Shown piece after piece: positions 1 through 64,000 of a DNA stretch of 64,000 nucleotides. This DNA is from Bacillota bacterium. Its GTDB lineage: Bacteria > Bacillota > Halanaerobiia > Halanaerobiales > M55B127. Position 1 is the first letter of the stretch; the number at the start of each line of letters is the position of its first letter. The notes beneath the pieces were generated by a model, which worked only from the letters and a program-made list of their open reading frames with translations, did not search any database and was not told the origin of the DNA. Both the position numbers and the translations under genes were made by a program. The stretch is taken from NCBI GenBank assembly GCA_051745185.1, contig JBNJDV010000002.1:7136-71135 (forward strand), written 5' to 3'.

Positions 1-1877
1 TCACCAGGACCTCTTATTTCTAAGTCAGCTTCTGATATTTTAAACCCATCATTTGTTTCTGTCATAACTTCTAATCGTCTTTTAGCTTCTTCTGTATTTG
101 GATTAGCTATAAGTATACAGTAAGCTTGTTTGTTACTTCTACCTACTCTTCCCCTCAATTGGTGAAGCTGTGCTAAACCAAATCTTTCAGCATTTTCAAC
201 AACCATGATATTAGCTGTTTTTACATCTACTCCAACTTCAATAACAGTTGTTGATATTAAGACATCAATATTTTGATTTACAAAATCACTCATTATCTTA
301 TTTTTCTCATCACTTTTCAACTGACCATGTAGAGCTTTAATATTAAATTCCTTCAAATATGTATTTTCTAAAAGTTCCTTAGTCTCTAATACTGATAAAG
401 CATCTAAATCCTCAGAGGGTTCTATTAAAGGACACACTACATAGACCTGTTCACCATTATTAATTTTATCTTTAATAAAACTATAAATTTTTCCTCTGCT
501 TTTTGAGGTTCTCCAGGTAGTAATTACTGGTTTTCTACCAGGAGGCATTTCATCAATAATAGATAAATCAAGATCCCCATACATTGTTAATGCTAATGAT
601 CTTGGGATAGGTGTAGCAGTCATTACTAATAAATCTGGATTTTTCCCTTTTTTCTTTAGTTTATATCTTTGTTCAACTCCAAATCTATGTTGTTCATCTA
701 TTACTATTAAACCTATATCTGAATAATCTACATCCTTTTGAAATAAGGCATGTGTGCCTATTATTAAATCAACTCTATTATTTTTTATTCTTTGAGTTAT
801 TTTATTTTTTTTAGAATCTTTTATACTTCCAATTAAAAGCTCAATATTATAATTGAAATCAGTCAACATTTTTTTTAGTTTGATATAATGTTGTTCAGCC
901 AATATCTCTGTTGGGGCCATTAATATTCCTTGATATCCGTTTTCTATAGTCTTTATCAAAGACATAACAGCCACCACTGTTTTACCTGATCCAACATCTC
1001 CCTGAAGTAATCTCTGCATAGGATGCTCTTTTTCCATATCGTTTTTGATTTCATCCCAAACATCAAGTTGAGCAACAGTTAACTTAAAATCAAGTTTATT
1101 AATAAATCGATTTAACTGGGCTTCTTTTTTTTCATGTTTGATTCCTGATTTTTTACGATAGTTTTTCTTTCGATTTAACATAATAATCTCAAATAGAAAA
1201 AGTTCTTCAAAAGCCAATCTGTTTCTCGCTTGAACAAAAGTGTTTCTGTCTTGAGGAAAGTGCATATTAAAAATCGCTTCTTTTATATTTACATAGTTAT
1301 ATTTATCAACAATATACTTAGGTAAAAACTCATTTAAATCATTAATATGTTCTTTTAAAGCTTGATAAATTATATATCTAATCCTTTTTTGAGTTATCCC
1401 TTCTGTCAGTGAATAAATTGGTACAACTCTTCCTGTATGAATTGTTGGCTTATCCTCTTTAATTTCTTCATATATCGGATTTAAAATCTCTTTTTTATTG
1501 TATTTAAAAAAACTTTTTTCATTTAACTGTCCATAAAGATTAAACCTTTTCCCTTTTTTAAAAACATCATTTAGATATGATTGATTAAACCAAGTACTAA
1601 CAACTGTATCAGTGCCGTCGCTAAAAGTTACTTTAAGTATTGATTTATATCTACCCCTTTTTATAAGGTTTTTATCAATAACTTTTACCTTTAAAGCTAT
1701 ATCTTCTTTAGGTCTAATAAATCTAATCTCTTTAAATTTTCCTCGATCTTCATAAGTCCTTGGAAAATAATAAAATAGATCTTCCAGTGAATTTATATCT
1801 AATTTATTAAGTTTTTTTTCAAACTTAGGTCCTACACCAGTTAAGAACCTAATCTCTTCATTATTAGATTTACTCAT
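1..1877 (-). CDS. recG: ATP-dependent DNA helicase RecG; N-terminal ~625 codons, the C-terminus runs off the left edge
   Basis: Reverse frame is open from the window edge to the ATG at 1875-1877. My translation gives N-terminus MSKSNNEEIRFLTGVGPKFEKKL, Walker A LLQGDVGSGKT (~965-1000), DEQH box IVIDEQHRFGV (~690-720) and edge peptide SEADLEIRGPGE. It is absent from the ORF track because the stop lies outside the window. The start overlaps the degV stop (GATGAGTAA). Confidence 0.9.
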   Translation of the reverse strand, partial: MSKSNNEEIRFLTGVGPKFEKKLNKLDINSLEDLFYYFPRTYEDRGKFKEIRFIRPKEDIALKVKVIDKNLIKRGRYKSILKVTFSDGTDTVVSTWFNQSYLNDVFKKGKRFNLYGQLNEKSFFKYNKKEILNPIYEEIKEDKPTIHTGRVVPIYSLTEGITQKRIRYIIYQALKEHINDLNEFLPKYIVDKYNYVNIKEAIFNMHFPQDRNTFVQARNRLAFEELFLFEIIMLNRKKNYRKKSGIKHEKKEAQLNRFINKLDFKLTVAQLDVWDEIKNDMEKEHPMQRLLQGDVGSGKTVVAVMSLIKTIENGYQGILMAPTEILAEQHYIKLKKMLTDFNYNIELLIGSIKDSKKNKITQRIKNNRVDLIIGTHALFQKDVDYSDIGLIVIDEQHRFGVEQRYKLKKKGKNPDLLVMTATPIPRSLALTMYGDLDLSIIDEMPPGRKPVITTWRTSKSRGKIYSFIKDKINNGEQVYVVCPLIEPSEDLDALSVLETKELLENTYLKEFNIKALHGQLKSDEKNKIMSDFVNQNIDVLISTTVIEVGVDVKTANIMVVENAERFGLAQLHQLRGRVGRSNKQAYCILIANPNTEEAKRRLEVMTETNDGFKISEADLEIRGPG

Positions 1878-2754
1878 CTAAATATTTACCACCCTTAAAA
1901 AGAATAATACCATATACAGAAGGTCCTGTATGACTACCTATAACAGGTCCAACATTATTTTCATAGTAATCATAATTGATCTTTTTTGAATTTAAATATT
2001 CTTGAAACTTGTTTTCAAACTCTGTCACATATTCATGCTCTCCATATAAAAGGCCAAACCAATATTTATTTTCAGATTCATTTTTAGCTACATAACTTTC
2101 AACATAGCTCACAAATTTTTTGTGAATATTTTTGTTTCCTCTTACTTTACCAATTGGTTCAACACTTGTTGAATTAAAGTCTAATTTTAAAATTGGCTTT
2201 AGATTAATTAAATTACCTATAAAAGATTCTGCCTTATTTATTCTTCCACCTTTTTGTAAATATGATAGATTATCAACTGTTAAATAAATTTTAATATCTT
2301 TACGAGCCATCTCCAATATATTAATTAACTTATCTAATTTGTAACCCATATTGATTAATTTTGCTGCTAATATTACTAAAAAGCCTAATCCCATAGAAGT
2401 AGATTTCGAGTCTATAATTGTAACATTAAATTCTGGATTTTCTTTTAATGCTAACTTCGCTGACTGTATTGTTCCACTTAAGTGTTCTGATAAATGTATT
2501 GAGAGAATGTGATCATATTGTTGATTTAATTTATCATATATTTCTGCAAACTCTCCAGCAGAAGGTTGAGAAGTTGTCGGCAGTTGATCTGTATTTTTTA
2601 TTTTTTTAAAAAACTGCTCTGATGTTATATCAACTTTATCCTTATACTGTTTATTTTCCAAACTAACTGTTAATGGAATTACATTAATATCATATTCATT
2701 TAATATATTTTCCGGTAAATCACATGTGCTGTCTGTTAAAATACCTATTTTCAT
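1870..2754 (-). CDS. degV: DegV family fatty-acid-binding protein (FakB-type)
   Basis: 294 aa. N-terminus MKIGILTDSTCDLP and overall length are typical of the DegV family. It lies directly downstream of the fakA homolog. Confidence 0.85.
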   Translation of the reverse strand: MKIGILTDSTCDLPENILNEYDINVIPLTVSLENKQYKDKVDITSEQFFKKIKNTDQLPTTSQPSAGEFAEIYDKLNQQYDHILSIHLSEHLSGTIQSAKLALKENPEFNVTIIDSKSTSMGLGFLVILAAKLINMGYKLDKLINILEMARKDIKIYLTVDNLSYLQKGGRINKAESFIGNLINLKPILKLDFNSTSVEPIGKVRGNKNIHKKFVSYVESYVAKNESENKYWFGLLYGEHEYVTEFENKFQEYLNSKKINYDYYENNVGPVIGSHTGPSVYGIILFKGGKYLDE

Positions 2755-2775
2755 TATTATTACCTCGCTTATTAT

Positions 2776-4464
2776 TTATTCTAGTGAAATTATATATGGA
2801 TAAAGTGGTTGACCCCCTTTATATATTTCTACCTCTGCATCACTAGCTCTTTCTGTAAATTTACTTTTTATCTCTTGAGCATCATCTTCTGTTGCTCCAT
2901 CTCCATAATAGATAGTTATTAAATCCTCATCTTCCCAATCATTTTCAATAAGTTCTTCTATAACCTCAAGTTCACTATTACCTACAGCTTTAATTATACC
3001 GTTAACTAAACCTAATACGTCATTTTCTTCAATTTCATAACCATTTACCTTTGAATTTTTTACAGCATGTGTAATTTCTATTGTTTTCACATTTGAAATT
3101 TCAGATTCCATATTATCCTTTAAGTCAGCTAATTCATCTTGGTCATTAAATACTAACAAAGCTGCAATAGCTTGTGGTATAGCTTTAGTTTCAACTACAC
3201 TTATATCTTTATCAGATAATGATGAAGCTTGTTGAGCAGCTGAGATTATATTTTTATTATTAGGTAGTATTATAACTTTATCTTGTTCGATTTTTTCTAA
3301 TGCATCTACAAAATCATTAATACTTGGATTCATAGACTGTCCACCATCAATAATTAAATCTACTCCTAGTTCCATAAGTATATTTTTGATTCCTTTGCCT
3401 TTTGCAACAGCTATAATACCAGTTTTTCTATTTAATTCTTTAACTTTAGAATTAATAATTAATTTTTCATCAAAATCTTCAGTGCTTTGCTCTTTTAAGT
3501 TTTCATATTCTTCCATTTGTTTCATCTCATGTTTTTCTCTCATTTCAGCATTTTGCAGTCTCATATTATCAATTTTGATATCTTCTAGGCTGCCTGTTTT
3601 TAATGCATATTCAAGTATTATTCCAGGATGATTGGTATGAATATGGATTTTAATAATTTCTTCATCTCCTACTACCATAAGTGAATCTCCAAACTGTTCT
3701 ATATCATTTTTAATTTCTTCAATTTCAACAGATTTATCTTTAACATTGATTAAAGTTTGAGTACAGTAACCATATTTTAAATCAACTTCTTCTTCAGAAA
3801 CATCTCTTTTGGCTGCTCTAGGTTCAGTAACCTCTACTTTTCCGGATAAACCTTCTCTCATACCTTCTAAAATTGTTAAATAACCCTGACCACCAGCATC
3901 TACTACACCCGCTTCTTTTAACTGTGGTAGCTGTTCAGGTGTTTTATTTAACGCTTTATGAGCACTTTCAATAACTTTTTTAAGTAATTGATCAATATCT
4001 TCAATATCTCTTAGGTCTTCTGCTCTTTTAGCTGCTTTTCTAGATACTGTTAAAATTGTTCCTTCAACAGGTTTTAAAACACCCTGATAAGCTATTCTTG
4101 CAGCCATTGATAATGATTTTATTAAATCTTCGTTACTCATTACTTTTTTATATTTATTTGCTTCTGAAAACCCTCTTAAAAGCTGAGATAATATAACACC
4201 CGAATTGCCTCTAGCTCCCATTAATGCTCCTTTTGAAAGAGCTTGTGTTAACTTATCAATTCTCTCAGATCCAGCCTGCTCTAAATTTTCTACTGCTTCC
4301 TGAAAGGTAAGTAACATATTAGTACCAGTATCACCATCGGGAACAGGAAAAACATTTAAGGAATCAATATATGACTGTTGGTTTTCAAGTCTGTTTAGTG
4401 CACCATAACACATCTTTTTAAATAATTTACCGTTTATTGTTTTTATTATCTCATTCTGTGCCAT
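2776..4464 (-). CDS. fakA: DAK2-domain protein of the YloV family (fatty acid kinase FakA)
   Basis: 562 aa. N-terminal INGKLFKKM...SLNVFPVPDGDTGTNM matches the Dak2/YloV signature. The asp23-yloV-recG neighbourhood is as in Bacillus and Staphylococcus. Confidence 0.85.
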   Translation of the reverse strand: MAQNEIIKTINGKLFKKMCYGALNRLENQQSYIDSLNVFPVPDGDTGTNMLLTFQEAVENLEQAGSERIDKLTQALSKGALMGARGNSGVILSQLLRGFSEANKYKKVMSNEDLIKSLSMAARIAYQGVLKPVEGTILTVSRKAAKRAEDLRDIEDIDQLLKKVIESAHKALNKTPEQLPQLKEAGVVDAGGQGYLTILEGMREGLSGKVEVTEPRAAKRDVSEEEVDLKYGYCTQTLINVKDKSVEIEEIKNDIEQFGDSLMVVGDEEIIKIHIHTNHPGIILEYALKTGSLEDIKIDNMRLQNAEMREKHEMKQMEEYENLKEQSTEDFDEKLIINSKVKELNRKTGIIAVAKGKGIKNILMELGVDLIIDGGQSMNPSINDFVDALEKIEQDKVIILPNNKNIISAAQQASSLSDKDISVVETKAIPQAIAALLVFNDQDELADLKDNMESEISNVKTIEITHAVKNSKVNGYEIEENDVLGLVNGIIKAVGNSELEVIEELIENDWEDEDLITIYYGDGATEDDAQEIKSKFTERASDAEVEIYKGGQPLYPYIISLE

Positions 4465-4816
4465 TACCTATTCTCACTCCCTGAACGTTTATATCGATAT
4501 TATTAACTTCAATTCCTACTCTATTTTTTAAAGTATATTTAACTCGCTCGATTATATTATTTGCAACCTCATGAATGTTTGTTCCATATTCAACAATAAT
4601 GTTTAATTCAATCTTAACTTCGTCGTCTTGTATTTCAACTGATACACCTTTACTTAAATTATCCCAACCTAATAAATCAGCTATACCATCCTGCATGTTT
4701 TTTGAAGACATACCTACAAGTCCATAGCATTCCATAGCTGAAAGGGCGGCTATATTTTCTATAACTTCTTCAGCAATTAATATTTTGCCAAAATTATTTT
4801 CAATCTCTTTACTCAT
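4451..4816 (-). CDS. Asp23/Gls24 family envelope-stress protein (YloU-like)
   Basis: Contains the Asp23-family core IAALSAMECYGLVGM. The likely true start is the ATG at 4816 (MSKEIENNF), 6 nt after AGAGGTG. The track start at 4825 is a GTG inside that RBS. Overlaps the fakA start by 14 nt. Confidence 0.85.
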   Translation of the reverse strand: MSKEIENNFGKILIAEEVIENIAALSAMECYGLVGMSSKNMQDGIADLLGWDNLSKGVSVEIQDDEVKIELNIIVEYGTNIHEVANNIIERVKYTLKNRVGIEVNNIDINVQGVRIGNGTE

Positions 4817-4845
4817 TTTTTTCACCTCTCTTTATATACATTGTA

Positions 4846-4874
4846 ATTTTACTATAGATTGATATATCTTGCAA
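4846..4874 (-). promoter_or_regulatory. Sigma-A type promoter for the asp23-fakA-degV-recG unit
   Basis: On the minus strand: TTGCAA (4869-4874), a 17-nt spacer, then TAAAAT (4846-4851), about 25 nt upstream of the RBS. Confidence 0.45.
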
Positions 4875-4944
4875 CATAGATAGTTTTTTCTACAAATTTC
4901 AGCTTTAAATTAAAGTTGCTTTATTCCATAATACAATAAATTAC

Positions 4945-4974
4945 TTGTCACACCCCTCTATTGTGTGTTAAAAT
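4945..4974 (+). promoter_or_regulatory. Sigma-A type promoter with extended -10 for rpmB
   Basis: TTGTCA (4945-4950), an 18-nt spacer ending in TGt, then TAAAAT (4969-4974). Divergent from the asp23 promoter. Confidence 0.5.
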
Positions 4975-5021
4975 AATATTTGACTGAAAAAAGTTATATT
5001 CAGATACAGGAGGTGTTACAA

Positions 5022-5252
5022 GTGGCCAAATATTGTGAAATATGCGGTAAAGGTAGTAATAATGCAAATAGAATCAGAAGACGTGGTAAAGCTAAGAAAA
5101 AAGGTGGAGTTGGTAGAAATGTAACAAGTGTTACAAGTCGCACCCAAAAACCCAACCTTCAAAAAGTTAAAGCGATTGTTGATGGAAAAAAACAAAAAGT
5201 TACTGTGTGTGCTAAATGTCTTAAAGCAGGTAAAGTTCAACGTGCATATTAA
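5022..5252 (+). CDS. rpmB: 50S ribosomal protein L28
   Basis: AGGAGG at 5010-5015 is followed by a GTG at 5022, giving [40 protein letters not shown]. The track ORF from 4980 is a 5' over-extension. Confidence 0.9.
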
Positions 5253-5266
5253 TAGATTATTTTAAC

Positions 5267-5303
5267 GGGGTTTATTCATGATTAAATGGATAAACTCCTT
5301 TTT
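5267..5303 (+). terminator. Rho-independent terminator after rpmB
   Basis: Stem GGGGTTTAT (5267-5275) pairs with ATAAACTCC (5290-5298), with one G-U pair, followed by TTTTT. The T-run overlaps the stop codon of the convergent malic enzyme gene. Confidence 0.6.
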
Positions 5304-6516
5304 AATTTAAATTATTTATAATCTTTTCTTTAACGTTTTCAAAACTTACCTTTTTTCTTGTTAAACCTTTATCTATTGCTTCTTTGGCACAGGCTAAGGC
5401 AACCCCTTTTACAATTTCTTTATTAAATACATCTGGAATAATTCTATCTTTATCTAAGTTTTCCTTTCTTATTTCTGCAATTGCATGAGCAGCTTTAAGT
5501 TTCATGCCCTCACTTATTTCCTTTGCACCAACATCTAAAACACCTCTAAAAATACCAGGGAAAGCTAAAACATTATTAATCTGATTATTATAATCAGATC
5601 TACCTGTAGCAACTATATATGCTCCTGCATCTTTTGCAACTTGAGGATCTATTTCTGGATCCGGATTTGCTAATGCAAAAATAATTGGTTTTAAATTCAT
5701 TGATTTAACCATATCTTTATCTAAAAGATCTGAAGTAGATACACCAATAAATACATCAGATCCAACAATTACTTCTTTTAACTTTCCATTGTTTGTTTTC
5801 TTAGTTATTTTAGCTAGTTCATTAAGATACTTATCATTTCCTTCTCTATTATTATATACTACACCGTCAATATCTAAAACAGTAATGTTTTCAGCTCCGG
5901 CAACTTTAAGTAGTTTTGTTACAGCATAACCGGCAGCACCAGCACCAGTTATCACAATTTTAATATCTTCTATATTTTTATTAACTAATTTTAAGGCATT
6001 AATTAAACCAGCTAACACTACAACAGCAGTACCATGCTGGTCATCATGAAAAACTGGTATATTAAGTTTTTCTTTTAAACTTTTCTCAATTTCAAAACAA
6101 AACGGAGCTTTAATATCTTCCAAATTTATTCCTCCTAAAGAGGAGCTTAAATTTACTACATTTTGAATAAATTCTTTGTTATTATTTCTTTTTATACATA
6201 GTGGATATGCATCAACATTAGCAAACTCTTTAAATAATATTGCTTTACCTTCCATTACCGGCAGGGCAGCCTCTGGGCCAATATCTCCCAGACCTAAAAC
6301 TGCACTACCGTCAGTAATAACGGCAACACTATTACTTTTTATTGTGTAGTTATATAATTGATCTTTATCTTTTATAATTTCTTTACAGATTTCAGCTACT
6401 CCTGGAGTATAAAGTAAACTGAGGTCATGTTTGTTTTCAATTTTATATTTATTTTTTATAGATAGTTTACCTTGAAGTTTTTTATGTAGTTTAAGTGCTT
6501 CATTACTATAATCCAT
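5302..6516 (-). CDS. NAD(P)-dependent malic enzyme (short ~400 aa type)
   Basis: Motifs LLYTPGVAE and the Rossmann motif [11 protein letters not shown]. 404 aa. Confidence 0.9.
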
Positions 6517-6520
6517 CGGA

Positions 6521-7069
6521 TTACCTCAATTCATTATAGTTGTTTTGTCCTTCTTCATATAAATCATTGCCATAACTATCATTAATTACAACCAATGGAA
6601 ACTTACTTACTTTGAGCAGTCGAATAGCTTCTGTATTTAATTCAGGATAGGCAACAATCTTTGAATCAATAATTGTTTTTGACAATAAGGCGGCAGCACC
6701 ACCTGTGGCTGCAAAATAGACAGCATTATTTTCTACTATTGACTTTTTTACTTCTTTTGAACGTGGACCTTTACCAATCATCCCTTTAAGACCATTTTTT
6801 AGAAGTATTGGTGTAAATTTATCCATGCGATAACTTGTTGTTGGACCACAAGCTCCTATAGCCTGACCCGGCTTTGAAGGTGCAGGACCAGTGTAATAGA
6901 TAACTGCATCCTTTAGGTCAATCGGTAACTTTTTGTTATTTTTTATAAGATTAAATAATTTTTGATGAACCTGGTCACGAGCTGTATATACATAACCACT
7001 TAAATATATCCTATCTCCGGTTTTTAGCTTTTTTATTTTTTTATCTGTAAGAGGTGTCTCTATATTCAT
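6521..7069 (-). CDS. Class I (Fe-S) fumarate/tartrate hydratase, beta subunit
   Basis: Contains GACGPTTSYRMD and the C-terminal domain of the two-subunit class I hydro-lyase. The ATG at 7069 follows AGGTGA; the track GTG at 7078 lies inside the RBS. Confidence 0.85.
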   Translation of the reverse strand: MNIETPLTDKKIKKLKTGDRIYLSGYVYTARDQVHQKLFNLIKNNKKLPIDLKDAVIYYTGPAPSKPGQAIGACGPTTSYRMDKFTPILLKNGLKGMIGKGPRSKEVKKSIVENNAVYFAATGGAAALLSKTIIDSKIVAYPELNTEAIRLLKVSKFPLVVINDSYGNDLYEEGQNNYNELR

Positions 7070-7082
7070 TTTTATCACCTAG

Positions 7083-7913
7083 TTATATAGTAATTGAAAT
7101 ATGACGTGAAGCATGACAGTTAATATTAACTGCTACAGGCAGAGAAGCGATGTGGCAAGGGTAAGTTAAGACCTTTACATCCAAAGCCGTTACAGTGCCT
7201 CCTAGGCCCGCTGGTCCTATTCCAGTTTTGTTTACTTCATTGAGTATCTTTTGTTCGAATTTCTTTACTTCATTGTTATTTTCTTTATCTGATACCAAAG
7301 CCTTTTTAGAAAGCATAGCAGCTTTTTCAAATGTTCCACCAATCCCAATACCTAAAATATATGGAGGACAGGCATTTGCCCCTGCTTTTTTAACGGTATC
7401 AATAATAAATTTTAATATTTCAGCTTTGGAAGCAGTAGGATTAAACATCTTTATTCTACTCATATTTTCACTGCCAGCACCTTTAATTAAAACTTTGAAA
7501 TTTAACTTATTTCCAGATACCCATTCTGTATATATTACAGCTGGAGTATTATCACCAGTATTTTCACGATCAAAAGGATCTTTTACAACTGATTTTCTTA
7601 AAAAACCTTCGTTATATCCTATTTTAATACCAAAATTTATTGCTTCGAATAGATCTCCTTCAATAAAAACATCTTCACCAATTTCTGCAAAAATAACTAC
7701 AATTCCGGTATCCTGACAGATTGGTATTTTTTCACCTTCTGCAATTTTAGCATTTTTTATTAACTCTTTTAATATATCTTTTCCCAACATAGATTTTTCA
7801 TTTTTTAAAGCATGCTTAAACTTGTCTAACAAATCTTCACTTATGGAAAAATTTGCAGTTTTAACTGCTTGCGCTATTTCTTTTGTTATAATTTCTTGAT
7901 CTATTTTTCTCAT
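7083..7913 (-). CDS. Class I (Fe-S) fumarate/tartrate hydratase, alpha subunit
   Basis: Contains the cluster-ligand region IPICQDTGIVVIF. 276 aa, 4 nt upstream of the beta subunit. Confidence 0.85.
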   Translation of the reverse strand: MRKIDQEIITKEIAQAVKTANFSISEDLLDKFKHALKNEKSMLGKDILKELIKNAKIAEGEKIPICQDTGIVVIFAEIGEDVFIEGDLFEAINFGIKIGYNEGFLRKSVVKDPFDRENTGDNTPAVIYTEWVSGNKLNFKVLIKGAGSENMSRIKMFNPTASKAEILKFIIDTVKKAGANACPPYILGIGIGGTFEKAAMLSKKALVSDKENNNEVKKFEQKILNEVNKTGIGPAGLGGTVTALDVKVLTYPCHIASLPVAVNINCHASRHISITI

Positions 7914-7925
7914 AATATTCCCCTA

Positions 7926-8570
7926 TTAACATTTTTGACATATAAAAAATAATAACTTGCCTTCACCAACATCTATTAATGCTTTATCTTCTATAATCAC
8001 ATTACTTATCCCTCGACTGCTTTCTCTTTTTAAAGTATAATTGTCTAATTCATATTTAAAACCACTTAGCTTATTTATAATAGTATCTTCAGTTAATGAG
8101 AAAATTGAAAGGGTATAGCCCTTTTTGTTTTTTATAATCTTTGTTTTATCAACTATACCAACTTGAAGTCCTGGTTCTATTATTTTTGCATTAATTCCAT
8201 TTATTAAAGCATAATCTAGAAGTATTATATTTCCATACTGTTGGTCTATCCTACCACCTGTTGCTCCTATTATACTTATATTCTTTATATTGTTATTTTT
8301 ACAGTAATCAATGGCTAATTCACCATCAGTTTTATCCTTATCACTACTGAATTCAAAGATTTCACCATCAAAATCTTTTAACATTTTTGAATCTCGTTGT
8401 AAAGAATCAAAATCACCAATTATAGTATCTGGTTCCTTTTTTGTAATTTTTTTAAAAAATTTATAGCCGCCATCCACTGCTATAATATTATTATAGGATT
8501 CGATTAATCTAAAAAACTCTTTCTTATTTTCAATATTTACTCCGTTAAGTACAATTAGAGTTTTTTTCAT
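7926..8570 (-). CDS. thiN: Thiamine pyrophosphokinase
   Basis: GDFDS motif (TIIGDFDSLQ). 214 aa. Its position after rpe matches B. subtilis yloS. Confidence 0.85.
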   Translation of the reverse strand: MKKTLIVLNGVNIENKKEFFRLIESYNNIIAVDGGYKFFKKITKKEPDTIIGDFDSLQRDSKMLKDFDGEIFEFSSDKDKTDGELAIDYCKNNNIKNISIIGATGGRIDQQYGNIILLDYALINGINAKIIEPGLQVGIVDKTKIIKNKKGYTLSIFSLTEDTIINKLSGFKYELDNYTLKRESSRGISNVIIEDKALIDVGEGKLLFFICQKC

Positions 8571-8576
8571 TTGAAA

Positions 8577-9227
8577 TCAACTACTTCCCAAGATCTTTCT
8601 AAATTTGTCTAGATTATCTTCAGGATTACCTTTGAAAATTTTTGATCCACTTACTATTAGATCTGCACCAGCCTCTGCAACTTCTTTGATATTATCAAAA
8701 TTGATACCACCATCTATTTCTATTATGGTATCTGTTTTACTTTTTTCAACCATCTCTTTTAACCTTTTTAATTTATCTAAAGAGCTTTGAATAAACTTCT
8801 GCCCTCCAAATCCGGGGTTTACAGACATCAGTAAAACTAAATCAACATCATCAATAATATATTTCAATGTATTTAAATCTGTGCCGGGATTAAGGCTAAC
8901 ACCAGCTTTACAATCTTGATTTTTTATCATTTGAACTGCTCTATGAATGTGATTAGTTGCTTCAACATGTACAGTTATTATATCACTGCCCGCTTCGGCA
9001 AATTCTTTAATATATTTTTCTGGTTCTACAATCATTAAATGGGTATCAAAGATCTGATTACTATAGGGTCGTATAGATTTAATAACCAGTGGACCGTAAG
9101 TAATGTTTGGAACAAACCTTCCATCCATTATATCTAAATGAAGATACTTTGTAGAACTTACCTTATCTACTTCTTCTTTTAAATTACTAAAGTCTGCTGC
9201 TAAAATTGATGGTGCAAAATTAACCAT
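8577..9227 (-). CDS. rpe: Ribulose-phosphate 3-epimerase
   Basis: MVNFAPSILAADF...HLDIMDGRFVPN is the classic Rpe N-terminus. An alternative start at 9236 is possible. Overlaps the rsgA stop. Confidence 0.9.
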   Translation of the reverse strand: MVNFAPSILAADFSNLKEEVDKVSSTKYLHLDIMDGRFVPNITYGPLVIKSIRPYSNQIFDTHLMIVEPEKYIKEFAEAGSDIITVHVEATNHIHRAVQMIKNQDCKAGVSLNPGTDLNTLKYIIDDVDLVLLMSVNPGFGGQKFIQSSLDKLKRLKEMVEKSKTDTIIEIDGGINFDNIKEVAEAGADLIVSGSKIFKGNPEDNLDKFRKILGSS

Positions 9228-10083
9228 ATATATCATCCTCTTTTTCTTTTAATTCTTGAAATATCTTTTTATAACTTTGATATCTTGAATCATAAATTAA
9301 ATTTTCTTTTACTTTTCTTTTAACTTCACAACCAGGTTCATGGGTATGAGTACAGGTATTAAACTTGCATCTATTGTTATATTCTTCAAACTCTGGAAAG
9401 TAGTATCTAAGTTCATCAGATTCAATATTTTCTATATTAATACTAGTGAATCCAGGCGTATCAACAATATATCCCTTACTAGAAAGAGGAATAAGCTCTA
9501 CGTGACTTGTAGTATGAACACCTCTATTTAATTTCCGACTTACTTCTTTTGTAGGAATTTCACTATCTTTTACTATACTGTTAATTAAGGTTGATTTACC
9601 ACTACCACTAGGACCTGCAATAACAGATATATAGTTTTCTAATTCTCGATAAAGTTTATCTAATCCCAAATGATTTTTAGCACTTATAAAAAAAATCTTA
9701 TACCCAATATCATTATATTTATATAATCTTTCTTTGAACTCTTCTAAATTATCCACTAAATCTATTTTATTAAAAACCAATAAGGGTTTTAGACCTGATG
9801 ATTCCGCCATTAAAATAAATCTGTCTAATAATTTCTCGTCTAAAGGAGGATTTTTTAGTGAATGCATTAAAAGTACCTGTTCAACATTAGCAACCTTAGG
9901 TCTCTCTAATAAATTTTTTCTTGATTTTACAGATTCTACAATTTCCTCTTTTGGATCAATTACTGCAATATCACCTGGATATACATTCTTTTGTATCTTT
10001 CCTCTAATTCTACACTTGTGAACTTCTCCGTTGGTTTTTACAAAGAAAAACCCACCTAGTGTTTTTGTAATAATACCCTCCAT
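9220..10083 (-). CDS. rsgA: Ribosome small-subunit biogenesis GTPase RsgA (CpgA/YloQ)
   Basis: Circularly permuted GTPase: NKIDL precedes GPSGSGKSTLIN. Has the C-terminal zinc knuckle CKFNTCTHTHEPGC. Confidence 0.9.
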   Translation of the reverse strand: MEGIITKTLGGFFFVKTNGEVHKCRIRGKIQKNVYPGDIAVIDPKEEIVESVKSRKNLLERPKVANVEQVLLMHSLKNPPLDEKLLDRFILMAESSGLKPLLVFNKIDLVDNLEEFKERLYKYNDIGYKIFFISAKNHLGLDKLYRELENYISVIAGPSGSGKSTLINSIVKDSEIPTKEVSRKLNRGVHTTSHVELIPLSSKGYIVDTPGFTSINIENIESDELRYYFPEFEEYNNRCKFNTCTHTHEPGCEVKRKVKENLIYDSRYQSYKKIFQELKEKEDDIYG

Positions 10084-10097
10084 TAATAACCTCCCAT

Positions 10098-12053
10098 TTA
10101 ACTGTCTATCTCCTGTTCTTTGATAAGCTGGCCGTCCCTATAAATTTCTATTGTAGTAGGTCCTACACTGTATATGGTTTTATTTACATATTCACCAGGA
10201 TTATGAACTTTTTGATATGCAACTTCTTCACCGTTGCTGTCATTTACAACTATTTTAATTTCTTGATCATCAGTACCTACTATATTGATTCCAATATTTG
10301 TACTGTGTTCTTCAAAACCACCATTATTAACAAGACCAGTACTTATTTCTAAATTTACTGAAGAACCGTCTGGTACTTCTTCTCCTGCAGGAAACTCTTG
10401 ACTAATAATTAGACCTTCTTCATACCTTGTAGAATCGCTGTATGATAGTTTCCCGGCTTCTAAACCACTTTGTTGTATTAATTCAAATGCACTCTCTCTT
10501 TGCAATCCAACTAATGATGGCATTAGCACCATTTCAGGTTTTGGACCATCACTCACAGTAATTTTGATAGGAGTATTAATTTCAATTTCAGTACCTGGTT
10601 CTGGATCTTGAGAGATTACATGATTCTCGCTTAATATTTCACTATACTCACGGTTTATTTCATCTAGTTTTAACCCTAAATTATCTATAATAACCTCAAC
10701 TTCTCGTAAAGGGCGTCCATTAAAATCTGGTATTTCTACTATTTTTGGACCTTGACTTACTGTAACTGCAATTTTTCTTGTTTGTTTTACTCTTTCACCA
10801 GGTTGGGGCTCCTGAGTAACTATTTTCCCACTTTCAATATCATTATGAAAAACTTCTTCCGAAATCTGAACACTTAAACCCTGTTGTTCTGCTATATCCT
10901 CAGCTTCAGTTATTTCAGTTTCTATCAAATCAGGAACCTTAACGATAGGTACCTCTGTATACACTTTAAAAAAGTAAATTACACCAAATACTGCTGTTGA
11001 GACTAGTAATACTAACGCTACAATCCAGATAATCCATTTTCTTAATTTAGTAGGTTTTTTAGGTTTATTTGCAACATATTCTTTACTTGACAATTTATCT
11101 TCTGAATTCTTTTCTTTTTTATCTTTAGAACTACTCTTTTTATTTATATCAGATTTTTTTAATATTTTAGTCTTATTATTCTCATCATTTATATTTTTTT
11201 CTTTATTTTCTTTATTATTTTTTTCTTTTACTTCTATATTTTTTAATGTTTTTACAATCTCTTCTCTTAACTGTGCTGCATTTTTATGCCTATCATTAGG
11301 ATCTTTAGCTAACGCCTTCATAACCAATTCATTTAGATCTTCAGGTATTGAAGGATTTAATTCTATTAATTCTTTAGGTTTTTTTTGTATATGTTTAAGT
11401 GCAACTGAAATAGGGCTTTCTCCATCAAAAGGTACCTGGCCGCTGATCATTTCATATAGTACTATACCTATTGAATATATGTCAGAATAAGTATTTATTT
11501 CTTTACCCTGAGCCTGTTCGGGAGAAAAGTAATTCGCACTACCCATTATTGTATCGGTTATCGTCATGGTTGAAGAAGTAACTGCTCTTGCAATACCAAA
11601 GTCAGTTACTTTAACCTGATTATTATCTGTAATTAAAATATTATGAGGCTTTATATCACAGTGTATAATATTATTTTGATGAGCAACTTCTACACCAGCT
11701 GTTACCTGGTTTGCAATATCTAATGCTTCTACAGCAGATAGTTTACCTCTTTTTTTTATTATGCTTTTTAAATCTCTACCTTCAATAAACTCCATGACAA
11801 GATAAAGACTATTTTCACTTTCAACAATATCATAGATGCTAACGACATTTGGATGAGTTATTCGAGCTACTGCTTTGGCCTCATGTCTAAATTTGTTTAT
11901 AAAGTCCTCATCAGACACAAATTCAGGACGCAGCATTTTTATAGCTACTTTTCTATCAAGCAAAATATCCTTTGCTTCATAGACTAAAGCCATTCCACCG
12001 CTTCCAATTTGTCTTTCAATTTTATAACGTTCATTTAAAAGTTTACCAATCAT
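10098..12053 (-). CDS. prkC: Ser/Thr protein kinase PrkC with three PASTA repeats
   Basis: Hanks kinase motifs (GSGGMALVY, HCDIKPHN, DFGIA). A Lys/Asn/Glu-rich linker, one TM segment (WIIWIVALVLLVSTAVFGVIYFF), three PASTA-like repeats and a terminal beta-rich domain. Confidence 0.9.
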   Translation of the reverse strand: MIGKLLNERYKIERQIGSGGMALVYEAKDILLDRKVAIKMLRPEFVSDEDFINKFRHEAKAVARITHPNVVSIYDIVESENSLYLVMEFIEGRDLKSIIKKRGKLSAVEALDIANQVTAGVEVAHQNNIIHCDIKPHNILITDNNQVKVTDFGIARAVTSSTMTITDTIMGSANYFSPEQAQGKEINTYSDIYSIGIVLYEMISGQVPFDGESPISVALKHIQKKPKELIELNPSIPEDLNELVMKALAKDPNDRHKNAAQLREEIVKTLKNIEVKEKNNKENKEKNINDENNKTKILKKSDINKKSSSKDKKEKNSEDKLSSKEYVANKPKKPTKLRKWIIWIVALVLLVSTAVFGVIYFFKVYTEVPIVKVPDLIETEITEAEDIAEQQGLSVQISEEVFHNDIESGKIVTQEPQPGERVKQTRKIAVTVSQGPKIVEIPDFNGRPLREVEVIIDNLGLKLDEINREYSEILSENHVISQDPEPGTEIEINTPIKITVSDGPKPEMVLMPSLVGLQRESAFELIQQSGLEAGKLSYSDSTRYEEGLIISQEFPAGEEVPDGSSVNLEISTGLVNNGGFEEHSTNIGINIVGTDDQEIKIVVNDSNGEEVAYQKVHNPGEYVNKTIYSVGPTTIEIYRDGQLIKEQEIDS

Positions 12054-12070
12054 TTTGACACCTCATATAG

Positions 12071-12781
12071 TTATATCCTGCCCATTATTATAGTTATATT
12101 ATCTTGCCCACCATTTTGTAAAGCTTTTTCGCCAAGAGTTTCTATCATATCTTCCACATCATCATAATTTTTAAATACTTTTTCTATGTTTTTAAACCTA
12201 ATCATATCTGTAAGTCCATCTGTACATAACATAACAATATTATTGGACTTTATATCTAGCTTAGCAGACTGTATTTCCAACTCTTTATCAACACCTAATG
12301 CTTGAGTAATAATATTCTTTTGGGGATGATTAAAGGCTTCATTGGGATCAATTGACTTGCTTTTAACCAGATCATTGACCAATGAATGGTCTGTAGTAAT
12401 CTGTTTTAACATATCATCATAAAGATAAATTCTACTGTCACCCACGTGTCCAAAATATAATTTACTATCTTTTATAATGGTTAACGTTAAAGTAGTTCCC
12501 ATTTCTTTAAGTTCACCATTATTTTTAGAATGTGTAAAAATATCTTTATTTGCATTGTTAATTACATATTCAATCTGTTTTATTATATTATCATCAAAAT
12601 TAAAAGAATAATTTTTTATACTTTCAATAGCAATACTGCTTGCTACTTCCCCCGCATTATGACCACCCATACCATCAGCTACCGCTAATATATGGTGGTC
12701 TTCTTTAGGTTCTAGTATTAAATAACTATCTTCATTATTTTGTCGCTTATTACCGATATTGGTAAAAACATTAAAACTCAT
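12071..12781 (-). CDS. prpC: PP2C-family Ser/Thr phosphatase (PrpC/Stp)
   Basis: Motifs AVADGMGGHNAGEVAS and GGQDNITII. Adjacent to prkC as in Firmicutes. Confidence 0.9.
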   Translation of the reverse strand: MSFNVFTNIGNKRQNNEDSYLILEPKEDHHILAVADGMGGHNAGEVASSIAIESIKNYSFNFDDNIIKQIEYVINNANKDIFTHSKNNGELKEMGTTLTLTIIKDSKLYFGHVGDSRIYLYDDMLKQITTDHSLVNDLVKSKSIDPNEAFNHPQKNIITQALGVDKELEIQSAKLDIKSNNIVMLCTDGLTDMIRFKNIEKVFKNYDDVEDMIETLGEKALQNGGQDNITIIMGRI

Positions 12782-12783
12782 CT

Positions 12784-13857
12784 TTAACCTCCATCTTTAA
12801 AGCTAGATCTCAACTGCCCACATGCTGCCTTAATATTTGTACCCTTTTCAATTCTAATACTAACAGGAATTCTTTCTTTTTCCAACTCATTTTTGAATTT
12901 TTCTACTATATATTTTTGTGGTCTTTTAATATTTAATTCCGGTACTGGATTAACCGGAATTAAATTTACATGAACTAATTTGTTTTTCATTAAATTAATT
13001 AACTGCTGAAGATGAACTTCACTATCATTAATATCTTTTATCAAAACATATTCAAAAGTTACCCTGCGATTAGTTTTTTTAATATAATAATCAACAGCTT
13101 TAAATAATTTATTCAGATTATACTTTTTATTTATTGGCATTAATTTATTTCTTAATCTATCATTGGGAGCATTTAAAGAAACTGCTAATCCAATTTGGTC
13201 ATTATTATCAGCTAATTTATTTATTTTGTCAACAATACCTGAAGTAGATATTGTCATCTTTCGCATTCCTATATTAAAACCATTTTGATCATTTAAAATT
13301 CTTACTGATTTCATAAGGTTATCATAATTTAAAAACGGTTCACCCATTCCCATAAAAACAATGTTTGTTATTGAGGGATTGCCGAAATTATTTTTACTTA
13401 TATCAATTTGAATTTTCAATATTTGTTCAATAATTTCAGCTGTTGAAAGATCGCGTATTAGTCCATCAATACCTGTTGCACAAAATTTACAACCTATTGA
13501 ACAACCAATTTGAGTTGAAACACAGATTGAATATCTATTTTCATCTTCATACGGCAAAAAAACACTCTCAACTAAGTTATTATCTTTTGTTTCCCACAAA
13601 TATTTTTGGGTACCATCTTCGGCAATTAATTTTTTGTTTAATTTTAAAGTATTTAAATCATATTTATCATTTAAGCTTGCAATAAGATCACTTGAAAGAT
13701 TAGACATATTTGAAAAGTCTAAAACACCATTTTTATAAATCCAGTTGAAGACTTGTTTAGCTCTAAATGATTGAATATTTTGTTCATCAAATTTTTTTTG
13801 TAATTCATTTTGATTAAAATTTAAAACATTTATTTTAGTCATTTCTTCCCATTCCAA
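12784..13857 (-). CDS. rlmN: 23S rRNA/tRNA (adenine-C2)-methyltransferase RlmN, radical SAM
   Basis: Radical SAM cluster motif GCSIGCKFCATG and the C-terminal ACGQL. The start may be the internal ATG at 13842. Confidence 0.9.
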   Translation of the reverse strand: MEWEEMTKINVLNFNQNELQKKFDEQNIQSFRAKQVFNWIYKNGVLDFSNMSNLSSDLIASLNDKYDLNTLKLNKKLIAEDGTQKYLWETKDNNLVESVFLPYEDENRYSICVSTQIGCSIGCKFCATGIDGLIRDLSTAEIIEQILKIQIDISKNNFGNPSITNIVFMGMGEPFLNYDNLMKSVRILNDQNGFNIGMRKMTISTSGIVDKINKLADNNDQIGLAVSLNAPNDRLRNKLMPINKKYNLNKLFKAVDYYIKKTNRRVTFEYVLIKDINDSEVHLQQLINLMKNKLVHVNLIPVNPVPELNIKRPQKYIVEKFKNELEKERIPVSIRIEKGTNIKAACGQLRSSFKDGG

Positions 13858-14530
13858 ATAAGAGGACTATTCTAACTAAGTTTGCAAGTGCAACTAAAGT
13901 AGCAGAGACATAAGTAAATGCTGCTGCCCTTAGAACCTTTTTAGCACCTTTAAGTTCTTTTGCATTTAAAATACTATTATTTTTAAGCATTGTTAGTGCC
14001 CTATTACTTGCATTAAATTCTACTGGTAATGTAACTAGATGGAAAACAAATGCACCAAAAAACATTATGAAACCTAGTACAATTAAAAATTGAGTCTGGA
14101 GAAAAAATCCAATAATTGCCATTGGAAGCCCCCAGCTAGAACCAATACTTGCTGCCGGAACTAAGCTAGCTCTAAGTTTTAAGGGCTTATACCCTCGAGC
14201 ATCCTGGATAGCATGTCCTGCTTCATGAGCTGCAACCCCTATTGCGGCAACTGAATTACTACCATAAATATTCTCAGACAAATTTAATACTTTTTTCTTG
14301 GGATCATAATGGTCTGTTAGCTTACCCTTTATTTTTTGAACATCCACATTATTAATCCCATTTTCATTTAATAAATTTCTTACTATTTCATCAGCACTCA
14401 TATTTTTATTTGTGGTAATTTTTGAATACTTATTAAAAGTACTTTTTACTTTATACTGTGCATACATAGCAATAATCAAAACCGGTATCAAAATAATTAT
14501 AGTTGGATCATAAAAAAACATAGATATCAC
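13835..14530 (-). CDS. Membrane zinc metallopeptidase, YugP-like (Zn_peptidase_2 type)
   Basis: HEAGH zinc motif flanked by N-terminal and C-terminal TM segments. 231 aa. Overlaps the rlmN start. Confidence 0.75.
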   Translation of the reverse strand: MISMFFYDPTIIILIPVLIIAMYAQYKVKSTFNKYSKITTNKNMSADEIVRNLLNENGINNVDVQKIKGKLTDHYDPKKKVLNLSENIYGSNSVAAIGVAAHEAGHAIQDARGYKPLKLRASLVPAASIGSSWGLPMAIIGFFLQTQFLIVLGFIMFFGAFVFHLVTLPVEFNASNRALTMLKNNSILNAKELKGAKKVLRAAAFTYVSATLVALANLVRIVLLFGMGRND

Positions 14531-14559
14531 CTCTCAATATTAAATGTAATATATAAATA

Positions 14560-15510
14560 TTATTTATTATTTTCTAACTTTTTATATTTTTCAATCGAAT
14601 AACCTCTTAAAAAATCATCATATTTCATTCTTTTTTTCCCTGACAACTGAAGTTCAATTATTTTTACAATATTATCTCCGGTTTGAATTAATAAGCCTTC
14701 CTTTGGATCAGCACTTATGATAGTACCCGGCTCTTTACTGCTCTTATTTTTAGTAACCTCTATCTTATATATTTTTAAAAGCTTTGAATCTAGATAGGTA
14801 AAAGATCCCGGCCAGGGATTCATTGCCCTAACAAAATTTTTGATATAATCTGCCTTCTTTGACCAATCAATTAAACCATCATCTTTACTAAGTTGAGTAG
14901 TATAACTAGATTTATTAGGATCTTGTTTAGTTCTTTTTACATTATTTGGATTACTTACAAAGTCTAGTATCGTTTCTTCAAGTAGTTCTGCTCCTGCTGA
15001 TGCTAACCTATCATGTAAATTACCAGCATTATCTTCTTCATATATATTAACTTCTTTTTGTTTAATGATATCACCGGTATCTAAACCCTCATCCATAAAC
15101 ATTGTAGTAACACCGGTTTTTTCTTTACCATCTAAAATAGCTTGCTGAATAGGGCTTGAACCTCTATATGTGGGTAATAATGAGGCATGTAAATTAATAC
15201 ACCCGTATTTAGGTAAATCAAGTAACTTTTTAGATAATATTTGTCCATAAGCAACTACAACCAATAAATCAATATCTAGTTGTTTTAATTTATTAATTGT
15301 TTTCTTATTATTAATATTTTTAGGCTGCATTATCTCTAAATTATATTTTTTAGCTGATTTTTTTACAGGTGTGTATCGAACTTTCTTTCCTCTACCCCTT
15401 TTTCTATCGGGTTGTGTTATTACAGCCTTAATGTTGAATTGATCATTTTTTGATAAAATCTCTAAACTGGGTACTGCAAAATCAGGTGTACCGGCAAAAA
15501 CAATATTCAT
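14560..15510 (-). CDS. fmt: Methionyl-tRNA formyltransferase
   Basis: MNIVFAGTPDFAV and NLHASLLPTYRGSSPIQ. The ATG at 15510 follows GGAGTG; the track start at 15528 is probably an over-extension. Confidence 0.9.
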   Translation of the reverse strand: MNIVFAGTPDFAVPSLEILSKNDQFNIKAVITQPDRKRGRGKKVRYTPVKKSAKKYNLEIMQPKNINNKKTINKLKQLDIDLLVVVAYGQILSKKLLDLPKYGCINLHASLLPTYRGSSPIQQAILDGKEKTGVTTMFMDEGLDTGDIIKQKEVNIYEEDNAGNLHDRLASAGAELLEETILDFVSNPNNVKRTKQDPNKSSYTTQLSKDDGLIDWSKKADYIKNFVRAMNPWPGSFTYLDSKLLKIYKIEVTKNKSSKEPGTIISADPKEGLLIQTGDNIVKIIELQLSGKKRMKYDDFLRGYSIEKYKKLENNK

Positions 15511-15517
15511 TATTGTA

Positions 15518-15988
15518 TCACTCCACATTATCTTCTTTTACTTCTATTGCCTTATCTACAAAAAGAGTTCCATCTAAATGATCTATTTCATGTAGAAATG
15601 CTCTTGCTTTTAATCCTTCTAATTTATATTTAACTTTTTCATTATTTTCATTAAGACCTTCAATCGTTGCTTTATCAGCTCTTTTTACTATACCTGTTTT
15701 ACCAGGTACACTTAAACAACCTTCTTCAGCAAAAGCTTCACCCTCTTTAACAATAACAGATGGGTTTATTAAAATCCTTAAATCATCCTCTACTTTAACT
15801 ACAATTACTCTCTGTAATATACCAATCTGTGGGGCTGCTAATCCTATTCCATCTGCTGCCTCCATAGAATCTATCATATTTTCAATCAGTTCTTTTGTGC
15901 TTTCATTTATATTTTTAACTTCATTTGATCTGCTTCTTAAAACTGGATCACCGATCTTTCTTATTGGTAGTACAGCCACTTCTATCAC
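15518..15988 (-). CDS. def: Peptide deformylase
   Basis: Motifs GIGLAAPQ, EGCLS and HEIDHLDG. Confidence 0.92.
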   Translation of the reverse strand: MIEVAVLPIRKIGDPVLRSRSNEVKNINESTKELIENMIDSMEAADGIGLAAPQIGILQRVIVVKVEDDLRILINPSVIVKEGEAFAEEGCLSVPGKTGIVKRADKATIEGLNENNEKVKYKLEGLKARAFLHEIDHLDGTLFVDKAIEVKEDNVE

Positions 15989-16000
15989 CTCTTTTTAGTA

Positions 16001-18238
16001 TTATAACATTGATATTGGATCTACATCAATATTATACTTCACATTTGTTGATATCTCTGTTAAATATTTATCCTTAAATTCTAATATAAAATCTTTGCGT
16101 TGTTTAATAGTATCGAATTTCAGTAATACTTGAACCCTATATTCACCCCTGATTCTTTCAATAGGAGCAGATGATGGTCCAATGATTTGTTCAATTTGTT
16201 TATATTCCTTTATACTATTATACAACTTTTTGGCTGAATTTTCAGCTTTCTTTTTATATTGGTGTACTAAAGTGATATTTATTAGGTGTTTAAAAGGAGG
16301 ATATTTCAATATTTTTCTTAAACTTATCTCCTTTTCATAAAAATACTCATAGTTATGATCCTTTGCTGCTAATATACTGTAATGTTCTGGATTATAGCTC
16401 TGAATAACAACTTTACCTTTCTTAGTTCCTCGACCAGTTCTACCTGCAACCTGAGTTAATAATTGAAAGGTTCTTTCAGCAGACCTAAAATCAGGTAAAT
16501 TCATTATAGTATCAGCTGTTATTACACCAACTAATGATATATTGGGATAATCATGTCCCTTTGCTACCATTTGAGTTCCAATCAAAATATCTATTTTTTG
16601 ATTTTCTAACTTATCAAGTATTTTTCGATGAGCTCCCTTTTTTGTAGTTGTATCATAGTCCATTCTTACAACCTTAGCTTCAGGGAACTTCTTTTTAACC
16701 TCTTTTTCTATTCTTTCAGTACCTACTCCAAAATCTTTTATATATTTACTACTACAGTTTGGGCAGTATTTTGGCATTTTTTTTGTATTGCCACAGTAGT
16801 GACAAACCAGTTCATTTTTGTTTTGATGGTAAGTCATTGAAATATCGCAGTTGTCACATTTAATTACTTCTCCACAACTTCTACATAAAACAAAACTAGA
16901 ATATCCGCGGCGGTTTAAAAACAATATCGCTTGTTCACCTTTTTTTAATGTACTACTTAAACCATTTTCAAGATATCCGCTAAATATTGAAGTATTACCT
17001 TTTTTTAGTTCTTCTTTCATATTAACAATATTAACCGGCGGCATTTTTTTATCATCAATTCTTTTAGGTAATGATAAGTATTTATAATCTTTTTCTTTAG
17101 ATTTATAGTAACTCTCTAATGAAGGAGTGGCAGAACCTAATATTAAGTCGATATCATTAATCTTAGCTCTTTTTATTGCAACCTCCCTAGCATGGTAATA
17201 AGGGTGTGTATTTTGTTTGTATGAGTTTTCATGTTCTTCATCTATAATTATAATTCCTAAATCTTTTACCGGTGCAAAAACTGCTGACCTAGCACCGATT
17301 ACTATCTTTGATTTGCCTGTTTTAATATTTCTCCATTCATCATATCTTTCACCAGTTGATAGGCCTGAATGTAGTACAGCAATTTCATCTCCAAACCTAC
17401 TGTAAAATCTTTTCACCATGACAGGAGTTAAAGATATCTCAGGAACTAATAAGATTGCACCTTTATCTTTTTTGATTATTTCCTTAATCAACTGTATATA
17501 TACTTCGGTTTTACCAGAACCAGTAACACCGTGCAAAAGATAAGTTTGGTGACTATCTTTTAATAAATTACCTTTTATTATATTTAAGACTTCTTTTTGG
17601 TTTTTAGTTGGTTTTAATTCCTCAGCCATCTTTAAATCAAAATCTTTATATGGTGACCTATGTTCAATAAATTCTGTATATTTTAAAATTCCTTTATCAA
17701 CTAAACCATCTACTGAACCCCTGTATACTTCTAGCTTATCTAAAAGATCTTTTACCTTATGTTTTTTATTATTATTTTTTATATAATCCAATACTTTATA
17801 CTGACTGGATGCTCTTGTTTTTAAATCTTCTAGATAATTATCTATGATTTTTTCATCTATATTAAGTACTACCGCTTTTATTGTTTTTTTTCTAATATTA
17901 CCTTTGAAAACAGCTGTTGGAACAGCTGCTTTTATAACATTTATTAATAATGTACAGTAATTATCACTGATCCACCTATATAGCTTTAAATCCTTTTTAT
18001 TAAAAAAAACTTCTTTCGTTATTATGCTTTCTATATTTTTTAAACTTTCTTTCTCAACTTCTGTCTTATCCTTTATTTTGACAATAAAGGCCCTTAGTTT
18101 TCTTCTTCCGAATTTTATCTTTACTGCCATTCCAACTTTTAACTCACTTATTAAATCATCAGGTATAATATAGTCATATGCTTTATCAAATTTTTGTACA
18201 GGTATATCAACGATTACTTCTGCAAATTTATTCATCAT
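16001..18238 (-). CDS. priA: Primosomal replication restart helicase PriA
   Basis: Motifs GVTGSGKTEVY and IIIDEEHE. Has the Cys-rich zinc insert CRSCGEVIKCDNCDISMTYH..CHYCG. Confidence 0.92.
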   Translation of the reverse strand: MMNKFAEVIVDIPVQKFDKAYDYIIPDDLISELKVGMAVKIKFGRRKLRAFIVKIKDKTEVEKESLKNIESIITKEVFFNKKDLKLYRWISDNYCTLLINVIKAAVPTAVFKGNIRKKTIKAVVLNIDEKIIDNYLEDLKTRASSQYKVLDYIKNNNKKHKVKDLLDKLEVYRGSVDGLVDKGILKYTEFIEHRSPYKDFDLKMAEELKPTKNQKEVLNIIKGNLLKDSHQTYLLHGVTGSGKTEVYIQLIKEIIKKDKGAILLVPEISLTPVMVKRFYSRFGDEIAVLHSGLSTGERYDEWRNIKTGKSKIVIGARSAVFAPVKDLGIIIIDEEHENSYKQNTHPYYHAREVAIKRAKINDIDLILGSATPSLESYYKSKEKDYKYLSLPKRIDDKKMPPVNIVNMKEELKKGNTSIFSGYLENGLSSTLKKGEQAILFLNRRGYSSFVLCRSCGEVIKCDNCDISMTYHQNKNELVCHYCGNTKKMPKYCPNCSSKYIKDFGVGTERIEKEVKKKFPEAKVVRMDYDTTTKKGAHRKILDKLENQKIDILIGTQMVAKGHDYPNISLVGVITADTIMNLPDFRSAERTFQLLTQVAGRTGRGTKKGKVVIQSYNPEHYSILAAKDHNYEYFYEKEISLRKILKYPPFKHLINITLVHQYKKKAENSAKKLYNSIKEYKQIEQIIGPSSAPIERIRGEYRVQVLLKFDTIKQRKDFILEFKDKYLTEISTNVKYNIDVDPISML

Positions 18239-19277
18239 TACTCCTCTTTTTACTTATTTCTCTAATAGCAAAAAATCCTCCGACTACTAATATAAAATAA
18301 AAAGTTGCTACTCTCCAGCTTAAAGTAACTAAACCTACAATATCTTTAGGTATAAAAGCTATAAATAAAGATGCAAAACCTAATTCAGCAACTCCACTTG
18401 CTCCTGGTGTTGGAGTATAAGGTAAAATTAGATAAAAGATAGTCTGCATAATGTAGGCTTGCAAGAAATTAGGTTCAGCTCCAAAAGCCATTAATAAAAC
18501 TGGCATTATAAAAAATAGACTGCTCCAGAATAAAATTGTGTAAAATGCACCCCAAAATAAGCCTTTTTTATTTTTTCTTAAAACGTTTAAAGACTCTCTA
18601 AAATCTTCTAGTTCTCTTCTTCCTTTCACTAATAACCGTTTTGCCTTATAACTGTTATGAATGAACTTTTTAAGCCTACCTATATTCAATATATGAAATG
18701 TCAACTTATCTCCAATTTTAGGAACTAAAGTTAATAGTATGATTCCTGTTGATATTAATATTCCAGTTCCAAAAGCTATATAAAAAATATACTTTGGCAC
18801 TGCACCAGCTGAAATATATTTATTAAAAAATATCAAAAAAATAGGAGTTAATATTCCAAAGTAAAATAATCTCAATAAAAAATTAGTTACTACCACAGTT
18901 GATGCTTTGCCCACATTTACACCCTTTTTGTGTAAAAAATATATTTGAAATGGTCCACCACCACTTGCAAAAGGGGTAACATTTGATACAAAAGCACCAG
19001 AAAGGTGTATTATAATACAGTCTAGTAAAGATAACTTTTTATCAATTATACCAACCATAACCTTTAATCTTTGTCCTGCTGCTATTTGGTTGAATAATAT
19101 TAATCCTAAAACTACAAAAATATACTCTTTGTCGATATTTCTTATAATTCTCTCTAAAGTATCTTCATCAATAGTAACTAGTATAATAATTGTAGAAATT
19201 ACTAAACTCAATATAACAGCATATCTAAGCCCTTTAAATATTGTTTTTTTATCAATTGTTCTTTCTTCAGTATTCAT
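18228..19277 (-). CDS. Polytopic membrane protein of the UPF0104 / LPG-synthase-TM (flippase-like) type
   Basis: 349 aa with about 8 hydrophobic segments and a conserved-looking RLKVMV...LSGAFVSNVTPFASGGGPFQ stretch. Overlaps the priA start by 11 nt. The family assignment comes from memory of the motif pattern only. Confidence 0.6.
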   Translation of the reverse strand: MNTEERTIDKKTIFKGLRYAVILSLVISTIIILVTIDEDTLERIIRNIDKEYIFVVLGLILFNQIAAGQRLKVMVGIIDKKLSLLDCIIIHLSGAFVSNVTPFASGGGPFQIYFLHKKGVNVGKASTVVVTNFLLRLFYFGILTPIFLIFFNKYISAGAVPKYIFYIAFGTGILISTGIILLTLVPKIGDKLTFHILNIGRLKKFIHNSYKAKRLLVKGRRELEDFRESLNVLRKNKKGLFWGAFYTILFWSSLFFIMPVLLMAFGAEPNFLQAYIMQTIFYLILPYTPTPGASGVAELGFASLFIAFIPKDIVGLVTLSWRVATFYFILVVGGFFAIREISKKRSNDE

Positions 19278-19304
19278 TTAAGTTCCCACCTTTTATAAGC
19301 AAGG

Positions 19305-19338
19305 CAAAACCGAAGGACCTAATATCTTATCCTCCGGT
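19305..19338 (-). terminator. Rho-independent terminator after metK
   Basis: On the minus strand: ACCGGAGGA, a 12-nt loop, TCCTTCGGT, then TTTTG. The stem has 9 bp including one G-U pair. Confidence 0.55.
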
Positions 19339-19349
19339 ATATACTTCAA

Positions 19350-20525
19350 CTATACTTTATTTTTAACAGTATTTACCATATCTAATCTTTCCCAGGGAAG
19401 GTCTAATTCTATTCTTCCAAAATGACCGTAATTAGTAATTTGACTGTAAATAGGTCTCATTAAATCAAATTTATCAATAATCCCCCCGGGTGTTAGATTG
19501 AAATTGTCTCTTATTACTTTAATTAATCTATCTTCACTAACTTTGGCTGTATTAAAAGTCTCAACCATTATAGATAAAGGATGTGCAACACCTATTGCAT
19601 ATGAAAGCTGAACTTCACATTTGTCTGCTAATCCTGCTGCAACAATATTTTTAGCTATATGTCTAGCTGCATAAGATGCTGAACGATCCACTTTAGTAGG
19701 ATCTTTTCCAGAAAAAGCCCCTCCACCATGGCGAGCAGTTCCTCCATAAGTATCTACAATAATTTTGCGCCCGGTTAAACCTGCATCTCCATGAGGACCA
19801 CCAATAACAAATCTTCCTGTTGGGTTAACTAATATTTCAGTATTATCATCAATCATATTTTCTGGTATTATCTTACTTATAACAAATTGGCATAAGTCTC
19901 TTTTAATAGTATCTTGAGCGACTTCAGGATGATGTTGAGCAGAAATTAATACTTTATCTACTCTTTTAGGCTTATCATTTTCATACTCTACAGTAACCTG
20001 TGTTTTTCCATCAGGTCTTAAATAATCTAATGTACCCTTCTTTCTTACTATTGCTACCCTCCTGGCTAATTTATGAGCCAATGTTATTGGTAAAGGCATA
20101 TATTCTTCGGTTTCGTTTGAAGCATAACCATACATTATGCCTTGATCTCCTGCACCTAGTTGATCTTTATCTTTACCTTGTTTTGATTCATATGATTGAT
20201 TTACACCAAGTGCTATATCAGCAGACTGTTCTTTAATTGATGTTATCACTCCACACGTTTCTCCATCAAAACCATATTTTGCTCTATCATAACCTATATC
20301 CATTATGGTTTGTCTTGCTATTTCAGTTACATCTACATAACATTCTGTCGTTATTTCACCAGATATAAATGCTAACCCTGTTGTAACAAAGGTTTCACAT
20401 GCAACTCTAGCATCTTTATCTTTTTTTAATATTTCATCTAAAATAGAATCAGATATCTTGTCAGCAACTTTATCAGGATGACCCTCAGTCACTGATTCTG
20501 ATGTCATTAGATAATTTTTTGGCAT
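19350..20525 (-). CDS. metK: S-adenosylmethionine synthetase
   Basis: Motifs [18 protein letters not shown] and [17 protein letters not shown]. Confidence 0.95.
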
Positions 20526-20559
20526 TTTATCACCTTCAATTATAGTTATTAATACTTAA

Positions 20560-20588
20560 AGTTTAGCATATTGAAAATTAAGTGTCAA
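20560..20588 (-). promoter_or_regulatory. Sigma-A type promoter for metK
   Basis: On the minus strand: TTGACA (20583-20588), a 17-nt spacer, then TAAACT (20560-20565). It lies inside the 69-nt tldE-metK spacer. Confidence 0.45.
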
Positions 20589-20594
20589 TTATTA

Positions 20595-21938
20595 TTAAAC
20601 TCCTGAAACATCTAAACTTTTAACCACTAAAGATGCAGAACCAAAATGTCCACTACCAGGTAATCCCATTTTGAAATCATTACCGATTAATACTATATCT
20701 TTAAGAAGTTGTAAAAAATTCCCGGATATAGTTATTTGCTCTACAGGTCTTTTTATATCTTTATCTTCAATTAAAAATCCTCTTGCAGATAAAGAAAAAT
20801 CACCCGAAACCTGATTGGCACCAGAATGTAAGCCTTGTACCTCATCAATAATTAAGCCATCTTCAACCTTTTGAACCAATTCTTTGAAACTTATATTACC
20901 CTTCTTGATATACATATTAGTCGGTGAAATTGAAATTCTACTTTTATGTGAACCCCGATAAGCATTACCGGTTGTTTTAACACTGCTTTTTTTAGCAGTT
21001 TTATAGTTATGAAGATAAGTCATCAACTTACCGTCCTTTATTACTTCTTTATACTTTGAAGCTGCTCCTTCTGAATCAAAAGGGGTTCGTCGATAACCCC
21101 TTTCATAAAAGGGATCGTCAATTATATTAACAATGGAATTTGCTACATCCTCATTTAATTTGTCTTTAAAAAGGGAAAGTCCTTTTTGTACATTTTCAGC
21201 AGAAAAAGTTGAACTAAAAGTTGATAACAGGTCAATTACCACTTCATTTTTTAATAATATTTTATAATTGCCTGATTTCACAGGTTCAGAGTTAAATTTT
21301 TTAACCGCATCATTGACAATCTTTTTAGCAAAATCTAGTGCATTTACTTCTTTTAAATTTCTAAATAGTTGATAATGTGCAGCAGTGTGAACTTCACCTT
21401 TATCTTCAACTACTACTGAAATATAGATATAACCGATGTCATTTTCATAATTTAACTGAAGACCTTTACTATTTACTATTCTCTCACCGGTTTTTTCATC
21501 TGCATAAATACAGTAATTTATATTTTTTATTCTTTCATCCAGATTATAGATATTATTTTCAATTTCTTTTAGAAGTTCAATTTTTTCTTCTCTATTATGA
21601 TCATAAATCCCTATTAATTTAGGTAATTTTTCATAAGATTCATTTTGACCAACTATCTCTTCTTCGTCTTCATCCATTATTCGGGCATTATTTTTAGCAT
21701 TATCTATTAATATATCAATAATATCTTCATCTAGTTTTTCTGTATAAGAATAACCCATTTTCCCATCTTTACCTCTAAAAGCTACACCATACTCTTCATT
21801 TTCTTCATAATAATCTACTTTACCCTTATATAATCTTATTTCAAAGTTTTCTGATTCATTTAAATAGACTTCACTGTCTTTAAAATTGCTTTCTTTAGCC
21901 TTATTTAATAGTTTCTGCATAAACTTTTCCTTATTCAT
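20595..21938 (-). CDS. pmbA: TldE/PmbA family metalloprotease subunit
   Basis: 447 aa, homologous in layout to the adjacent TldD but lacking the HExxxH motif. Start and stop overlap tldD as TAATG. Confidence 0.8.
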   Translation of the reverse strand: MNKEKFMQKLLNKAKESNFKDSEVYLNESENFEIRLYKGKVDYYEENEEYGVAFRGKDGKMGYSYTEKLDEDIIDILIDNAKNNARIMDEDEEEIVGQNESYEKLPKLIGIYDHNREEKIELLKEIENNIYNLDERIKNINYCIYADEKTGERIVNSKGLQLNYENDIGYIYISVVVEDKGEVHTAAHYQLFRNLKEVNALDFAKKIVNDAVKKFNSEPVKSGNYKILLKNEVVIDLLSTFSSTFSAENVQKGLSLFKDKLNEDVANSIVNIIDDPFYERGYRRTPFDSEGAASKYKEVIKDGKLMTYLHNYKTAKKSSVKTTGNAYRGSHKSRISISPTNMYIKKGNISFKELVQKVEDGLIIDEVQGLHSGANQVSGDFSLSARGFLIEDKDIKRPVEQITISGNFLQLLKDIVLIGNDFKMGLPGSGHFGSASLVVKSLDVSGV

Positions 21939-23326
21939 TAAGAATTCTCACCTCTTCCACCAACTGTAAGTTCAGAAACCCTCAAGGTTGGCTGCCCAAC
22001 ACCAGCTGGAACATTGCCACTAATTGATCCACACATTCCTTCTGCAACACCTAAATTATTCCCTACTAGATCTATTTTCTTTAATATATCTGCACCTTTA
22101 CCGATTAATGTAGCTCCTCTAACAGGTTTTTTGATTTCTCCATTTTCAATTAAGTATCCTTCTCTTACATTGAAGTTAAATTCACCAGTTGCAGGATTTA
22201 CAGAACCTCCCCCCATATGTTTTGCATAAAGACCTTTTTTAGTTTGACTTATTATTTCTTCTTTTGTTAAGCTGCCGCTTTCAATAAAGGTATTTGTCAT
22301 TCTTGAAGTTGGAGCATATCGATATGACTGTCTTCTCCCTGAACCGGTTGATTTCATATTTAATCTGCGCCCATTTAAGTAATCCACCATATAACTTTTT
22401 AAGATTCCATCTTTTATTAGCACATTTCTTTGTGTTTTATGTCCTTCATCATCAAAATTTTGTGATCCCCAGGCATTAGGTATTGTTCCGTCATCTACAG
22501 CAGTTACTACTTCACTGGCTATTTTTTCATCTATCTTCCCAGCAAATACTGAATTATTTTTAGCTACAGAAGTCGCCTCAAGTCCGTGTCCACAAGCTTC
22601 ATGAAATATTACACCACCAAACTTATTATCGATAATTACCGGCATTTTACCCTGAGGAGCAAAACCAGCATTTATCATTGTGACAGCCATTCTAGCTGCA
22701 TCTTCTGCAAGATTTTTTATGTTTATTTGATCAAAATATTCATATCCCATATGAGCCCCAGGACCTAAATATCCAGTTTGTTTTTCTCCCTTATGAGTAG
22801 CAATTGCCTGGATACCCATTCTAACTCTTGTTCTTTGATCTTCAACAAATACTCCATCTGAATTAGCAATTTGAACGTTTTGTGTATAATCTGAAAGGCC
22901 TACAACAACTTGTGTTATTAATTCATCATATTCTTCAGCAGCTTTATATGCCCTTTTTATTAAGTTAACCTTTTCACCCTGTCCTACATTAGAAGGATAT
23001 ATCTTAACTGGGTGTAAATTATTATAGTCTTCATAACTGAGACTAATACTATCTTTGTCAATTTTATCGAACATTGATGCTGCTTTTTTGGCAAGTTTTA
23101 AGAGGTTTTTTTTATCATCATTATTAGTATATACATAAATTTCATTTGTGTCTTTAATTACCCTAATTCCTATACCATAATCAATGCCCGTGTTAGCACT
23201 ATCAATTTTACCGTTTACTAAATTAATGGAGTTAGTAATTTTATCTTCCACAAAAATTTCAGCAAAATCTCCTCCATTGATTAGTGCGGTACTTAAAACA
23301 TTTTCAATTACGCTTTTTGTTAACAT
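21938..23326 (-). CDS. tldD: TldD family metalloprotease
   Basis: 462 aa with the HEACGHGLE metal site and the C-terminal GMCGSISG stretch typical of TldD. Confidence 0.85.
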   Translation of the reverse strand: MLTKSVIENVLSTALINGGDFAEIFVEDKITNSINLVNGKIDSANTGIDYGIGIRVIKDTNEIYVYTNNDDKKNLLKLAKKAASMFDKIDKDSISLSYEDYNNLHPVKIYPSNVGQGEKVNLIKRAYKAAEEYDELITQVVVGLSDYTQNVQIANSDGVFVEDQRTRVRMGIQAIATHKGEKQTGYLGPGAHMGYEYFDQINIKNLAEDAARMAVTMINAGFAPQGKMPVIIDNKFGGVIFHEACGHGLEATSVAKNNSVFAGKIDEKIASEVVTAVDDGTIPNAWGSQNFDDEGHKTQRNVLIKDGILKSYMVDYLNGRRLNMKSTGSGRRQSYRYAPTSRMTNTFIESGSLTKEEIISQTKKGLYAKHMGGGSVNPATGEFNFNVREGYLIENGEIKKPVRGATLIGKGADILKKIDLVGNNLGVAEGMCGSISGNVPAGVGQPTLRVSELTVGGRGENS

Positions 23327-23399
23327 CTAATAACTCCTCTCTTTAATCTATTCTATTGTTATATATTAATTAAAGAAGTAACTTTTTCCTGCTTTATAC

Positions 23400-23426
23400 A
23401 AAAAACCGCTCCCTTAATAAGAGCGG
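23400..23426 (-). terminator. Rho-independent terminator after coaBC
   Basis: On the minus strand: CCGCTC, loop TTATTAAGG, GAGCGG, then TTTTTT. Confidence 0.65.
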
Positions 23427-23441
23427 TAATTTATTATGAAA

Positions 23442-24617
23442 TTATTTTAAAGCATCTAATATTTTATCAGCTATTACCTCTTTTAATGACCTTTCAATAT
23501 TTAGCTGGGTATTATTGGTTAAAATCACAACTTCACTTTGATTACTTCCAAATATATCGTTATTTTTAATATCATTTGCTACAACCATGTCTAATTTCTT
23601 TGTTTTTAATTTACTTTTTGCATTTTCAATTAAATTTTCGCTCTCTGCAGCAAATCCAACTAATTTTTGATTAGCTGTAATTTTTTTACTTAATTCACTT
23701 AAAATATCCTTTGTACGTTTTAACTTAATAGTTAGATTATCTTCGTTAGCTTTTTTTATTTTGTTTTCAGATATATTTTTTGGTGTAAAGTCAGCAACTG
23801 CTGCAGCCATTATTATGATATCAAAGTCTTGATAACAGTCCATCACCTGTTCATATAATTGTTCAGCAGAATTGATTTTAATAAAGTTTACACCGATTGG
23901 TGGTTGGATCTCTGTTGGTCCTGAAATTAATGTAACTTCTGCACCCCGATATGCAGCCTTTTTGGCAAGTGCAAAACCGGTCTTGCCGCTAGAATTATTA
24001 GTTATATAACGTACTGGATCAATAGTTTCTCTCGTCGGTCCTGCAGTTATTAAAATTCTTTTATCCTCTAAATCTTTTTTAGTAAGTTCTTTATAAATGT
24101 ATTCCAACAATACTTCAGGTTCAGGAAGTCTACCTTTCCCGGTATAGCCACATGCTAACATACCTTCAGAAGGTGCTATAAATTTATATCCTTTTTCTTT
24201 TAGATATGAGATATTATCCTGAACTATTGAGTTATTATACATATTTACATTCATCGCTGGAGCTATTAAAACAGGTGCTCTTACTGCAGTTATAATTGTA
24301 GATAACAAGTCATCTGCAATACCATTGGCAACCTTACCTATAATATTTGCAGTAGCTGGTCCTAATAAAACTAAATCAGTCTTGTCTGCAAGAGATATAT
24401 GTTTAACTTCATGTTTTTCAGGTTCAGTGAAAAGATCAGTTTCTACAGGTAGGCCGGTAATAGCTCTAAAAGTGGTTGGTGTAATAAACTTTTGTGCAGA
24501 TTCAGTCATTACAACATGAACATCATGACCTTCTTTGGTCAAACTACTTGCTACATGTGCCATCTTATATGCGGCTATCCCTCCAGATAAACCCAGTAAA
24601 ATGCTTTTTTTATCCAC
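23442..24617 (-). CDS. coaBC: Bifunctional phosphopantothenoylcysteine decarboxylase / synthetase
   Basis: 391 aa with an N-terminal flavoprotein domain (GLSGGIAAYK) and a C-terminal CoaB domain. GTG start, with its AGGAGG inside the gmk 3' end. Confidence 0.9.
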   Translation of the reverse strand: MDKKSILLGLSGGIAAYKMAHVASSLTKEGHDVHVVMTESAQKFITPTTFRAITGLPVETDLFTEPEKHEVKHISLADKTDLVLLGPATANIIGKVANGIADDLLSTIITAVRAPVLIAPAMNVNMYNNSIVQDNISYLKEKGYKFIAPSEGMLACGYTGKGRLPEPEVLLEYIYKELTKKDLEDKRILITAGPTRETIDPVRYITNNSSGKTGFALAKKAAYRGAEVTLISGPTEIQPPIGVNFIKINSAEQLYEQVMDCYQDFDIIIMAAAVADFTPKNISENKIKKANEDNLTIKLKRTKDILSELSKKITANQKLVGFAAESENLIENAKSKLKTKKLDMVVANDIKNNDIFGSNQSEVVILTNNTQLNIERSLKEVIADKILDALK

Positions 24618-24619
24618 GT

Positions 24620-25201
24620 TTAACTATTCCCTCCTATCTTTTTAGCCCTCTCTTTTTCAATTACTTCTTCAACCTTTTTTACAGTTGTATGTAATTTATC
24701 ATTAACAATTTTATAATCATAATTTTTCATATCTTGAATTTCATCACTTGCATTCTTTAAACGAATCCTTAAACTTTCCTCAGTTTCAGAATCTCTTTTT
24801 TCAAGTCTATTTTTTAGTTCTTCATAATTAGGAGGTAATAAAAATATGTAAACAGCATCTTTAAACTTATCTCTAATTTGTTTTGCACCCTGGATATCAA
24901 TTTCAAGTATGATGTCTTCTCCACTTTTTAAACATTCTTCTACATAATTGCGTGGTGTACCGTAATAATTACCATGAACACAAGCTGTTTCAATAAACTC
25001 ATTATTTTTTTTCATTTTTCCAAATTTATCTTTACTAATAAAAAAATAATCCACACCATCAATTTCACCTTCACGGGGTTTTCTTGTGGTTGCAGATACA
25101 GAATATTTTATATTTTTATAGTCTTTCATTAATTGGTCTAATACAGTGCCTTTCCCAACCCCAGATGGTCCGGAAAGTACAAAAAGAATTCCCCTTTGCA
25201 T
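24620..25201 (-). CDS. gmk: Guanylate kinase
   Basis: Motifs LSGPSGVGKGT and TTRKPREGE. Confidence 0.92.
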   Translation of the reverse strand: MQRGILFVLSGPSGVGKGTVLDQLMKDYKNIKYSVSATTRKPREGEIDGVDYFFISKDKFGKMKKNNEFIETACVHGNYYGTPRNYVEECLKSGEDIILEIDIQGAKQIRDKFKDAVYIFLLPPNYEELKNRLEKRDSETEESLRIRLKNASDEIQDMKNYDYKIVNDKLHTTVKKVEEVIEKERAKKIGGNS

Positions 25202-25220
25202 AATATCACTTCCTAATCAT

Positions 25221-25481
25221 TTACTTATCATTTTTTTCTTTACTATCATCTAAACGATGTGAAACTGTTTCCGGTTGAATAGCTGATAATACAACATGAT
25301 CACTATCTGTAATTATTACTGCTCTGGTTCTACGACCATATGTAGCATCTATTAACATACCACTTTCTCTTGCTTCCTGTATAATCCTTTTTATTGGAGC
25401 AGATTCAGGGCTTACAACAGCAATCACTCTATTTGCTGCAACAATATTTCCAAACCCTATATTTATTAAATTAACATTCAT
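25221..25481 (-). CDS. remA: RemA/YlzA (DUF370) DNA-binding regulator
   Basis: 86 aa. [28 protein letters not shown]...[15 protein letters not shown] is the characteristic RemA sequence. Its position upstream of gmk matches B. subtilis. Confidence 0.88.
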
Positions 25482-25540
25482 GAAATTATCCCCCTTTATA
25501 CTTATTAACTATGTAATTATAATTATTTTCTATTTTAATT

Positions 25541-25569
25541 ATAATATCATAGAATGATTTATTTAACAA
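25541..25569 (-). promoter_or_regulatory. Candidate sigma-A promoter for remA-gmk-coaBC
   Basis: On the minus strand: TTGTTA (25564-25569), a 17-nt spacer, then TATTAT (25541-25546). Confidence 0.35.
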
Positions 25570-25613
25570 GGATTTTAGGCTATCTATCAACTAGTTTAGC
25601 CTATTTAATTATT

Positions 25614-25642
25614 TTGACTAAATATGATTTATAATTTATACT
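25614..25642 (+). promoter_or_regulatory. Candidate sigma-A promoter for rqcH
   Basis: TTGACT (25614-25619), a 17-nt spacer, then TATACT (25637-25642), about 50 nt before the ATG. Confidence 0.45.
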
Positions 25643-25691
25643 ATTAGTATAACTACAAGATGAAATTATATGTTTTTTGGAGGTATTAATT

Positions 25692-27431
25692 ATGTCAATA
25701 GATGGAATATTATTATCAGCAATTAAAACAAATTTAATTAATAAACTTAAAGGTGGAAGAATTGATAAAATATATCAACCAGATAAAAGAACAATAACTA
25801 TAACTGTAAGAAATAATAACTATAATCATAAACTTCTAATCAGCTCTGATTCAAGAGAAGCAAGATTACAAATCACAGAATTTGATTTTGAAAACCCAAG
25901 TTATCCACCCGATTTTTGTATGGTGCTTAGAAAATATCTTATAAGAGGCATTATTAAAGATATTTCACAACCTGATTTTGAAAGGATTTTGGAATTTAAA
26001 ATTGAAAGTTACAATAAAATATACCACCTCATCATAGAAATTATGGGCAGATATAATAATATAATATTAATAAATGATAATAATTTAGTTCTAGATGCAA
26101 TTACCAGACTAACTAATCAAGGGAAAAGAGATATTCATCCTGGAAGTATATATGAATATCCTCCTAGTCAAGATAAACTAAATCCACTCAATGTAAATTA
26201 TGATACTTTCTTCAATCAAATACCCTCTAATTTTGACAAAAAGGTGTATCAAGCAGTTATGTACAACTTTAGGGGAATTGGTCCTGCTTCAAGCAAAGAA
26301 ATCGCTTATAGGGCTAATATAGACCATAATGAAAAATACAATGAATTAGAACAATCAAATAAAGATTCCCTTTTTGAAAGTTTTGATAATATCTTTGATA
26401 ATTTAAAAAATAATAAATTTAATCCTGTGATAGGATATAAAAATAATGAAATTGAATACTATTCGGCTTTTAAGTTAAACTACAAACCTAATATTGACAA
26501 AGTGATAGAATTTGAAGATACAGATAAGTTATTTGACTATTACTATGAACACTACCTAAAAGATATTGAAGTAAAAGAAAAAAAGAATAAATTAAACGGT
26601 ATTGTAAAGGGTTTTCTAAATAAAAACATTAAAAAACAAGATGAATTTAAAAAAGATTTAAAACAAAACAAAAACTTTGAACTTTTCAAACAAATTGGTG
26701 AGCTAATCAAAGCAAACCTACATCAAATTAAAAAAGGTGACCAAAGTATTAAATTAACTAACTACTATAGCCAAAATCAAGAAGAAATAAAAATTGACCT
26801 AGATCCAAAAATTACACCAATTGAAAACGCACAAAAATACTTTAAAAAATACCAAAAAGCTAAAAAGAGTCTTTCACATCTAAAAAGGCAGATTGGAAAG
26901 TTACGGCATGAAGAAAAATATTTAGATCAAATTCTTTACAATATTGAACAAGCAAGTAACCTTGATGAATTAAATGAAATTGAAAGTGAGCTGAAGGAAG
27001 AAGGATATATTAAAGAAAATAAACAAAAGAAGAATAAAAATAACAAAAAACTTCCGCCATATAAATATATTAGCTCTGATAACTATCAAATTTTAATAGG
27101 TAGAAATAATAAACAAAATGATAAGTTGACTAAATATATCGCAAATAAAGGTGATATCTGGTTACATACCAAAAAAATAGCTGGTTCACATGTCATAATA
27201 AGAAATCATACAAATGATGAAGTACCAGAAAGTACAATTTTAGAAGCAGCTAAACTAGCGGCATATTTTAGTAAAGCAAAAGAATCAAAAAATGTCCCGA
27301 TTGATTTTACTCCAGTTGAAAATGTAAATAAACCTAAGGGGGCAAAACCTGGTCTAGTCTATTATGAAAAATATCAGACTGTTTATGTTGACCCAGCTTC
27401 TAAAGAGGTGATTAAAAAAGTTGAAAAATAA
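25692..27431 (+). CDS. rqcH: Ribosome quality control factor RqcH (NFACT / FbpA / YloA family)
   Basis: MSIDGILL... forms the NFACT-N domain, followed by a Lys-rich coiled-coil middle and the NFACT-R motif DIWLHTKKIAGSHVII. GGAGG lies 8 nt before the ATG at 25692; the track TTG at 25677 is an over-extension. Confidence 0.88.
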   Translation: MSIDGILLSAIKTNLINKLKGGRIDKIYQPDKRTITITVRNNNYNHKLLISSDSREARLQITEFDFENPSYPPDFCMVLRKYLIRGIIKDISQPDFERILEFKIESYNKIYHLIIEIMGRYNNIILINDNNLVLDAITRLTNQGKRDIHPGSIYEYPPSQDKLNPLNVNYDTFFNQIPSNFDKKVYQAVMYNFRGIGPASSKEIAYRANIDHNEKYNELEQSNKDSLFESFDNIFDNLKNNKFNPVIGYKNNEIEYYSAFKLNYKPNIDKVIEFEDTDKLFDYYYEHYLKDIEVKEKKNKLNGIVKGFLNKNIKKQDEFKKDLKQNKNFELFKQIGELIKANLHQIKKGDQSIKLTNYYSQNQEEIKIDLDPKITPIENAQKYFKKYQKAKKSLSHLKRQIGKLRHEEKYLDQILYNIEQASNLDELNEIESELKEEGYIKENKQKKNKNNKKLPPYKYISSDNYQILIGRNNKQNDKLTKYIANKGDIWLHTKKIAGSHVIIRNHTNDEVPESTILEAAKLAAYFSKAKESKNVPIDFTPVENVNKPKGAKPGLVYYEKYQTVYVDPASKEVIKKVEK

Positions 27432-29253
27432 ATTTGTTTTTATAACAATAATTTTGATTTTATTAACTTTTGTCTTTACAAGCAGTATACAAGCTGAACT
27501 TTCAAGAATAAATGTTAATAAAGATATGTATTTAGTTGAAAACTTTGATCGATTTAAATCAGTGGAATCTCCCAAACTTGCATTAGCTTTAAGCGGTGGT
27601 GGAGCAAGAGGTTTTGTAAATCTAGGAGTAATTAAAGCACTGGATGAAGAAGGGATTTATCCAGATATTATAATTGGATCAAGTATGGGAGGTATTATTA
27701 GTACTCTTTATGGAAGTGGTCTTGACTATGGAAGTATAGAAACTATAATCACAACATTACCTTATAGAACATTATTTGATATAAATTTAATTCCAGTCTA
27801 TTCAGTATTTCAAACTGATAAACTAAATTATTTTTTAGAATTAATTTCACCATATGATAGAATAGAAAATTTCCCTATTAAAACAGCATTGCTCACTTTT
27901 GATTTGGACAGCGGCTATAAGTATATTGCTAGTGAAGGAAAAATATCAGAAGTACTTCAAAGCACCTATTCTATTCCTTTTTACTATCCAGTACACAAAA
28001 GTAAGGGTAGACATCTCATAGATCCTGGGATAGTCGAAATGGTGCCAGCTAAGGCTGCAAGAGCATTAACTGCTGATATTGTAATTTCAACTACAGCCTT
28101 TGATGAACTACCTTATGATACTTATAAATACCCCTTACAATCCTTATTTAGAATGCTGCTTTTAGTTCAACAAAGAAATGCACAACCAATTTTAGAAGAT
28201 TATTCAGATATAATTGTAGATAATGATGTTAGTGATTTTGATTTTAAAGACTTTGATAAGGTAGAAAGATTTATAGAAATCGGCTATAATAATACTAAAA
28301 AAATGATGCCTGAAATTAAGAGGGTTCTAAAAGAAAAAAATTACAAAACAACTAAACCTAATTTTATAAAACTTGATGAACTGTATTTTGAAAATCTATA
28401 TACAGATATTCTTTTTGATAGAATTATCTATCCTGATAGCAACTTTAAGTATCTCTTGTATTATTTTAACAGTCAATCCTTTTTCGAACAGGAACTCTTT
28501 AGAAAGTTGGTTTATGACTTTCATTATGGTTTCTTCTTTGAAAAATCACATTTTCAACTAAAAACTCTCTTTGATGTTGATAAAGATAGGCATACAGAAA
28601 CGATGTTAAGGTATAAAAAACTAACAGAAAATACCGACCTAACATTAAAATTAAAAAACAATACTCAATTTAATAGTATCGATTATATAAGTGAATTAAA
28701 ATATTTTATTAAAAACTCATCAGTTTCAGTTGGCGTTGCAAATTTAAATTTAGAAAATTATTACTATCTAAATAATGACGTCCAACTTGAGGGTAGTAAA
28801 GTTGACTTTCAAAACAATCTAGACTTACTGTTACACAATACTAAAAAACCACAAATAATAAATTCTAGTCTAATCAACTATGTTATTAACAGACGTTGGA
28901 AGTATACAAATAAATTTATATATACAAATACTGATTTATTAGGTAATCCAGATATTTTTAGAGGTATTGATAGAGAAAGCAAAGAAAAAACTTCTATATC
29001 AACAGCTTTAACGTATAATGTCCCTTTTAGTGAGTCGCCAGAATTACTTTACTTCTTTTCATTAGAACAGCTTAATCCATCAATCTTTTTGGATATCGAA
29101 TCAACTGAAGATTTAAATTATGCTTTTGGAATAAACTTTAATATGGTTTCTTCAATTATGGGGCTTAAACCATTAAACATTGATTTGAGTTCAGCTTATG
29201 ATGCAAATTCTGGTAACCTAGTTTATAATTTTTCAGTAGATGTTAAATTTTAA
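27421..29253 (+). CDS. Secreted patatin-like phospholipase fused to a putative C-terminal outer-membrane beta-barrel (type Vd autotransporter-like)
   Basis: TTG start 9 nt after GAGGTGA. Signal-peptide-like MKNKFVFITIILILLTFVFTSSIQA. Patatin motifs SGGGARG, GSSMG and IDPG. The C-terminal ~300 aa is rich in alternating-hydrophobic strands and ends LVYNFSVDVKF. Confidence 0.7.
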   Translation: MKNKFVFITIILILLTFVFTSSIQAELSRINVNKDMYLVENFDRFKSVESPKLALALSGGGARGFVNLGVIKALDEEGIYPDIIIGSSMGGIISTLYGSGLDYGSIETIITTLPYRTLFDINLIPVYSVFQTDKLNYFLELISPYDRIENFPIKTALLTFDLDSGYKYIASEGKISEVLQSTYSIPFYYPVHKSKGRHLIDPGIVEMVPAKAARALTADIVISTTAFDELPYDTYKYPLQSLFRMLLLVQQRNAQPILEDYSDIIVDNDVSDFDFKDFDKVERFIEIGYNNTKKMMPEIKRVLKEKNYKTTKPNFIKLDELYFENLYTDILFDRIIYPDSNFKYLLYYFNSQSFFEQELFRKLVYDFHYGFFFEKSHFQLKTLFDVDKDRHTETMLRYKKLTENTDLTLKLKNNTQFNSIDYISELKYFIKNSSVSVGVANLNLENYYYLNNDVQLEGSKVDFQNNLDLLLHNTKKPQIINSSLINYVINRRWKYTNKFIYTNTDLLGNPDIFRGIDRESKEKTSISTALTYNVPFSESPELLYFFSLEQLNPSIFLDIESTEDLNYAFGINFNMVSSIMGLKPLNIDLSSAYDANSGNLVYNFSVDVKF

Positions 29254-29260
29254 AAAGTTA

Positions 29261-29289
29261 AATGCCCTCATCAAAAAAACGAGGGCATT
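29261..29289. terminator. Bidirectional hairpin terminator between the patatin gene and the convergent EF-G paralog
   Basis: AATGCCCTC (29261-29269), an 11-nt A-rich loop, then GAGGGCATT (29281-29289). It is T-rich downstream on the plus strand, and the loop reads TTTTTTT on the minus strand. Confidence 0.55.
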
Positions 29290-29315
29290 TCTATATTATA
29301 TATTGTTTTCTAATC

Positions 29316-31385
29316 TTATTCTTCCTCTTGTTGTTTTCTTTCTTCAATAATTTTTTCACTGGTTTCTTCAGGAACTTTTTCATAATTTGAAAATTCCATT
29401 GTAAAGTGACCATAACCGCCAGTAATTGATTTTAAATCAGTTGCATAATCAAACAACTCACTTTGAGGTACTTTAGCTTTGATTTTTTGTGTGCCATCTT
29501 CTGGTTCCATCCCTGAGATCTTACCTCTTCTAGAGTTTAAATCTCCCATGATATCCCCCATAAAAGATTCTGGTACTACAACTGTAACATCCATTATTGG
29601 TTCTAATAGTACTGGTTTAGCCTTTTGCATTGCCTGTTTAAATGCTTTTGAAGCTGCTATTTTAAAGGCCATTTCAGATGAGTCAACATCATGATAAGAA
29701 CCATCATAAACAGTAGCCTTAAAGTCAACTACCGGATATTTTGCTAATATACCATCATCTTTAGTTTCTAAAATACCCTTTTCAACAGCTGGTATATAAT
29801 TGCTTGGAATAGCTCCACCAAAGATCTCTTCATCAAATTCAAACCCTTTACCTCTGGGCAGTGGTTCAAATCTAATCATTACATGTCCGTATTGCCCTCT
29901 ACCACCAGACTGTTTTTTATACTTCTCTTCAACAGAAACTTTCCTTCTAATTGTTTCTTTATATTCAACTTTAGGTTCAACTAGATTAAATCCTACATCA
30001 AACTTTCTTTTACAGATATCATTAACAACTGATAAATGTACAGTTCCCATTCCTGTAACTAATAATTGTTTTGTTGCCTTGTTGTAATCGACCTTAAATG
30101 TTGGATCTTCAAGAGAGTATCTATGAATAGCTGCAGACATTTTTTCATTATCTGCACCATCAGCTGGTACTGCAGCTTTTGTTAACATTGGAACCGGGAA
30201 TTCAATTGGTTTCATTTTTATATTCAATTTATTTTTAGTTATTGTATCAGAAGTTTCAAGATCATCTAACTTTGCTACAGCCCCGATATCTCCAGCAATT
30301 AATGTATCTACTTGATCTTGTTCTGAACCATTTAGTTTGTATAATTTACTTACTCTATAACTATCTTTTGTCCTGGGAACATAGATATCTTCACCCTTAT
30401 TAATACTGCCTGAAAATACTCTAAAAATTGATAATTTTCCTATATAAGGGTCAACCATACTTTTTCCCACCATACCGATAAATGGACCTTGTTCACTAAC
30501 TTCATATTCTTTTTCTTGTTCCTCTTCAGTTACATCAATACTTCCTTTATCAGCAGCTGAAGGAGCCAGCTTAAGTAAATAATCCATTAATTTTTTAACA
30601 CCTGAATTTAGTAATGCAGAACCAGAAAATACAGGTACAATACTATTACTTATAACACCTTTTAGTAATGCTTGGTTCATCTCTTTATCAGTTATTTTTT
30701 CATCTTCTAAATATTTCAACATTAATTCTTCATCTAACTCAATAATTGACTCCATTAATTCAAGTTTGTATTCTTCCAGTAGCTCCTGCTGCTCGTCATT
30801 TAACTTGCTTTTTATTTCCTTACCATCTTTAATTTCTATATATTCTTCTTTCAATAAATCGATTATACCTTTATAATCATCCCCTTCTTTATAAGGGATG
30901 GTAATTGGTAATAATGATTCTTCAAAATTTTCCTCAAGTTCATCTACAACTTGTTTAAATGCAGTTCCTTCCTCATCAAATTTATTTATAAATATGAATC
31001 TAGAATTATTATTTCTTACAGCAATATCCCAAACATAATTAGTATTTACTTCTACACCTGAATCGGCGTTAATTAAAAGAACTGAAGTTTCAACCATTCT
31101 AGTTGCACTCGCTACTTCTCCTCTAAAATCAGCATATCCTGGTGTATCGATTAAATTCAACTGTTTATTCTGCCATTCAAAGGAAAAATATGAACTGTTA
31201 ATTGAGTATTTGTGTTCCTTTTCTTCTGGAATGAAATCAGACTTTGTAGTACCTTCATCAACATTTCCTCTTTGTTCGATTTTTCCCGCGTTAAATAAAA
31301 CATCTTCTGTTAAAGTTGTCTTCCCCGCACCTCCATGGGAAATAAATGAGAAATTTTTGATATCTTTTGTCTTATAATTACTCAA
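29316..31385 (-). CDS. Elongation factor G paralog (EF-G2 / EFG-II type translational GTPase)
   Basis: 689 aa with a five-domain EF-G layout. G1 is HGGAGKTT, G3 is DTPGYADF, G4 is NKFD, and the domain IV tip is SGGRGQYGHV. TTG start. It is not in an rpsL-rpsG-fusA-tuf context. Confidence 0.8.
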   Translation of the reverse strand: MSNYKTKDIKNFSFISHGGAGKTTLTEDVLFNAGKIEQRGNVDEGTTKSDFIPEEKEHKYSINSSYFSFEWQNKQLNLIDTPGYADFRGEVASATRMVETSVLLINADSGVEVNTNYVWDIAVRNNNSRFIFINKFDEEGTAFKQVVDELEENFEESLLPITIPYKEGDDYKGIIDLLKEEYIEIKDGKEIKSKLNDEQQELLEEYKLELMESIIELDEELMLKYLEDEKITDKEMNQALLKGVISNSIVPVFSGSALLNSGVKKLMDYLLKLAPSAADKGSIDVTEEEQEKEYEVSEQGPFIGMVGKSMVDPYIGKLSIFRVFSGSINKGEDIYVPRTKDSYRVSKLYKLNGSEQDQVDTLIAGDIGAVAKLDDLETSDTITKNKLNIKMKPIEFPVPMLTKAAVPADGADNEKMSAAIHRYSLEDPTFKVDYNKATKQLLVTGMGTVHLSVVNDICKRKFDVGFNLVEPKVEYKETIRRKVSVEEKYKKQSGGRGQYGHVMIRFEPLPRGKGFEFDEEIFGGAIPSNYIPAVEKGILETKDDGILAKYPVVDFKATVYDGSYHDVDSSEMAFKIAASKAFKQAMQKAKPVLLEPIMDVTVVVPESFMGDIMGDLNSRRGKISGMEPEDGTQKIKAKVPQSELFDYATDLKSITGGYGHFTMEFSNYEKVPEETSEKIIEERKQQEEE

Positions 31386-31508
31386 ATTTTTACACCAACC
31401 TTCCTAATTCTTATATTAAATCTACTAATCACACTCTTTTTTAATTCTATATTTCATACTATAAATCCTGCCTAGAATTAATAATTAATTTTAATTATTC
31501 AGTAAATT

Positions 31509-32069
31509 TTAAAAATTTTCAAATCTATTATGGAAAGCAATCTCTTCTAAATCTTTTCTAGCAGGCCTTCTTTTTTCATCTTTTTTCTGTTTATCAGATA
31601 ATACATCTTTAATCTCTTTAGAATGTTTTCCTACAATTACTAGAGTTATTAAATGATATTCTTCAGGTATTTCCATAACTTCTTTTGCTTTTTTAGGACT
31701 ATATCCTGCAATAGGATGAGCTACTAATCCTAATTCTGTAGCCCTTAATACTAACATGGAAGTAGCTAAACCTACATCAAATAAATAATATTCTCTATCT
31801 TTAATAACACAATCATCTTCTTTTTTTGTAAATACTCCTATAACCATTGAAGCATTTTTGGCCCAGCCATTTCCATCTGATAGAGAATCAAATACTTGTT
31901 CTAACTTTTCTTTTTCATATACGAAGACATATTTCCAGGGTTGATTGTTAAAACAAGATGGAGCAAGTGAAGCTGATTCTGCTAAATCATCGATTAACTC
32001 ATCTGTTATTTCAACAGGGTCTAAAGATCGATAGGCTCTTCTTTTTTCAATAGCTTCTTTAACATCCAT
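31509..32069 (-). CDS. Nitroreductase family protein
   Basis: 186 aa. RRAYRSL...APSCFNNQPW is the nitroreductase fold signature. Confidence 0.8.
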   Translation of the reverse strand: MDVKEAIEKRRAYRSLDPVEITDELIDDLAESASLAPSCFNNQPWKYVFVYEKEKLEQVFDSLSDGNGWAKNASMVIGVFTKKEDDCVIKDREYYLFDVGLATSMLVLRATELGLVAHPIAGYSPKKAKEVMEIPEEYHLITLVIVGKHSKEIKDVLSDKQKKDEKRRPARKDLEEIAFHNRFENF

Positions 32070-32072
32070 TAT

Positions 32073-33272
32073 TTAAGAGTCCCCCTCTTTTATTTTATCT
32101 CCTACATTTACACCTAATTGGTATGCTTTCTTTAAATTTTCTTCTGTAGGAGCATATTGATTATTTATTAAAGGTTCTACTACATTAATATTACATTCTT
32201 CACCAAACTCTTTTAATCGTTCTAACGAACCACCACTCCAACTAAAAGTTCCTATAAAACCAAAATATCTATTTTTAATTCCACGGTTTTCTAACGCTTC
32301 AATCAATGAAAGTACTGGTGGAAAGAGATCATTATTATAGCTGCAGCTTGTAATTATTGCACCTTTATATTTCCAAATATCACTAATCAAATACGATTCG
32401 TGTGTTCTTGAACCATCATAAAGTTTAACATTTTTTATACCTGATTTAGCTAATCCAGCAGCAGCAGATTGAGCAATTTTTTTTGTGTTTCCATACATTG
32501 TGCCATAAACTACTACAGCTCCATCCCGTGCTTCAAAGTTACTCATTGACTTATATAAATTAATAATATATTCAGGTTCTTTTCTCCAAATCGGACCATG
32601 AGTAGAAGCTACCATATTAATATCCATATCATTTAAACTCTTAATATGCTTATTAGCAATTGGAGAATACTTCCCAACTATATTTGAATAATATCTAATG
32701 ATTTCATCTTCATAATTTTCTTTTATTATTTGATCATCGAATATTGAACCATTTATTGCACCAAAGGAACCAAATACATCACCCGAAAATAATATTTTAT
32801 CTTCTATTAAATACGTCATCATTGTTTCGGGCCAGTGTACCATAGGAGTTATTACAAACTGTAAAGTTTTATCTCCAATTTCTAATGTTTCATTATCTTC
32901 TACATTAATTATATTGTTTTCTATTGAATAAAAACCTTTCAAAAATTCAGCAGTTTTTTTATTACCAATTATTTTCATCTCAGGGAAGTGACTTAATAAA
33001 GTTTTTATTGATCCAGAATGGTCTGGCTCCATGTGATTTATTACCAAATAATCAATTGATCTTCCATTTGTTAATTCCATAATATTATCTAAATAGGAAT
33101 CTTGATAATCTATTTTAACTGTATCTATTAAGACAACTTTCTCATCAACTATTAAATAAGAATTATAAGAAATACCTTTAGGAATTGGCCAGAGATTTTC
33201 AAATAAATCAGTTTCCCTATCATTTACTCCTACCCAATATACTCCATTTTCTAACTTGTTTGAATAATTCAT
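32073..33272 (-). CDS. Class A flavodiiron protein (FprA type; metallo-beta-lactamase-like plus flavodoxin domains)
   Basis: 399 aa. Di-iron motif NHMEPDHSG and a C-terminal flavodoxin-like domain (VVVYGTMYGNTKKIA). Confidence 0.85.
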   Translation of the reverse strand: MNYSNKLENGVYWVGVNDRETDLFENLWPIPKGISYNSYLIVDEKVVLIDTVKIDYQDSYLDNIMELTNGRSIDYLVINHMEPDHSGSIKTLLSHFPEMKIIGNKKTAEFLKGFYSIENNIINVEDNETLEIGDKTLQFVITPMVHWPETMMTYLIEDKILFSGDVFGSFGAINGSIFDDQIIKENYEDEIIRYYSNIVGKYSPIANKHIKSLNDMDINMVASTHGPIWRKEPEYIINLYKSMSNFEARDGAVVVYGTMYGNTKKIAQSAAAGLAKSGIKNVKLYDGSRTHESYLISDIWKYKGAIITSCSYNNDLFPPVLSLIEALENRGIKNRYFGFIGTFSWSGGSLERLKEFGEECNINVVEPLINNQYAPTEENLKKAYQLGVNVGDKIKEGDS

Positions 33273-33285
33273 GGACTAACACCTC

Positions 33286-34209
33286 TTATTTATTATTTGT
33301 TTTTAAACTTTTTAATACTTTTTTAAATTTTTTAGGTAATTCAGCCTTAAACTCTACCCAGCTATCATCTTTTGGATGGTAAAAACCTAACTTATAGGCA
33401 TGTAAAAGCTGGTAGTTTAGTTCAAATAACACTTCGGTTGAACCATATTTTTTATCACCTATAATAGGGTAACCAAGATGTGAGAAATGAACTCTTATCT
33501 GGTGGGTTCTACCAGTTTTTAAATTTACTTCAACATATGTATAATCTTTAAACCTTTTTAGTACTTTAAACTCAGTTATTGCTTTTTTACTATTGTCTTT
33601 AATAACAGCCATTTTAGTTCTATTTTTAGGATCCCTACCTATTGGGGCATCTATAGTACCGCTATTATATGGAAGTGTACCTTTTAGGATAGAACGATAT
33701 ATCTTTTTTGTGTCTCTATTTTTAAACTGTTTTAATAAATTATTTAAACTATGTTTTGATTTAGCAACTACTATCGTTCCACTTGTGTTTTTATCAAGTC
33801 TATGAACAATGCCAGGTCTAATTGTACCATTAATATTACCTAATTTATCTGTGTGTGCCAAAAGAGCATTTACTAAGGTATCTTCTTTATTACCTTTTAC
33901 TGGATGGACTATGAGACCTACTGGTTTATTAATTATAATAATTTCTTGATCTTCATAAATAATATCTAGTTCAATGTCTTCTTTTTTTTCTAGACTTAAC
34001 TCTTTTGGTTCTTCTATTTTAATTAAGATTTCATCATTTGATTGAACGTTATAACTTTTTTTCTCTATTTTATTATTTACAAATACTTTATCATCATCAA
34101 TTAACTTTTGTATATAATTACGGCTGAAATCTTCTTTTATTTTAGAAATACACTTATCTAATCTAATATTTTCATCTTCTTTATCAACTGTAAACTTAAT
34201 TTCCTTCAT
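33286..34209 (-). CDS. rluD: 23S rRNA pseudouridine synthase, RluA/RluD family
   Basis: N-terminal S4-like domain, catalytic HRLDKNTSG, and the C-terminal RTHQIRVH. Confidence 0.88.
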   Translation of the reverse strand: MKEIKFTVDKEDENIRLDKCISKIKEDFSRNYIQKLIDDDKVFVNNKIEKKSYNVQSNDEILIKIEEPKELSLEKKEDIELDIIYEDQEIIIINKPVGLIVHPVKGNKEDTLVNALLAHTDKLGNINGTIRPGIVHRLDKNTSGTIVVAKSKHSLNNLLKQFKNRDTKKIYRSILKGTLPYNSGTIDAPIGRDPKNRTKMAVIKDNSKKAITEFKVLKRFKDYTYVEVNLKTGRTHQIRVHFSHLGYPIIGDKKYGSTEVLFELNYQLLHAYKLGFYHPKDDSWVEFKAELPKKFKKVLKSLKTNNK

Positions 34210-34400
34210 TATATTTTCACCTATATCTTGTTATTTATTTTTTTACATTTTATCATAATCGTTAATTATTAACAACTTAACGAGTTATTTAAATATATTG
34301 AAATAATTTTTTGAAATACTTTATCTTTTATTACCCATATGTTATTATTACTATGTTATTATTGGAAATAATTAATATTTATTTATAAGGAGCAATATTT

Positions 34401-35759
34401 ATGGAACTAAAATTAACAAATAATTCTAAAATTAGAGCTAAAAACATACTTATACTGGCACTACCGGCCATACTTGAAATGAGTTTAAATACAATGCTTG
34501 GGGTAGCGGATACATTAATGATCAGTAGAATAATTGGTAAAGAAGCATTAGCTGCAGTGGGTTTTGCAAACCAAATATTTTTTACCCTAATCTTTGTGTT
34601 TTCATCTTTTAATGCCGGTGCAACAGCTATGATAGCCAGAAGTTATGGTGAAAAAAATTACAGCCGTTTGAATAAAATAATGGGGCAAAATCTTAGTTTA
34701 AATACTTTAATAGGTATAGGGGTCTTTTTTATAACCTATAGTTTTGCTGGAAATATTATGAGTGTATATGACATCACCCCACAAGTTAGAAGTTTAGGTA
34801 TCACATATCTAAAGGTTGTTTCTTTTAGCCAGTTTTTTATGTTCATATCATTTGCTATGGCAGCTAGTCTAAGGGGTGCTGGTGATACTAAAACACCTAT
34901 GTTTATAACTGGTTCAGCAAATATTTTAAATATAATTGGTAATTATGTCTTAATGACAGGGTTTTGGATCTTCCCAAACATGGGAATTGCTGGTGCAGCA
35001 CTTTCTACTACTATTTCAAGACTATTGGCTTCAATTGCATATATCATTGTAGTTTTTAATATTAAAGAAAAAATGCAGTTAAGATTACAAAATCTAAAAT
35101 TGACAAAAGAAATACTGAAACCCTTATGGAAATTTAGTTATGCTGCTGGACTTGAACAACTATCTATGCAGGCTGCCTTTTTTTTGAATGGGATAATTAT
35201 TTCTATGTTGGCTACTACTTCAGAAGCTGCTTTTAGGATTTTAATCAATATTGAATCAATTTCTTTTATGCCGGCAATTGGCACTGGTATTGCAACAGCT
35301 ACATTAGTGGGTAAAAATCTTGGTGAAAATAATCCTGAAGAATCACTGAAAACTGGTTTTACAGCAGCTGCACTGGGAGTTTTTTGGGGGCTTTTTATGG
35401 GAATAATATTCATTTTATTTCCCGAACCGATAATTAGAATTTTTACAACTGAAACTGAGGTTGTTGAAGCTTCAATTAAAACATTAAGAATTGCAGGATT
35501 TAATCAAGCTCCACTTGCTTTTATGATTATAATGGCAGGAGCATTAAGAGGTACCGGTGATACAAAAGGAGTAATGATAATTACAGCCATGAGATTATGG
35601 CTAGTATTTGTACCCTTAACCTACTTGTTTACAATCTATTTAAACCAAGGTGTCACAGGTGTCTGGTATGCTGAAATAACTTCCTTTGTTGTCTTTTCAA
35701 TTGTAATCTATAAAAGGTTTTATGCAATGGAGTGGACTGAGATTAAAATGTTCGCATAG
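34401..35759 (+). CDS. MATE family multidrug/sodium efflux transporter
   Basis: 452 aa, 12 predicted TM segments, N-terminal ILALPAILEMSLNTMLGVADTLMISR typical of NorM/MATE. GGAG lies 8 nt before the ATG. Confidence 0.85.
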   Translation: MELKLTNNSKIRAKNILILALPAILEMSLNTMLGVADTLMISRIIGKEALAAVGFANQIFFTLIFVFSSFNAGATAMIARSYGEKNYSRLNKIMGQNLSLNTLIGIGVFFITYSFAGNIMSVYDITPQVRSLGITYLKVVSFSQFFMFISFAMAASLRGAGDTKTPMFITGSANILNIIGNYVLMTGFWIFPNMGIAGAALSTTISRLLASIAYIIVVFNIKEKMQLRLQNLKLTKEILKPLWKFSYAAGLEQLSMQAAFFLNGIIISMLATTSEAAFRILINIESISFMPAIGTGIATATLVGKNLGENNPEESLKTGFTAAALGVFWGLFMGIIFILFPEPIIRIFTTETEVVEASIKTLRIAGFNQAPLAFMIIMAGALRGTGDTKGVMIITAMRLWLVFVPLTYLFTIYLNQGVTGVWYAEITSFVVFSIVIYKRFYAMEWTEIKMFA

Positions 35760-35785
35760 TTAGATAATATTTTAACTAGCAAGTT

Positions 35786-35812
35786 AAAAGAGGGGAATTT
35801 TCCCCTCTTTTT
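35786..35812. terminator. Bidirectional terminator between the MATE gene and ileS
   Basis: AAAAGAGGGG, loop AATTTT, CCCCTCTTTTT. The A-run and T-run on either side make it usable on both strands. Confidence 0.65.
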
Positions 35813-35821
35813 CATATTTTC

Positions 35822-38608
35822 CTATTCACTTTTTAATACTGAAGCACATCTTTCACAAACATCTTCATATTTGTCATCTTCTCCTACAGTTGTATCAAAC
35901 TTCCAGCATCTTTCACACTTTTTACCTTTAGCCTCTTCAACATAAATAGTTATTTTTGAATTTTCACCTTGATAGGTATCTTTTTCTAAATTATCTTTTA
36001 AATCTACTTCAGATACTATAAAAAGGTCAGCTAAATTATCAAATTCAGTATTTAATAAGTTACCGGTTTTTTCATCATCAGTTGTTATCTCAACTCTAGC
36101 TTCTAATGAATTACCGATTGTCTTATCATTTCTGGCAATTTCAAGTGCTTTTGATACATCTTTTCTGATATCTAATAGATATTGCCATTTATCCATTAGT
36201 TTATCATCCTGATAAGCTTCACCAAATGAAGGCCAATCACTTAAAAACACACTGTCTTCTAAATCTGTTTTTTCTAAAGCATACTGCCATACCTCTTCAG
36301 CTGTATGAACTAAAATCGGTGATACTAACTTTATTAAAGTAATCATAATATCAAATAAGGCACTTTGAGCTGATCTTCTACTTAGTGAGTCAGTACCATC
36401 AGTGTAAAGCCTGTCTTTAATGATATCCATATATAAGGAGCTCATTTCAACCGTACAGAAATTATGAACAGCATGGTATACTTTGTGATATTCATACTGC
36501 CTATAGGCTTTATTTACCTTCTCAGAAAGTTCTTTCAGTTTAATCCCAATCCACTTATCTATTTCTTTTCGATCTTTAAATTCAACATAATTTTCTTGTT
36601 TTTTGAAATCACTTGTATTTCCCAATATAAAACGGAATGTATTTCTGATTCTACGATACACTTCTGAATTTTGTTTAAGTATTTTATCAGAAACCCTTAC
36701 ATCATCTTTAAAGTTAGATGATGCAACCCATAACCTTAAAATATCAGCACCATACTGATCTATTATTTTATGTGGTGAAACAACATTACCTTGAGATTTT
36801 GACATCTTATTACCTTTTTTATCAACTGTAAAACCGTTGGTTACTACTTCTTCATAAGGTGCTTTACCTTCTGTAGCAACAGCTGTTAACAGTGATGAAT
36901 TAAACCAACCTCTATACTGGTCAGTACCTTCAAGATAAACTTGAGCCGGCCAATTTAGATTTTCGCGTTGCTCTAATACTGCTTTATGACTAGAACCTGA
37001 GTCAAACCAAACATCCATGATATCTTCTTCTTTTGACAGATTACTGCTTTTACAGTTTGGACATTTATACCCATCAGGTAAAATCTCTGCAGCTTCATAT
37101 TTATACCAAGCATTTGAACCTTCTTTTAAGAATATATCTTTAATAGCTTTAAGAGTATCATCATTGATAATTGATTCTCCACAGTCATCACAGTAAAAAA
37201 TTGGAATAGGAACTCCCCATTTTTTCTGTCTTGAAATACACCAATCAGTTCTTTCAGATACCATGTTTGCCATTCGTTTTTCTCCCCAGACAGGAAACCA
37301 TTTCACATCATGAATTGCCTTTAAGGTTTCTTCTTTTATATCCTCTATTGAAGCAAACCATTGATCAGTTGCTCTAAATACCAATGGTCCCTTACATCTC
37401 CAACAATGTGGATACTGATGGTCGATAAAGTTCAATTCTAATAATAAGTTTCTTTCCTTTAACATATCAGTTACTTTAATGTTTGCCTTATCATAATGCA
37501 TCCCGGCAAATACTCCTGCTTCTTCAGTAAAGTAACCTTTATTATCCATAGGAGCATATACTTCTAAACCGTATTCCTGTCCAACTATAAAGTCATCATG
37601 ACCATGGCCTGGTGCAGTGTGGACACAACCTGTACCATCTTCTAATGTGACATGTTCTCCTAAAATGATCAGAGATTTACGATCCATAAAGGGGTGGTTT
37701 GTATTCACTCTTTCTAATTCACTACCTTTAAATGGATCACCGATTACCTTGTAATCTTCAATGCCAACCTTTCCCATTACTTCATCTACAAGTTTTTCAG
37801 CCATAACAAGTTTATCACTACCAACTTTGACAACAACATAATTGAAATCGGGATGCAGTGTGATAGCTAAGTTTGATGGAATTGTCCAGGGTGTGGTTGT
37901 CCAAATAACCATATGACTATCCTGTGGGGTTAATTTTACATTACCCACTTCAACCTCTTCTGCAAATGGAAATTTTACATAAATTGATGGAGTGCGGTCT
38001 GTGTGATACTCTACTTCTGCTTCAGCAAGAGCAGTCTCACAACTTGGACACCAATGTACTGGTTTTTGACCTTTATAAAAAAGTCCCTTTTTAGCCATTT
38101 CACCAAAGACTTCAATTTGTTTTACTTCATATTCAGGATTAAGTGTTAAGTATGGATTATCCCATTCACCCCAAACACCTAATCTTTTAAACTGTTCTTT
38201 TTGTCTGTCAACATACTTTAAAGCATAATCTTTACACTTTTCTCTCAGTTCTGCAACAGATAGATCATTTATTTTATCTCCCATTTCTTTACTAACCTGA
38301 TGTTCAATTGGTAAACCATGAGTATCCCAGCCTGGTACATATGGAGAATAATATCCTTTTAAAGTACTATATCTTGTAACAATATCCTTTAGTACTTTAT
38401 TTAAAGCATGACCGATATGTATATCTCCATTTGCATATGGAGGACCATCATGTAGAATAAAAGGCTCATTATCTTCACGATTTTTTACAGCTCTTTCATA
38501 TACTTTATTTTCTTCCCATAACTTCTGATATGCTAACTCTCTTTCACTTAAATTAGCGCGCATTGGAAAGTCAGTATCTGGTAAATTAATTGTTTCTTTA
38601 TAACTCAT
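35822..38608 (-). CDS. ileS: Isoleucyl-tRNA synthetase (type 1, with C-terminal zinc finger)
   Basis: HIGH motif ([10 protein letters not shown]), KMSKS motif ([10 protein letters not shown]), and C-terminal CERCWKF...CERC. Confidence 0.95.
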
Positions 38609-38637
38609 TTATATAACCTCCTAGACTTTTTTACAAT

Positions 38638-38850
38638 AAAAAAAGGCCATTCCACCCTTGAAGGGGCGAAAGGACCGCGGTACCACCCTAATTTCTACTT
38701 TAGAACTTTAACGCAGTTATACGGGTTAAATTACTTAATTTCAAATAACCAGTTCAAGAGTGATCTTCATTAAAATCAGTGATTACCGGCTCTCACCAAT
38801 CCGGTTCGCTGTAAATATGATAATAATTACTGTCTCTATCAAAACTATTA
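38638..38850 (-). promoter_or_regulatory. T-box riboswitch leader (Ile specifier AUC) controlling ileS
   Basis: On the minus strand: GA/K-turn AGAGA (38833-38837), AG bulge and distal loop AGCGAACCGGATTGGTGAGAGCCGG, specifier region GUA-AUC-A (AUC at 38781-38783), T-box sequence AATTAGGGTGGTACCGCG (38676-38693), then the terminator GGTCCTTTCGCCC / GGGTGGAATGGCC plus a U7 run (38638-38676). Confidence 0.88.
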
Positions 38851-38866
38851 ATTTTAATTTTCTTAT

Positions 38867-38895
38867 ATTATAAGATATATAATTTGTTTAGTCAA
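38867..38895 (-). promoter_or_regulatory. Sigma-A promoter of the ileS T-box leader
   Basis: On the minus strand: TTGACT (38890-38895, overlapping the divIVA stop codon), a 17-nt spacer, then TATAAT (38867-38872). Confidence 0.55.
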
Positions 38896-39394
38896 GTTCT
38901 GCAGTATCGTCTAAATCTTCAATTTTATCTTGATACTTATCTAAATCTATTTCTTCATCTTCTTCTAATACTTCTAATTGACTTTCTAACAAATTACGTA
39001 ATCTAATTTTGAAAAAGGTTTTTGTTTCTTTTAATTTTTCTAGTTTTTTATATTCTTCTGCTAAGTCCTTTTTAACTTTTTCACGCATCTTTTCAGCTTC
39101 CATATTAGCTTTTTCAATAATCATATTAGCTTCTTCTTTAGCTTGTTTGGTTTGTTTATCAGCTATTTCTTCAATGCTTCTTAATGTACTTTTTAAATTT
39201 TCTTCAATATTTTCATAACTTTTTAACTTGTCCTTAAGCTTCTCATTCCTATCTTGAAGTTCTTTTTTCTCCTGTAACATTCTTTCATATTCTACACCAA
39301 TATCATCTAAAAATTCTTCAACTTGACTTTTATTATAACCTAAAGCTGATACTGTAAACTCTTTGTTGTATATATCCAGCGGATTCATTTTCAT
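38888..39394 (-). CDS. divIVA: Cell division/polarity protein DivIVA
   Basis: N-terminal NPLDIYNKEFTVSALGYNKSQVEEFLD followed by a long coiled coil. Located after ylmH and before ileS as in Bacillus. Confidence 0.9.
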   Translation of the reverse strand: MKMNPLDIYNKEFTVSALGYNKSQVEEFLDDIGVEYERMLQEKKELQDRNEKLKDKLKSYENIEENLKSTLRSIEEIADKQTKQAKEEANMIIEKANMEAEKMREKVKKDLAEEYKKLEKLKETKTFFKIRLRNLLESQLEVLEEDEEIDLDKYQDKIEDLDDTAELD

Positions 39395-39433
39395 GCTAGC
39401 TCCTCCTTATATAAAGATAATTTGATATACTTT

Positions 39434-40222
39434 TTAAGTATATCTTTTCAATAATAACTTTATTCTACCTCTATTTGAAAATCCTCTTCTTTCTGCAACT
39501 TCAACTCTCCCTCGATTTCTAATTGAAATCAGATCATCTAATTCTACCTCACTTGCCGGATCTGTTACAACTTTATAATTCAATTTAACCCTATTGTTTT
39601 TAATATCTCTTGATATTTTATTTCTACTATCTCCAAATCCTGCACTTGCAACTGCATCAAGTCTCATCGATGCTACAGTTGTTGGAATATCTTTTGTATT
39701 ATGTGTTGGTATAACTAAATCTTCATCAGTAATTTTTGATATCTCAACTGGAACCTCATTTACTTTTTTAAAGTTCATTTTAACAAATTCAAAGATTTCT
39801 TTTGCAATGATTATTTGACCAAATTCAGCTAAAACTAAGATATCACCAATCATTTCTCTTTTAATCCCTAATCCTAAAACAGAACCCAAAAAATCTTTAT
39901 GGCTTAAACTTTTAAAGTTAAAATTACCATTAACTTTTATTATTTCTATTGAAGACTCAACATGGTCTGGAAATAAATAATCAGGGAAAATTATAATTCT
40001 CTTTCGCTCTGCTCTTTTATAACCACCTTCTTCAATATAATTAACACCATTTATTTGCTTAATTAAGCCCAATGCAACTTTTCTCTGGTATGGATTTAAA
40101 AAATTGGTTTTTTCAGTACTTTTTCTTTTTAAAACTTTTTCAATTTTATCTAATACAAAATCCCCTAAAAATCTATCATCTTCGCGATGAAGATGTGATA
40201 GTAGTTTTTCTTTATCAAACAT
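39434..40222 (-). CDS. ylmH: YlmH-like RNA-binding protein (S4 domain)
   Basis: 262 aa. C-terminal S4 motif MRLDAVASAGFGDSRNKISRDIKNNRVKLN. Confidence 0.85.
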   Translation of the reverse strand: MFDKEKLLSHLHREDDRFLGDFVLDKIEKVLKRKSTEKTNFLNPYQRKVALGLIKQINGVNYIEEGGYKRAERKRIIIFPDYLFPDHVESSIEIIKVNGNFNFKSLSHKDFLGSVLGLGIKREMIGDILVLAEFGQIIIAKEIFEFVKMNFKKVNEVPVEISKITDEDLVIPTHNTKDIPTTVASMRLDAVASAGFGDSRNKISRDIKNNRVKLNYKVVTDPASEVELDDLISIRNRGRVEVAERRGFSNRGRIKLLLKRYT

Positions 40223-40244
40223 TTATTTACATTCACCTCTTATT

Positions 40245-40532
40245 TTAAAATCCAAACATTATACTTCTAAGTAAACTAATTACAAAATTTCTTATTATAG
40301 ATAGAGCGAAAATAGCAATTAAAGGTGAAAAATCAATTCCAATACTTCCTGTAGGTATCAGTCTTCTTATTGGTCCTAAAATTGGCTCTGTAATACTATA
40401 TGCAATCCTAAGAAACTTTCTCCATTGTTTGTTATCTACATCTGGTCTAACCCAAGAAATAATTACTCTAAATATTATCAACCAATTTAGCACTGTAAAT
40501 AAAGTGCTAACCAACCATATTAACATAGCCAT
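40245..40532 (-). CDS. ylmG: YggT/YlmG family membrane protein
   Basis: 95 aa, two TM segments, and the conserved ITEPILGPIRRLIP stretch. Confidence 0.85.
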   Translation of the reverse strand: MAMLIWLVSTLFTVLNWLIIFRVIISWVRPDVDNKQWRKFLRIAYSITEPILGPIRRLIPTGSIGIDFSPLIAIFALSIIRNFVISLLRSIMFGF

Positions 40533-40552
40533 TATAACAACTCCTTTTTAAT

Positions 40553-41251
40553 CTAATAATATTTTCTCTTACCAAATATTGCTGTACCGACTCTTATTAT
40601 AGTTGCACCTTCCTGAACTGCAATGTGATAATCATTTGACATTCCCATTGATAATTCATCTAATTTATGACCATTATTATTTAGTTTATCTAATAACTTT
40701 TTCATATTCTTATAATATTTTCTTACATCTTCAGGATTATTTTTATAGGGTGTTATAGTCATCAGCCCTTTAACATTAACATTTTTATAATCATTTATTT
40801 TTTTTAAAGCTTCTTGTAAATTTTCTTCGGTGAATCCATACTTTTTTGGATCTTTTGCTATATTTACTTGTAATAAAATATCTATTTTCTTATTTTGTTT
40901 ATCAGCTTCACTGTTAACTTCTTTTGCAATTTCTAAACTATCAATTGATTCAATCATTTCTAATTGCTTAATCTTCATTAAGTATTTTACCTTATTTTTT
41001 TGTAGATGTCCAATAAAGTGCCATTTTATGTCTTGATCAAAAAAAAGTTCGTTTTTTCCTAATAACTCCTGGACACGATTTTCCCCGAATACTTTTTGGC
41101 CTGCTTTTAAAGCCCTAATAATTCTTTTTGGCGGATGATTTTTTGCTACAGCAACCAATTTTACATCATTAGATTTTCTGTTAACTTCTTTACAATTTAT
41201 TTTTATCTTTTTATATACATTATCTAGGTTTTCTTTTATTGAACCAGACAT
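40553..41251 (-). CDS. ylmE: PLP homeostasis protein YggS/YlmE
   Basis: LVAVAKNHP (PLP-binding Lys), HFIGHLQKNK, and C-terminal IRVGTAIFG. The ATG at 41251 lies 2 nt after the upstream stop; the track TTG at 41257 is the alternative. Confidence 0.88.
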   Translation of the reverse strand: MSGSIKENLDNVYKKIKINCKEVNRKSNDVKLVAVAKNHPPKRIIRALKAGQKVFGENRVQELLGKNELFFDQDIKWHFIGHLQKNKVKYLMKIKQLEMIESIDSLEIAKEVNSEADKQNKKIDILLQVNIAKDPKKYGFTEENLQEALKKINDYKNVNVKGLMTITPYKNNPEDVRKYYKNMKKLLDKLNNNGHKLDELSMGMSNDYHIAVQEGATIIRVGTAIFGKRKYY

Positions 41252-41253
41252 TT

Positions 41254-42180
41254 TCAATCATCCCTTCCATAATTTACTTTTTCAGGGTTAACTATAACTT
41301 CATCTCCAACTTCTAAATTTTCAACAATAGACCATTTTTCAGTATTATCAGTAACAACTACATTCTTTGTTTTTATTTTATGATCAAAAGTATATAATAA
41401 TACTTTAGTCCCAGAAGGAGTATTAAATATTGCTGAATTTGGTACTGCTAAACCATTATAGATATTTTTTATTAACTTAATATTAACCCATCTAGTATTA
41501 TTCCACCTTTTAAAATACTGATTTAAATCAAGTAATAAATAACTTGCCTCATCTCGATTATATATTTTTTTTATATTTGATTTAACTAAGTCACTATAAT
41601 CTTGGTCTGGATCATAATCAACAAAAATTGTTTCACCATTACTATAATTTTCTGCTCTTTTATTATCGACTTTGATTAAAAGATACAAAGCATAGTTATT
41701 GATATTACGATACAGTTTAACTCCATTTTCAACATTATTACCTGATACATATTGATGATAATCCCTTTCATATTGATTATAATCTTCTAACACATCTGGC
41801 GTAATATTTCCAAACTTCAATCTTTCTTCTAACCCATCATATGCATAACTTACAATTCCTGGTTGATCAGCATATATATTATATACTTTTTCATCATTTT
41901 CTATATATGCAATCTTTTGACCATATGAAGCTCTTTCACCTTCACTTAATAATATGTTTAAAGTACCGCTCATTGGCGATTTGTATACCTTCTCATCTCT
42001 AATTACAAGTGCTTCAGTTTCAAAACCAGAAACAATTTCTTGATAACTTACTGTTACCGTCTTAATATCTTCATTTTTTAATATAAAAAAAGATATTAGT
42101 CCAATTATAATGATAAAAATGAAGGCAAAATATTTCCAACTTATAAATTTTCTTTTTTTATTTTCTTTTCTATTATTCAT
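41254..42180 (-). CDS. Membrane-anchored protein with a membrane-fusion-protein (HlyD-like) domain pattern; function unknown
   Basis: 308 aa. Basic N-terminus plus one TM segment (YFAFIFIIIIGLISFFIL). Lipoyl-like half motifs VYKSPMSGTLNILLSEGERASYGQKIAYI and IYADQPGIVSY. C-terminal GLAVPNSAIF...LEVGDEVIVNP resembles MFP beta-barrel ends. There is no adjacent transporter gene. Confidence 0.5.
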   Translation of the reverse strand: MNNRKENKKRKFISWKYFAFIFIIIIGLISFFILKNEDIKTVTVSYQEIVSGFETEALVIRDEKVYKSPMSGTLNILLSEGERASYGQKIAYIENDEKVYNIYADQPGIVSYAYDGLEERLKFGNITPDVLEDYNQYERDYHQYVSGNNVENGVKLYRNINNYALYLLIKVDNKRAENYSNGETIFVDYDPDQDYSDLVKSNIKKIYNRDEASYLLLDLNQYFKRWNNTRWVNIKLIKNIYNGLAVPNSAIFNTPSGTKVLLYTFDHKIKTKNVVVTDNTEKWSIVENLEVGDEVIVNPEKVNYGRDD

Positions 42181-42193
42181 CTTATCACCTATA

Positions 42194-43000
42194 TCAATTT
42201 CTCGTGATTAGTGCAGCCATTCTACCTGTTTTGCCTTCATCCCTACGATAGGAATAAAATAATTTTTCATCTTTATATGTACAGTATTTAGTCACATAGA
42301 TATTTTTATTATAAATACCAGACTTTAATGCTAAAAGTCTATTAAGCTCTTTTAAATCCAAATAAAAGTTATTATTATTTTTAGTTAAATATGGTTTTTC
42401 AAAATCAAACTTTTCTTTAAATTTGTTAGCTAAGTTTTCGTCAATTTCATAAACATCTTTTGAAATTGCAGGTCCTATTATGATAACTAAATCATCTGTT
42501 TTGCTTTTGAGTTTATTAATAAAATAATCAATAGTAATAGTTATTATATTACCAAAAGTTCCTTTCCATCCGGAATGAATCAATGAAAAGTAACCCTTGT
42601 TTTTATCTACAATATAAATTGGTACACAGTCAGCAAATAAGCCCCCTAATATAATACTTTTATCTGTTGAGACCATTCCATCAATATTAGAAATGGAAGA
42701 TTCATATGAGAATACACCTTTTTTCTTATAGCTTGCATCAACTTCCTTGATTTTATCGGAATGGACCTGTTCAGAAAATATTATATTTTTAGGATTATAA
42801 CCTAATGATTCAAATAATTTTTTGCGGTTTTTTAAAACCTTAGATTTTTCATCATCTGTTTGGAATCCCAAATTTAATTCATCATAAGGAGGATTAGAAA
42901 AACCTCCATTTCTAGTTGTAAAGATTATCTTAAAACCCAAATCATTTAAAGCTTGATTTTCTAAGTACTGTATATTATTTTTTGTTATTAATTTATCCAT
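42194..43000 (-). CDS. ylmD: YlmD/YfiH (PgeF) family multicopper-oxidase-like / purine nucleoside phosphorylase protein
   Basis: EQVHSDKI and LIHSGWKGT motifs. The ATG at 43000 follows AAAGGTGAT. The track start at 43075 would run through the ftsZ terminator hairpin. Confidence 0.82.
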   Translation of the reverse strand: MDKLITKNNIQYLENQALNDLGFKIIFTTRNGGFSNPPYDELNLGFQTDDEKSKVLKNRKKLFESLGYNPKNIIFSEQVHSDKIKEVDASYKKKGVFSYESSISNIDGMVSTDKSIILGGLFADCVPIYIVDKNKGYFSLIHSGWKGTFGNIITITIDYFINKLKSKTDDLVIIIGPAISKDVYEIDENLANKFKEKFDFEKPYLTKNNNNFYLDLKELNRLLALKSGIYNKNIYVTKYCTYKDEKLFYSYRRDEGKTGRMAALITRN

Positions 43001-43023
43001 TTTATCACCTTTGTAATAAATAT

Positions 43024-43050
43024 AAAAATCCCGATGTAGACACATCGAGA
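43024..43050 (-). terminator. Hairpin plus U-run immediately after ftsZ (terminator or attenuator)
   Basis: On the minus strand: TCTCGATGT, loop GTCT, ACATCGGGA (9 bp, one G-U pair), then TTTTT. Confidence 0.55.
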
Positions 43051-43077
43051 CCTTTATATTTATTGATATAAACAAAT

Positions 43078-44151
43078 TTATTTTTTTCTTAAAAAAGCTG
43101 GAATATCTAATTCATCACCTTCAAAATTGTCCATATCGAAATCAGTTTCAAGGTCTTTTTCAACTTCCTTGTTTTCTTTTGCTTTTTTCTGGACCGCATC
43201 TCTATCAAAACCTGTTGCTATAACAGTTACTTTAACTTCATTATTATAATCATCATCTATTACTGCCCCAAGTATAATATTAGCCTCTGGGTCTGATACT
43301 TCTTGAATAACTTTTGCAGCTTCATTAGCCTCATGAATTCCTAAATCATTTCCACCAGTAATGTTAATTAAAACACCTTTTGCACCTTCAATAGATGCCT
43401 CTAGCAGTGGTGATTCTATAGCTTTTTTAGCAGCATTTTGTGCTCTACCTTCTTCACTTGCCATACCAATACCCATTAATGCAGTTCCAGCGTCTTTCAT
43501 TATTGTCTTAACATCAGCAAAGTCAAGGTTAATTATACCCGTAATTGTAATTAAATCAGAAATCCCTTGTACTCCCTGTCTTAATACATTATCTGCAATT
43601 TTAAAAGCATCAATCAAACTGGTATTTGGTTCTGCAACATCTAATAATCTATCATTAGGAATTACAATTAATGTATCAACACTGTCTTTTAATTGTTTAA
43701 TTCCTTCTATAGCATTATCCATTCTTTTTTTACCTTCAACTGTAAATGGTTTTGTAACTACACCTACAGTTAAAGCTCCCATTTCTTTTGCTGCTTGAGC
43801 AATTATTGGAGAAGCCCCTGTACCGGTTCCTCCACCCATACCAGCAGTTATAAATACCATATCTGCACCTTTAACTGCTTCACGTATTTCTTCAATGTTC
43901 TCTTTAGCTGCCTGTTCTCCTATTTGGGGATGAGCACCTGCTCCTAATCCCTTTGTTATATTTTGTCCTATACGAATTGTCATTGAAGCGTTTGAAGCCA
44001 TCAATGCCTGGGCATCAGTATTTATAGCTGTAAAATCTACGCCTTCTAATCCTTCATCTATCATTCTATTTAATGCGTTATTCCCGCCTCCGCCTACTCC
44101 AATAACTTTTATATTAGCAAACTGTTCCATTTCTGTACCTAAATCAAACAA
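43078..44151 (-). CDS. ftsZ: Cell division GTPase FtsZ
   Basis: Tubulin signature [13 protein letters not shown]-terminal [13 protein letters not shown], and the C-terminal peptide DIPAFLRKK. Confidence 0.97.
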
Positions 44152-44166
44152 ATTATATACCTCCTT

Positions 44167-45456
44167 TTAAAAGAAATCTTGGAACCAACTCTTTATTTTA
44201 GAAAAGAAAGACTCTGTTATTTCTTTTTCCCTTTTTCTATTATTATTTTTGGAACTTTCAAATTCTTGTGGTTCATTTTCCATGCCATATTCTATTAAAC
44301 CAATTACTGTTGAAAAAATTGCTTTTGGAATCTTTCCATCTTTATTTTTATATAAAGGATCATCAATTACATCAGATAACCCATATACATAATCTGGTTT
44401 ACCTAATCTAACTGGTAGATCAAATACACTTTCAGCTAATTTAGCTGATCCGTCTAATAAAGATGCACCACCTGTTAACACAACACCAGCTGGGGTTAAA
44501 TCCTTAGGTCCAGATGAATATATTTGTCTGTTTATCATCTCATACATTTCTTTTGTTCTAGGTTCAATTACATTTGTTAGTATTTTTAAAGGTATCTCTC
44601 TTTTATCTTCACCACTTGCAGATAAAACATCAATATAGTTTTCTTCACCTTCAATTTCTTTAGGTAACGCTGAACCATAGTTGATTTTTATTTTTTCTGC
44701 TTCAGATATTGGTGTTCTTAATCCAATAGCTATATCATGAGTAACATGATTTCCACCTACTGGTAATACATAAGTGGCAACAATACTGCCTTCATGGAAA
44801 ACTACAATATCAGTAGTTCCTCCTCCTAAATCTACTAGAACTACCCCTAATTCCTTTTCATCATCTGTAAGTACAGATTTACTAGAAGCAAGGGGTTCTA
44901 ACACAATATCATCAACTTCAATTCCAGCTCTAATAACACTTTTTACTAAGTTTTGTATTGATGTTGAAGACCCTTTTACAATATGGGTTTCTACTTCTAA
45001 TCTTACTCCAGACATACCAAGTGGGTCCTTAATTCCTTTGTGCCCATCAACTATAAATTCTCGTGGTATAACATGTATTATTTCTTCTTCTGAAGGAAGA
45101 GAAATAATTTGAGCTGCTTCCATTACACGATCAATATCATTTTCACTTATCTCTTTTTTCTCACCTGAAACAGCCACCACACCGTGATTATTTATTGAAG
45201 AAATATGTGAACCAGCAATACCTATAAAAGCGGAATCCACCTCAATACCGGCCATGATTTGAGCTTTGTTTACAGATTCTCGGATAGAATTACTAGCTTT
45301 ATCTATATCTACAACTACTCCTTTTTTTAATCCTTTTGAAGGAGAGAATCCAATACCGATTATTTCAAACTGATTATTGGGTGTAACTTCTGCTATTATA
45401 GTACATATTTTTGTTGTACCTATATCCAATCCTGTTATTATTCTACGACTACTCAC
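44167..45456 (-). CDS. ftsA: Cell division protein FtsA
   Basis: Actin-fold motifs GLDIGTTKI and VLVDLGGGTTDI. GTG start after GAGAGGAGG. Confidence 0.95.
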   Translation of the reverse strand: MSSRRIITGLDIGTTKICTIIAEVTPNNQFEIIGIGFSPSKGLKKGVVVDIDKASNSIRESVNKAQIMAGIEVDSAFIGIAGSHISSINNHGVVAVSGEKKEISENDIDRVMEAAQIISLPSEEEIIHVIPREFIVDGHKGIKDPLGMSGVRLEVETHIVKGSSTSIQNLVKSVIRAGIEVDDIVLEPLASSKSVLTDDEKELGVVLVDLGGGTTDIVVFHEGSIVATYVLPVGGNHVTHDIAIGLRTPISEAEKIKINYGSALPKEIEGEENYIDVLSASGEDKREIPLKILTNVIEPRTKEMYEMINRQIYSSGPKDLTPAGVVLTGGASLLDGSAKLAESVFDLPVRLGKPDYVYGLSDVIDDPLYKNKDGKIPKAIFSTVIGLIEYGMENEPQEFESSKNNNRKREKEITESFFSKIKSWFQDFF

Positions 45457-45507
45457 AAAAATTTTGCCTCCTCTCTTTTAAAAAAGTGAATTTATATATT
45501 TTAAAAA

Positions 45508-45536
45508 TTTATATGCACATTATTACAATTATTCAA
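45508..45536 (-). promoter_or_regulatory. Candidate internal promoter for ftsA-ftsZ
   Basis: On the minus strand: TTGAAT (45531-45536), a 17-nt spacer, then TATAAA (45508-45513). It lies in the 110-nt ftsQ-ftsA spacer, the only sizeable gap inside the dcw cluster. Confidence 0.4.
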
Positions 45537-45566
45537 CATAAAAGAGAATTTCCCTTTTAATATTGA

Positions 45567-46280
45567 TTATTGATTTAATTTTAATACTGGTTTATTATAT
45601 ATAGAAATATCAACATAATTTACATCATAATTATTTTGTTGTATTTGATTAGATACATTTTCTAAAACCCTAAACTTTTCAGAAATATTTTCTAACTCAC
45701 CAAATATAATATCATACTTCTCACTAAAATTTAAAGTAACATTTTGATTAGAGAATATTATTTGACTTGGAATATCTACATTTCTATCAATATATTTAAT
45801 AAATTCATTTATGAATTGATTCATTTCTCTGCTATACTGTATTTTATTATCATTATCAGGTATATCATATCCTCTAATTACAGGTAAGATTATTTTTTGT
45901 TTTAATTCCTCATCAGAAAATATATTTCCATTTTCATCTAAGTAAAAATAATTTTCATCTCTAATAAATCTAAAAACTAACTCACTTTCATCTACAACAA
46001 AATGTGCTGTATTAGGAAGTTCTCTAGCAAAAGTAACATTATCTACATACTTTAAATTAGTTATTTTTTTTTCTATTTTATCTTTTTTTAAATAAACTAT
46101 GTTTTGGCCAATATATTCTTCCATATATGAAGAGATTAAATTTTCATCAAAACTATCTATACCCCTTAATTTTACTGTTTTAATAGTAAAATATGGTGAA
46201 TAAAAGAGATAAAATGCAGTACCTATTAAAAATAATATTAAGACTATGACAATTAAATTAACCTTATTCATCTTATCCAC
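45567..46280 (-). CDS. ftsQ: Cell division protein FtsQ/DivIB (POTRA domain)
   Basis: N-terminal TM segment followed by FTIKTVKLRG..., a POTRA-type beginning. Positioned between murC and ftsA. Confidence 0.85.
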   Translation of the reverse strand: MDKMNKVNLIVIVLILFLIGTAFYLFYSPYFTIKTVKLRGIDSFDENLISSYMEEYIGQNIVYLKKDKIEKKITNLKYVDNVTFARELPNTAHFVVDESELVFRFIRDENYFYLDENGNIFSDEELKQKIILPVIRGYDIPDNDNKIQYSREMNQFINEFIKYIDRNVDIPSQIIFSNQNVTLNFSEKYDIIFGELENISEKFRVLENVSNQIQQNNYDVNYVDISIYNKPVLKLNQ

Positions 46281-47652
46281 CTACTATTTTTTCGCCTATT
46301 TTATCAACATTACCTGCTCCTATAGTTAATAGTATATCACCTGAATTTAGTTTGTTTTTTATGTATTTTTCTATATCCTTAAATTTTTTTATATAATGAA
46401 CATTCATGTTGATATTTTTATCATTTTTATGTTTTTTTACTAAATTATATAGTTTATTTGAATTTACACCTGGAATTGGACTTTCACTAGCGGCATATAT
46501 ATCTGTTAATATTAATTCATCAGCTCCATCAAAAGATCTGCTGAATTCTTTCATTAAATTTTTTGTTCTACTATATCTGTGTGGTTGAAATACTACAAAT
46601 AGCTTGTTATGTTTTAAATCCTTTGCTGTTTTAATCGTATTAATAATTTCAGTAGGATGATGTGCATAATCATCAATAACTACTGCATTATTGTAAACTC
46701 CTTTTTTATCAAATCTTCTTTTAACTCCAGTATAATCATTAAGCCCATTTTTTATCTCGTTTGGACTGATCTTTAAAGTATATGATAAAGCAAATGAAGC
46801 TAATGCGTTTAAAACATTATGTTCTCCAGGAACTTTAATATTAATTTTATCGATAAACTTACCCTTTATAAATAGATCAAACTCAGTTGTAAACATTTTT
46901 TTGATTATATTTTTAGCAGTAATATCCTCATTATTCAATCCATAAGTTATTATATTTTTACAGTGATTTTTAATTTGAGGATAATCTTTTAAAGCCTCTC
47001 CCCAAATAATTAATCCTCCATTATCTGGGATTTTATCAATAAATTCAATAAACTTATTAATAAGGTCCTCTTCTGATTTATAGTAATCAAAATGATCCCA
47101 CTCTATATTTGTTATAATAGCATATCTAGGATCAAAAAAGGTAAATGAACCATCACTTTCATCAGCTTCAGTGATGAAATATTTACCGTTTCCATCCTTG
47201 ATATTACCTCCAATCAGATTTAGGTTGCCACCTATCATAACAGAGGGATCTAAGTTTGTGTTGACAAATATTGAAGTTAACATCGAGGTTGTTGTTGTTT
47301 TTCCATGAGTACCTGTAATAGCAATGGTATCCTTATCTTTAAATAGTCTAGATAGAAACTGTGCTCTTTTATATATCTTAATATCTTTATTAATAGCAGT
47401 TTGTAATTCAACATTTTTTTTATCAATAGCATTTGTATAAACAACTGCTTGAGCATCCTTTAAATTACTAGCTTTGTGTCCAATATATATTTTCACACCC
47501 ATAGACTCTAATATTTCAGTTTGTTTGTTTTTTTTGATATCAGAACCACTTACTTTATATCCCCTTTTTATTAAAACTTTTGCAATACCGCTCATTGAAA
47601 TACCGCCAACACCTATAATATGTATGTTATCAAATTCCAAGTAACTATTCAC
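46273..47652 (-). CDS. murC: UDP-N-acetylmuramate--L-alanine ligase
   Basis: HIIGVGGISMSGIA and ITGTHGKTTTTSM. Confidence 0.93.
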   Translation of the reverse strand: MNSYLEFDNIHIIGVGGISMSGIAKVLIKRGYKVSGSDIKKNKQTEILESMGVKIYIGHKASNLKDAQAVVYTNAIDKKNVELQTAINKDIKIYKRAQFLSRLFKDKDTIAITGTHGKTTTTSMLTSIFVNTNLDPSVMIGGNLNLIGGNIKDGNGKYFITEADESDGSFTFFDPRYAIITNIEWDHFDYYKSEEDLINKFIEFIDKIPDNGGLIIWGEALKDYPQIKNHCKNIITYGLNNEDITAKNIIKKMFTTEFDLFIKGKFIDKINIKVPGEHNVLNALASFALSYTLKISPNEIKNGLNDYTGVKRRFDKKGVYNNAVVIDDYAHHPTEIINTIKTAKDLKHNKLFVVFQPHRYSRTKNLMKEFSRSFDGADELILTDIYAASESPIPGVNSNKLYNLVKKHKNDKNINMNVHYIKKFKDIEKYIKNKLNSGDILLTIGAGNVDKIGEKIVGG

Positions 47653-48751
47653 CCGCTTTCTGTTCTATTATATCAGCAATTTTTTCACTTGCATTTATAT
47701 TAGCTAATTCTTTACTTTTTTTAGACATTTCTTTTAACTTATTATTGTCAAATATAATATTGTTTACTAAAGAAAATAATTTATCACCTGTAAAATCCTT
47801 ATCTTCAACCATTACTGCTGCCCCGTTTTTTTTCATAAATTCAGCATTATATTTTTGATGTCCTTCTGCGGAGTACGGGTAAGGGACTAAAATAGCTGGT
47901 AAGCCACATCCGGTTATTTCAGCTAATCCAGTTGCTCCAGCTCTATAGATTATAAGGTCGGCTGCTGCATATGCCCACTCTATATTATTTAAATACGGCA
48001 TCACCTTTAATCTTTCTGAATATTTGTTTATAATATCTTTATTTTTTTCAATAAAGTCTTCATGATTATTTTCCCCTGTAATTATTATTATTTGTAAATC
48101 ATTATTTTTTAACAGTTTTTTTGCTGACTCACTAAATGCATTATTTATGGTTTCAGAACCCTGGCTACCTCCCATAATAAATAATGTCTTATTATTTAAA
48201 CTCAATCCCAAGTTATTAATACCAGTTTTTTTATCTGTTTGAACTATATCTTTTCTTATTGGATTTCCAGTTTCAATAATCTTTGACCAAACTCTTTTAT
48301 TAAAATACTTTTTTGCATCAATATTTGTTACAGCTATTTTATTTACAAAAAAAGATAATATTTTATTTGTTATACCTGGATATATATTTTGTTCATGAAT
48401 TACTGAGGGTGTTCTATTAAAAAATGCTCCTAATAAAACTGGCCCTGTAACATATCCACCGGTTCCAAAAATTACATCCGGCTTAATCTTTTTTATTAAT
48501 CTATAAGAATTATATGCCGCTTTCATGCTCACAACAATAGACTTAAGAAGTTGTAAATTTATTTTACGTGGTAAGGGCAAAACTTCTATGGAATGAAATC
48601 TGTACTCTGTATTATTAATAATATCTTCTTCAAGACTATTTGAAGATCCCACATATTCGATGTTCCATCCTTTGTCTTTTAGTTCATCTGCAACAGATAG
48701 TGCAGGATATATATGTCCTCCAGTTCCTCCACCTGTAATTAATACCTTCAT
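47645..48751 (-). CDS. murG: Lipid II glycosyltransferase MurG
   Basis: ITGGGTGGHIYPALS N-terminus. 368 aa. Confidence 0.93.
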   Translation of the reverse strand: MKVLITGGGTGGHIYPALSVADELKDKGWNIEYVGSSNSLEEDIINNTEYRFHSIEVLPLPRKINLQLLKSIVVSMKAAYNSYRLIKKIKPDVIFGTGGYVTGPVLLGAFFNRTPSVIHEQNIYPGITNKILSFFVNKIAVTNIDAKKYFNKRVWSKIIETGNPIRKDIVQTDKKTGINNLGLSLNNKTLFIMGGSQGSETINNAFSESAKKLLKNNDLQIIIITGENNHEDFIEKNKDIINKYSERLKVMPYLNNIEWAYAAADLIIYRAGATGLAEITGCGLPAILVPYPYSAEGHQKYNAEFMKKNGAAVMVEDKDFTGDKLFSLVNNIIFDNNKLKEMSKKSKELANINASEKIADIIEQKAGE

Positions 48752-48764
48752 TAATAATTACCAC

Positions 48765-49865
48765 CTAAGAATTATTTTTTGATATGTTTAGTAAAATACC
48801 TATTGAAAACAAAAACATAACTAACGAACTACCGCCATAACTAATAAAGGGAAGTGTTATTCCAGTAATTGGAATGGAGGCTGTTACTACAGCTATATTC
48901 AATATTGCCTGTCCTACAATTAATACAGTAATACCCATTGCGAGAATAGAGCCAAATCTATCTTTTGTATTATAACTAATTTTTAAACCTTTCCAAGCAA
49001 TTACCAAATAGAGTAATATTACAAGCAATGTAGCTAATAGCCCTAACTCCTCTCCAATAATTGCAAATATAAAGTCTGTACCCGGTTCTGGTAGATATAA
49101 AAATTTTTGATGACTATTTCCTAACCCAACCCCAAATAATCCTCCTGATCCTAGTGCTAATAAGGATTGGATGATGTGATATCCAGTATCTAAGGGATCA
49201 ATCCAGGGATTTAAAAAAGCAAAAAATCTTTCTTTTCTATATGGTTCAGAAAATATGAAAAATATTATCCCCGGTATACCGATCAAGACTAAGAATATTA
49301 AATGAGTTATTTTAGCACCATTTGCAAATAACATTACAAAAGTAATAGCTAAAATTAAGGCTGCTGTACCTAAATCAGGTTCCAATAAAATTAAGGCAAA
49401 TATTAAACCTGTTACAATTAATATCGGTAATATTCCCTTTTTAAAGTTATTGATTAATTCATCTTTTCTAGTGTAAAACTGAGCTATATAGATAATTAAT
49501 GCAAGTTTTGCAACTTCAGATGGTTGTCCACCCAAAAATCCTATACCTAACCATCTTCGAGAACCACCTACTTTTCTTCCAATGCCTGGTATTAAAACAA
49601 TAGCCAAAAGGACCAATGATAATAACATTATTAATTTAGCGTGTTTTTGGAAAAAATGATAATCTATGTTCATAAAAACAATCATCAATATTAAGCCAAT
49701 AACAGCAAATAATAACTGCCTTTTTAAAAAATAATAACTATCATTAAATAGATTCTCTCCCCTTACAGAACTAGCACTAAAGATCATTATTATTCCGATT
49801 GTTAAAAGGGCTAATACAGCAAATATTAATATATAATCAAACGATTTATCCTTCAATATGCTCAC
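48765..49865 (-). CDS. ftsW: SEDS family peptidoglycan polymerase FtsW/SpoVE
   Basis: 366 aa with 10 TM segments. Contains GSRRWLGIGFLGGQPSE and LPFISYGGSS. Confidence 0.92.
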   Translation of the reverse strand: MSILKDKSFDYILIFAVLALLTIGIIMIFSASSVRGENLFNDSYYFLKRQLLFAVIGLILMIVFMNIDYHFFQKHAKLIMLLSLVLLAIVLIPGIGRKVGGSRRWLGIGFLGGQPSEVAKLALIIYIAQFYTRKDELINNFKKGILPILIVTGLIFALILLEPDLGTAALILAITFVMLFANGAKITHLIFLVLIGIPGIIFFIFSEPYRKERFFAFLNPWIDPLDTGYHIIQSLLALGSGGLFGVGLGNSHQKFLYLPEPGTDFIFAIIGEELGLLATLLVILLYLVIAWKGLKISYNTKDRFGSILAMGITVLIVGQAILNIAVVTASIPITGITLPFISYGGSSLVMFLFSIGILLNISKNNS

Positions 49866-49871
49866 CTTCTT

Positions 49872-51239
49872 TTAACCTTTAAATATATTTTTTACTTCTT
49901 TTTGAAAGTCTTTTCCTCTTTTTTTATAGCTTTCATACATATCCCAACTTGGACAACCTGGTGATAAAAGTAGTGTATCATCAACATTGATAAAATTAAA
50001 AGCTTTCTGGACAGCTTCTTTCATATTATCTACTATTACATAATCTTTATAACCTAGATTATCTAATTCTTTTTTTATCAAATACCTAGTCTCACCTAAA
50101 ATTATAGCTTTTTTTACACGCTCGTTTATTGTATAAGCTAGAGAAGAAAATTTTGCTTCTCTGTTTTGACCTCCTGCAATTAAAATCAACGGCATTTCTA
50201 GTGAACGCAAAGCATTTATTGCTGCATGTGGATTAGTAGCCTTAGAATCATCTATTATTTTATATTCTTTGTCATAGATTACTTCTAAACGATGTGAATA
50301 AGCTTCATAACTTTTAACAGAATTGACTATTTTTTGGTTTGTTATATCAAATAATTTTGCAACCATTACAGCAAAACCAGTATTTAAGATGTTATGTTCA
50401 CCAATTAATGGTATATCAGTTTTGTTAATCACTTTTTCTTTAAAATTATTCTTTATATGATATATCCATTCCTTATCATAGTATATTCCATTTGTAATAT
50501 TATTTTTATTTGAAACTTTAAATAATTTTGCTTTTATTTTTTTATCTATATTAATCAAATACTCATCATCATAATTTATAATCGCTGTATCTTCTTTAGT
50601 TTGATTTTTATATATATTAGTTTTTGCTTTCCAATAATTATCAATATTTTTATGACGATCAAGATGGTCAGGAGAAAAATTAGTGAAAATACTGATATTC
50701 GGCTTGAAATTATTGATTTTTTCTAATTGAAAAGAACTTAATTCTACTACCACCCAATCATCAGCTGTTAATCCATGTATTTCAGAAATTAAAGGTTTCC
50801 CAATATTTCCTGCAGTTTTTACACTACAATCTAAGTTTTCTTTGAGAATATGACCTGTTAAAGATGTCACTGTTGTCTTACCATTAGTACCAGTAATCCC
50901 AATAATTTTTGCATTTGTTAATCGAAAAGCAAGTTCAACTTCACTTATTATTTCAATACCTTTGTTTTCAGCCCTTTTAATTATTTCAATATCTGATGGT
51001 ACTCCTGGACTTAAGACAATTAAATCTACATCTAATATTTTATCAGAATGTCCACCCAAATCATAGGTGATATTTTTATATTTATTTAAAATTCCTAATT
51101 GAGGTTTTAACTGTTCAGCTCTTTTAACATCACTTACTATTATATGAGCTCCTAAATCATGCATCTTTATTGTTACTGCTAATCCTGTTCTTTCACTTAA
51201 ACCAATAACGGCAATTTTTTTGTTTTTATAGTTTGTCAT
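49872..51239 (-). CDS. murD: UDP-N-acetylmuramoylalanine--D-glutamate ligase
   Basis: ITGTNGKTTVTSL. Standard position between mraY and ftsW. Confidence 0.93.
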   Translation of the reverse strand: MTNYKNKKIAVIGLSERTGLAVTIKMHDLGAHIIVSDVKRAEQLKPQLGILNKYKNITYDLGGHSDKILDVDLIVLSPGVPSDIEIIKRAENKGIEIISEVELAFRLTNAKIIGITGTNGKTTVTSLTGHILKENLDCSVKTAGNIGKPLISEIHGLTADDWVVVELSSFQLEKINNFKPNISIFTNFSPDHLDRHKNIDNYWKAKTNIYKNQTKEDTAIINYDDEYLINIDKKIKAKLFKVSNKNNITNGIYYDKEWIYHIKNNFKEKVINKTDIPLIGEHNILNTGFAVMVAKLFDITNQKIVNSVKSYEAYSHRLEVIYDKEYKIIDDSKATNPHAAINALRSLEMPLILIAGGQNREAKFSSLAYTINERVKKAIILGETRYLIKKELDNLGYKDYVIVDNMKEAVQKAFNFINVDDTLLLSPGCPSWDMYESYKKRGKDFQKEVKNIFKG

Positions 51240-51250
51240 TTTTATTCCAC

Positions 51251-52216
51251 CTAAATAGTAATTAATATTCCAATTATAGAAAATATTATCGAAACTAAAG
51301 TAAATCTATATACAATTTTGGTCTCATTTAATCCTTTTAATTCATAATGATGGTGTAAAGGAGACATTTTAAGTATTCTCTTACCACCTGTAGCTTTAAA
51401 ATATGTAACCTGAACAATAACAGATAATACCTCTAATACATATATACCTCCAATAACAATTAAAAGTAATTCAAGGCCGGTATATGAAAATATTACTGCT
51501 AAAGATGCACCTAAGGACAATGAGCCAACATCTCCCATAAAAACAGATGCTGGTTTTGAATTATACCATAGAAATCCCAAAGCTGCACCAGCTATACTTA
51601 AAGCTAAAAACCCTGTTGTACTTTTAGTTGTCACAGTGATTATTATAAAAAAGGTTATTGCTACAACAAATGTTATTGAAGAAGCTAATCCATCTAAACC
51701 ATCTGTTAAGTTAACTGCATTAACTGCTGAAAGATATGTCATTACTATAATTGGTATAACATATATTCCAAAATTTACATAAGTTTTCGATATCGGTATA
51801 AAAATATTTCTGGCTTCAGGAAGATAAAAATATACATAAAATCCTAATATTAAACCTATTATTACCTGAAGAAAAATTTTCTGTCTTGCTGTTAAGCCTA
51901 AAGAACGTTCTTTTTTGATTTTAATAATATCATCACTAAAACCAATAATAGCAGTTGCTATAAGTACTAATATAAAAACTATAAAATCTAACTGCCAAGT
52001 GTTTGTTAATATGATCGGCAGTAATATTGCAGAAATTATTAATATACCGCCCATTGTGGGTATTCCTTCTTTTTCTAAATGAGATTTTGGACCCACTTCT
52101 CTAATATTTTGTCCTATTTCATATTTTTTTAATTTTTTTATAAAAAATGAGCCTGTTAGAAGTATCCAAATAAAAGGAATTGTAAAAAATAATATTGAAT
52201 TGAATATATATGACAT
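51251..52216 (-). CDS. mraY: Phospho-N-acetylmuramoyl-pentapeptide transferase
   Basis: PTMGGILI, NAVNLTDGLDGLA and HHHYE motifs. Confidence 0.95.
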   Translation of the reverse strand: MSYIFNSILFFTIPFIWILLTGSFFIKKLKKYEIGQNIREVGPKSHLEKEGIPTMGGILIISAILLPIILTNTWQLDFIVFILVLIATAIIGFSDDIIKIKKERSLGLTARQKIFLQVIIGLILGFYVYFYLPEARNIFIPISKTYVNFGIYVIPIIVMTYLSAVNAVNLTDGLDGLASSITFVVAITFFIIITVTTKSTTGFLALSIAGAALGFLWYNSKPASVFMGDVGSLSLGASLAVIFSYTGLELLLIVIGGIYVLEVLSVIVQVTYFKATGGKRILKMSPLHHHYELKGLNETKIVYRFTLVSIIFSIIGILITI

Positions 52217-52220
52217 TTTA

Positions 52221-53603
52221 TCATTCCTTATCTTTACGATAGTTATTTACTATCTGTTCCATTTTCATTCCTCTAGATCCTTTAACTAATATCACATCTC
52301 TTTTGGAACCAATTTCATCTATAAATTTAATAATGTCTGTTTTGTTTTCGAAATGTTTTATAATTAATTTGTCTTTTGATTCTTTACTTGCACCCTCTGA
52401 AATAAAACTACCTAATTTTCCTAGAGTTAACAAATAGTCAATATTTTTCTTTACAATATATTCTCCAATTTCTTTATGTGCTTCTTCTTTAATATTACCT
52501 AATTCTAACATATCACCTAAAATAGCAATTTTCTTATTACCCTCAATTTCATCTAAAAGGTCAATTGCATTTTTCATCGACAACGGATTTGCATTATAAC
52601 TATCATTAATAAACTTTATATTTTTTATTTTTTCAATTTGTGACCTCATATCAGTTAATTTTATATCTTTTAATGCTTTTTCGATTAGAGACCAGTTAAG
52701 ATTAAAGTTTCTTGCAACAGTAATAGAAGCTATAATGTTGTATAGATTATACTTCCCAAATAGATTAGTTTTTAAATTTATTACATTTTTGTCATTTTTA
52801 ATGGAAAATTTCATACCAAATTTAGTTATCGTGTAATCTAACACTCTAAAATCGGCTTTTTCATCAAAACCAAAATACTTATACTTTGTTTTTTTGTTTA
52901 ATAGATCATATAATATATCAGTATATGGGTTGTCAATATTTAATACAGCTAACCCTTTATCACCCAATGATTCAATAAGTTCACCCTTTGCCTTGGCAAT
53001 CTCATCAACTGAGTTGAAAAACTCAATATGTGCTTGACCTACATTTGTTACTATTCCAACTTGGGGAACTGCAATTTCAGTTAGAAGTTTTATTTCTCCG
53101 AAACCGCTCATTCCCATCTCTACAATAAAAAAGTCCTCATTACCTTCTATTCTAAATAAAGTTAAGGGAACTCCTATGTGATTGTTCAAATTACCCTTAT
53201 TTTTTTTGACATTATATTTTTGTTTTAATAAAGAATATAAAATATCTTTTGTAGATGTTTTTCCTGAACTACCAGTTATACCTATTACTTTTACATTTTT
53301 ATGGTTTTGTCTATGAAATTTAGCTAAATCCTGTAGAGCTTTAGTAGTATCTTCTACTTTTATAATATTTTTTATATCTGTTTTAATTTCTTTTTGCACT
53401 ATAACAGCTTTAACATTTTTAGCCAAGTCATCATTGATAAAGTTATGTGCATCAAAATTTTCACCAATTAATGGAATAAATATATCCTCGTCATTTAATT
53501 TCCTTGAATCTGTAGAAATTCCTTTAAGAATATCATTCTTATTTCCCTTTATTAATCTTCCATCTACTGCTTTTAGGATTTTACTAATTTTATATTCAAA
53601 CAT
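52221..53603 (-). CDS. murF: UDP-N-acetylmuramoyl-tripeptide--D-alanyl-D-alanine ligase
   Basis: ITGSSGKTSTKD. The ATG at 53603 lies 6 nt after AGTGGTG; the track GTG at 53615 is the alternative. Confidence 0.92.
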   Translation of the reverse strand: MFEYKISKILKAVDGRLIKGNKNDILKGISTDSRKLNDEDIFIPLIGENFDAHNFINDDLAKNVKAVIVQKEIKTDIKNIIKVEDTTKALQDLAKFHRQNHKNVKVIGITGSSGKTSTKDILYSLLKQKYNVKKNKGNLNNHIGVPLTLFRIEGNEDFFIVEMGMSGFGEIKLLTEIAVPQVGIVTNVGQAHIEFFNSVDEIAKAKGELIESLGDKGLAVLNIDNPYTDILYDLLNKKTKYKYFGFDEKADFRVLDYTITKFGMKFSIKNDKNVINLKTNLFGKYNLYNIIASITVARNFNLNWSLIEKALKDIKLTDMRSQIEKIKNIKFINDSYNANPLSMKNAIDLLDEIEGNKKIAILGDMLELGNIKEEAHKEIGEYIVKKNIDYLLTLGKLGSFISEGASKESKDKLIIKHFENKTDIIKFIDEIGSKRDVILVKGSRGMKMEQIVNNYRKDKE

Positions 53604-53604
53604 T

Positions 53605-55068
53605 TTATACACCACTTAATTTATCATTTATAGCACTAATTGCAACTTCTTTATCATTAAAATCAATTGTTTTATCTGCAAAAACTTGATAAGTTTCATG
53701 TCCTTTACCAAACACTATTACTACATCATCTTTTTTTGCTTTATTAACAGCATGAATAATTGCATCTTTACGGTCCACATTAACAGTAAATTGAGTATTA
53801 TACTTTGATTCAATGATTCCACCTATAATTTCTTCTATTATTGTATCAGGTTCTTCTGAACGGGGATTATCTGTTGTTACAACTACATAGTCTCCATATT
53901 TAACTGCTATTTTACCCATTTTGGGTCTTTTATCTTTATCTCTTTCTCCACCACAACCAAAAACGATTATTACATCTTCATGTCTGAAGTTTTTTAATGA
54001 CTCTAATACATTTATCATACTATCAGGAGTATGTGCATAGTCTATAATAACAGTAAAATCTTGACTTAAATTTATAGTTTCAAACCTTCCCGGTATCCCC
54101 TGGATACTCTCCAGTGATTCTTTAATAGTCTTTTCATCAATTCCTAAACTCAATGCTGTTCCTATTGCAGCAAGACTATTATATATATTAAACTTACCTG
54201 TTAAATGCAAATCATACTTCATATTATCTAAATTGAAACTTACGCCATGTAATGCTAATTTGAGATTTGTTGCCTTTAAATCAGAACTTTCTTCTATACC
54301 ATATGTGATTATATCACTTTTTGTATTATTCTTAAAAAAGCTGGAATATTGATCATCATTATTAATAATAGCTGTACCCTCTTTTTTTATTTTTTTGAAT
54401 AGTTTAACTTTTTCTTCAGCATATTTTTGCATTGTCTTATGGTAATCTAAATGGTCTTGACTTAGATTTGTAAAAACTGCAGTCTTAAACTGCATAGTAT
54501 CAACTCTATTTAATGCTAAAGCATGAGAAGATACTTCCATTACGGCATATTTTACATCGTTATCTCTCATCTTAGCTAAATACTTATATATATCTAATGA
54601 TTCAGGAGTTGTTCTCGATGCATCAAGTGAATTTTCCCCATCATAAACCTCTATCGTACCTATTAATCCAGTTTTATAGCCGCTTTTATTTAATATATCC
54701 TTTATTAAATAGGTAGTAGTTGTTTTGCCATTTGTTCCTGTCACACCTATAAGTTCTATCTTTTCTAAGGGATCTTTAAAAAAGTTTTTAGCTATCTTTG
54801 CCATAGCTTTTCTACTATCATCAACTTTTATATATGTAATTTTTTTCGAATAATTTTCTACTTCTTTATCAATCAATACTGCTTTTGCTTGTTTTTGAAT
54901 TGCATCTGGAATATATTTATGTCCATCAGTTTTAAAACCCTGAATACAGATAAATAGATTTCCATCTTTTATTTGTCTAGAATCATACTTAATATCATTG
55001 ATTTTTATATTTTTACTTCCAATAATATTTTCTACATGTACTTTTTTCAAAACTTTTTCTAATAGCAT
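53605..55068 (-). CDS. murE: UDP-N-acetylmuramoyl-L-alanyl-D-glutamate ligase MurE (third-residue specificity not determined here)
   Basis: VTGTNGKTTTTYL and TTDNPRSE. Confidence 0.92.
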   Translation of the reverse strand: MLLEKVLKKVHVENIIGSKNIKINDIKYDSRQIKDGNLFICIQGFKTDGHKYIPDAIQKQAKAVLIDKEVENYSKKITYIKVDDSRKAMAKIAKNFFKDPLEKIELIGVTGTNGKTTTTYLIKDILNKSGYKTGLIGTIEVYDGENSLDASRTTPESLDIYKYLAKMRDNDVKYAVMEVSSHALALNRVDTMQFKTAVFTNLSQDHLDYHKTMQKYAEEKVKLFKKIKKEGTAIINNDDQYSSFFKNNTKSDIITYGIEESSDLKATNLKLALHGVSFNLDNMKYDLHLTGKFNIYNSLAAIGTALSLGIDEKTIKESLESIQGIPGRFETINLSQDFTVIIDYAHTPDSMINVLESLKNFRHEDVIIVFGCGGERDKDKRPKMGKIAVKYGDYVVVTTDNPRSEEPDTIIEEIIGGIIESKYNTQFTVNVDRKDAIIHAVNKAKKDDVVIVFGKGHETYQVFADKTIDFNDKEVAISAINDKLSGV

Positions 55069-55072
55069 TCTA

Positions 55073-57142
55073 TCACCCTTTTAGCTTGATTACTATTTGT
55101 TCATCGCTATTAATTCTCAAACCAGGATCAATACTCTGATCAATAACTTCACCAGTTTGTCCTTGGATTTTTAAGTTAAGTCCCATCATTTCTGCTAGAC
55201 TTTTCGCTTCTTCTAATTTCATACCTCTAAAATCAGGTGTCATAATTTTATAATTCATTTTTATATTTTCATTTTGTTCTGTAAATAAAAATACTGTAGA
55301 ATCTTTATATACATTTGAACCAGCTTTTGGAATTTGTGCAACTATATTATTGTTTTCACCGATTACCTTATATTCTAATCCTAACTCCTTTATACTGTTT
55401 TGCACATCATAAATACGTTTATTTTTATAGTCATCAAGCTTTACCAATTCATTTTCAATAGGTTTGTTGTTTTCATTTTGTGAAGGTACTTTATAATATC
55501 TTATTAAGTCACTTGCAATTCTTTTGAATAATGGAGCAGCAGTTTGGCTGGCATAATAAGTTTGTCCATCAATACCATACAAAACAACTAATACTACAAA
55601 TTGAGGATTATTAACTGGAAAAAGTCCTACAAATGAAGAGTCATATAAACTACTATTATAATGTTGGGCTGTACCCGTCTTCCCACCAACACGATATCCT
55701 TCAATATATGCATTGGTACCTGTACCTGAACTAACCACATTTTCTAAAAGTGATAAAGTTTTGTGGGCAGTACTGCTAGATACTACTCTTCTTACTTCAA
55801 CAGGTTTGGATTCTTTTAATTTTTCTCCATTTTGATCTGTAATCTTATCAATTAAATTCGGCTTCATTAAAACACCATCATTTGCAACAGCAGAAATCGC
55901 AGAAATAAGTTGAATTGGTGTTACAGAAATTCCTCTTCCAAAAGAGATTGTAGCTATTTCTATATCACCAACAGTATTAAATTCAGGTATCAATCCAACT
56001 GCTTCACCCGGTAAGTCAATATTAGTTTTTTTACCAAAACCAAATGCATTAATATAGTTAAAAAATGGTTTTTTCCCTATTCTTAGACCAACTTGAACAA
56101 ACCCTGGATTACAAGAGTTTTGTACAACTTCTGTAAATGATTCAGTACCATGACCTTCATCATCCCAACATTCTATATATTCTTTTTCGACCTTTATTTT
56201 TCCTGTATCATAAAAAACATCGTTTTGATTAACAACCCCTTCTTCTATAGCAGAAGCTGTTGTAATTATTTTAAATGTTGAACCAGGTTCAAAGTTATCT
56301 GTTATAGCTCGATTTCTCCAGTATCTCTTATTATAATCAGAAAAACTGTTTGGGTCATAAGTAGGGTAATTAGCCATTGATATGATATCACCAGTATCAG
56401 GTTCCATCACTATAATTGTTCCACCTTCTGCATTAAATTCCTTAGCTGTAGCGGCTAATTCTCGTTCAGCACTATGCTGAATTGCTTCATTAACAGTTAA
56501 ATATAAATTGTTACCATCTTCTTCACGTATATAATCAATAACACTTTCAGGAATTAACTGTCCAGATGCATCTCGTTCAGTTAATATTAATCCCCTGCTT
56601 CCAGTCAAGTATCTATCAAAAGAAAGTTCCATACCCTCTAATCCATTATTATCTATTCCAGTAAATCCCAATACTTGACTTGCTAATTTTTCTCTTGGAT
56701 AAATTCTTTTACTTTCATCTATAAAAGTTATCCCTTCTAACTGGAGATTATCAATCTCTTCTACTGTTTGATCTGGAATTTGTCTTTCAAGATATACTGC
56801 ATAGGCATCTTTGGTTAGTCTATTAAATATAGTTTCATACTCTACAGATAAAACATCGGCAAGTTTTCCAGCTGTTTGAGTTGGGTTTGTTATCTGTTTA
56901 GGCAAACCCACCACTGTTTTACTAGTAACACTCACAGCCAGTTCCTTGCCGTTAATATCAAATATATTACCCCTATTGGGATTTACTTTTAACTCCATAA
57001 TTCTTTGTTGAAGGGCTTTGTCAGAATATTCTTCATTGTTTATAATTTGAATCCAGATTAATCTTGCAATTAAGAGTAACAACACAAAAGTAATTATAAA
57101 AAAAAGGACTTTGATTCTTTTTTTTCTTTTACTATCATTCAT
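55073..57142 (-). CDS. ftsI: Class B penicillin-binding protein (FtsI/PBP2B/SpoVD type) with two C-terminal PASTA domains
   Basis: N-terminal TM segment. Transpeptidase motifs STFK (GSTFKIIT), SCN (NSCNPG) and KTGT (GGKTGTAQ). Two PASTA-like repeats at the C-terminus. Confidence 0.92.
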   Translation of the reverse strand: MNDSKRKKRIKVLFFIITFVLLLLIARLIWIQIINNEEYSDKALQQRIMELKVNPNRGNIFDINGKELAVSVTSKTVVGLPKQITNPTQTAGKLADVLSVEYETIFNRLTKDAYAVYLERQIPDQTVEEIDNLQLEGITFIDESKRIYPREKLASQVLGFTGIDNNGLEGMELSFDRYLTGSRGLILTERDASGQLIPESVIDYIREEDGNNLYLTVNEAIQHSAERELAATAKEFNAEGGTIIVMEPDTGDIISMANYPTYDPNSFSDYNKRYWRNRAITDNFEPGSTFKIITTASAIEEGVVNQNDVFYDTGKIKVEKEYIECWDDEGHGTESFTEVVQNSCNPGFVQVGLRIGKKPFFNYINAFGFGKKTNIDLPGEAVGLIPEFNTVGDIEIATISFGRGISVTPIQLISAISAVANDGVLMKPNLIDKITDQNGEKLKESKPVEVRRVVSSSTAHKTLSLLENVVSSGTGTNAYIEGYRVGGKTGTAQHYNSSLYDSSFVGLFPVNNPQFVVLVVLYGIDGQTYYASQTAAPLFKRIASDLIRYYKVPSQNENNKPIENELVKLDDYKNKRIYDVQNSIKELGLEYKVIGENNNIVAQIPKAGSNVYKDSTVFLFTEQNENIKMNYKIMTPDFRGMKLEEAKSLAEMMGLNLKIQGQTGEVIDQSIDPGLRINSDEQIVIKLKG

Positions 57143-57169
57143 AATATCATCCTTTTTTAAATTATCAGT

Positions 57170-57640
57170 TTATGGTGAGTACGCTCGTGCAGTTCCCATA
57201 TTAGTGATAAAATCAGTTATTTGACTTAAAAAGTATCTTTGTTCAGGTTCGCTATCAATTTCAACATCTTCTGTTTTTAAAACAATAGTTTGCATCGTTT
57301 CAGGTTCAACCATGTTTAACTCGCTTCTAGCTAAAGTATCTACCTGGGAAATAGAACTTGCATTTGATAACTGTATACCTAATTTATGATTTTTATCTTC
57401 CATTACTTGTAATTCATTTTGCATTTGGTCTATACGATAACTTAGGTCATTAATTTTTAATGTATAACTAATATAAACCACTAATATTATAGCACATATT
57501 GTTAGTAAAATTAAATATATATATATGTTTTTTTTGTCCTCATTATCATAATCTGCATACCTACTATTGCTATTACTGTTATTATTGTTATGATTATAAG
57601 CATTAATATTATTATTATAATCGCTACTATTTTTATACAT
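57170..57640 (-). CDS. ftsL: Cell division protein FtsL
   Basis: Asn-rich tail, one TM segment (IYIYLILLTICAIILVVYISY), then a coiled coil. Lies between rsmH and pbp. The ATG at 57640 follows GGAAGGTGA; the track start at 57661 is probably an over-extension. Confidence 0.8.
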   Translation of the reverse strand: MYKNSSDYNNNINAYNHNNNNSNSNSRYADYDNEDKKNIYIYLILLTICAIILVVYISYTLKINDLSYRIDQMQNELQVMEDKNHKLGIQLSNASSISQVDTLARSELNMVEPETMQTIVLKTEDVEIDSEPEQRYFLSQITDFITNMGTARAYSP

Positions 57641-57657
57641 CTTACTCACCTTCCTTC

Positions 57658-58587
57658 TCATATTTTCTCGGCTACTCTTAATTTTGCACTTCTAGATCTA
57701 TAATTATCTTCAATTTCTTTTTCTGAAGCTCTAACTGGTTTTTTTGTAATAATTTTTACTAAAGGTTCTTTATCACATTTACATACCGGAAGTTCAGGAG
57801 GACATATACAATCACTTGCTAACTCTTTAAATTTATGTTTAACTATTCGGTCTTCAAGAGAGTGAAAGCTTATTATACATATTCTGCCCTCTCTTTTTAA
57901 TCTTTTTACTGCTGCACCTATCATATTTTCTAATTGATTTAACTCATTATTTGTAGCAATACGTAGGGCTTGAAATGTCCTGCGAGCTGGATGTCCTCCT
58001 GATCTTCTGGCAGAGGCAGGAATAGCTGCTTTAATAATATCAACCAATTCAAAAGTGGTCTCAATTTCCTTTTTTTCTCTAAAAGCCACTATAAAGTCTG
58101 CAATTCTTGACGCCCATTTGTCTTCACCATAATCATAGATTAATTTTTCAATTTTGTCTTTTTTATAATTATTTACAATATCTGCTGCAGTTAATTTTTG
58201 ATCTCGGTTCATCCTCATATCAAGGGGGCCGTTGTTATTGTAACTAAAACCTCTGTCAGAATTATCCAACTGAGGGGAAGATACACCGAGATCAAAAACC
58301 ATACCATCAACTTTTTCAATATTATGTTTATCTAAAACTTTGTCAATATCAATATAATTTGCATGTTCTAATATTAAGTTACTACTTTCAATACTATCCT
58401 TTACTTCATTTATAGCTTCTAAATCCCTATCTAAAGCAATTACAAGGCCATCATCATCAATATTTTCCAATATAGCAGCTGTGTGACCTCCGCGTCCCAA
58501 CGTTCCATCTACATAAATACCGTTTCTTTTACAGTTTAAGTACTCTATAGTAGTATCTAACATAACTGGTTCATGTTCAAAAGTCAT
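57658..58587 (-). CDS. rsmH: 16S rRNA (cytosine1402-N4)-methyltransferase RsmH (MraW)
   Basis: HEPVML, DGTLGRGGHT and DLGVSSPQLD. Confidence 0.95.
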   Translation of the reverse strand: MTFEHEPVMLDTTIEYLNCKRNGIYVDGTLGRGGHTAAILENIDDDGLVIALDRDLEAINEVKDSIESSNLILEHANYIDIDKVLDKHNIEKVDGMVFDLGVSSPQLDNSDRGFSYNNNGPLDMRMNRDQKLTAADIVNNYKKDKIEKLIYDYGEDKWASRIADFIVAFREKKEIETTFELVDIIKAAIPASARRSGGHPARRTFQALRIATNNELNQLENMIGAAVKRLKREGRICIISFHSLEDRIVKHKFKELASDCICPPELPVCKCDKEPLVKIITKKPVRASEKEIEDNYRSRSAKLRVAEKI

Positions 58588-58601
58588 TTTGAATTCCTCC
58601 G

Positions 58602-59033
58602 TTATATACCCAAGTCTTCCATTGCGGCTGCAATCTCATCAGTAGAATCCTCAGTTGATTCTAAGAATTGATCCCAATTTTCTTTAGCCCACAATTCAAT
58701 TCTATTTGTTAAACCGATAACTACGATCTCTTTCTCGAGTTCAGCATATTCTTTTAAGTTTGTAGGAATATTTATTCTTCCCTGTTTATCAAGAGTAGAT
58801 TCAGTGGCTCCTGAGATGAAAAACCTGGCAAAAAATCTAGCATTTTTATTTGTTACAGGTGTATTAGCAATTTTTTTACTTAATTGTTCCCATTCATCCA
58901 TAGGAAAAATAAACAGGCAGTTATCTAATCCTCTTGTTGCTACAAAGTTATCACCAAGTTCTTCTCTAAACTTTGCAGGGATTATTAATCTTCCTTTGGA
59001 ATCCATTTTATGTAAATATTCACCTATTAACAT
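58602..59033 (-). CDS. mraZ: Transcriptional regulator MraZ
   Basis: [24 protein letters not shown], plus the second SpoVT/AbrB-like repeat DKQGRINIP. Confidence 0.95.
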
Positions 59034-59048
59034 AATATCATCACCTGT

Positions 59049-59084
59049 TCCCCATTTATACCACTATCTACCACTAATCACCAC
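59049..59084 (-). promoter_or_regulatory. Putative MraZ operator: four phased direct repeats
   Basis: The minus strand reads AGTGGTGATT AGTGGTAGAT AGTGGTATAA ATGGGGAACA. GTGGT x3 plus TGGGG occur at exactly 10-bp spacing, ending 3 nt before the mraZ RBS AGGTGA. A TATACT hexamer lies 2 nt upstream of the first repeat. Confidence 0.6.
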
Positions 59085-59165
59085 TTAGTATACTATTTCT
59101 ATGTATATAAAAAAAATCCTTTAAAATATAATAATTATTTTAGTACTTTAGTACTATTTTTGCAT

Positions 59166-59189
59166 AAAAAAATGTGGGGTTTCCCCCAC
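59166..59189 (-). terminator. Rho-independent terminator after the GDPD gene, insulating the dcw cluster
   Basis: On the minus strand: GTGGGG, loop GAAA, CCCCAC, A, then TTTTTTT. Confidence 0.7.
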
Positions 59190-59234
59190 TTTGTAAATTT
59201 ACTTACTATATTTAGTTATAAATCACCACTCTAT

Positions 59235-60209
59235 CTATTCTGATAGAAAATCAATCTCGGGAATTCTATCCAAAAAATCTAATATTAATTTAGGTCTATC
59301 AGTTATATAACCACTGGAATTTAAGTGAGCCATAATTCTAAACTGCCAACCATTATTTATTACATAGGGAAACACAAATATATCCCTTTCATGAGCCATT
59401 GCTATATTCCACGGCCAGCTTATGAAACCCTTTACTCCTATACCATTAGCAGTGCCTTCAGCCAAATCAAGCCATCTTTTCCAACTTCTTCTGCTCATTC
59501 TATTATTAGTTAATAAAAATAGTCTAGGTATATTTGGTGCATTATTTTTGAACTCCTTTAAAATATCAAGATCAGTTGAAAATATTATTACATCAGAATA
59601 ATATGTTTTATTACTTGTGCTTTCAACTGATTCATACCAATCATTTTTTATCAATAATTCAATTATATCCTCTGTTAATCCAGGATAACTATTAGTATCT
59701 TTTAAATCTAAGACAATTCCTGGATTTTTTTCATGACTATCTATTATATCCAGTAAACTTTTGAGAGTTACAATATTTAAATTCTTGTAATTATCATTAG
59801 CTCTTTTTGGATACCTACTATTAAACCAAGAACCAAAGTCTAATTTTAATAATTCTTCATAAGTAAATGTATTTATATGGTCATTTTGTCTATCAGGATA
59901 TATTTTTTCTATATTTGATGTCCTTTTTAAATTATTATCATGTAATGCTACTAATATATTATCTTTTGTCCTATGAATATCCACTTCAAGATAATCTGCT
60001 CCTAGATCAATTGCCTTTAAAAAGGCTGGTTTTGTTAACTCAGGTGCTATAAAGGATGCACCTCTATGTGCAATTACAGCAGGATATTTTATATCATAAT
60101 TATTTAAAATGTCTTTCCCTTTATTTGAAGGTCTAATAAGATAATATCCACCGTAAAACACAAAAAATATAATTAGTACTATTAATAATATTATTAGAGC
60201 TAAACGCAC
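59235..60209 (-). CDS. Membrane-anchored glycerophosphodiester phosphodiesterase (GDPD family)
   Basis: N-terminal TM segment (LALIILLIVLIIFFVFYGG), then VIAHRGAS...YLEVDIHRTKDNILVALHD, the GDPD catalytic signature. Confidence 0.82.
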   Translation of the reverse strand: MRLALIILLIVLIIFFVFYGGYYLIRPSNKGKDILNNYDIKYPAVIAHRGASFIAPELTKPAFLKAIDLGADYLEVDIHRTKDNILVALHDNNLKRTSNIEKIYPDRQNDHINTFTYEELLKLDFGSWFNSRYPKRANDNYKNLNIVTLKSLLDIIDSHEKNPGIVLDLKDTNSYPGLTEDIIELLIKNDWYESVESTSNKTYYSDVIIFSTDLDILKEFKNNAPNIPRLFLLTNNRMSRRSWKRWLDLAEGTANGIGVKGFISWPWNIAMAHERDIFVFPYVINNGWQFRIMAHLNSSGYITDRPKLILDFLDRIPEIDFLSE

Positions 60210-60244
60210 GATATTTGCACTCCTATTTTTAAAATCAATTTTTA

Positions 60245-62086
60245 TTAATCAATCCTTCTTTTTAAGATTATTCCCTTCATATACTCAATTAAATTGTTAA
60301 TTTCATCTCTGTTATCTATCTTTATATTTTTATCTCCCGCTTCTTCAGAATACCCTATTTTGTTTATTTCTTCGTTTTGCCTAGAAAAAAGTTGTCCTTC
60401 AAATAATATCAAAGGAATTTCATGTAAAAATAAAATTGGATTATCTTTTTCGTTGAGTAAAGATTTACCAAGAAATTCTTCTGGACTTTTCTTTTTTCCT
60501 ATAATATCTAAAATTGTTGGTGCAAGATCAGTAGTTGTTCCTTCTTTATTTGAGATTTCATTATCAAGTTTTGGATGTTTAATAAAAAGTGGAATATTTT
60601 CAGGAATTTTAATATTAATATCAGAATTATATTTTTTATCTGATTGATATTCTTTTTTAGTAATTCCAGCATTATGATCAGAATATATTATAATGAGTGT
60701 GTTTTCATCTAAACCTGAAGCTTCTATTTTATTAAAGAAATTTTCAATAGACTTATCTACAAATGTAATAGAATTAAAATAATCTCTTACTAAAGGATTA
60801 TTAATATCATTATATTCTTTTATTCTTTCTTCAGATGGATAAGTATCAAAAGGTGTATGGCTAGTTAAGGTAATTAAAAAAGCAAAAAAAGGTTTTTCTG
60901 CTTTCTTTAAATAATCAAAGGACTGTAAAAAGAAATCATAATCATTTAGACCAAAAACAGATTCTTGCATTTCATACACTCTATTATCAAAAGAAAAATC
61001 TGCTTTACTATAAAATTTATCAAAACCTAACTCAGGAAAAGCCTTATACCTATGGAAAAATTCTTTGTCATTCCCATGAAAAGCCATGGTTTCATATCCT
61101 TCATTATTTAGTTGTCTTACTAATGAATCAAATTCTGAAAGGTCATTAACTTTAAAACCATAATTTTTGTTTATTGGATAAATAGAAGTTAAAAATGAAA
61201 ATTCGGCATCAAAACTCCCATTTATATGTTGTGCATAAAAATTATCAAAAAAAAGTGATTCATTTTTTAGTTCATTTAGAAATGGAGTAACTTCTTTTCC
61301 ATTGTGTTCATAATTAATTATTTTATTATCTAGAGACTCTACCTGAATAACAATAATATTTTGATTTTTATTTATAACACTTTCTCCAACTAATTCTTCC
61401 TCTGGAGGAGGAGCAAGTTCATTGTTTACAATTTTTTCTTGATCAAAAACATAATTTACATAAAATTCATATAGATATAAAGGTAGTAATCCATAAACAT
61501 TTACAAATAACGATGTATCTTCATTATACAATTCTAGTGGCTTCTTTTCTCCTAAAAAATTATTATATATAAAAAATTGCGAGAACAAAATTAATACTAT
61601 GAAAAATAAGACCAAAACAGTATCTTTAATATTCAAATTAATATATAAACTTTTAAGATTAATAGTTTGTTTTTCCTTTGTTCTATAAAAAGCTAAAATA
61701 ACTATATCTACAATAAATAATAGATCTATAATTTTAAATAACTGCAGTAATAATACCTTAAAGGGTCTAAATCCTTGACCCATCATCATATCGCTTAAAC
61801 TTAAATAATTTCCAAAATATCTATTATACCAAATATTAAAAAGAAAAAATAATGTAAAAATAAACATAAACCAAAATATAAATTCTCTTCCTTTTTTATT
61901 TTTTGCTAAAGGAAATATGAAAAATATAATAAAAAGTAAAATTATTACATTCTTTGACAGTAATAATAATAAATTTGGAGTATTAAATACTTTTATAAAT
62001 AAAAAATTATATTTAAAAAGAAATCCCAATAAAAACACTATTGAATAATACTTTTGTTTTTTCGTATAACCATCAAATAACTTCAT
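60245..62086 (-). CDS. LtaS/MdoB-like sulfatase-fold phosphoglycerol transferase family membrane protein
   Basis: 613 aa with about 5 N-terminal TM segments, then an extracytoplasmic alkaline-phosphatase-superfamily domain (IVIQVESLD, NGSFDAEFSFLTS, YSDHN). Confidence 0.75.
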   Translation of the reverse strand: MKLFDGYTKKQKYYSIVFLLGFLFKYNFLFIKVFNTPNLLLLLSKNVIILLFIIFFIFPLAKNKKGREFIFWFMFIFTLFFLFNIWYNRYFGNYLSLSDMMMGQGFRPFKVLLLQLFKIIDLLFIVDIVILAFYRTKEKQTINLKSLYINLNIKDTVLVLFFIVLILFSQFFIYNNFLGEKKPLELYNEDTSLFVNVYGLLPLYLYEFYVNYVFDQEKIVNNELAPPPEEELVGESVINKNQNIIVIQVESLDNKIINYEHNGKEVTPFLNELKNESLFFDNFYAQHINGSFDAEFSFLTSIYPINKNYGFKVNDLSEFDSLVRQLNNEGYETMAFHGNDKEFFHRYKAFPELGFDKFYSKADFSFDNRVYEMQESVFGLNDYDFFLQSFDYLKKAEKPFFAFLITLTSHTPFDTYPSEERIKEYNDINNPLVRDYFNSITFVDKSIENFFNKIEASGLDENTLIIIYSDHNAGITKKEYQSDKKYNSDINIKIPENIPLFIKHPKLDNEISNKEGTTTDLAPTILDIIGKKKSPEEFLGKSLLNEKDNPILFLHEIPLILFEGQLFSRQNEEINKIGYSEEAGDKNIKIDNRDEINNLIEYMKGIILKRRID

Positions 62087-62126
62087 CTAGTACCTCCATT
62101 TGAACAGTTCAAACAGCTTTTATTAT

Positions 62127-63290
62127 TTAATCTAATAGGTCTCTAGCCCTTTTTATACTTTTATTACCGAACTTATCTTTTATTCTATCGATAGCCTTAT
62201 TATAATCATCTTTTGTTTTGTTAGACTCAAATAGGGATAACTGTTGTTTTTGCTTATATTTTAAACCAGCTATTCCTACTCCAATTAATCTAATAGGCCT
62301 TTTAATATTAATTTTGTTTAATAGCTTTTGACTATAACTATATAAATCATCTGTACTATCTATATAATTTGTTATGGTAATTCTTCGGGTTACAACATTA
62401 AACTTATTATCTTTTACTTTAATAAAAATTGTATTTCCAACTAGATTCTTTTTTCTGATTCTTCTTGTAACTTTCTGGGATAGTTTTAGTAGATATTTAA
62501 GAATTAAATCCATATCTATAATATCTTCACTAAATGTAGTTTCATTACTCACTGACTTTATTTCCTGAACTGTACTAACTTCCCTACTATCCTTACCTCG
62601 TATTAAATCATATAGTAATAATCCATGTTTGCCGAATAAATCCTTTAGTTCTTTTATTTTTAGCCTTTTAAGGTCTTTTATTTTATATATACCTATATCA
62701 TTTAACCTTTTTGCAGTTTTTTTTCCTACACCAGGTATTGTACTTATTGATAAATCATCTAAGACCTCTGCAATTTCTTTATCTTTAATAACACATAATC
62801 CATCTGGTTTTTCTAAGTCTGATGCTATTTTAGCCAGAAATTTATTGCTGGCTACTCCAACTGAACATATTAAACCCGTTTGATTTTTGACTTTTTCTTT
62901 TATCAACTTTGCTATTTGATAAGAGTCACCATATAGTCGATGACATCCTTTTATATCCAAATATGCTTCATCAATTGATACCTTTTCTATTTTTGGAGTG
63001 ATTTGTTTTAAAATCTCAAAAATTTGATTTGAAAGTTCACTATATCTTTTTCCTCTTCCCGGTAAATATATACCATAAGGACACAATTTCTTAGCTTGAG
63101 CAATTGGCATAGCAGAATGGATACCAAACTTTCTTGCTTCATAAGAAGCTGTTGAAACAACCCCCCTGTTATCCAAACTGATCCCCCCAATTATAACTGG
63201 TTTCCCTTTCAGTTTTGGATTATCAAGCTGTTCAACAGCTGCAAAAAAAGCATCCATATCAACATGAATTATATTTAAATTAGAATTCAT
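62127..63290 (-). CDS. dinB: DNA polymerase IV (Y-family)
   Basis: IIHVDMDAFFAAVEQ, SIDEAYLD and the GVGKKTAKRL helix-hairpin-helix. Confidence 0.93.
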   Translation of the reverse strand: MNSNLNIIHVDMDAFFAAVEQLDNPKLKGKPVIIGGISLDNRGVVSTASYEARKFGIHSAMPIAQAKKLCPYGIYLPGRGKRYSELSNQIFEILKQITPKIEKVSIDEAYLDIKGCHRLYGDSYQIAKLIKEKVKNQTGLICSVGVASNKFLAKIASDLEKPDGLCVIKDKEIAEVLDDLSISTIPGVGKKTAKRLNDIGIYKIKDLKRLKIKELKDLFGKHGLLLYDLIRGKDSREVSTVQEIKSVSNETTFSEDIIDMDLILKYLLKLSQKVTRRIRKKNLVGNTIFIKVKDNKFNVVTRRITITNYIDSTDDLYSYSQKLLNKINIKRPIRLIGVGIAGLKYKQKQQLSLFESNKTKDDYNKAIDRIKDKFGNKSIKRARDLLD

Positions 63291-63305
63291 TTTAACAACC
63301 TTCTT

Positions 63306-64000
63306 TTAAGATAAAGAAATCTCAACTAATTTATCTATTAGTTTACTATAACTTAAACCACTTGCCTCCCAAAGTTTGGGATACATACTATACTTAGTAA
63401 AACCTGGTATTGTATTAATTTCATTAATATATACAATATTATCTTTTGTCACAAAAAAATCTACTCTTGCTAATCCTTCACCTTCAATAATTTCAAAAGC
63501 TTTTATAGAAATACTTTTTATTTCTTCAATTAGAACATCATCTAAATCTGCCGGAATAACTAATTTCGTTTTTTTATCTTCATACTTTGATTGATAATCA
63601 TAAAAATCATGAGCTGGTATTATTTCTCCAGGTAATGAAGCAATTATTTTGTCTTTACCTAATACAGAACATTCAATTTCTCTTGCATTAATATGTTCTT
63701 CAATAACAGCCTTACTATCATATTTAAATGCTTCATCGATAGCTTCATCTAAATCTTTTATATTATACACTTTAGAAATTCCTATACTCGATCCCAAATT
63801 TGCTGGTTTAACAAACAAGGGAAAAGTTATTTTATCTAAAAATTGTTCTAACTTTATCTTGTAATCATTCTTCTTTTTGACTGTTATAAATTCAGTTTGT
63901 TTTAAATTGTTATAATCAAAAAGTTTTTTCATGATTCCTTTATCCATACCTACTGCACTGCTTAATACACCTGCACCAATATATGGTATTTCAAGTAGTT
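63306..64000 (-). CDS. ddl: D-alanine--D-alanine ligase; C-terminal ~230 codons, the N-terminus runs off the right edge
   Basis: The reverse frame stays open to the window edge (LLEIPYIGAGVLSSAVGMDKGIMKKLF...). ATP-grasp C-terminal motif RVDFFV..IYINEINTIPGFT. Confidence 0.9.
   Translation of the reverse strand, partial: LLEIPYIGAGVLSSAVGMDKGIMKKLFDYNNLKQTEFITVKKKNDYKIKLEQFLDKITFPLFVKPANLGSSIGISKVYNIKDLDEAIDEAFKYDSKAVIEEHINAREIECSVLGKDKIIASLPGEIIPAHDFYDYQSKYEDKKTKLVIPADLDDVLIEEIKSISIKAFEIIEGEGLARVDFFVTKDNIVYINEINTIPGFTKYSMYPKLWEASGLSYSKLIDKLVEISLS

Follow-up and report, generated by a model that had tools for sequence, protein, structure and literature searches.

The 308-amino-acid ORF at positions 41254 to 42180 (minus strand, ATG start) of the window, by which we mean the whole 64-kb stretch of DNA analyzed here, encodes what the sequence and a structure model show as a predicted bitopic membrane protein, with a basic cytoplasmic tail, one transmembrane helix, and everything else on the extracytoplasmic side. 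This ectodomain folds like a periplasmic adaptor (membrane fusion protein) from which the alpha-hairpin has been deleted. By sequence comparison, the gene represents, in Halanaerobiales, a very large, uncharacterized family of orthologues in Clostridia, and in the loci compared the family gene has a conserved place at the head of the ylmE-sepF-(yggT)-(ylmH)-divIVA division cluster of that class. We hold the identity, topology, fold, and linkage of the gene, taken jointly, with high confidence. The best overall explanation in our analysis, toward which we lean slightly, is that the protein may be an extracytoplasmic, division-associated scaffold or adaptor.

Read along the minus strand, the genes run in the order ftsZ, ylmD/pgeF, the 308-amino-acid gene, ylmE/yggS, yggT, ylmH, and divIVA, and the neighbors of the 308-amino-acid gene were identified with Pfam and NCBIfam. 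The ylmD/pgeF product (42194 to 43075, minus strand) is a Cu-oxidase_4/PgeF protein (TIGR00726, 189 bits); the match begins at amino acid 59 of the TTG-started ORF, and the true start is likely the ATG at 43000, with AAAGGTGA ahead of that ATG. On the other side lie the gene for a PLP-binding YggS family protein, ylmE/yggS (40553 to 41257, minus strand; TIGR00044, 214.8 bits), yggT/ylmG (40245 to 40532, minus strand; YGGT, PF02325, E value of 3e-22), ylmH (39434 to 40222, minus strand), with YlmH_RBD (PF17774) and S4 domains, and divIVA (38888 to 39394, minus strand; PF05103, E value of 2e-31), the final gene of the cluster. The ftsZ gene (43078 to 44151, minus strand) was identified from its translation, which is 70 to 97% identical to FtsZ of related loci, and its orthologue in H. 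hydrogeniformans (locus L001) carries the Tubulin and FtsZ_C Pfam domains. Among the ORFs on the dcw side (44 to 64 kb), the Pfam scan was confined to positions 59235 to 60209; murC, ftsQ, and ftsA were named by translation and synteny, and the remaining ORFs by order and size.

The genes are closely packed, with no terminator-like site in any intergenic gap from ftsZ through divIVA. A 13-nt spacer (42181 to 42193, minus strand) separates ylmD from the 308-amino-acid gene and contains an AGGTGA Shine-Dalgarno sequence 4 nt before the ATG. The tight coupling to ylmE asserted in the preliminary description is borne out: the TGA stop of the 308-amino-acid gene (41256 to 41254) overlaps a TTG start of ylmE (41257 to 41255), and an alternative ylmE ATG at 41251, preceded by a Shine-Dalgarno-like GGAAGGG, lies 2 nt past that stop. 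The ORF itself, with the exact motifs quoted in that description, is likewise present.

The N-terminal tail of the protein (amino acids 1 to 14; 42139 to 42180, minus strand) is strongly basic, with 7 K/R residues, and is followed by a single transmembrane helix (amino acids 15 to 35; 42076 to 42138, minus strand) that is seen in the sequence and as a DSSP helix in the AF2 model (pLDDT 87, pTM 0.72). Because the protein has no cysteine and no lipobox, we read this helix as an uncleaved signal-anchor, and the resulting N-in/C-out arrangement agrees with the membrane-anchored, extracytoplasmic placement proposed earlier. The juxtamembrane residues K16 and F18 (KFISWKYF) are almost invariant among Halanaerobiales (alignment A2). 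Beyond the membrane, a barrel-sandwich (lipoyl-like) domain is recognized by PF26018, by strands 45 to 111 of the AF2 model, and by the Foldseek alignments to adaptors. A six-stranded beta-barrel is recognized by PF26011 and by a local match to TIGR01730 (residues 146 to 299 to profile positions 152 to 309). C-terminal strands, which would make up a membrane-proximal beta domain, are modeled at 252 to 296, and the alignment to the adaptor BesA extends over about 280 columns. PF26018 (BSH_RND_rel) and PF26011 (Beta-barrel_RND_rel) are precomputed domains for the protein, which also scores above the curated threshold of Pfam HlyD_2 (PF12700; 115.5 bits, cutoff of 25.1, E value of 3e-33). With these HMM searches, the structure prediction, and the Foldseek comparison, the adaptor fold suspected from the sequence was recovered, including the split barrel-sandwich domain, the beta-barrel, and a probable C-terminal beta domain. 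The absence of a coiled-coil hairpin, also part of the preliminary description, is evident both from a gap at amino acids 94 to 99 in the more diverse alignment A1 and from the lack of any long helix in the model. At this junction (41884 to 41901, minus strand), an alpha-helical hairpin of about 100 amino acids found in long homologues is cleanly missing.

Family-specific motifs lie on either side of the hairpin junction. The IRDEK motif (amino acids 60 to 64; 41989 to 42003, minus strand) contains R61 and E63, and the DGLEE motif (amino acids 115 to 119; 41824 to 41838, minus strand) contains D115 and E118, all four being invariant in alignments A1, A4, and A5. The protein shows the whole family signature, consisting of an N-terminal signal-anchor, R-[DE]-E, D-G-x-E, and invariant R230, G243, and D293. 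The invariant charges R61, E63, D115, E118, and R230 probably make either a fixed contact where the barrel-sandwich and beta-barrel domains meet or a putative partner-binding site.

The family is large: of 7,667 matches, 2,867 have an E value of ≤1e-30, so that at this threshold it comprises no fewer than 2,867 clusters (50% identity). We gathered the loci of relatives with alignment subsets A2 and A4, and the "RND_rel" adaptor-like family upstream of ylmE is an operational definition from this analysis. An N-terminal transmembrane segment is found in 270 of 278 members, and the tail is net positive in 79%. The next gene is ylmE in 75 of 77 informative loci, which span 30 clusters below 50% identity, and the stop-to-start junction ranges from -28 to +54 nt. 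Sixteen Halanaerobiales genomes have an orthologue at the same position (33 to 87% identity), and the order ftsZ-ylmD-gene-ylmE is found in all 16, with a degenerate ylmD in one (L015); the H. hydrogeniformans locus reads ftsZ-gene-ylmE, with no ylmD. Every one of the five loci found starting from SepF also carries the adaptor-like gene. Exceptions to the order are L003, in which the adaptor-like gene is directly followed by sepF-divIVA with no ylmE, and L051, in which a DUF4332 and PASTA protein is encoded downstream in place of ylmE. The gene therefore does travel with FtsZ-associated genes, as had been suggested, in the Halanaerobiales genomes and in the Clostridia loci alike; the fold and the linkage to ylmE, on which the preliminary description had staked its reading, both held, and the linkage to ylmD was lacking in H. 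hydrogeniformans. What did not hold was the designation "orphan." Bacillus subtilis lacks an adaptor-like gene and still divides, and the gene looked anomalous because it was compared with that organism. Since the same family supplies the regular first gene of the cluster across Clostridia, the 308-amino-acid gene is no orphan, and it does not stand in for sepF.

[quoted passage not shown] 2021, PMC8136486). The 308-amino-acid gene sits inside this very cluster, the gene order agreeing and ileS lying downstream, but the published definition does not contain the adaptor-like gene, and the terms "HlyD" and "membrane fusion" are absent from that paper. The cluster in the window further differs from DCW2 in having no sepF and in being fused to ftsZ-ylmD. 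Our literature searches on the family and its linkage found no paper describing the adaptor-like family, the TIGR02828 and RND_rel entries, or the linkage to ylmE.

The absence of sepF noted in the preliminary description stands for the 64-kb window, in which tblastn with eight SepF (PF04472) queries, five of them from Halanaerobiaceae, gave no match below an E value of 0.28. Only 20 nt (40533 to 40552, minus strand) separate ylmE from yggT, the position of sepF in related genomes (L017 to L021, L025, L026, and L088). One could suppose that the 308-amino-acid protein replaces SepF as a membrane tether of FtsZ, or that it serves diderms specifically by linking their outer membrane with the septum, given a cluster without sepF in an order of diderm bacteria. 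We consider this very improbable, and the coexistence of the two genes has largely refuted it already. The adaptor-like gene and sepF occur together in Halanaerobiaceae lineages (L017 to L021 and L025); outside Halanaerobiales, sepF follows ylmE in nearly all loci, and the two coexist in every locus with enough sequence except L051. Because of this coexistence, in sister Halanaerobiaceae and in nearly all other loci sampled, replacement of SepF is rejected; moreover, only about 14 residues of the protein would face the cytoplasm, and the other FtsZ tether, FtsA, is encoded at 44167 to 45456 (assigned by translation and synteny). A neighbor-joining tree places the loss of sepF inside Halanaerobiales, at a time when the adaptor-like gene was already there. 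The loci and the tree indicate that sepF was deleted secondarily and cleanly from the cluster in the clade of the window and in Halanaerobium. Since the adaptor-like gene was present before the loss and coexists with sepF elsewhere, the two features are independent, and the link once drawn between them is withdrawn.

A diderm-specific role fares no better. Halanaerobiales are diderm (Antunes 2016 and Taib 2020, as reported in a paper citing them). Inside one orthologous group, the hairpin can be anything between 0 and about 105 residues long, and hairpin-less orthologues also occur in Anaerovoracaceae and in Casaltella/Ca. Fimenecus. We take Anaerovoracaceae, Casaltella, and most other Clostridia with the family gene to be monoderm. 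Hairpin-less forms in these presumably monoderm gut Clostridia leave the earlier suggestion of a diderm septal-envelope role unsupported, and they led us to reject a diderm-specific explanation for loss of the hairpin.

Foldseek against the PDB gave BesA (4kku) as the top match of the 308-amino-acid model (E value of 2e-13, TMt of 0.60), followed by MexA, AcrA, ZneB, CusB, and MacA, with E values to BesA, MexA, and AcrA of 1e-12 to 1e-13. BesA, from the BesABC RND pump of Borrelia burgdorferi (4kku/4kkt/4kks), is a known hairpin-less adaptor (PMC3807786). It resembles the 308-amino-acid protein in having barrel-sandwich and beta-barrel domains with no alpha-hairpin, and its membrane-proximal beta domain probably has a counterpart there too, although the sequence identity is only 12%. 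BesA is a lipoprotein, and its gene accompanies those of its RND pump and TolC-like duct, whereas the 308-amino-acid protein has an uncleaved transmembrane anchor, no cysteine, no nearby transporter or duct gene, and a place in a division operon. With the MacA, AcrA, MexA, and YknX type of membrane fusion proteins (HlyD superfamily; HlyD_2, TIGR01730), the family has domain order and fold in common, and in its beta-barrel and C-terminal domain it keeps the conserved motifs G-L-x-V-P...A-I and G-D-x-V. Its long homologues have the complete four-domain adaptor architecture, with a hairpin whose two helices measure about 50 residues each; in one of them (P0207), helices are modeled at 86 to 140 and 143 to 190, and the model matches MacA/AcrA with an E value of 1e-15. 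PF26012 (HH_RND_rel) is confined to these long forms. Unlike the MacA/AcrA type, the family carries R-x-E and D-G-x-E as invariant motifs peculiar to it and is linked to ylmE-sepF-divIVA and not to a pump, with no adjacent ABC, RND, or MFS gene in the annotated loci. Catalogue entries for the family do exist: the Pfam trio PF26018/PF26012/PF26011 (BSH_RND_rel/HH_RND_rel/Beta-barrel_RND_rel) already contains relatives of the 308-amino-acid protein and is precomputed on every homologue. These Pfam entries and TIGR02828, "putative membrane fusion protein," are computational, with no function attached.

An ordinary efflux or secretion adaptor, working with an ABC, RND, or MFS transporter encoded elsewhere and sitting among the ylm genes by no functional necessity, would account for the source annotation ("HlyD family efflux transporter periplasmic adaptor subunit"), for the fact that every structural match is an efflux adaptor, and for the full MacA/AcrA-like hairpin of the long forms; adaptors, besides, normally require a transporter. 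Set against this are the family's own invariant charged motifs and a sequence-profile search of the PDB that returned nothing significant and reached no solved adaptor convincingly (best adaptor 4l8j, E value of 0.018). A position kept through 30 clusters below 50% identity, with the junction held so close, is also unexpected for a hitchhiker. The claim that no ABC, RND, or MFS partner lies nearby was upheld by a Pfam survey of the part of the window with coordinates lower than ftsZ, about 45 kb, and no transporter gene adjoins the adaptor-like gene in the annotated related loci. We judge the efflux explanation unlikely. The only transporter-type gene in the surveyed 45 kb encodes a MATE protein (34401 to 35759, plus strand), which we rejected as a partner: its gene reads from the other strand, lies at a distance of 5.5 kb, and is not at the same position in H. 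hydrogeniformans. Separately, a MatE gene was observed directly upstream of the adaptor-like gene in one Thermovenabulum locus, and we treated this as coincidence.

The most constant neighbor, YlmE/YggS, binds PLP in the cytoplasm and has no proven part in division. The frequency with which it is encoded next, together with the presence in many clusters of YggT, a small membrane protein, might suggest that the adaptor-like protein works with one or both of them in a metabolic or transport task that does not concern the divisome, for example in transmembrane homeostasis of PLP/amino acids or ions. Such a task appears improbable to us: YlmE is cytoplasmic and the adaptor-like protein has only some 14 residues on that side, many clusters have no yggT (L004, L005, L022 to L024, L050, L060, L064 to L066, and L082), and L003 does without ylmE.

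More improbable still is a membrane protein that serves sporulation alone, for instance in engulfment or in the forespore envelope. TIGR02828, the closest curated family and the top NCBIfam match for 22 of 22 aligned members, has an accession that we take to sit among sporulation-oriented TIGRFAMs, and in L025 the gene follows spoIIGA-sigE-sigG-spoIIR-ylmC. However, the 308-amino-acid protein scores only 41.7 bits (E value of 1e-10) against a cutoff of 154.4. The gene is also kept in Halanaerobium, a non-spore-former, and in the clade of the window, where the clusters have no spoIIGA, sigE, or sigG beside ftsZ, and its constant neighbors are vegetative division genes.

What ties the adaptor-like gene to division is gene linkage, and on that footing we put some role in division or in the envelope at about an even chance; the lack of a proven division role for YlmE, and the fact that B. 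subtilis divides with no such gene, weigh against it. A division-associated scaffold or adaptor would serve a membrane partner encoded elsewhere, its ectodomain probably oligomerizing on the outward-facing side of the cytoplasmic membrane as other adaptors do, and it would not be a drug efflux component. Candidate partners would be a MacB-type/FtsEX-like ABC protein, YggT, or a septal wall enzyme, each of which, taken singly, is unlikely at best. Somewhat doubtful is the larger proposal that the divisome of Clostridia could include an unrecognized part outside the cytoplasm, widely conserved, in the form of an adaptor-fold protein uncoupled from efflux. Such a protein might then form a septal ring or scaffold on the outward-facing side of the membrane, for instance on a MacB-type FtsEX-like partner, YggT, or wall enzymes. 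Were that proposal true, it would explain why the gene stayed joined to ylmE-sepF-divIVA across the class.

Cell division in Clostridia, gut commensals and pathogens included, is much less mapped than in Bacillus, and the published ylm/DCW2 cluster definition omits the adaptor-like gene. In one Halanaerobiales subclade, sepF has been lost cleanly from the cluster while ftsA is kept, which offers a natural experiment on how far FtsZ tethers are redundant. The adaptor-like family would exemplify use of the efflux-adaptor fold with no adjacent pump, and its place ahead of ylmE-sepF-divIVA, kept despite deep divergence (<25% identity), makes it a testable candidate for a missing component of the divisome or envelope.

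The adaptor-like gene, a 308-amino-acid open reading frame (ORF) at positions 41254 to 42180, lies between ylmD and ylmE in a run of minus-strand genes consisting of murC (46273 to 47652), ftsQ (45567 to 46280), ftsA (44167 to 45456), ftsZ (43078 to 44151), ylmD/pgeF (42194 to 43075), the adaptor-like gene itself, ylmE/yggS (40553 to 41257), yggT (40245 to 40532), ylmH (39434 to 40222), divIVA (38888 to 39394), and ileS (35822 to 38608). The genes from murC to ftsZ, and ileS, were assigned from translation and matches to annotated related loci, and the ylm, yggT, and divIVA genes from Pfam and NCBIfam. The gene begins 13 nt after the ylmD stop, with AGGTGA in the gap, and its TGA overlaps a ylmE TTG, 2 nt ahead of the ylmE ATG. 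The ylmE-yggT spacer is 20 nt, and no terminator-like sites were found between genes from ftsZ to divIVA. The gene order, the coupling to ylmE, the lack of room for sepF, and the motifs in the preliminary description were all correct, each quoted motif being found in the translation of the 308-amino-acid ORF. Called mechanically from a TTG, ylmD gains 25 residues with no profile match; it probably begins with the ATG at position 43000, which AAAGGTGA precedes, giving an ftsZ-ylmD spacer of 77 nt. The divIVA-ileS spacer holds a T-box leader (RF00230, 113.9 bits; 38659 to 38851, minus strand), of which a terminator-like hairpin at 38671 to 38650 is part, indicating that the ylm/divIVA operon ends there and that ileS is regulated separately.

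Several other genes in the window deserve mention. Recent work links YlmH, along with RqcH, to ribosome-associated quality control, and an NFACT/RqcH gene (25677 to 27431, plus strand) lies 12 kb from ylmH; NFACT is also near the cluster in Thermovenabulum (L087, 10008 to 10438). The end of the NFACT gene overlaps by 11 nt a 610-amino-acid patatin-like phospholipase gene (27421 to 29253, plus strand), an unusual pairing. A PASTA Ser/Thr kinase (PrkC-like, 651 amino acids) and a PP2C phosphatase (10098 to 12781, minus strand) occur with rsgA, rpe, and rlmN, the usual Firmicute arrangement, and two PmbA/TldD-family metallopeptidase genes (447 and 462 amino acids) are in tandem at 20595 to 23326 (minus strand).

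The protein had been described as a membrane-anchored, membrane fusion protein (MFP)-like fold without a hairpin, and this reading was borne out by a Pfam profile, a structure model, and structural matches alike. It scored 115.5 bits against HlyD_2 (cutoff, 25.1), and its precomputed Pfam domains are BSH_RND_rel (PF26018) and Beta-barrel_RND_rel (PF26011), with the helical hairpin HH_RND_rel (PF26012) absent from them. The nearest curated NCBIfam, TIGR02828 (putative membrane fusion protein), gave 41.7 bits, below its cutoff of 154.4. A confident AF2 model (pLDDT 87, pTM 0.72), resting on 22 homologues, places a transmembrane helix at residues 15 to 35, followed by an all-beta ectodomain. Foldseek against the PDB returned periplasmic adaptors only, the best being BesA of Borrelia (E value, 2e-13; TMt, 0.60), followed by MexA, AcrA, ZneB, CusB, and MacA. 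Among solved adaptors, BesA alone is naturally without the hairpin (PMC3807786), and it shares the hairpin-less adaptor fold of the protein studied here. The strongly basic N-terminal tail and the absence of cysteine mark it as an N-in/C-out signal-anchored protein rather than a lipoprotein.

In alignments, the Halanaerobiales proteins (296 to 311 amino acids) are colinear with Clostridial proteins of 365 to 473 amino acids, differing only in that about 100 residues are cleanly missing from them at positions 94 to 99. The model of one long homologue (P0207, 396 amino acids; pLDDT 89) has two helices of about 50 residues (86 to 140 and 143 to 190) and best matches MacA, TMexC, and AcrA (E value, about 1e-15). 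The N-terminal transmembrane segment is found in 270 of 278 family members, with a net-positive tail in 79%; the insert separating the two conserved motifs is bimodal in length, a hairpin-less class having about 50 residues (n = 35) and a class with the full hairpin about 150 (n = 71), and intermediate lengths also occur. Of the invariant residues, R61, E63, D115, E118, and R230 are family specific, and G243 and D293 fall, by our reading, in motifs general to adaptors. An exhaustive HMM search yielded 7,667 cluster representatives (50% identity) at E values of ≤1e-3 and 2,867 at ≤1e-30, with named members in Halanaerobium hydrogeniformans, Ruminococcus sp., Anaerovoracaceae, Casaltella massiliensis, "Ca. 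Fimenecus," Caldisalinibacter kiritimatiensis, and Thermovenabulum gondwanense. Some homologues carry putative N-terminal cytoplasmic extensions of 70 to 200 amino acids that are low complexity and rich in N/G/S/Y or K/R/A (loci L069, 5533 to 7407; L074, 5524 to 7407; L047, 615 to 2246; L061, 199 to 1809; and L058, 5599 to 7272). If real, these extensions would mean that members from some lineages possess a substantial cytoplasmic arm.

The order ftsZ-ylmD-gene-ylmE was present in all 16 Halanaerobiales genomes recovered from a species-level collection. H. hydrogeniformans (L001) has ftsZ-gene-ylmE without ylmD, and in one of the 16, L015, from the clade of the window, ylmD/pgeF is degenerate (7374 to 7676; only about 104 amino acids matched). 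In some lineages, then, ylmD too is disappearing from this cluster. Seven distant homologues that were looked up showed the arrangements miaA-gene-sepF-divIVA, hfq-gene-ylmE-sepF-ylmH-divIVA-ileS, gene-ylmE-sepF-ylmH, and trmD-gene-ylmE-sepF-divIVA. A metagenome scan added 60 further loci. Across the 77 informative loci, those with at least 150 nt of downstream sequence (56 clusters at 90% identity and 30 at 50%), ylmE came next in 75, starting −28 to +54 nt relative to the stop codon of the adaptor-like gene, with a single case at +276. The exceptions are L003, with sepF directly after, and L051, with no ylm gene; in the latter (5127 to 7948) a 504-amino-acid adaptor-like gene is followed by a DUF4332, HHH, and PASTA-domain protein. 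In loci anchored on SepF, the gene was directly upstream of ylmE in 5/5. This linkage is far beyond chance, and the gene is a regular member, the first gene, of the DCW2 cluster. As defined by Garcia et al. [quoted passage not shown] In one genome (L089, 5555 to 6853, minus strand) an IS110-family transposase between sepF and yggT splits the cluster.

The gene had been paired with the absence of sepF, and both are true of the window, where tblastn with eight SepF queries, five from Halanaerobiaceae, found no sepF in the 64 kb. The two are unrelated, however, since Halanaerobiaceae metagenome assemblies (L017 to L021 and L025) carry both genes, sepF in the ylmE-yggT interval and the adaptor-like gene directly ahead of ylmE. 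In the clade of the window (L006 to L016) and H. hydrogeniformans, sepF is missing, and ylmE and yggT lie 18 to 36 nt apart. A neighbor-joining tree of concatenated adaptor-like protein, YlmE, and YlmH recovered Halanaerobiales as monophyletic, with sepF-positive lineages basal and sepF-negative lineages derived, indicating that sepF was lost once or twice. Close matches to a SepF profile came only from Halanaerobiaceae Z-7014, Halarsenatibacter, and metagenome assemblies, with no Halanaerobium-named SepF among the best 120, an outcome suggestive, though not proof, of true loss. Because FtsA is present, one FtsZ tether remains. The proposed diderm link found no support, as hairpin-less orthologues are also common in human-gut Clostridia (Anaerovoracaceae, Casaltella/"Ca. 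Fimenecus"), lineages that we take to be monoderm. In L025 a hairpin-less form occurs alongside sepF and sporulation genes; thus, hairpin loss is neither diderm specific nor tied to sepF. A SepF replacement or diderm-specific role is accordingly very improbable, and a sporulation-specific role, for all that sporulation genes accompany the family in L025, is only slightly less so.

The fold would also suit an ordinary efflux adaptor whose pump is encoded far from it. No transporter adjoins the gene within the roughly 45 kb of the window surveyed, on the low-coordinate side of ftsZ, and none was taken as a partner in annotated related loci. The only transporter ever seen beside the family is MATE: a MatE gene lies directly upstream in Thermovenabulum (L087, 1694 to 3094), and the window has a MATE gene (34401 to 35759, plus strand) between ileS and rluD. 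This proximity is probably coincidence. H. hydrogeniformans has lspA (L001, 16535 to 16969) where the window has the MATE gene; lspA was not seen at the ileS-rluD position of the window. We consider the distant-pump explanation unlikely, and a metabolic or transport role linked to YlmE/YggT more unlikely still.

Adaptors would be expected to oligomerize around extracytoplasmic parts of membrane partners. With its topology, fold, and operon position observed and no transporter adjacent, an adaptor welded to sepF and divIVA is most economically read as an extracytoplasmic, division-associated scaffold or adaptor whose partner would be encoded elsewhere. One candidate partner is an ABC protein of the MacB type, for example FtsEX: MacB, whose adaptor is MacA, and FtsEX are members of one ABC superfamily. 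YggT and septal wall enzymes are further candidates. Some role in division or in the envelope has an even chance of being right, and any individual partner is at best a doubtful proposal. The family already has database entries (Pfam RND_rel domains, TIGR02828 relatives, and PGAP "HlyD family" names), and our literature search found no mention of the RND_rel or TIGR02828 entries and no HlyD/MFP gene linked to ylmE, sepF, or divIVA. What is new is that a protein of adaptor fold, with no pump gene beside it, has a fixed place in a division operon. Although the gene of the window is not unique, the pattern across the family offers studies of cell division in Clostridia a clear and testable lead.
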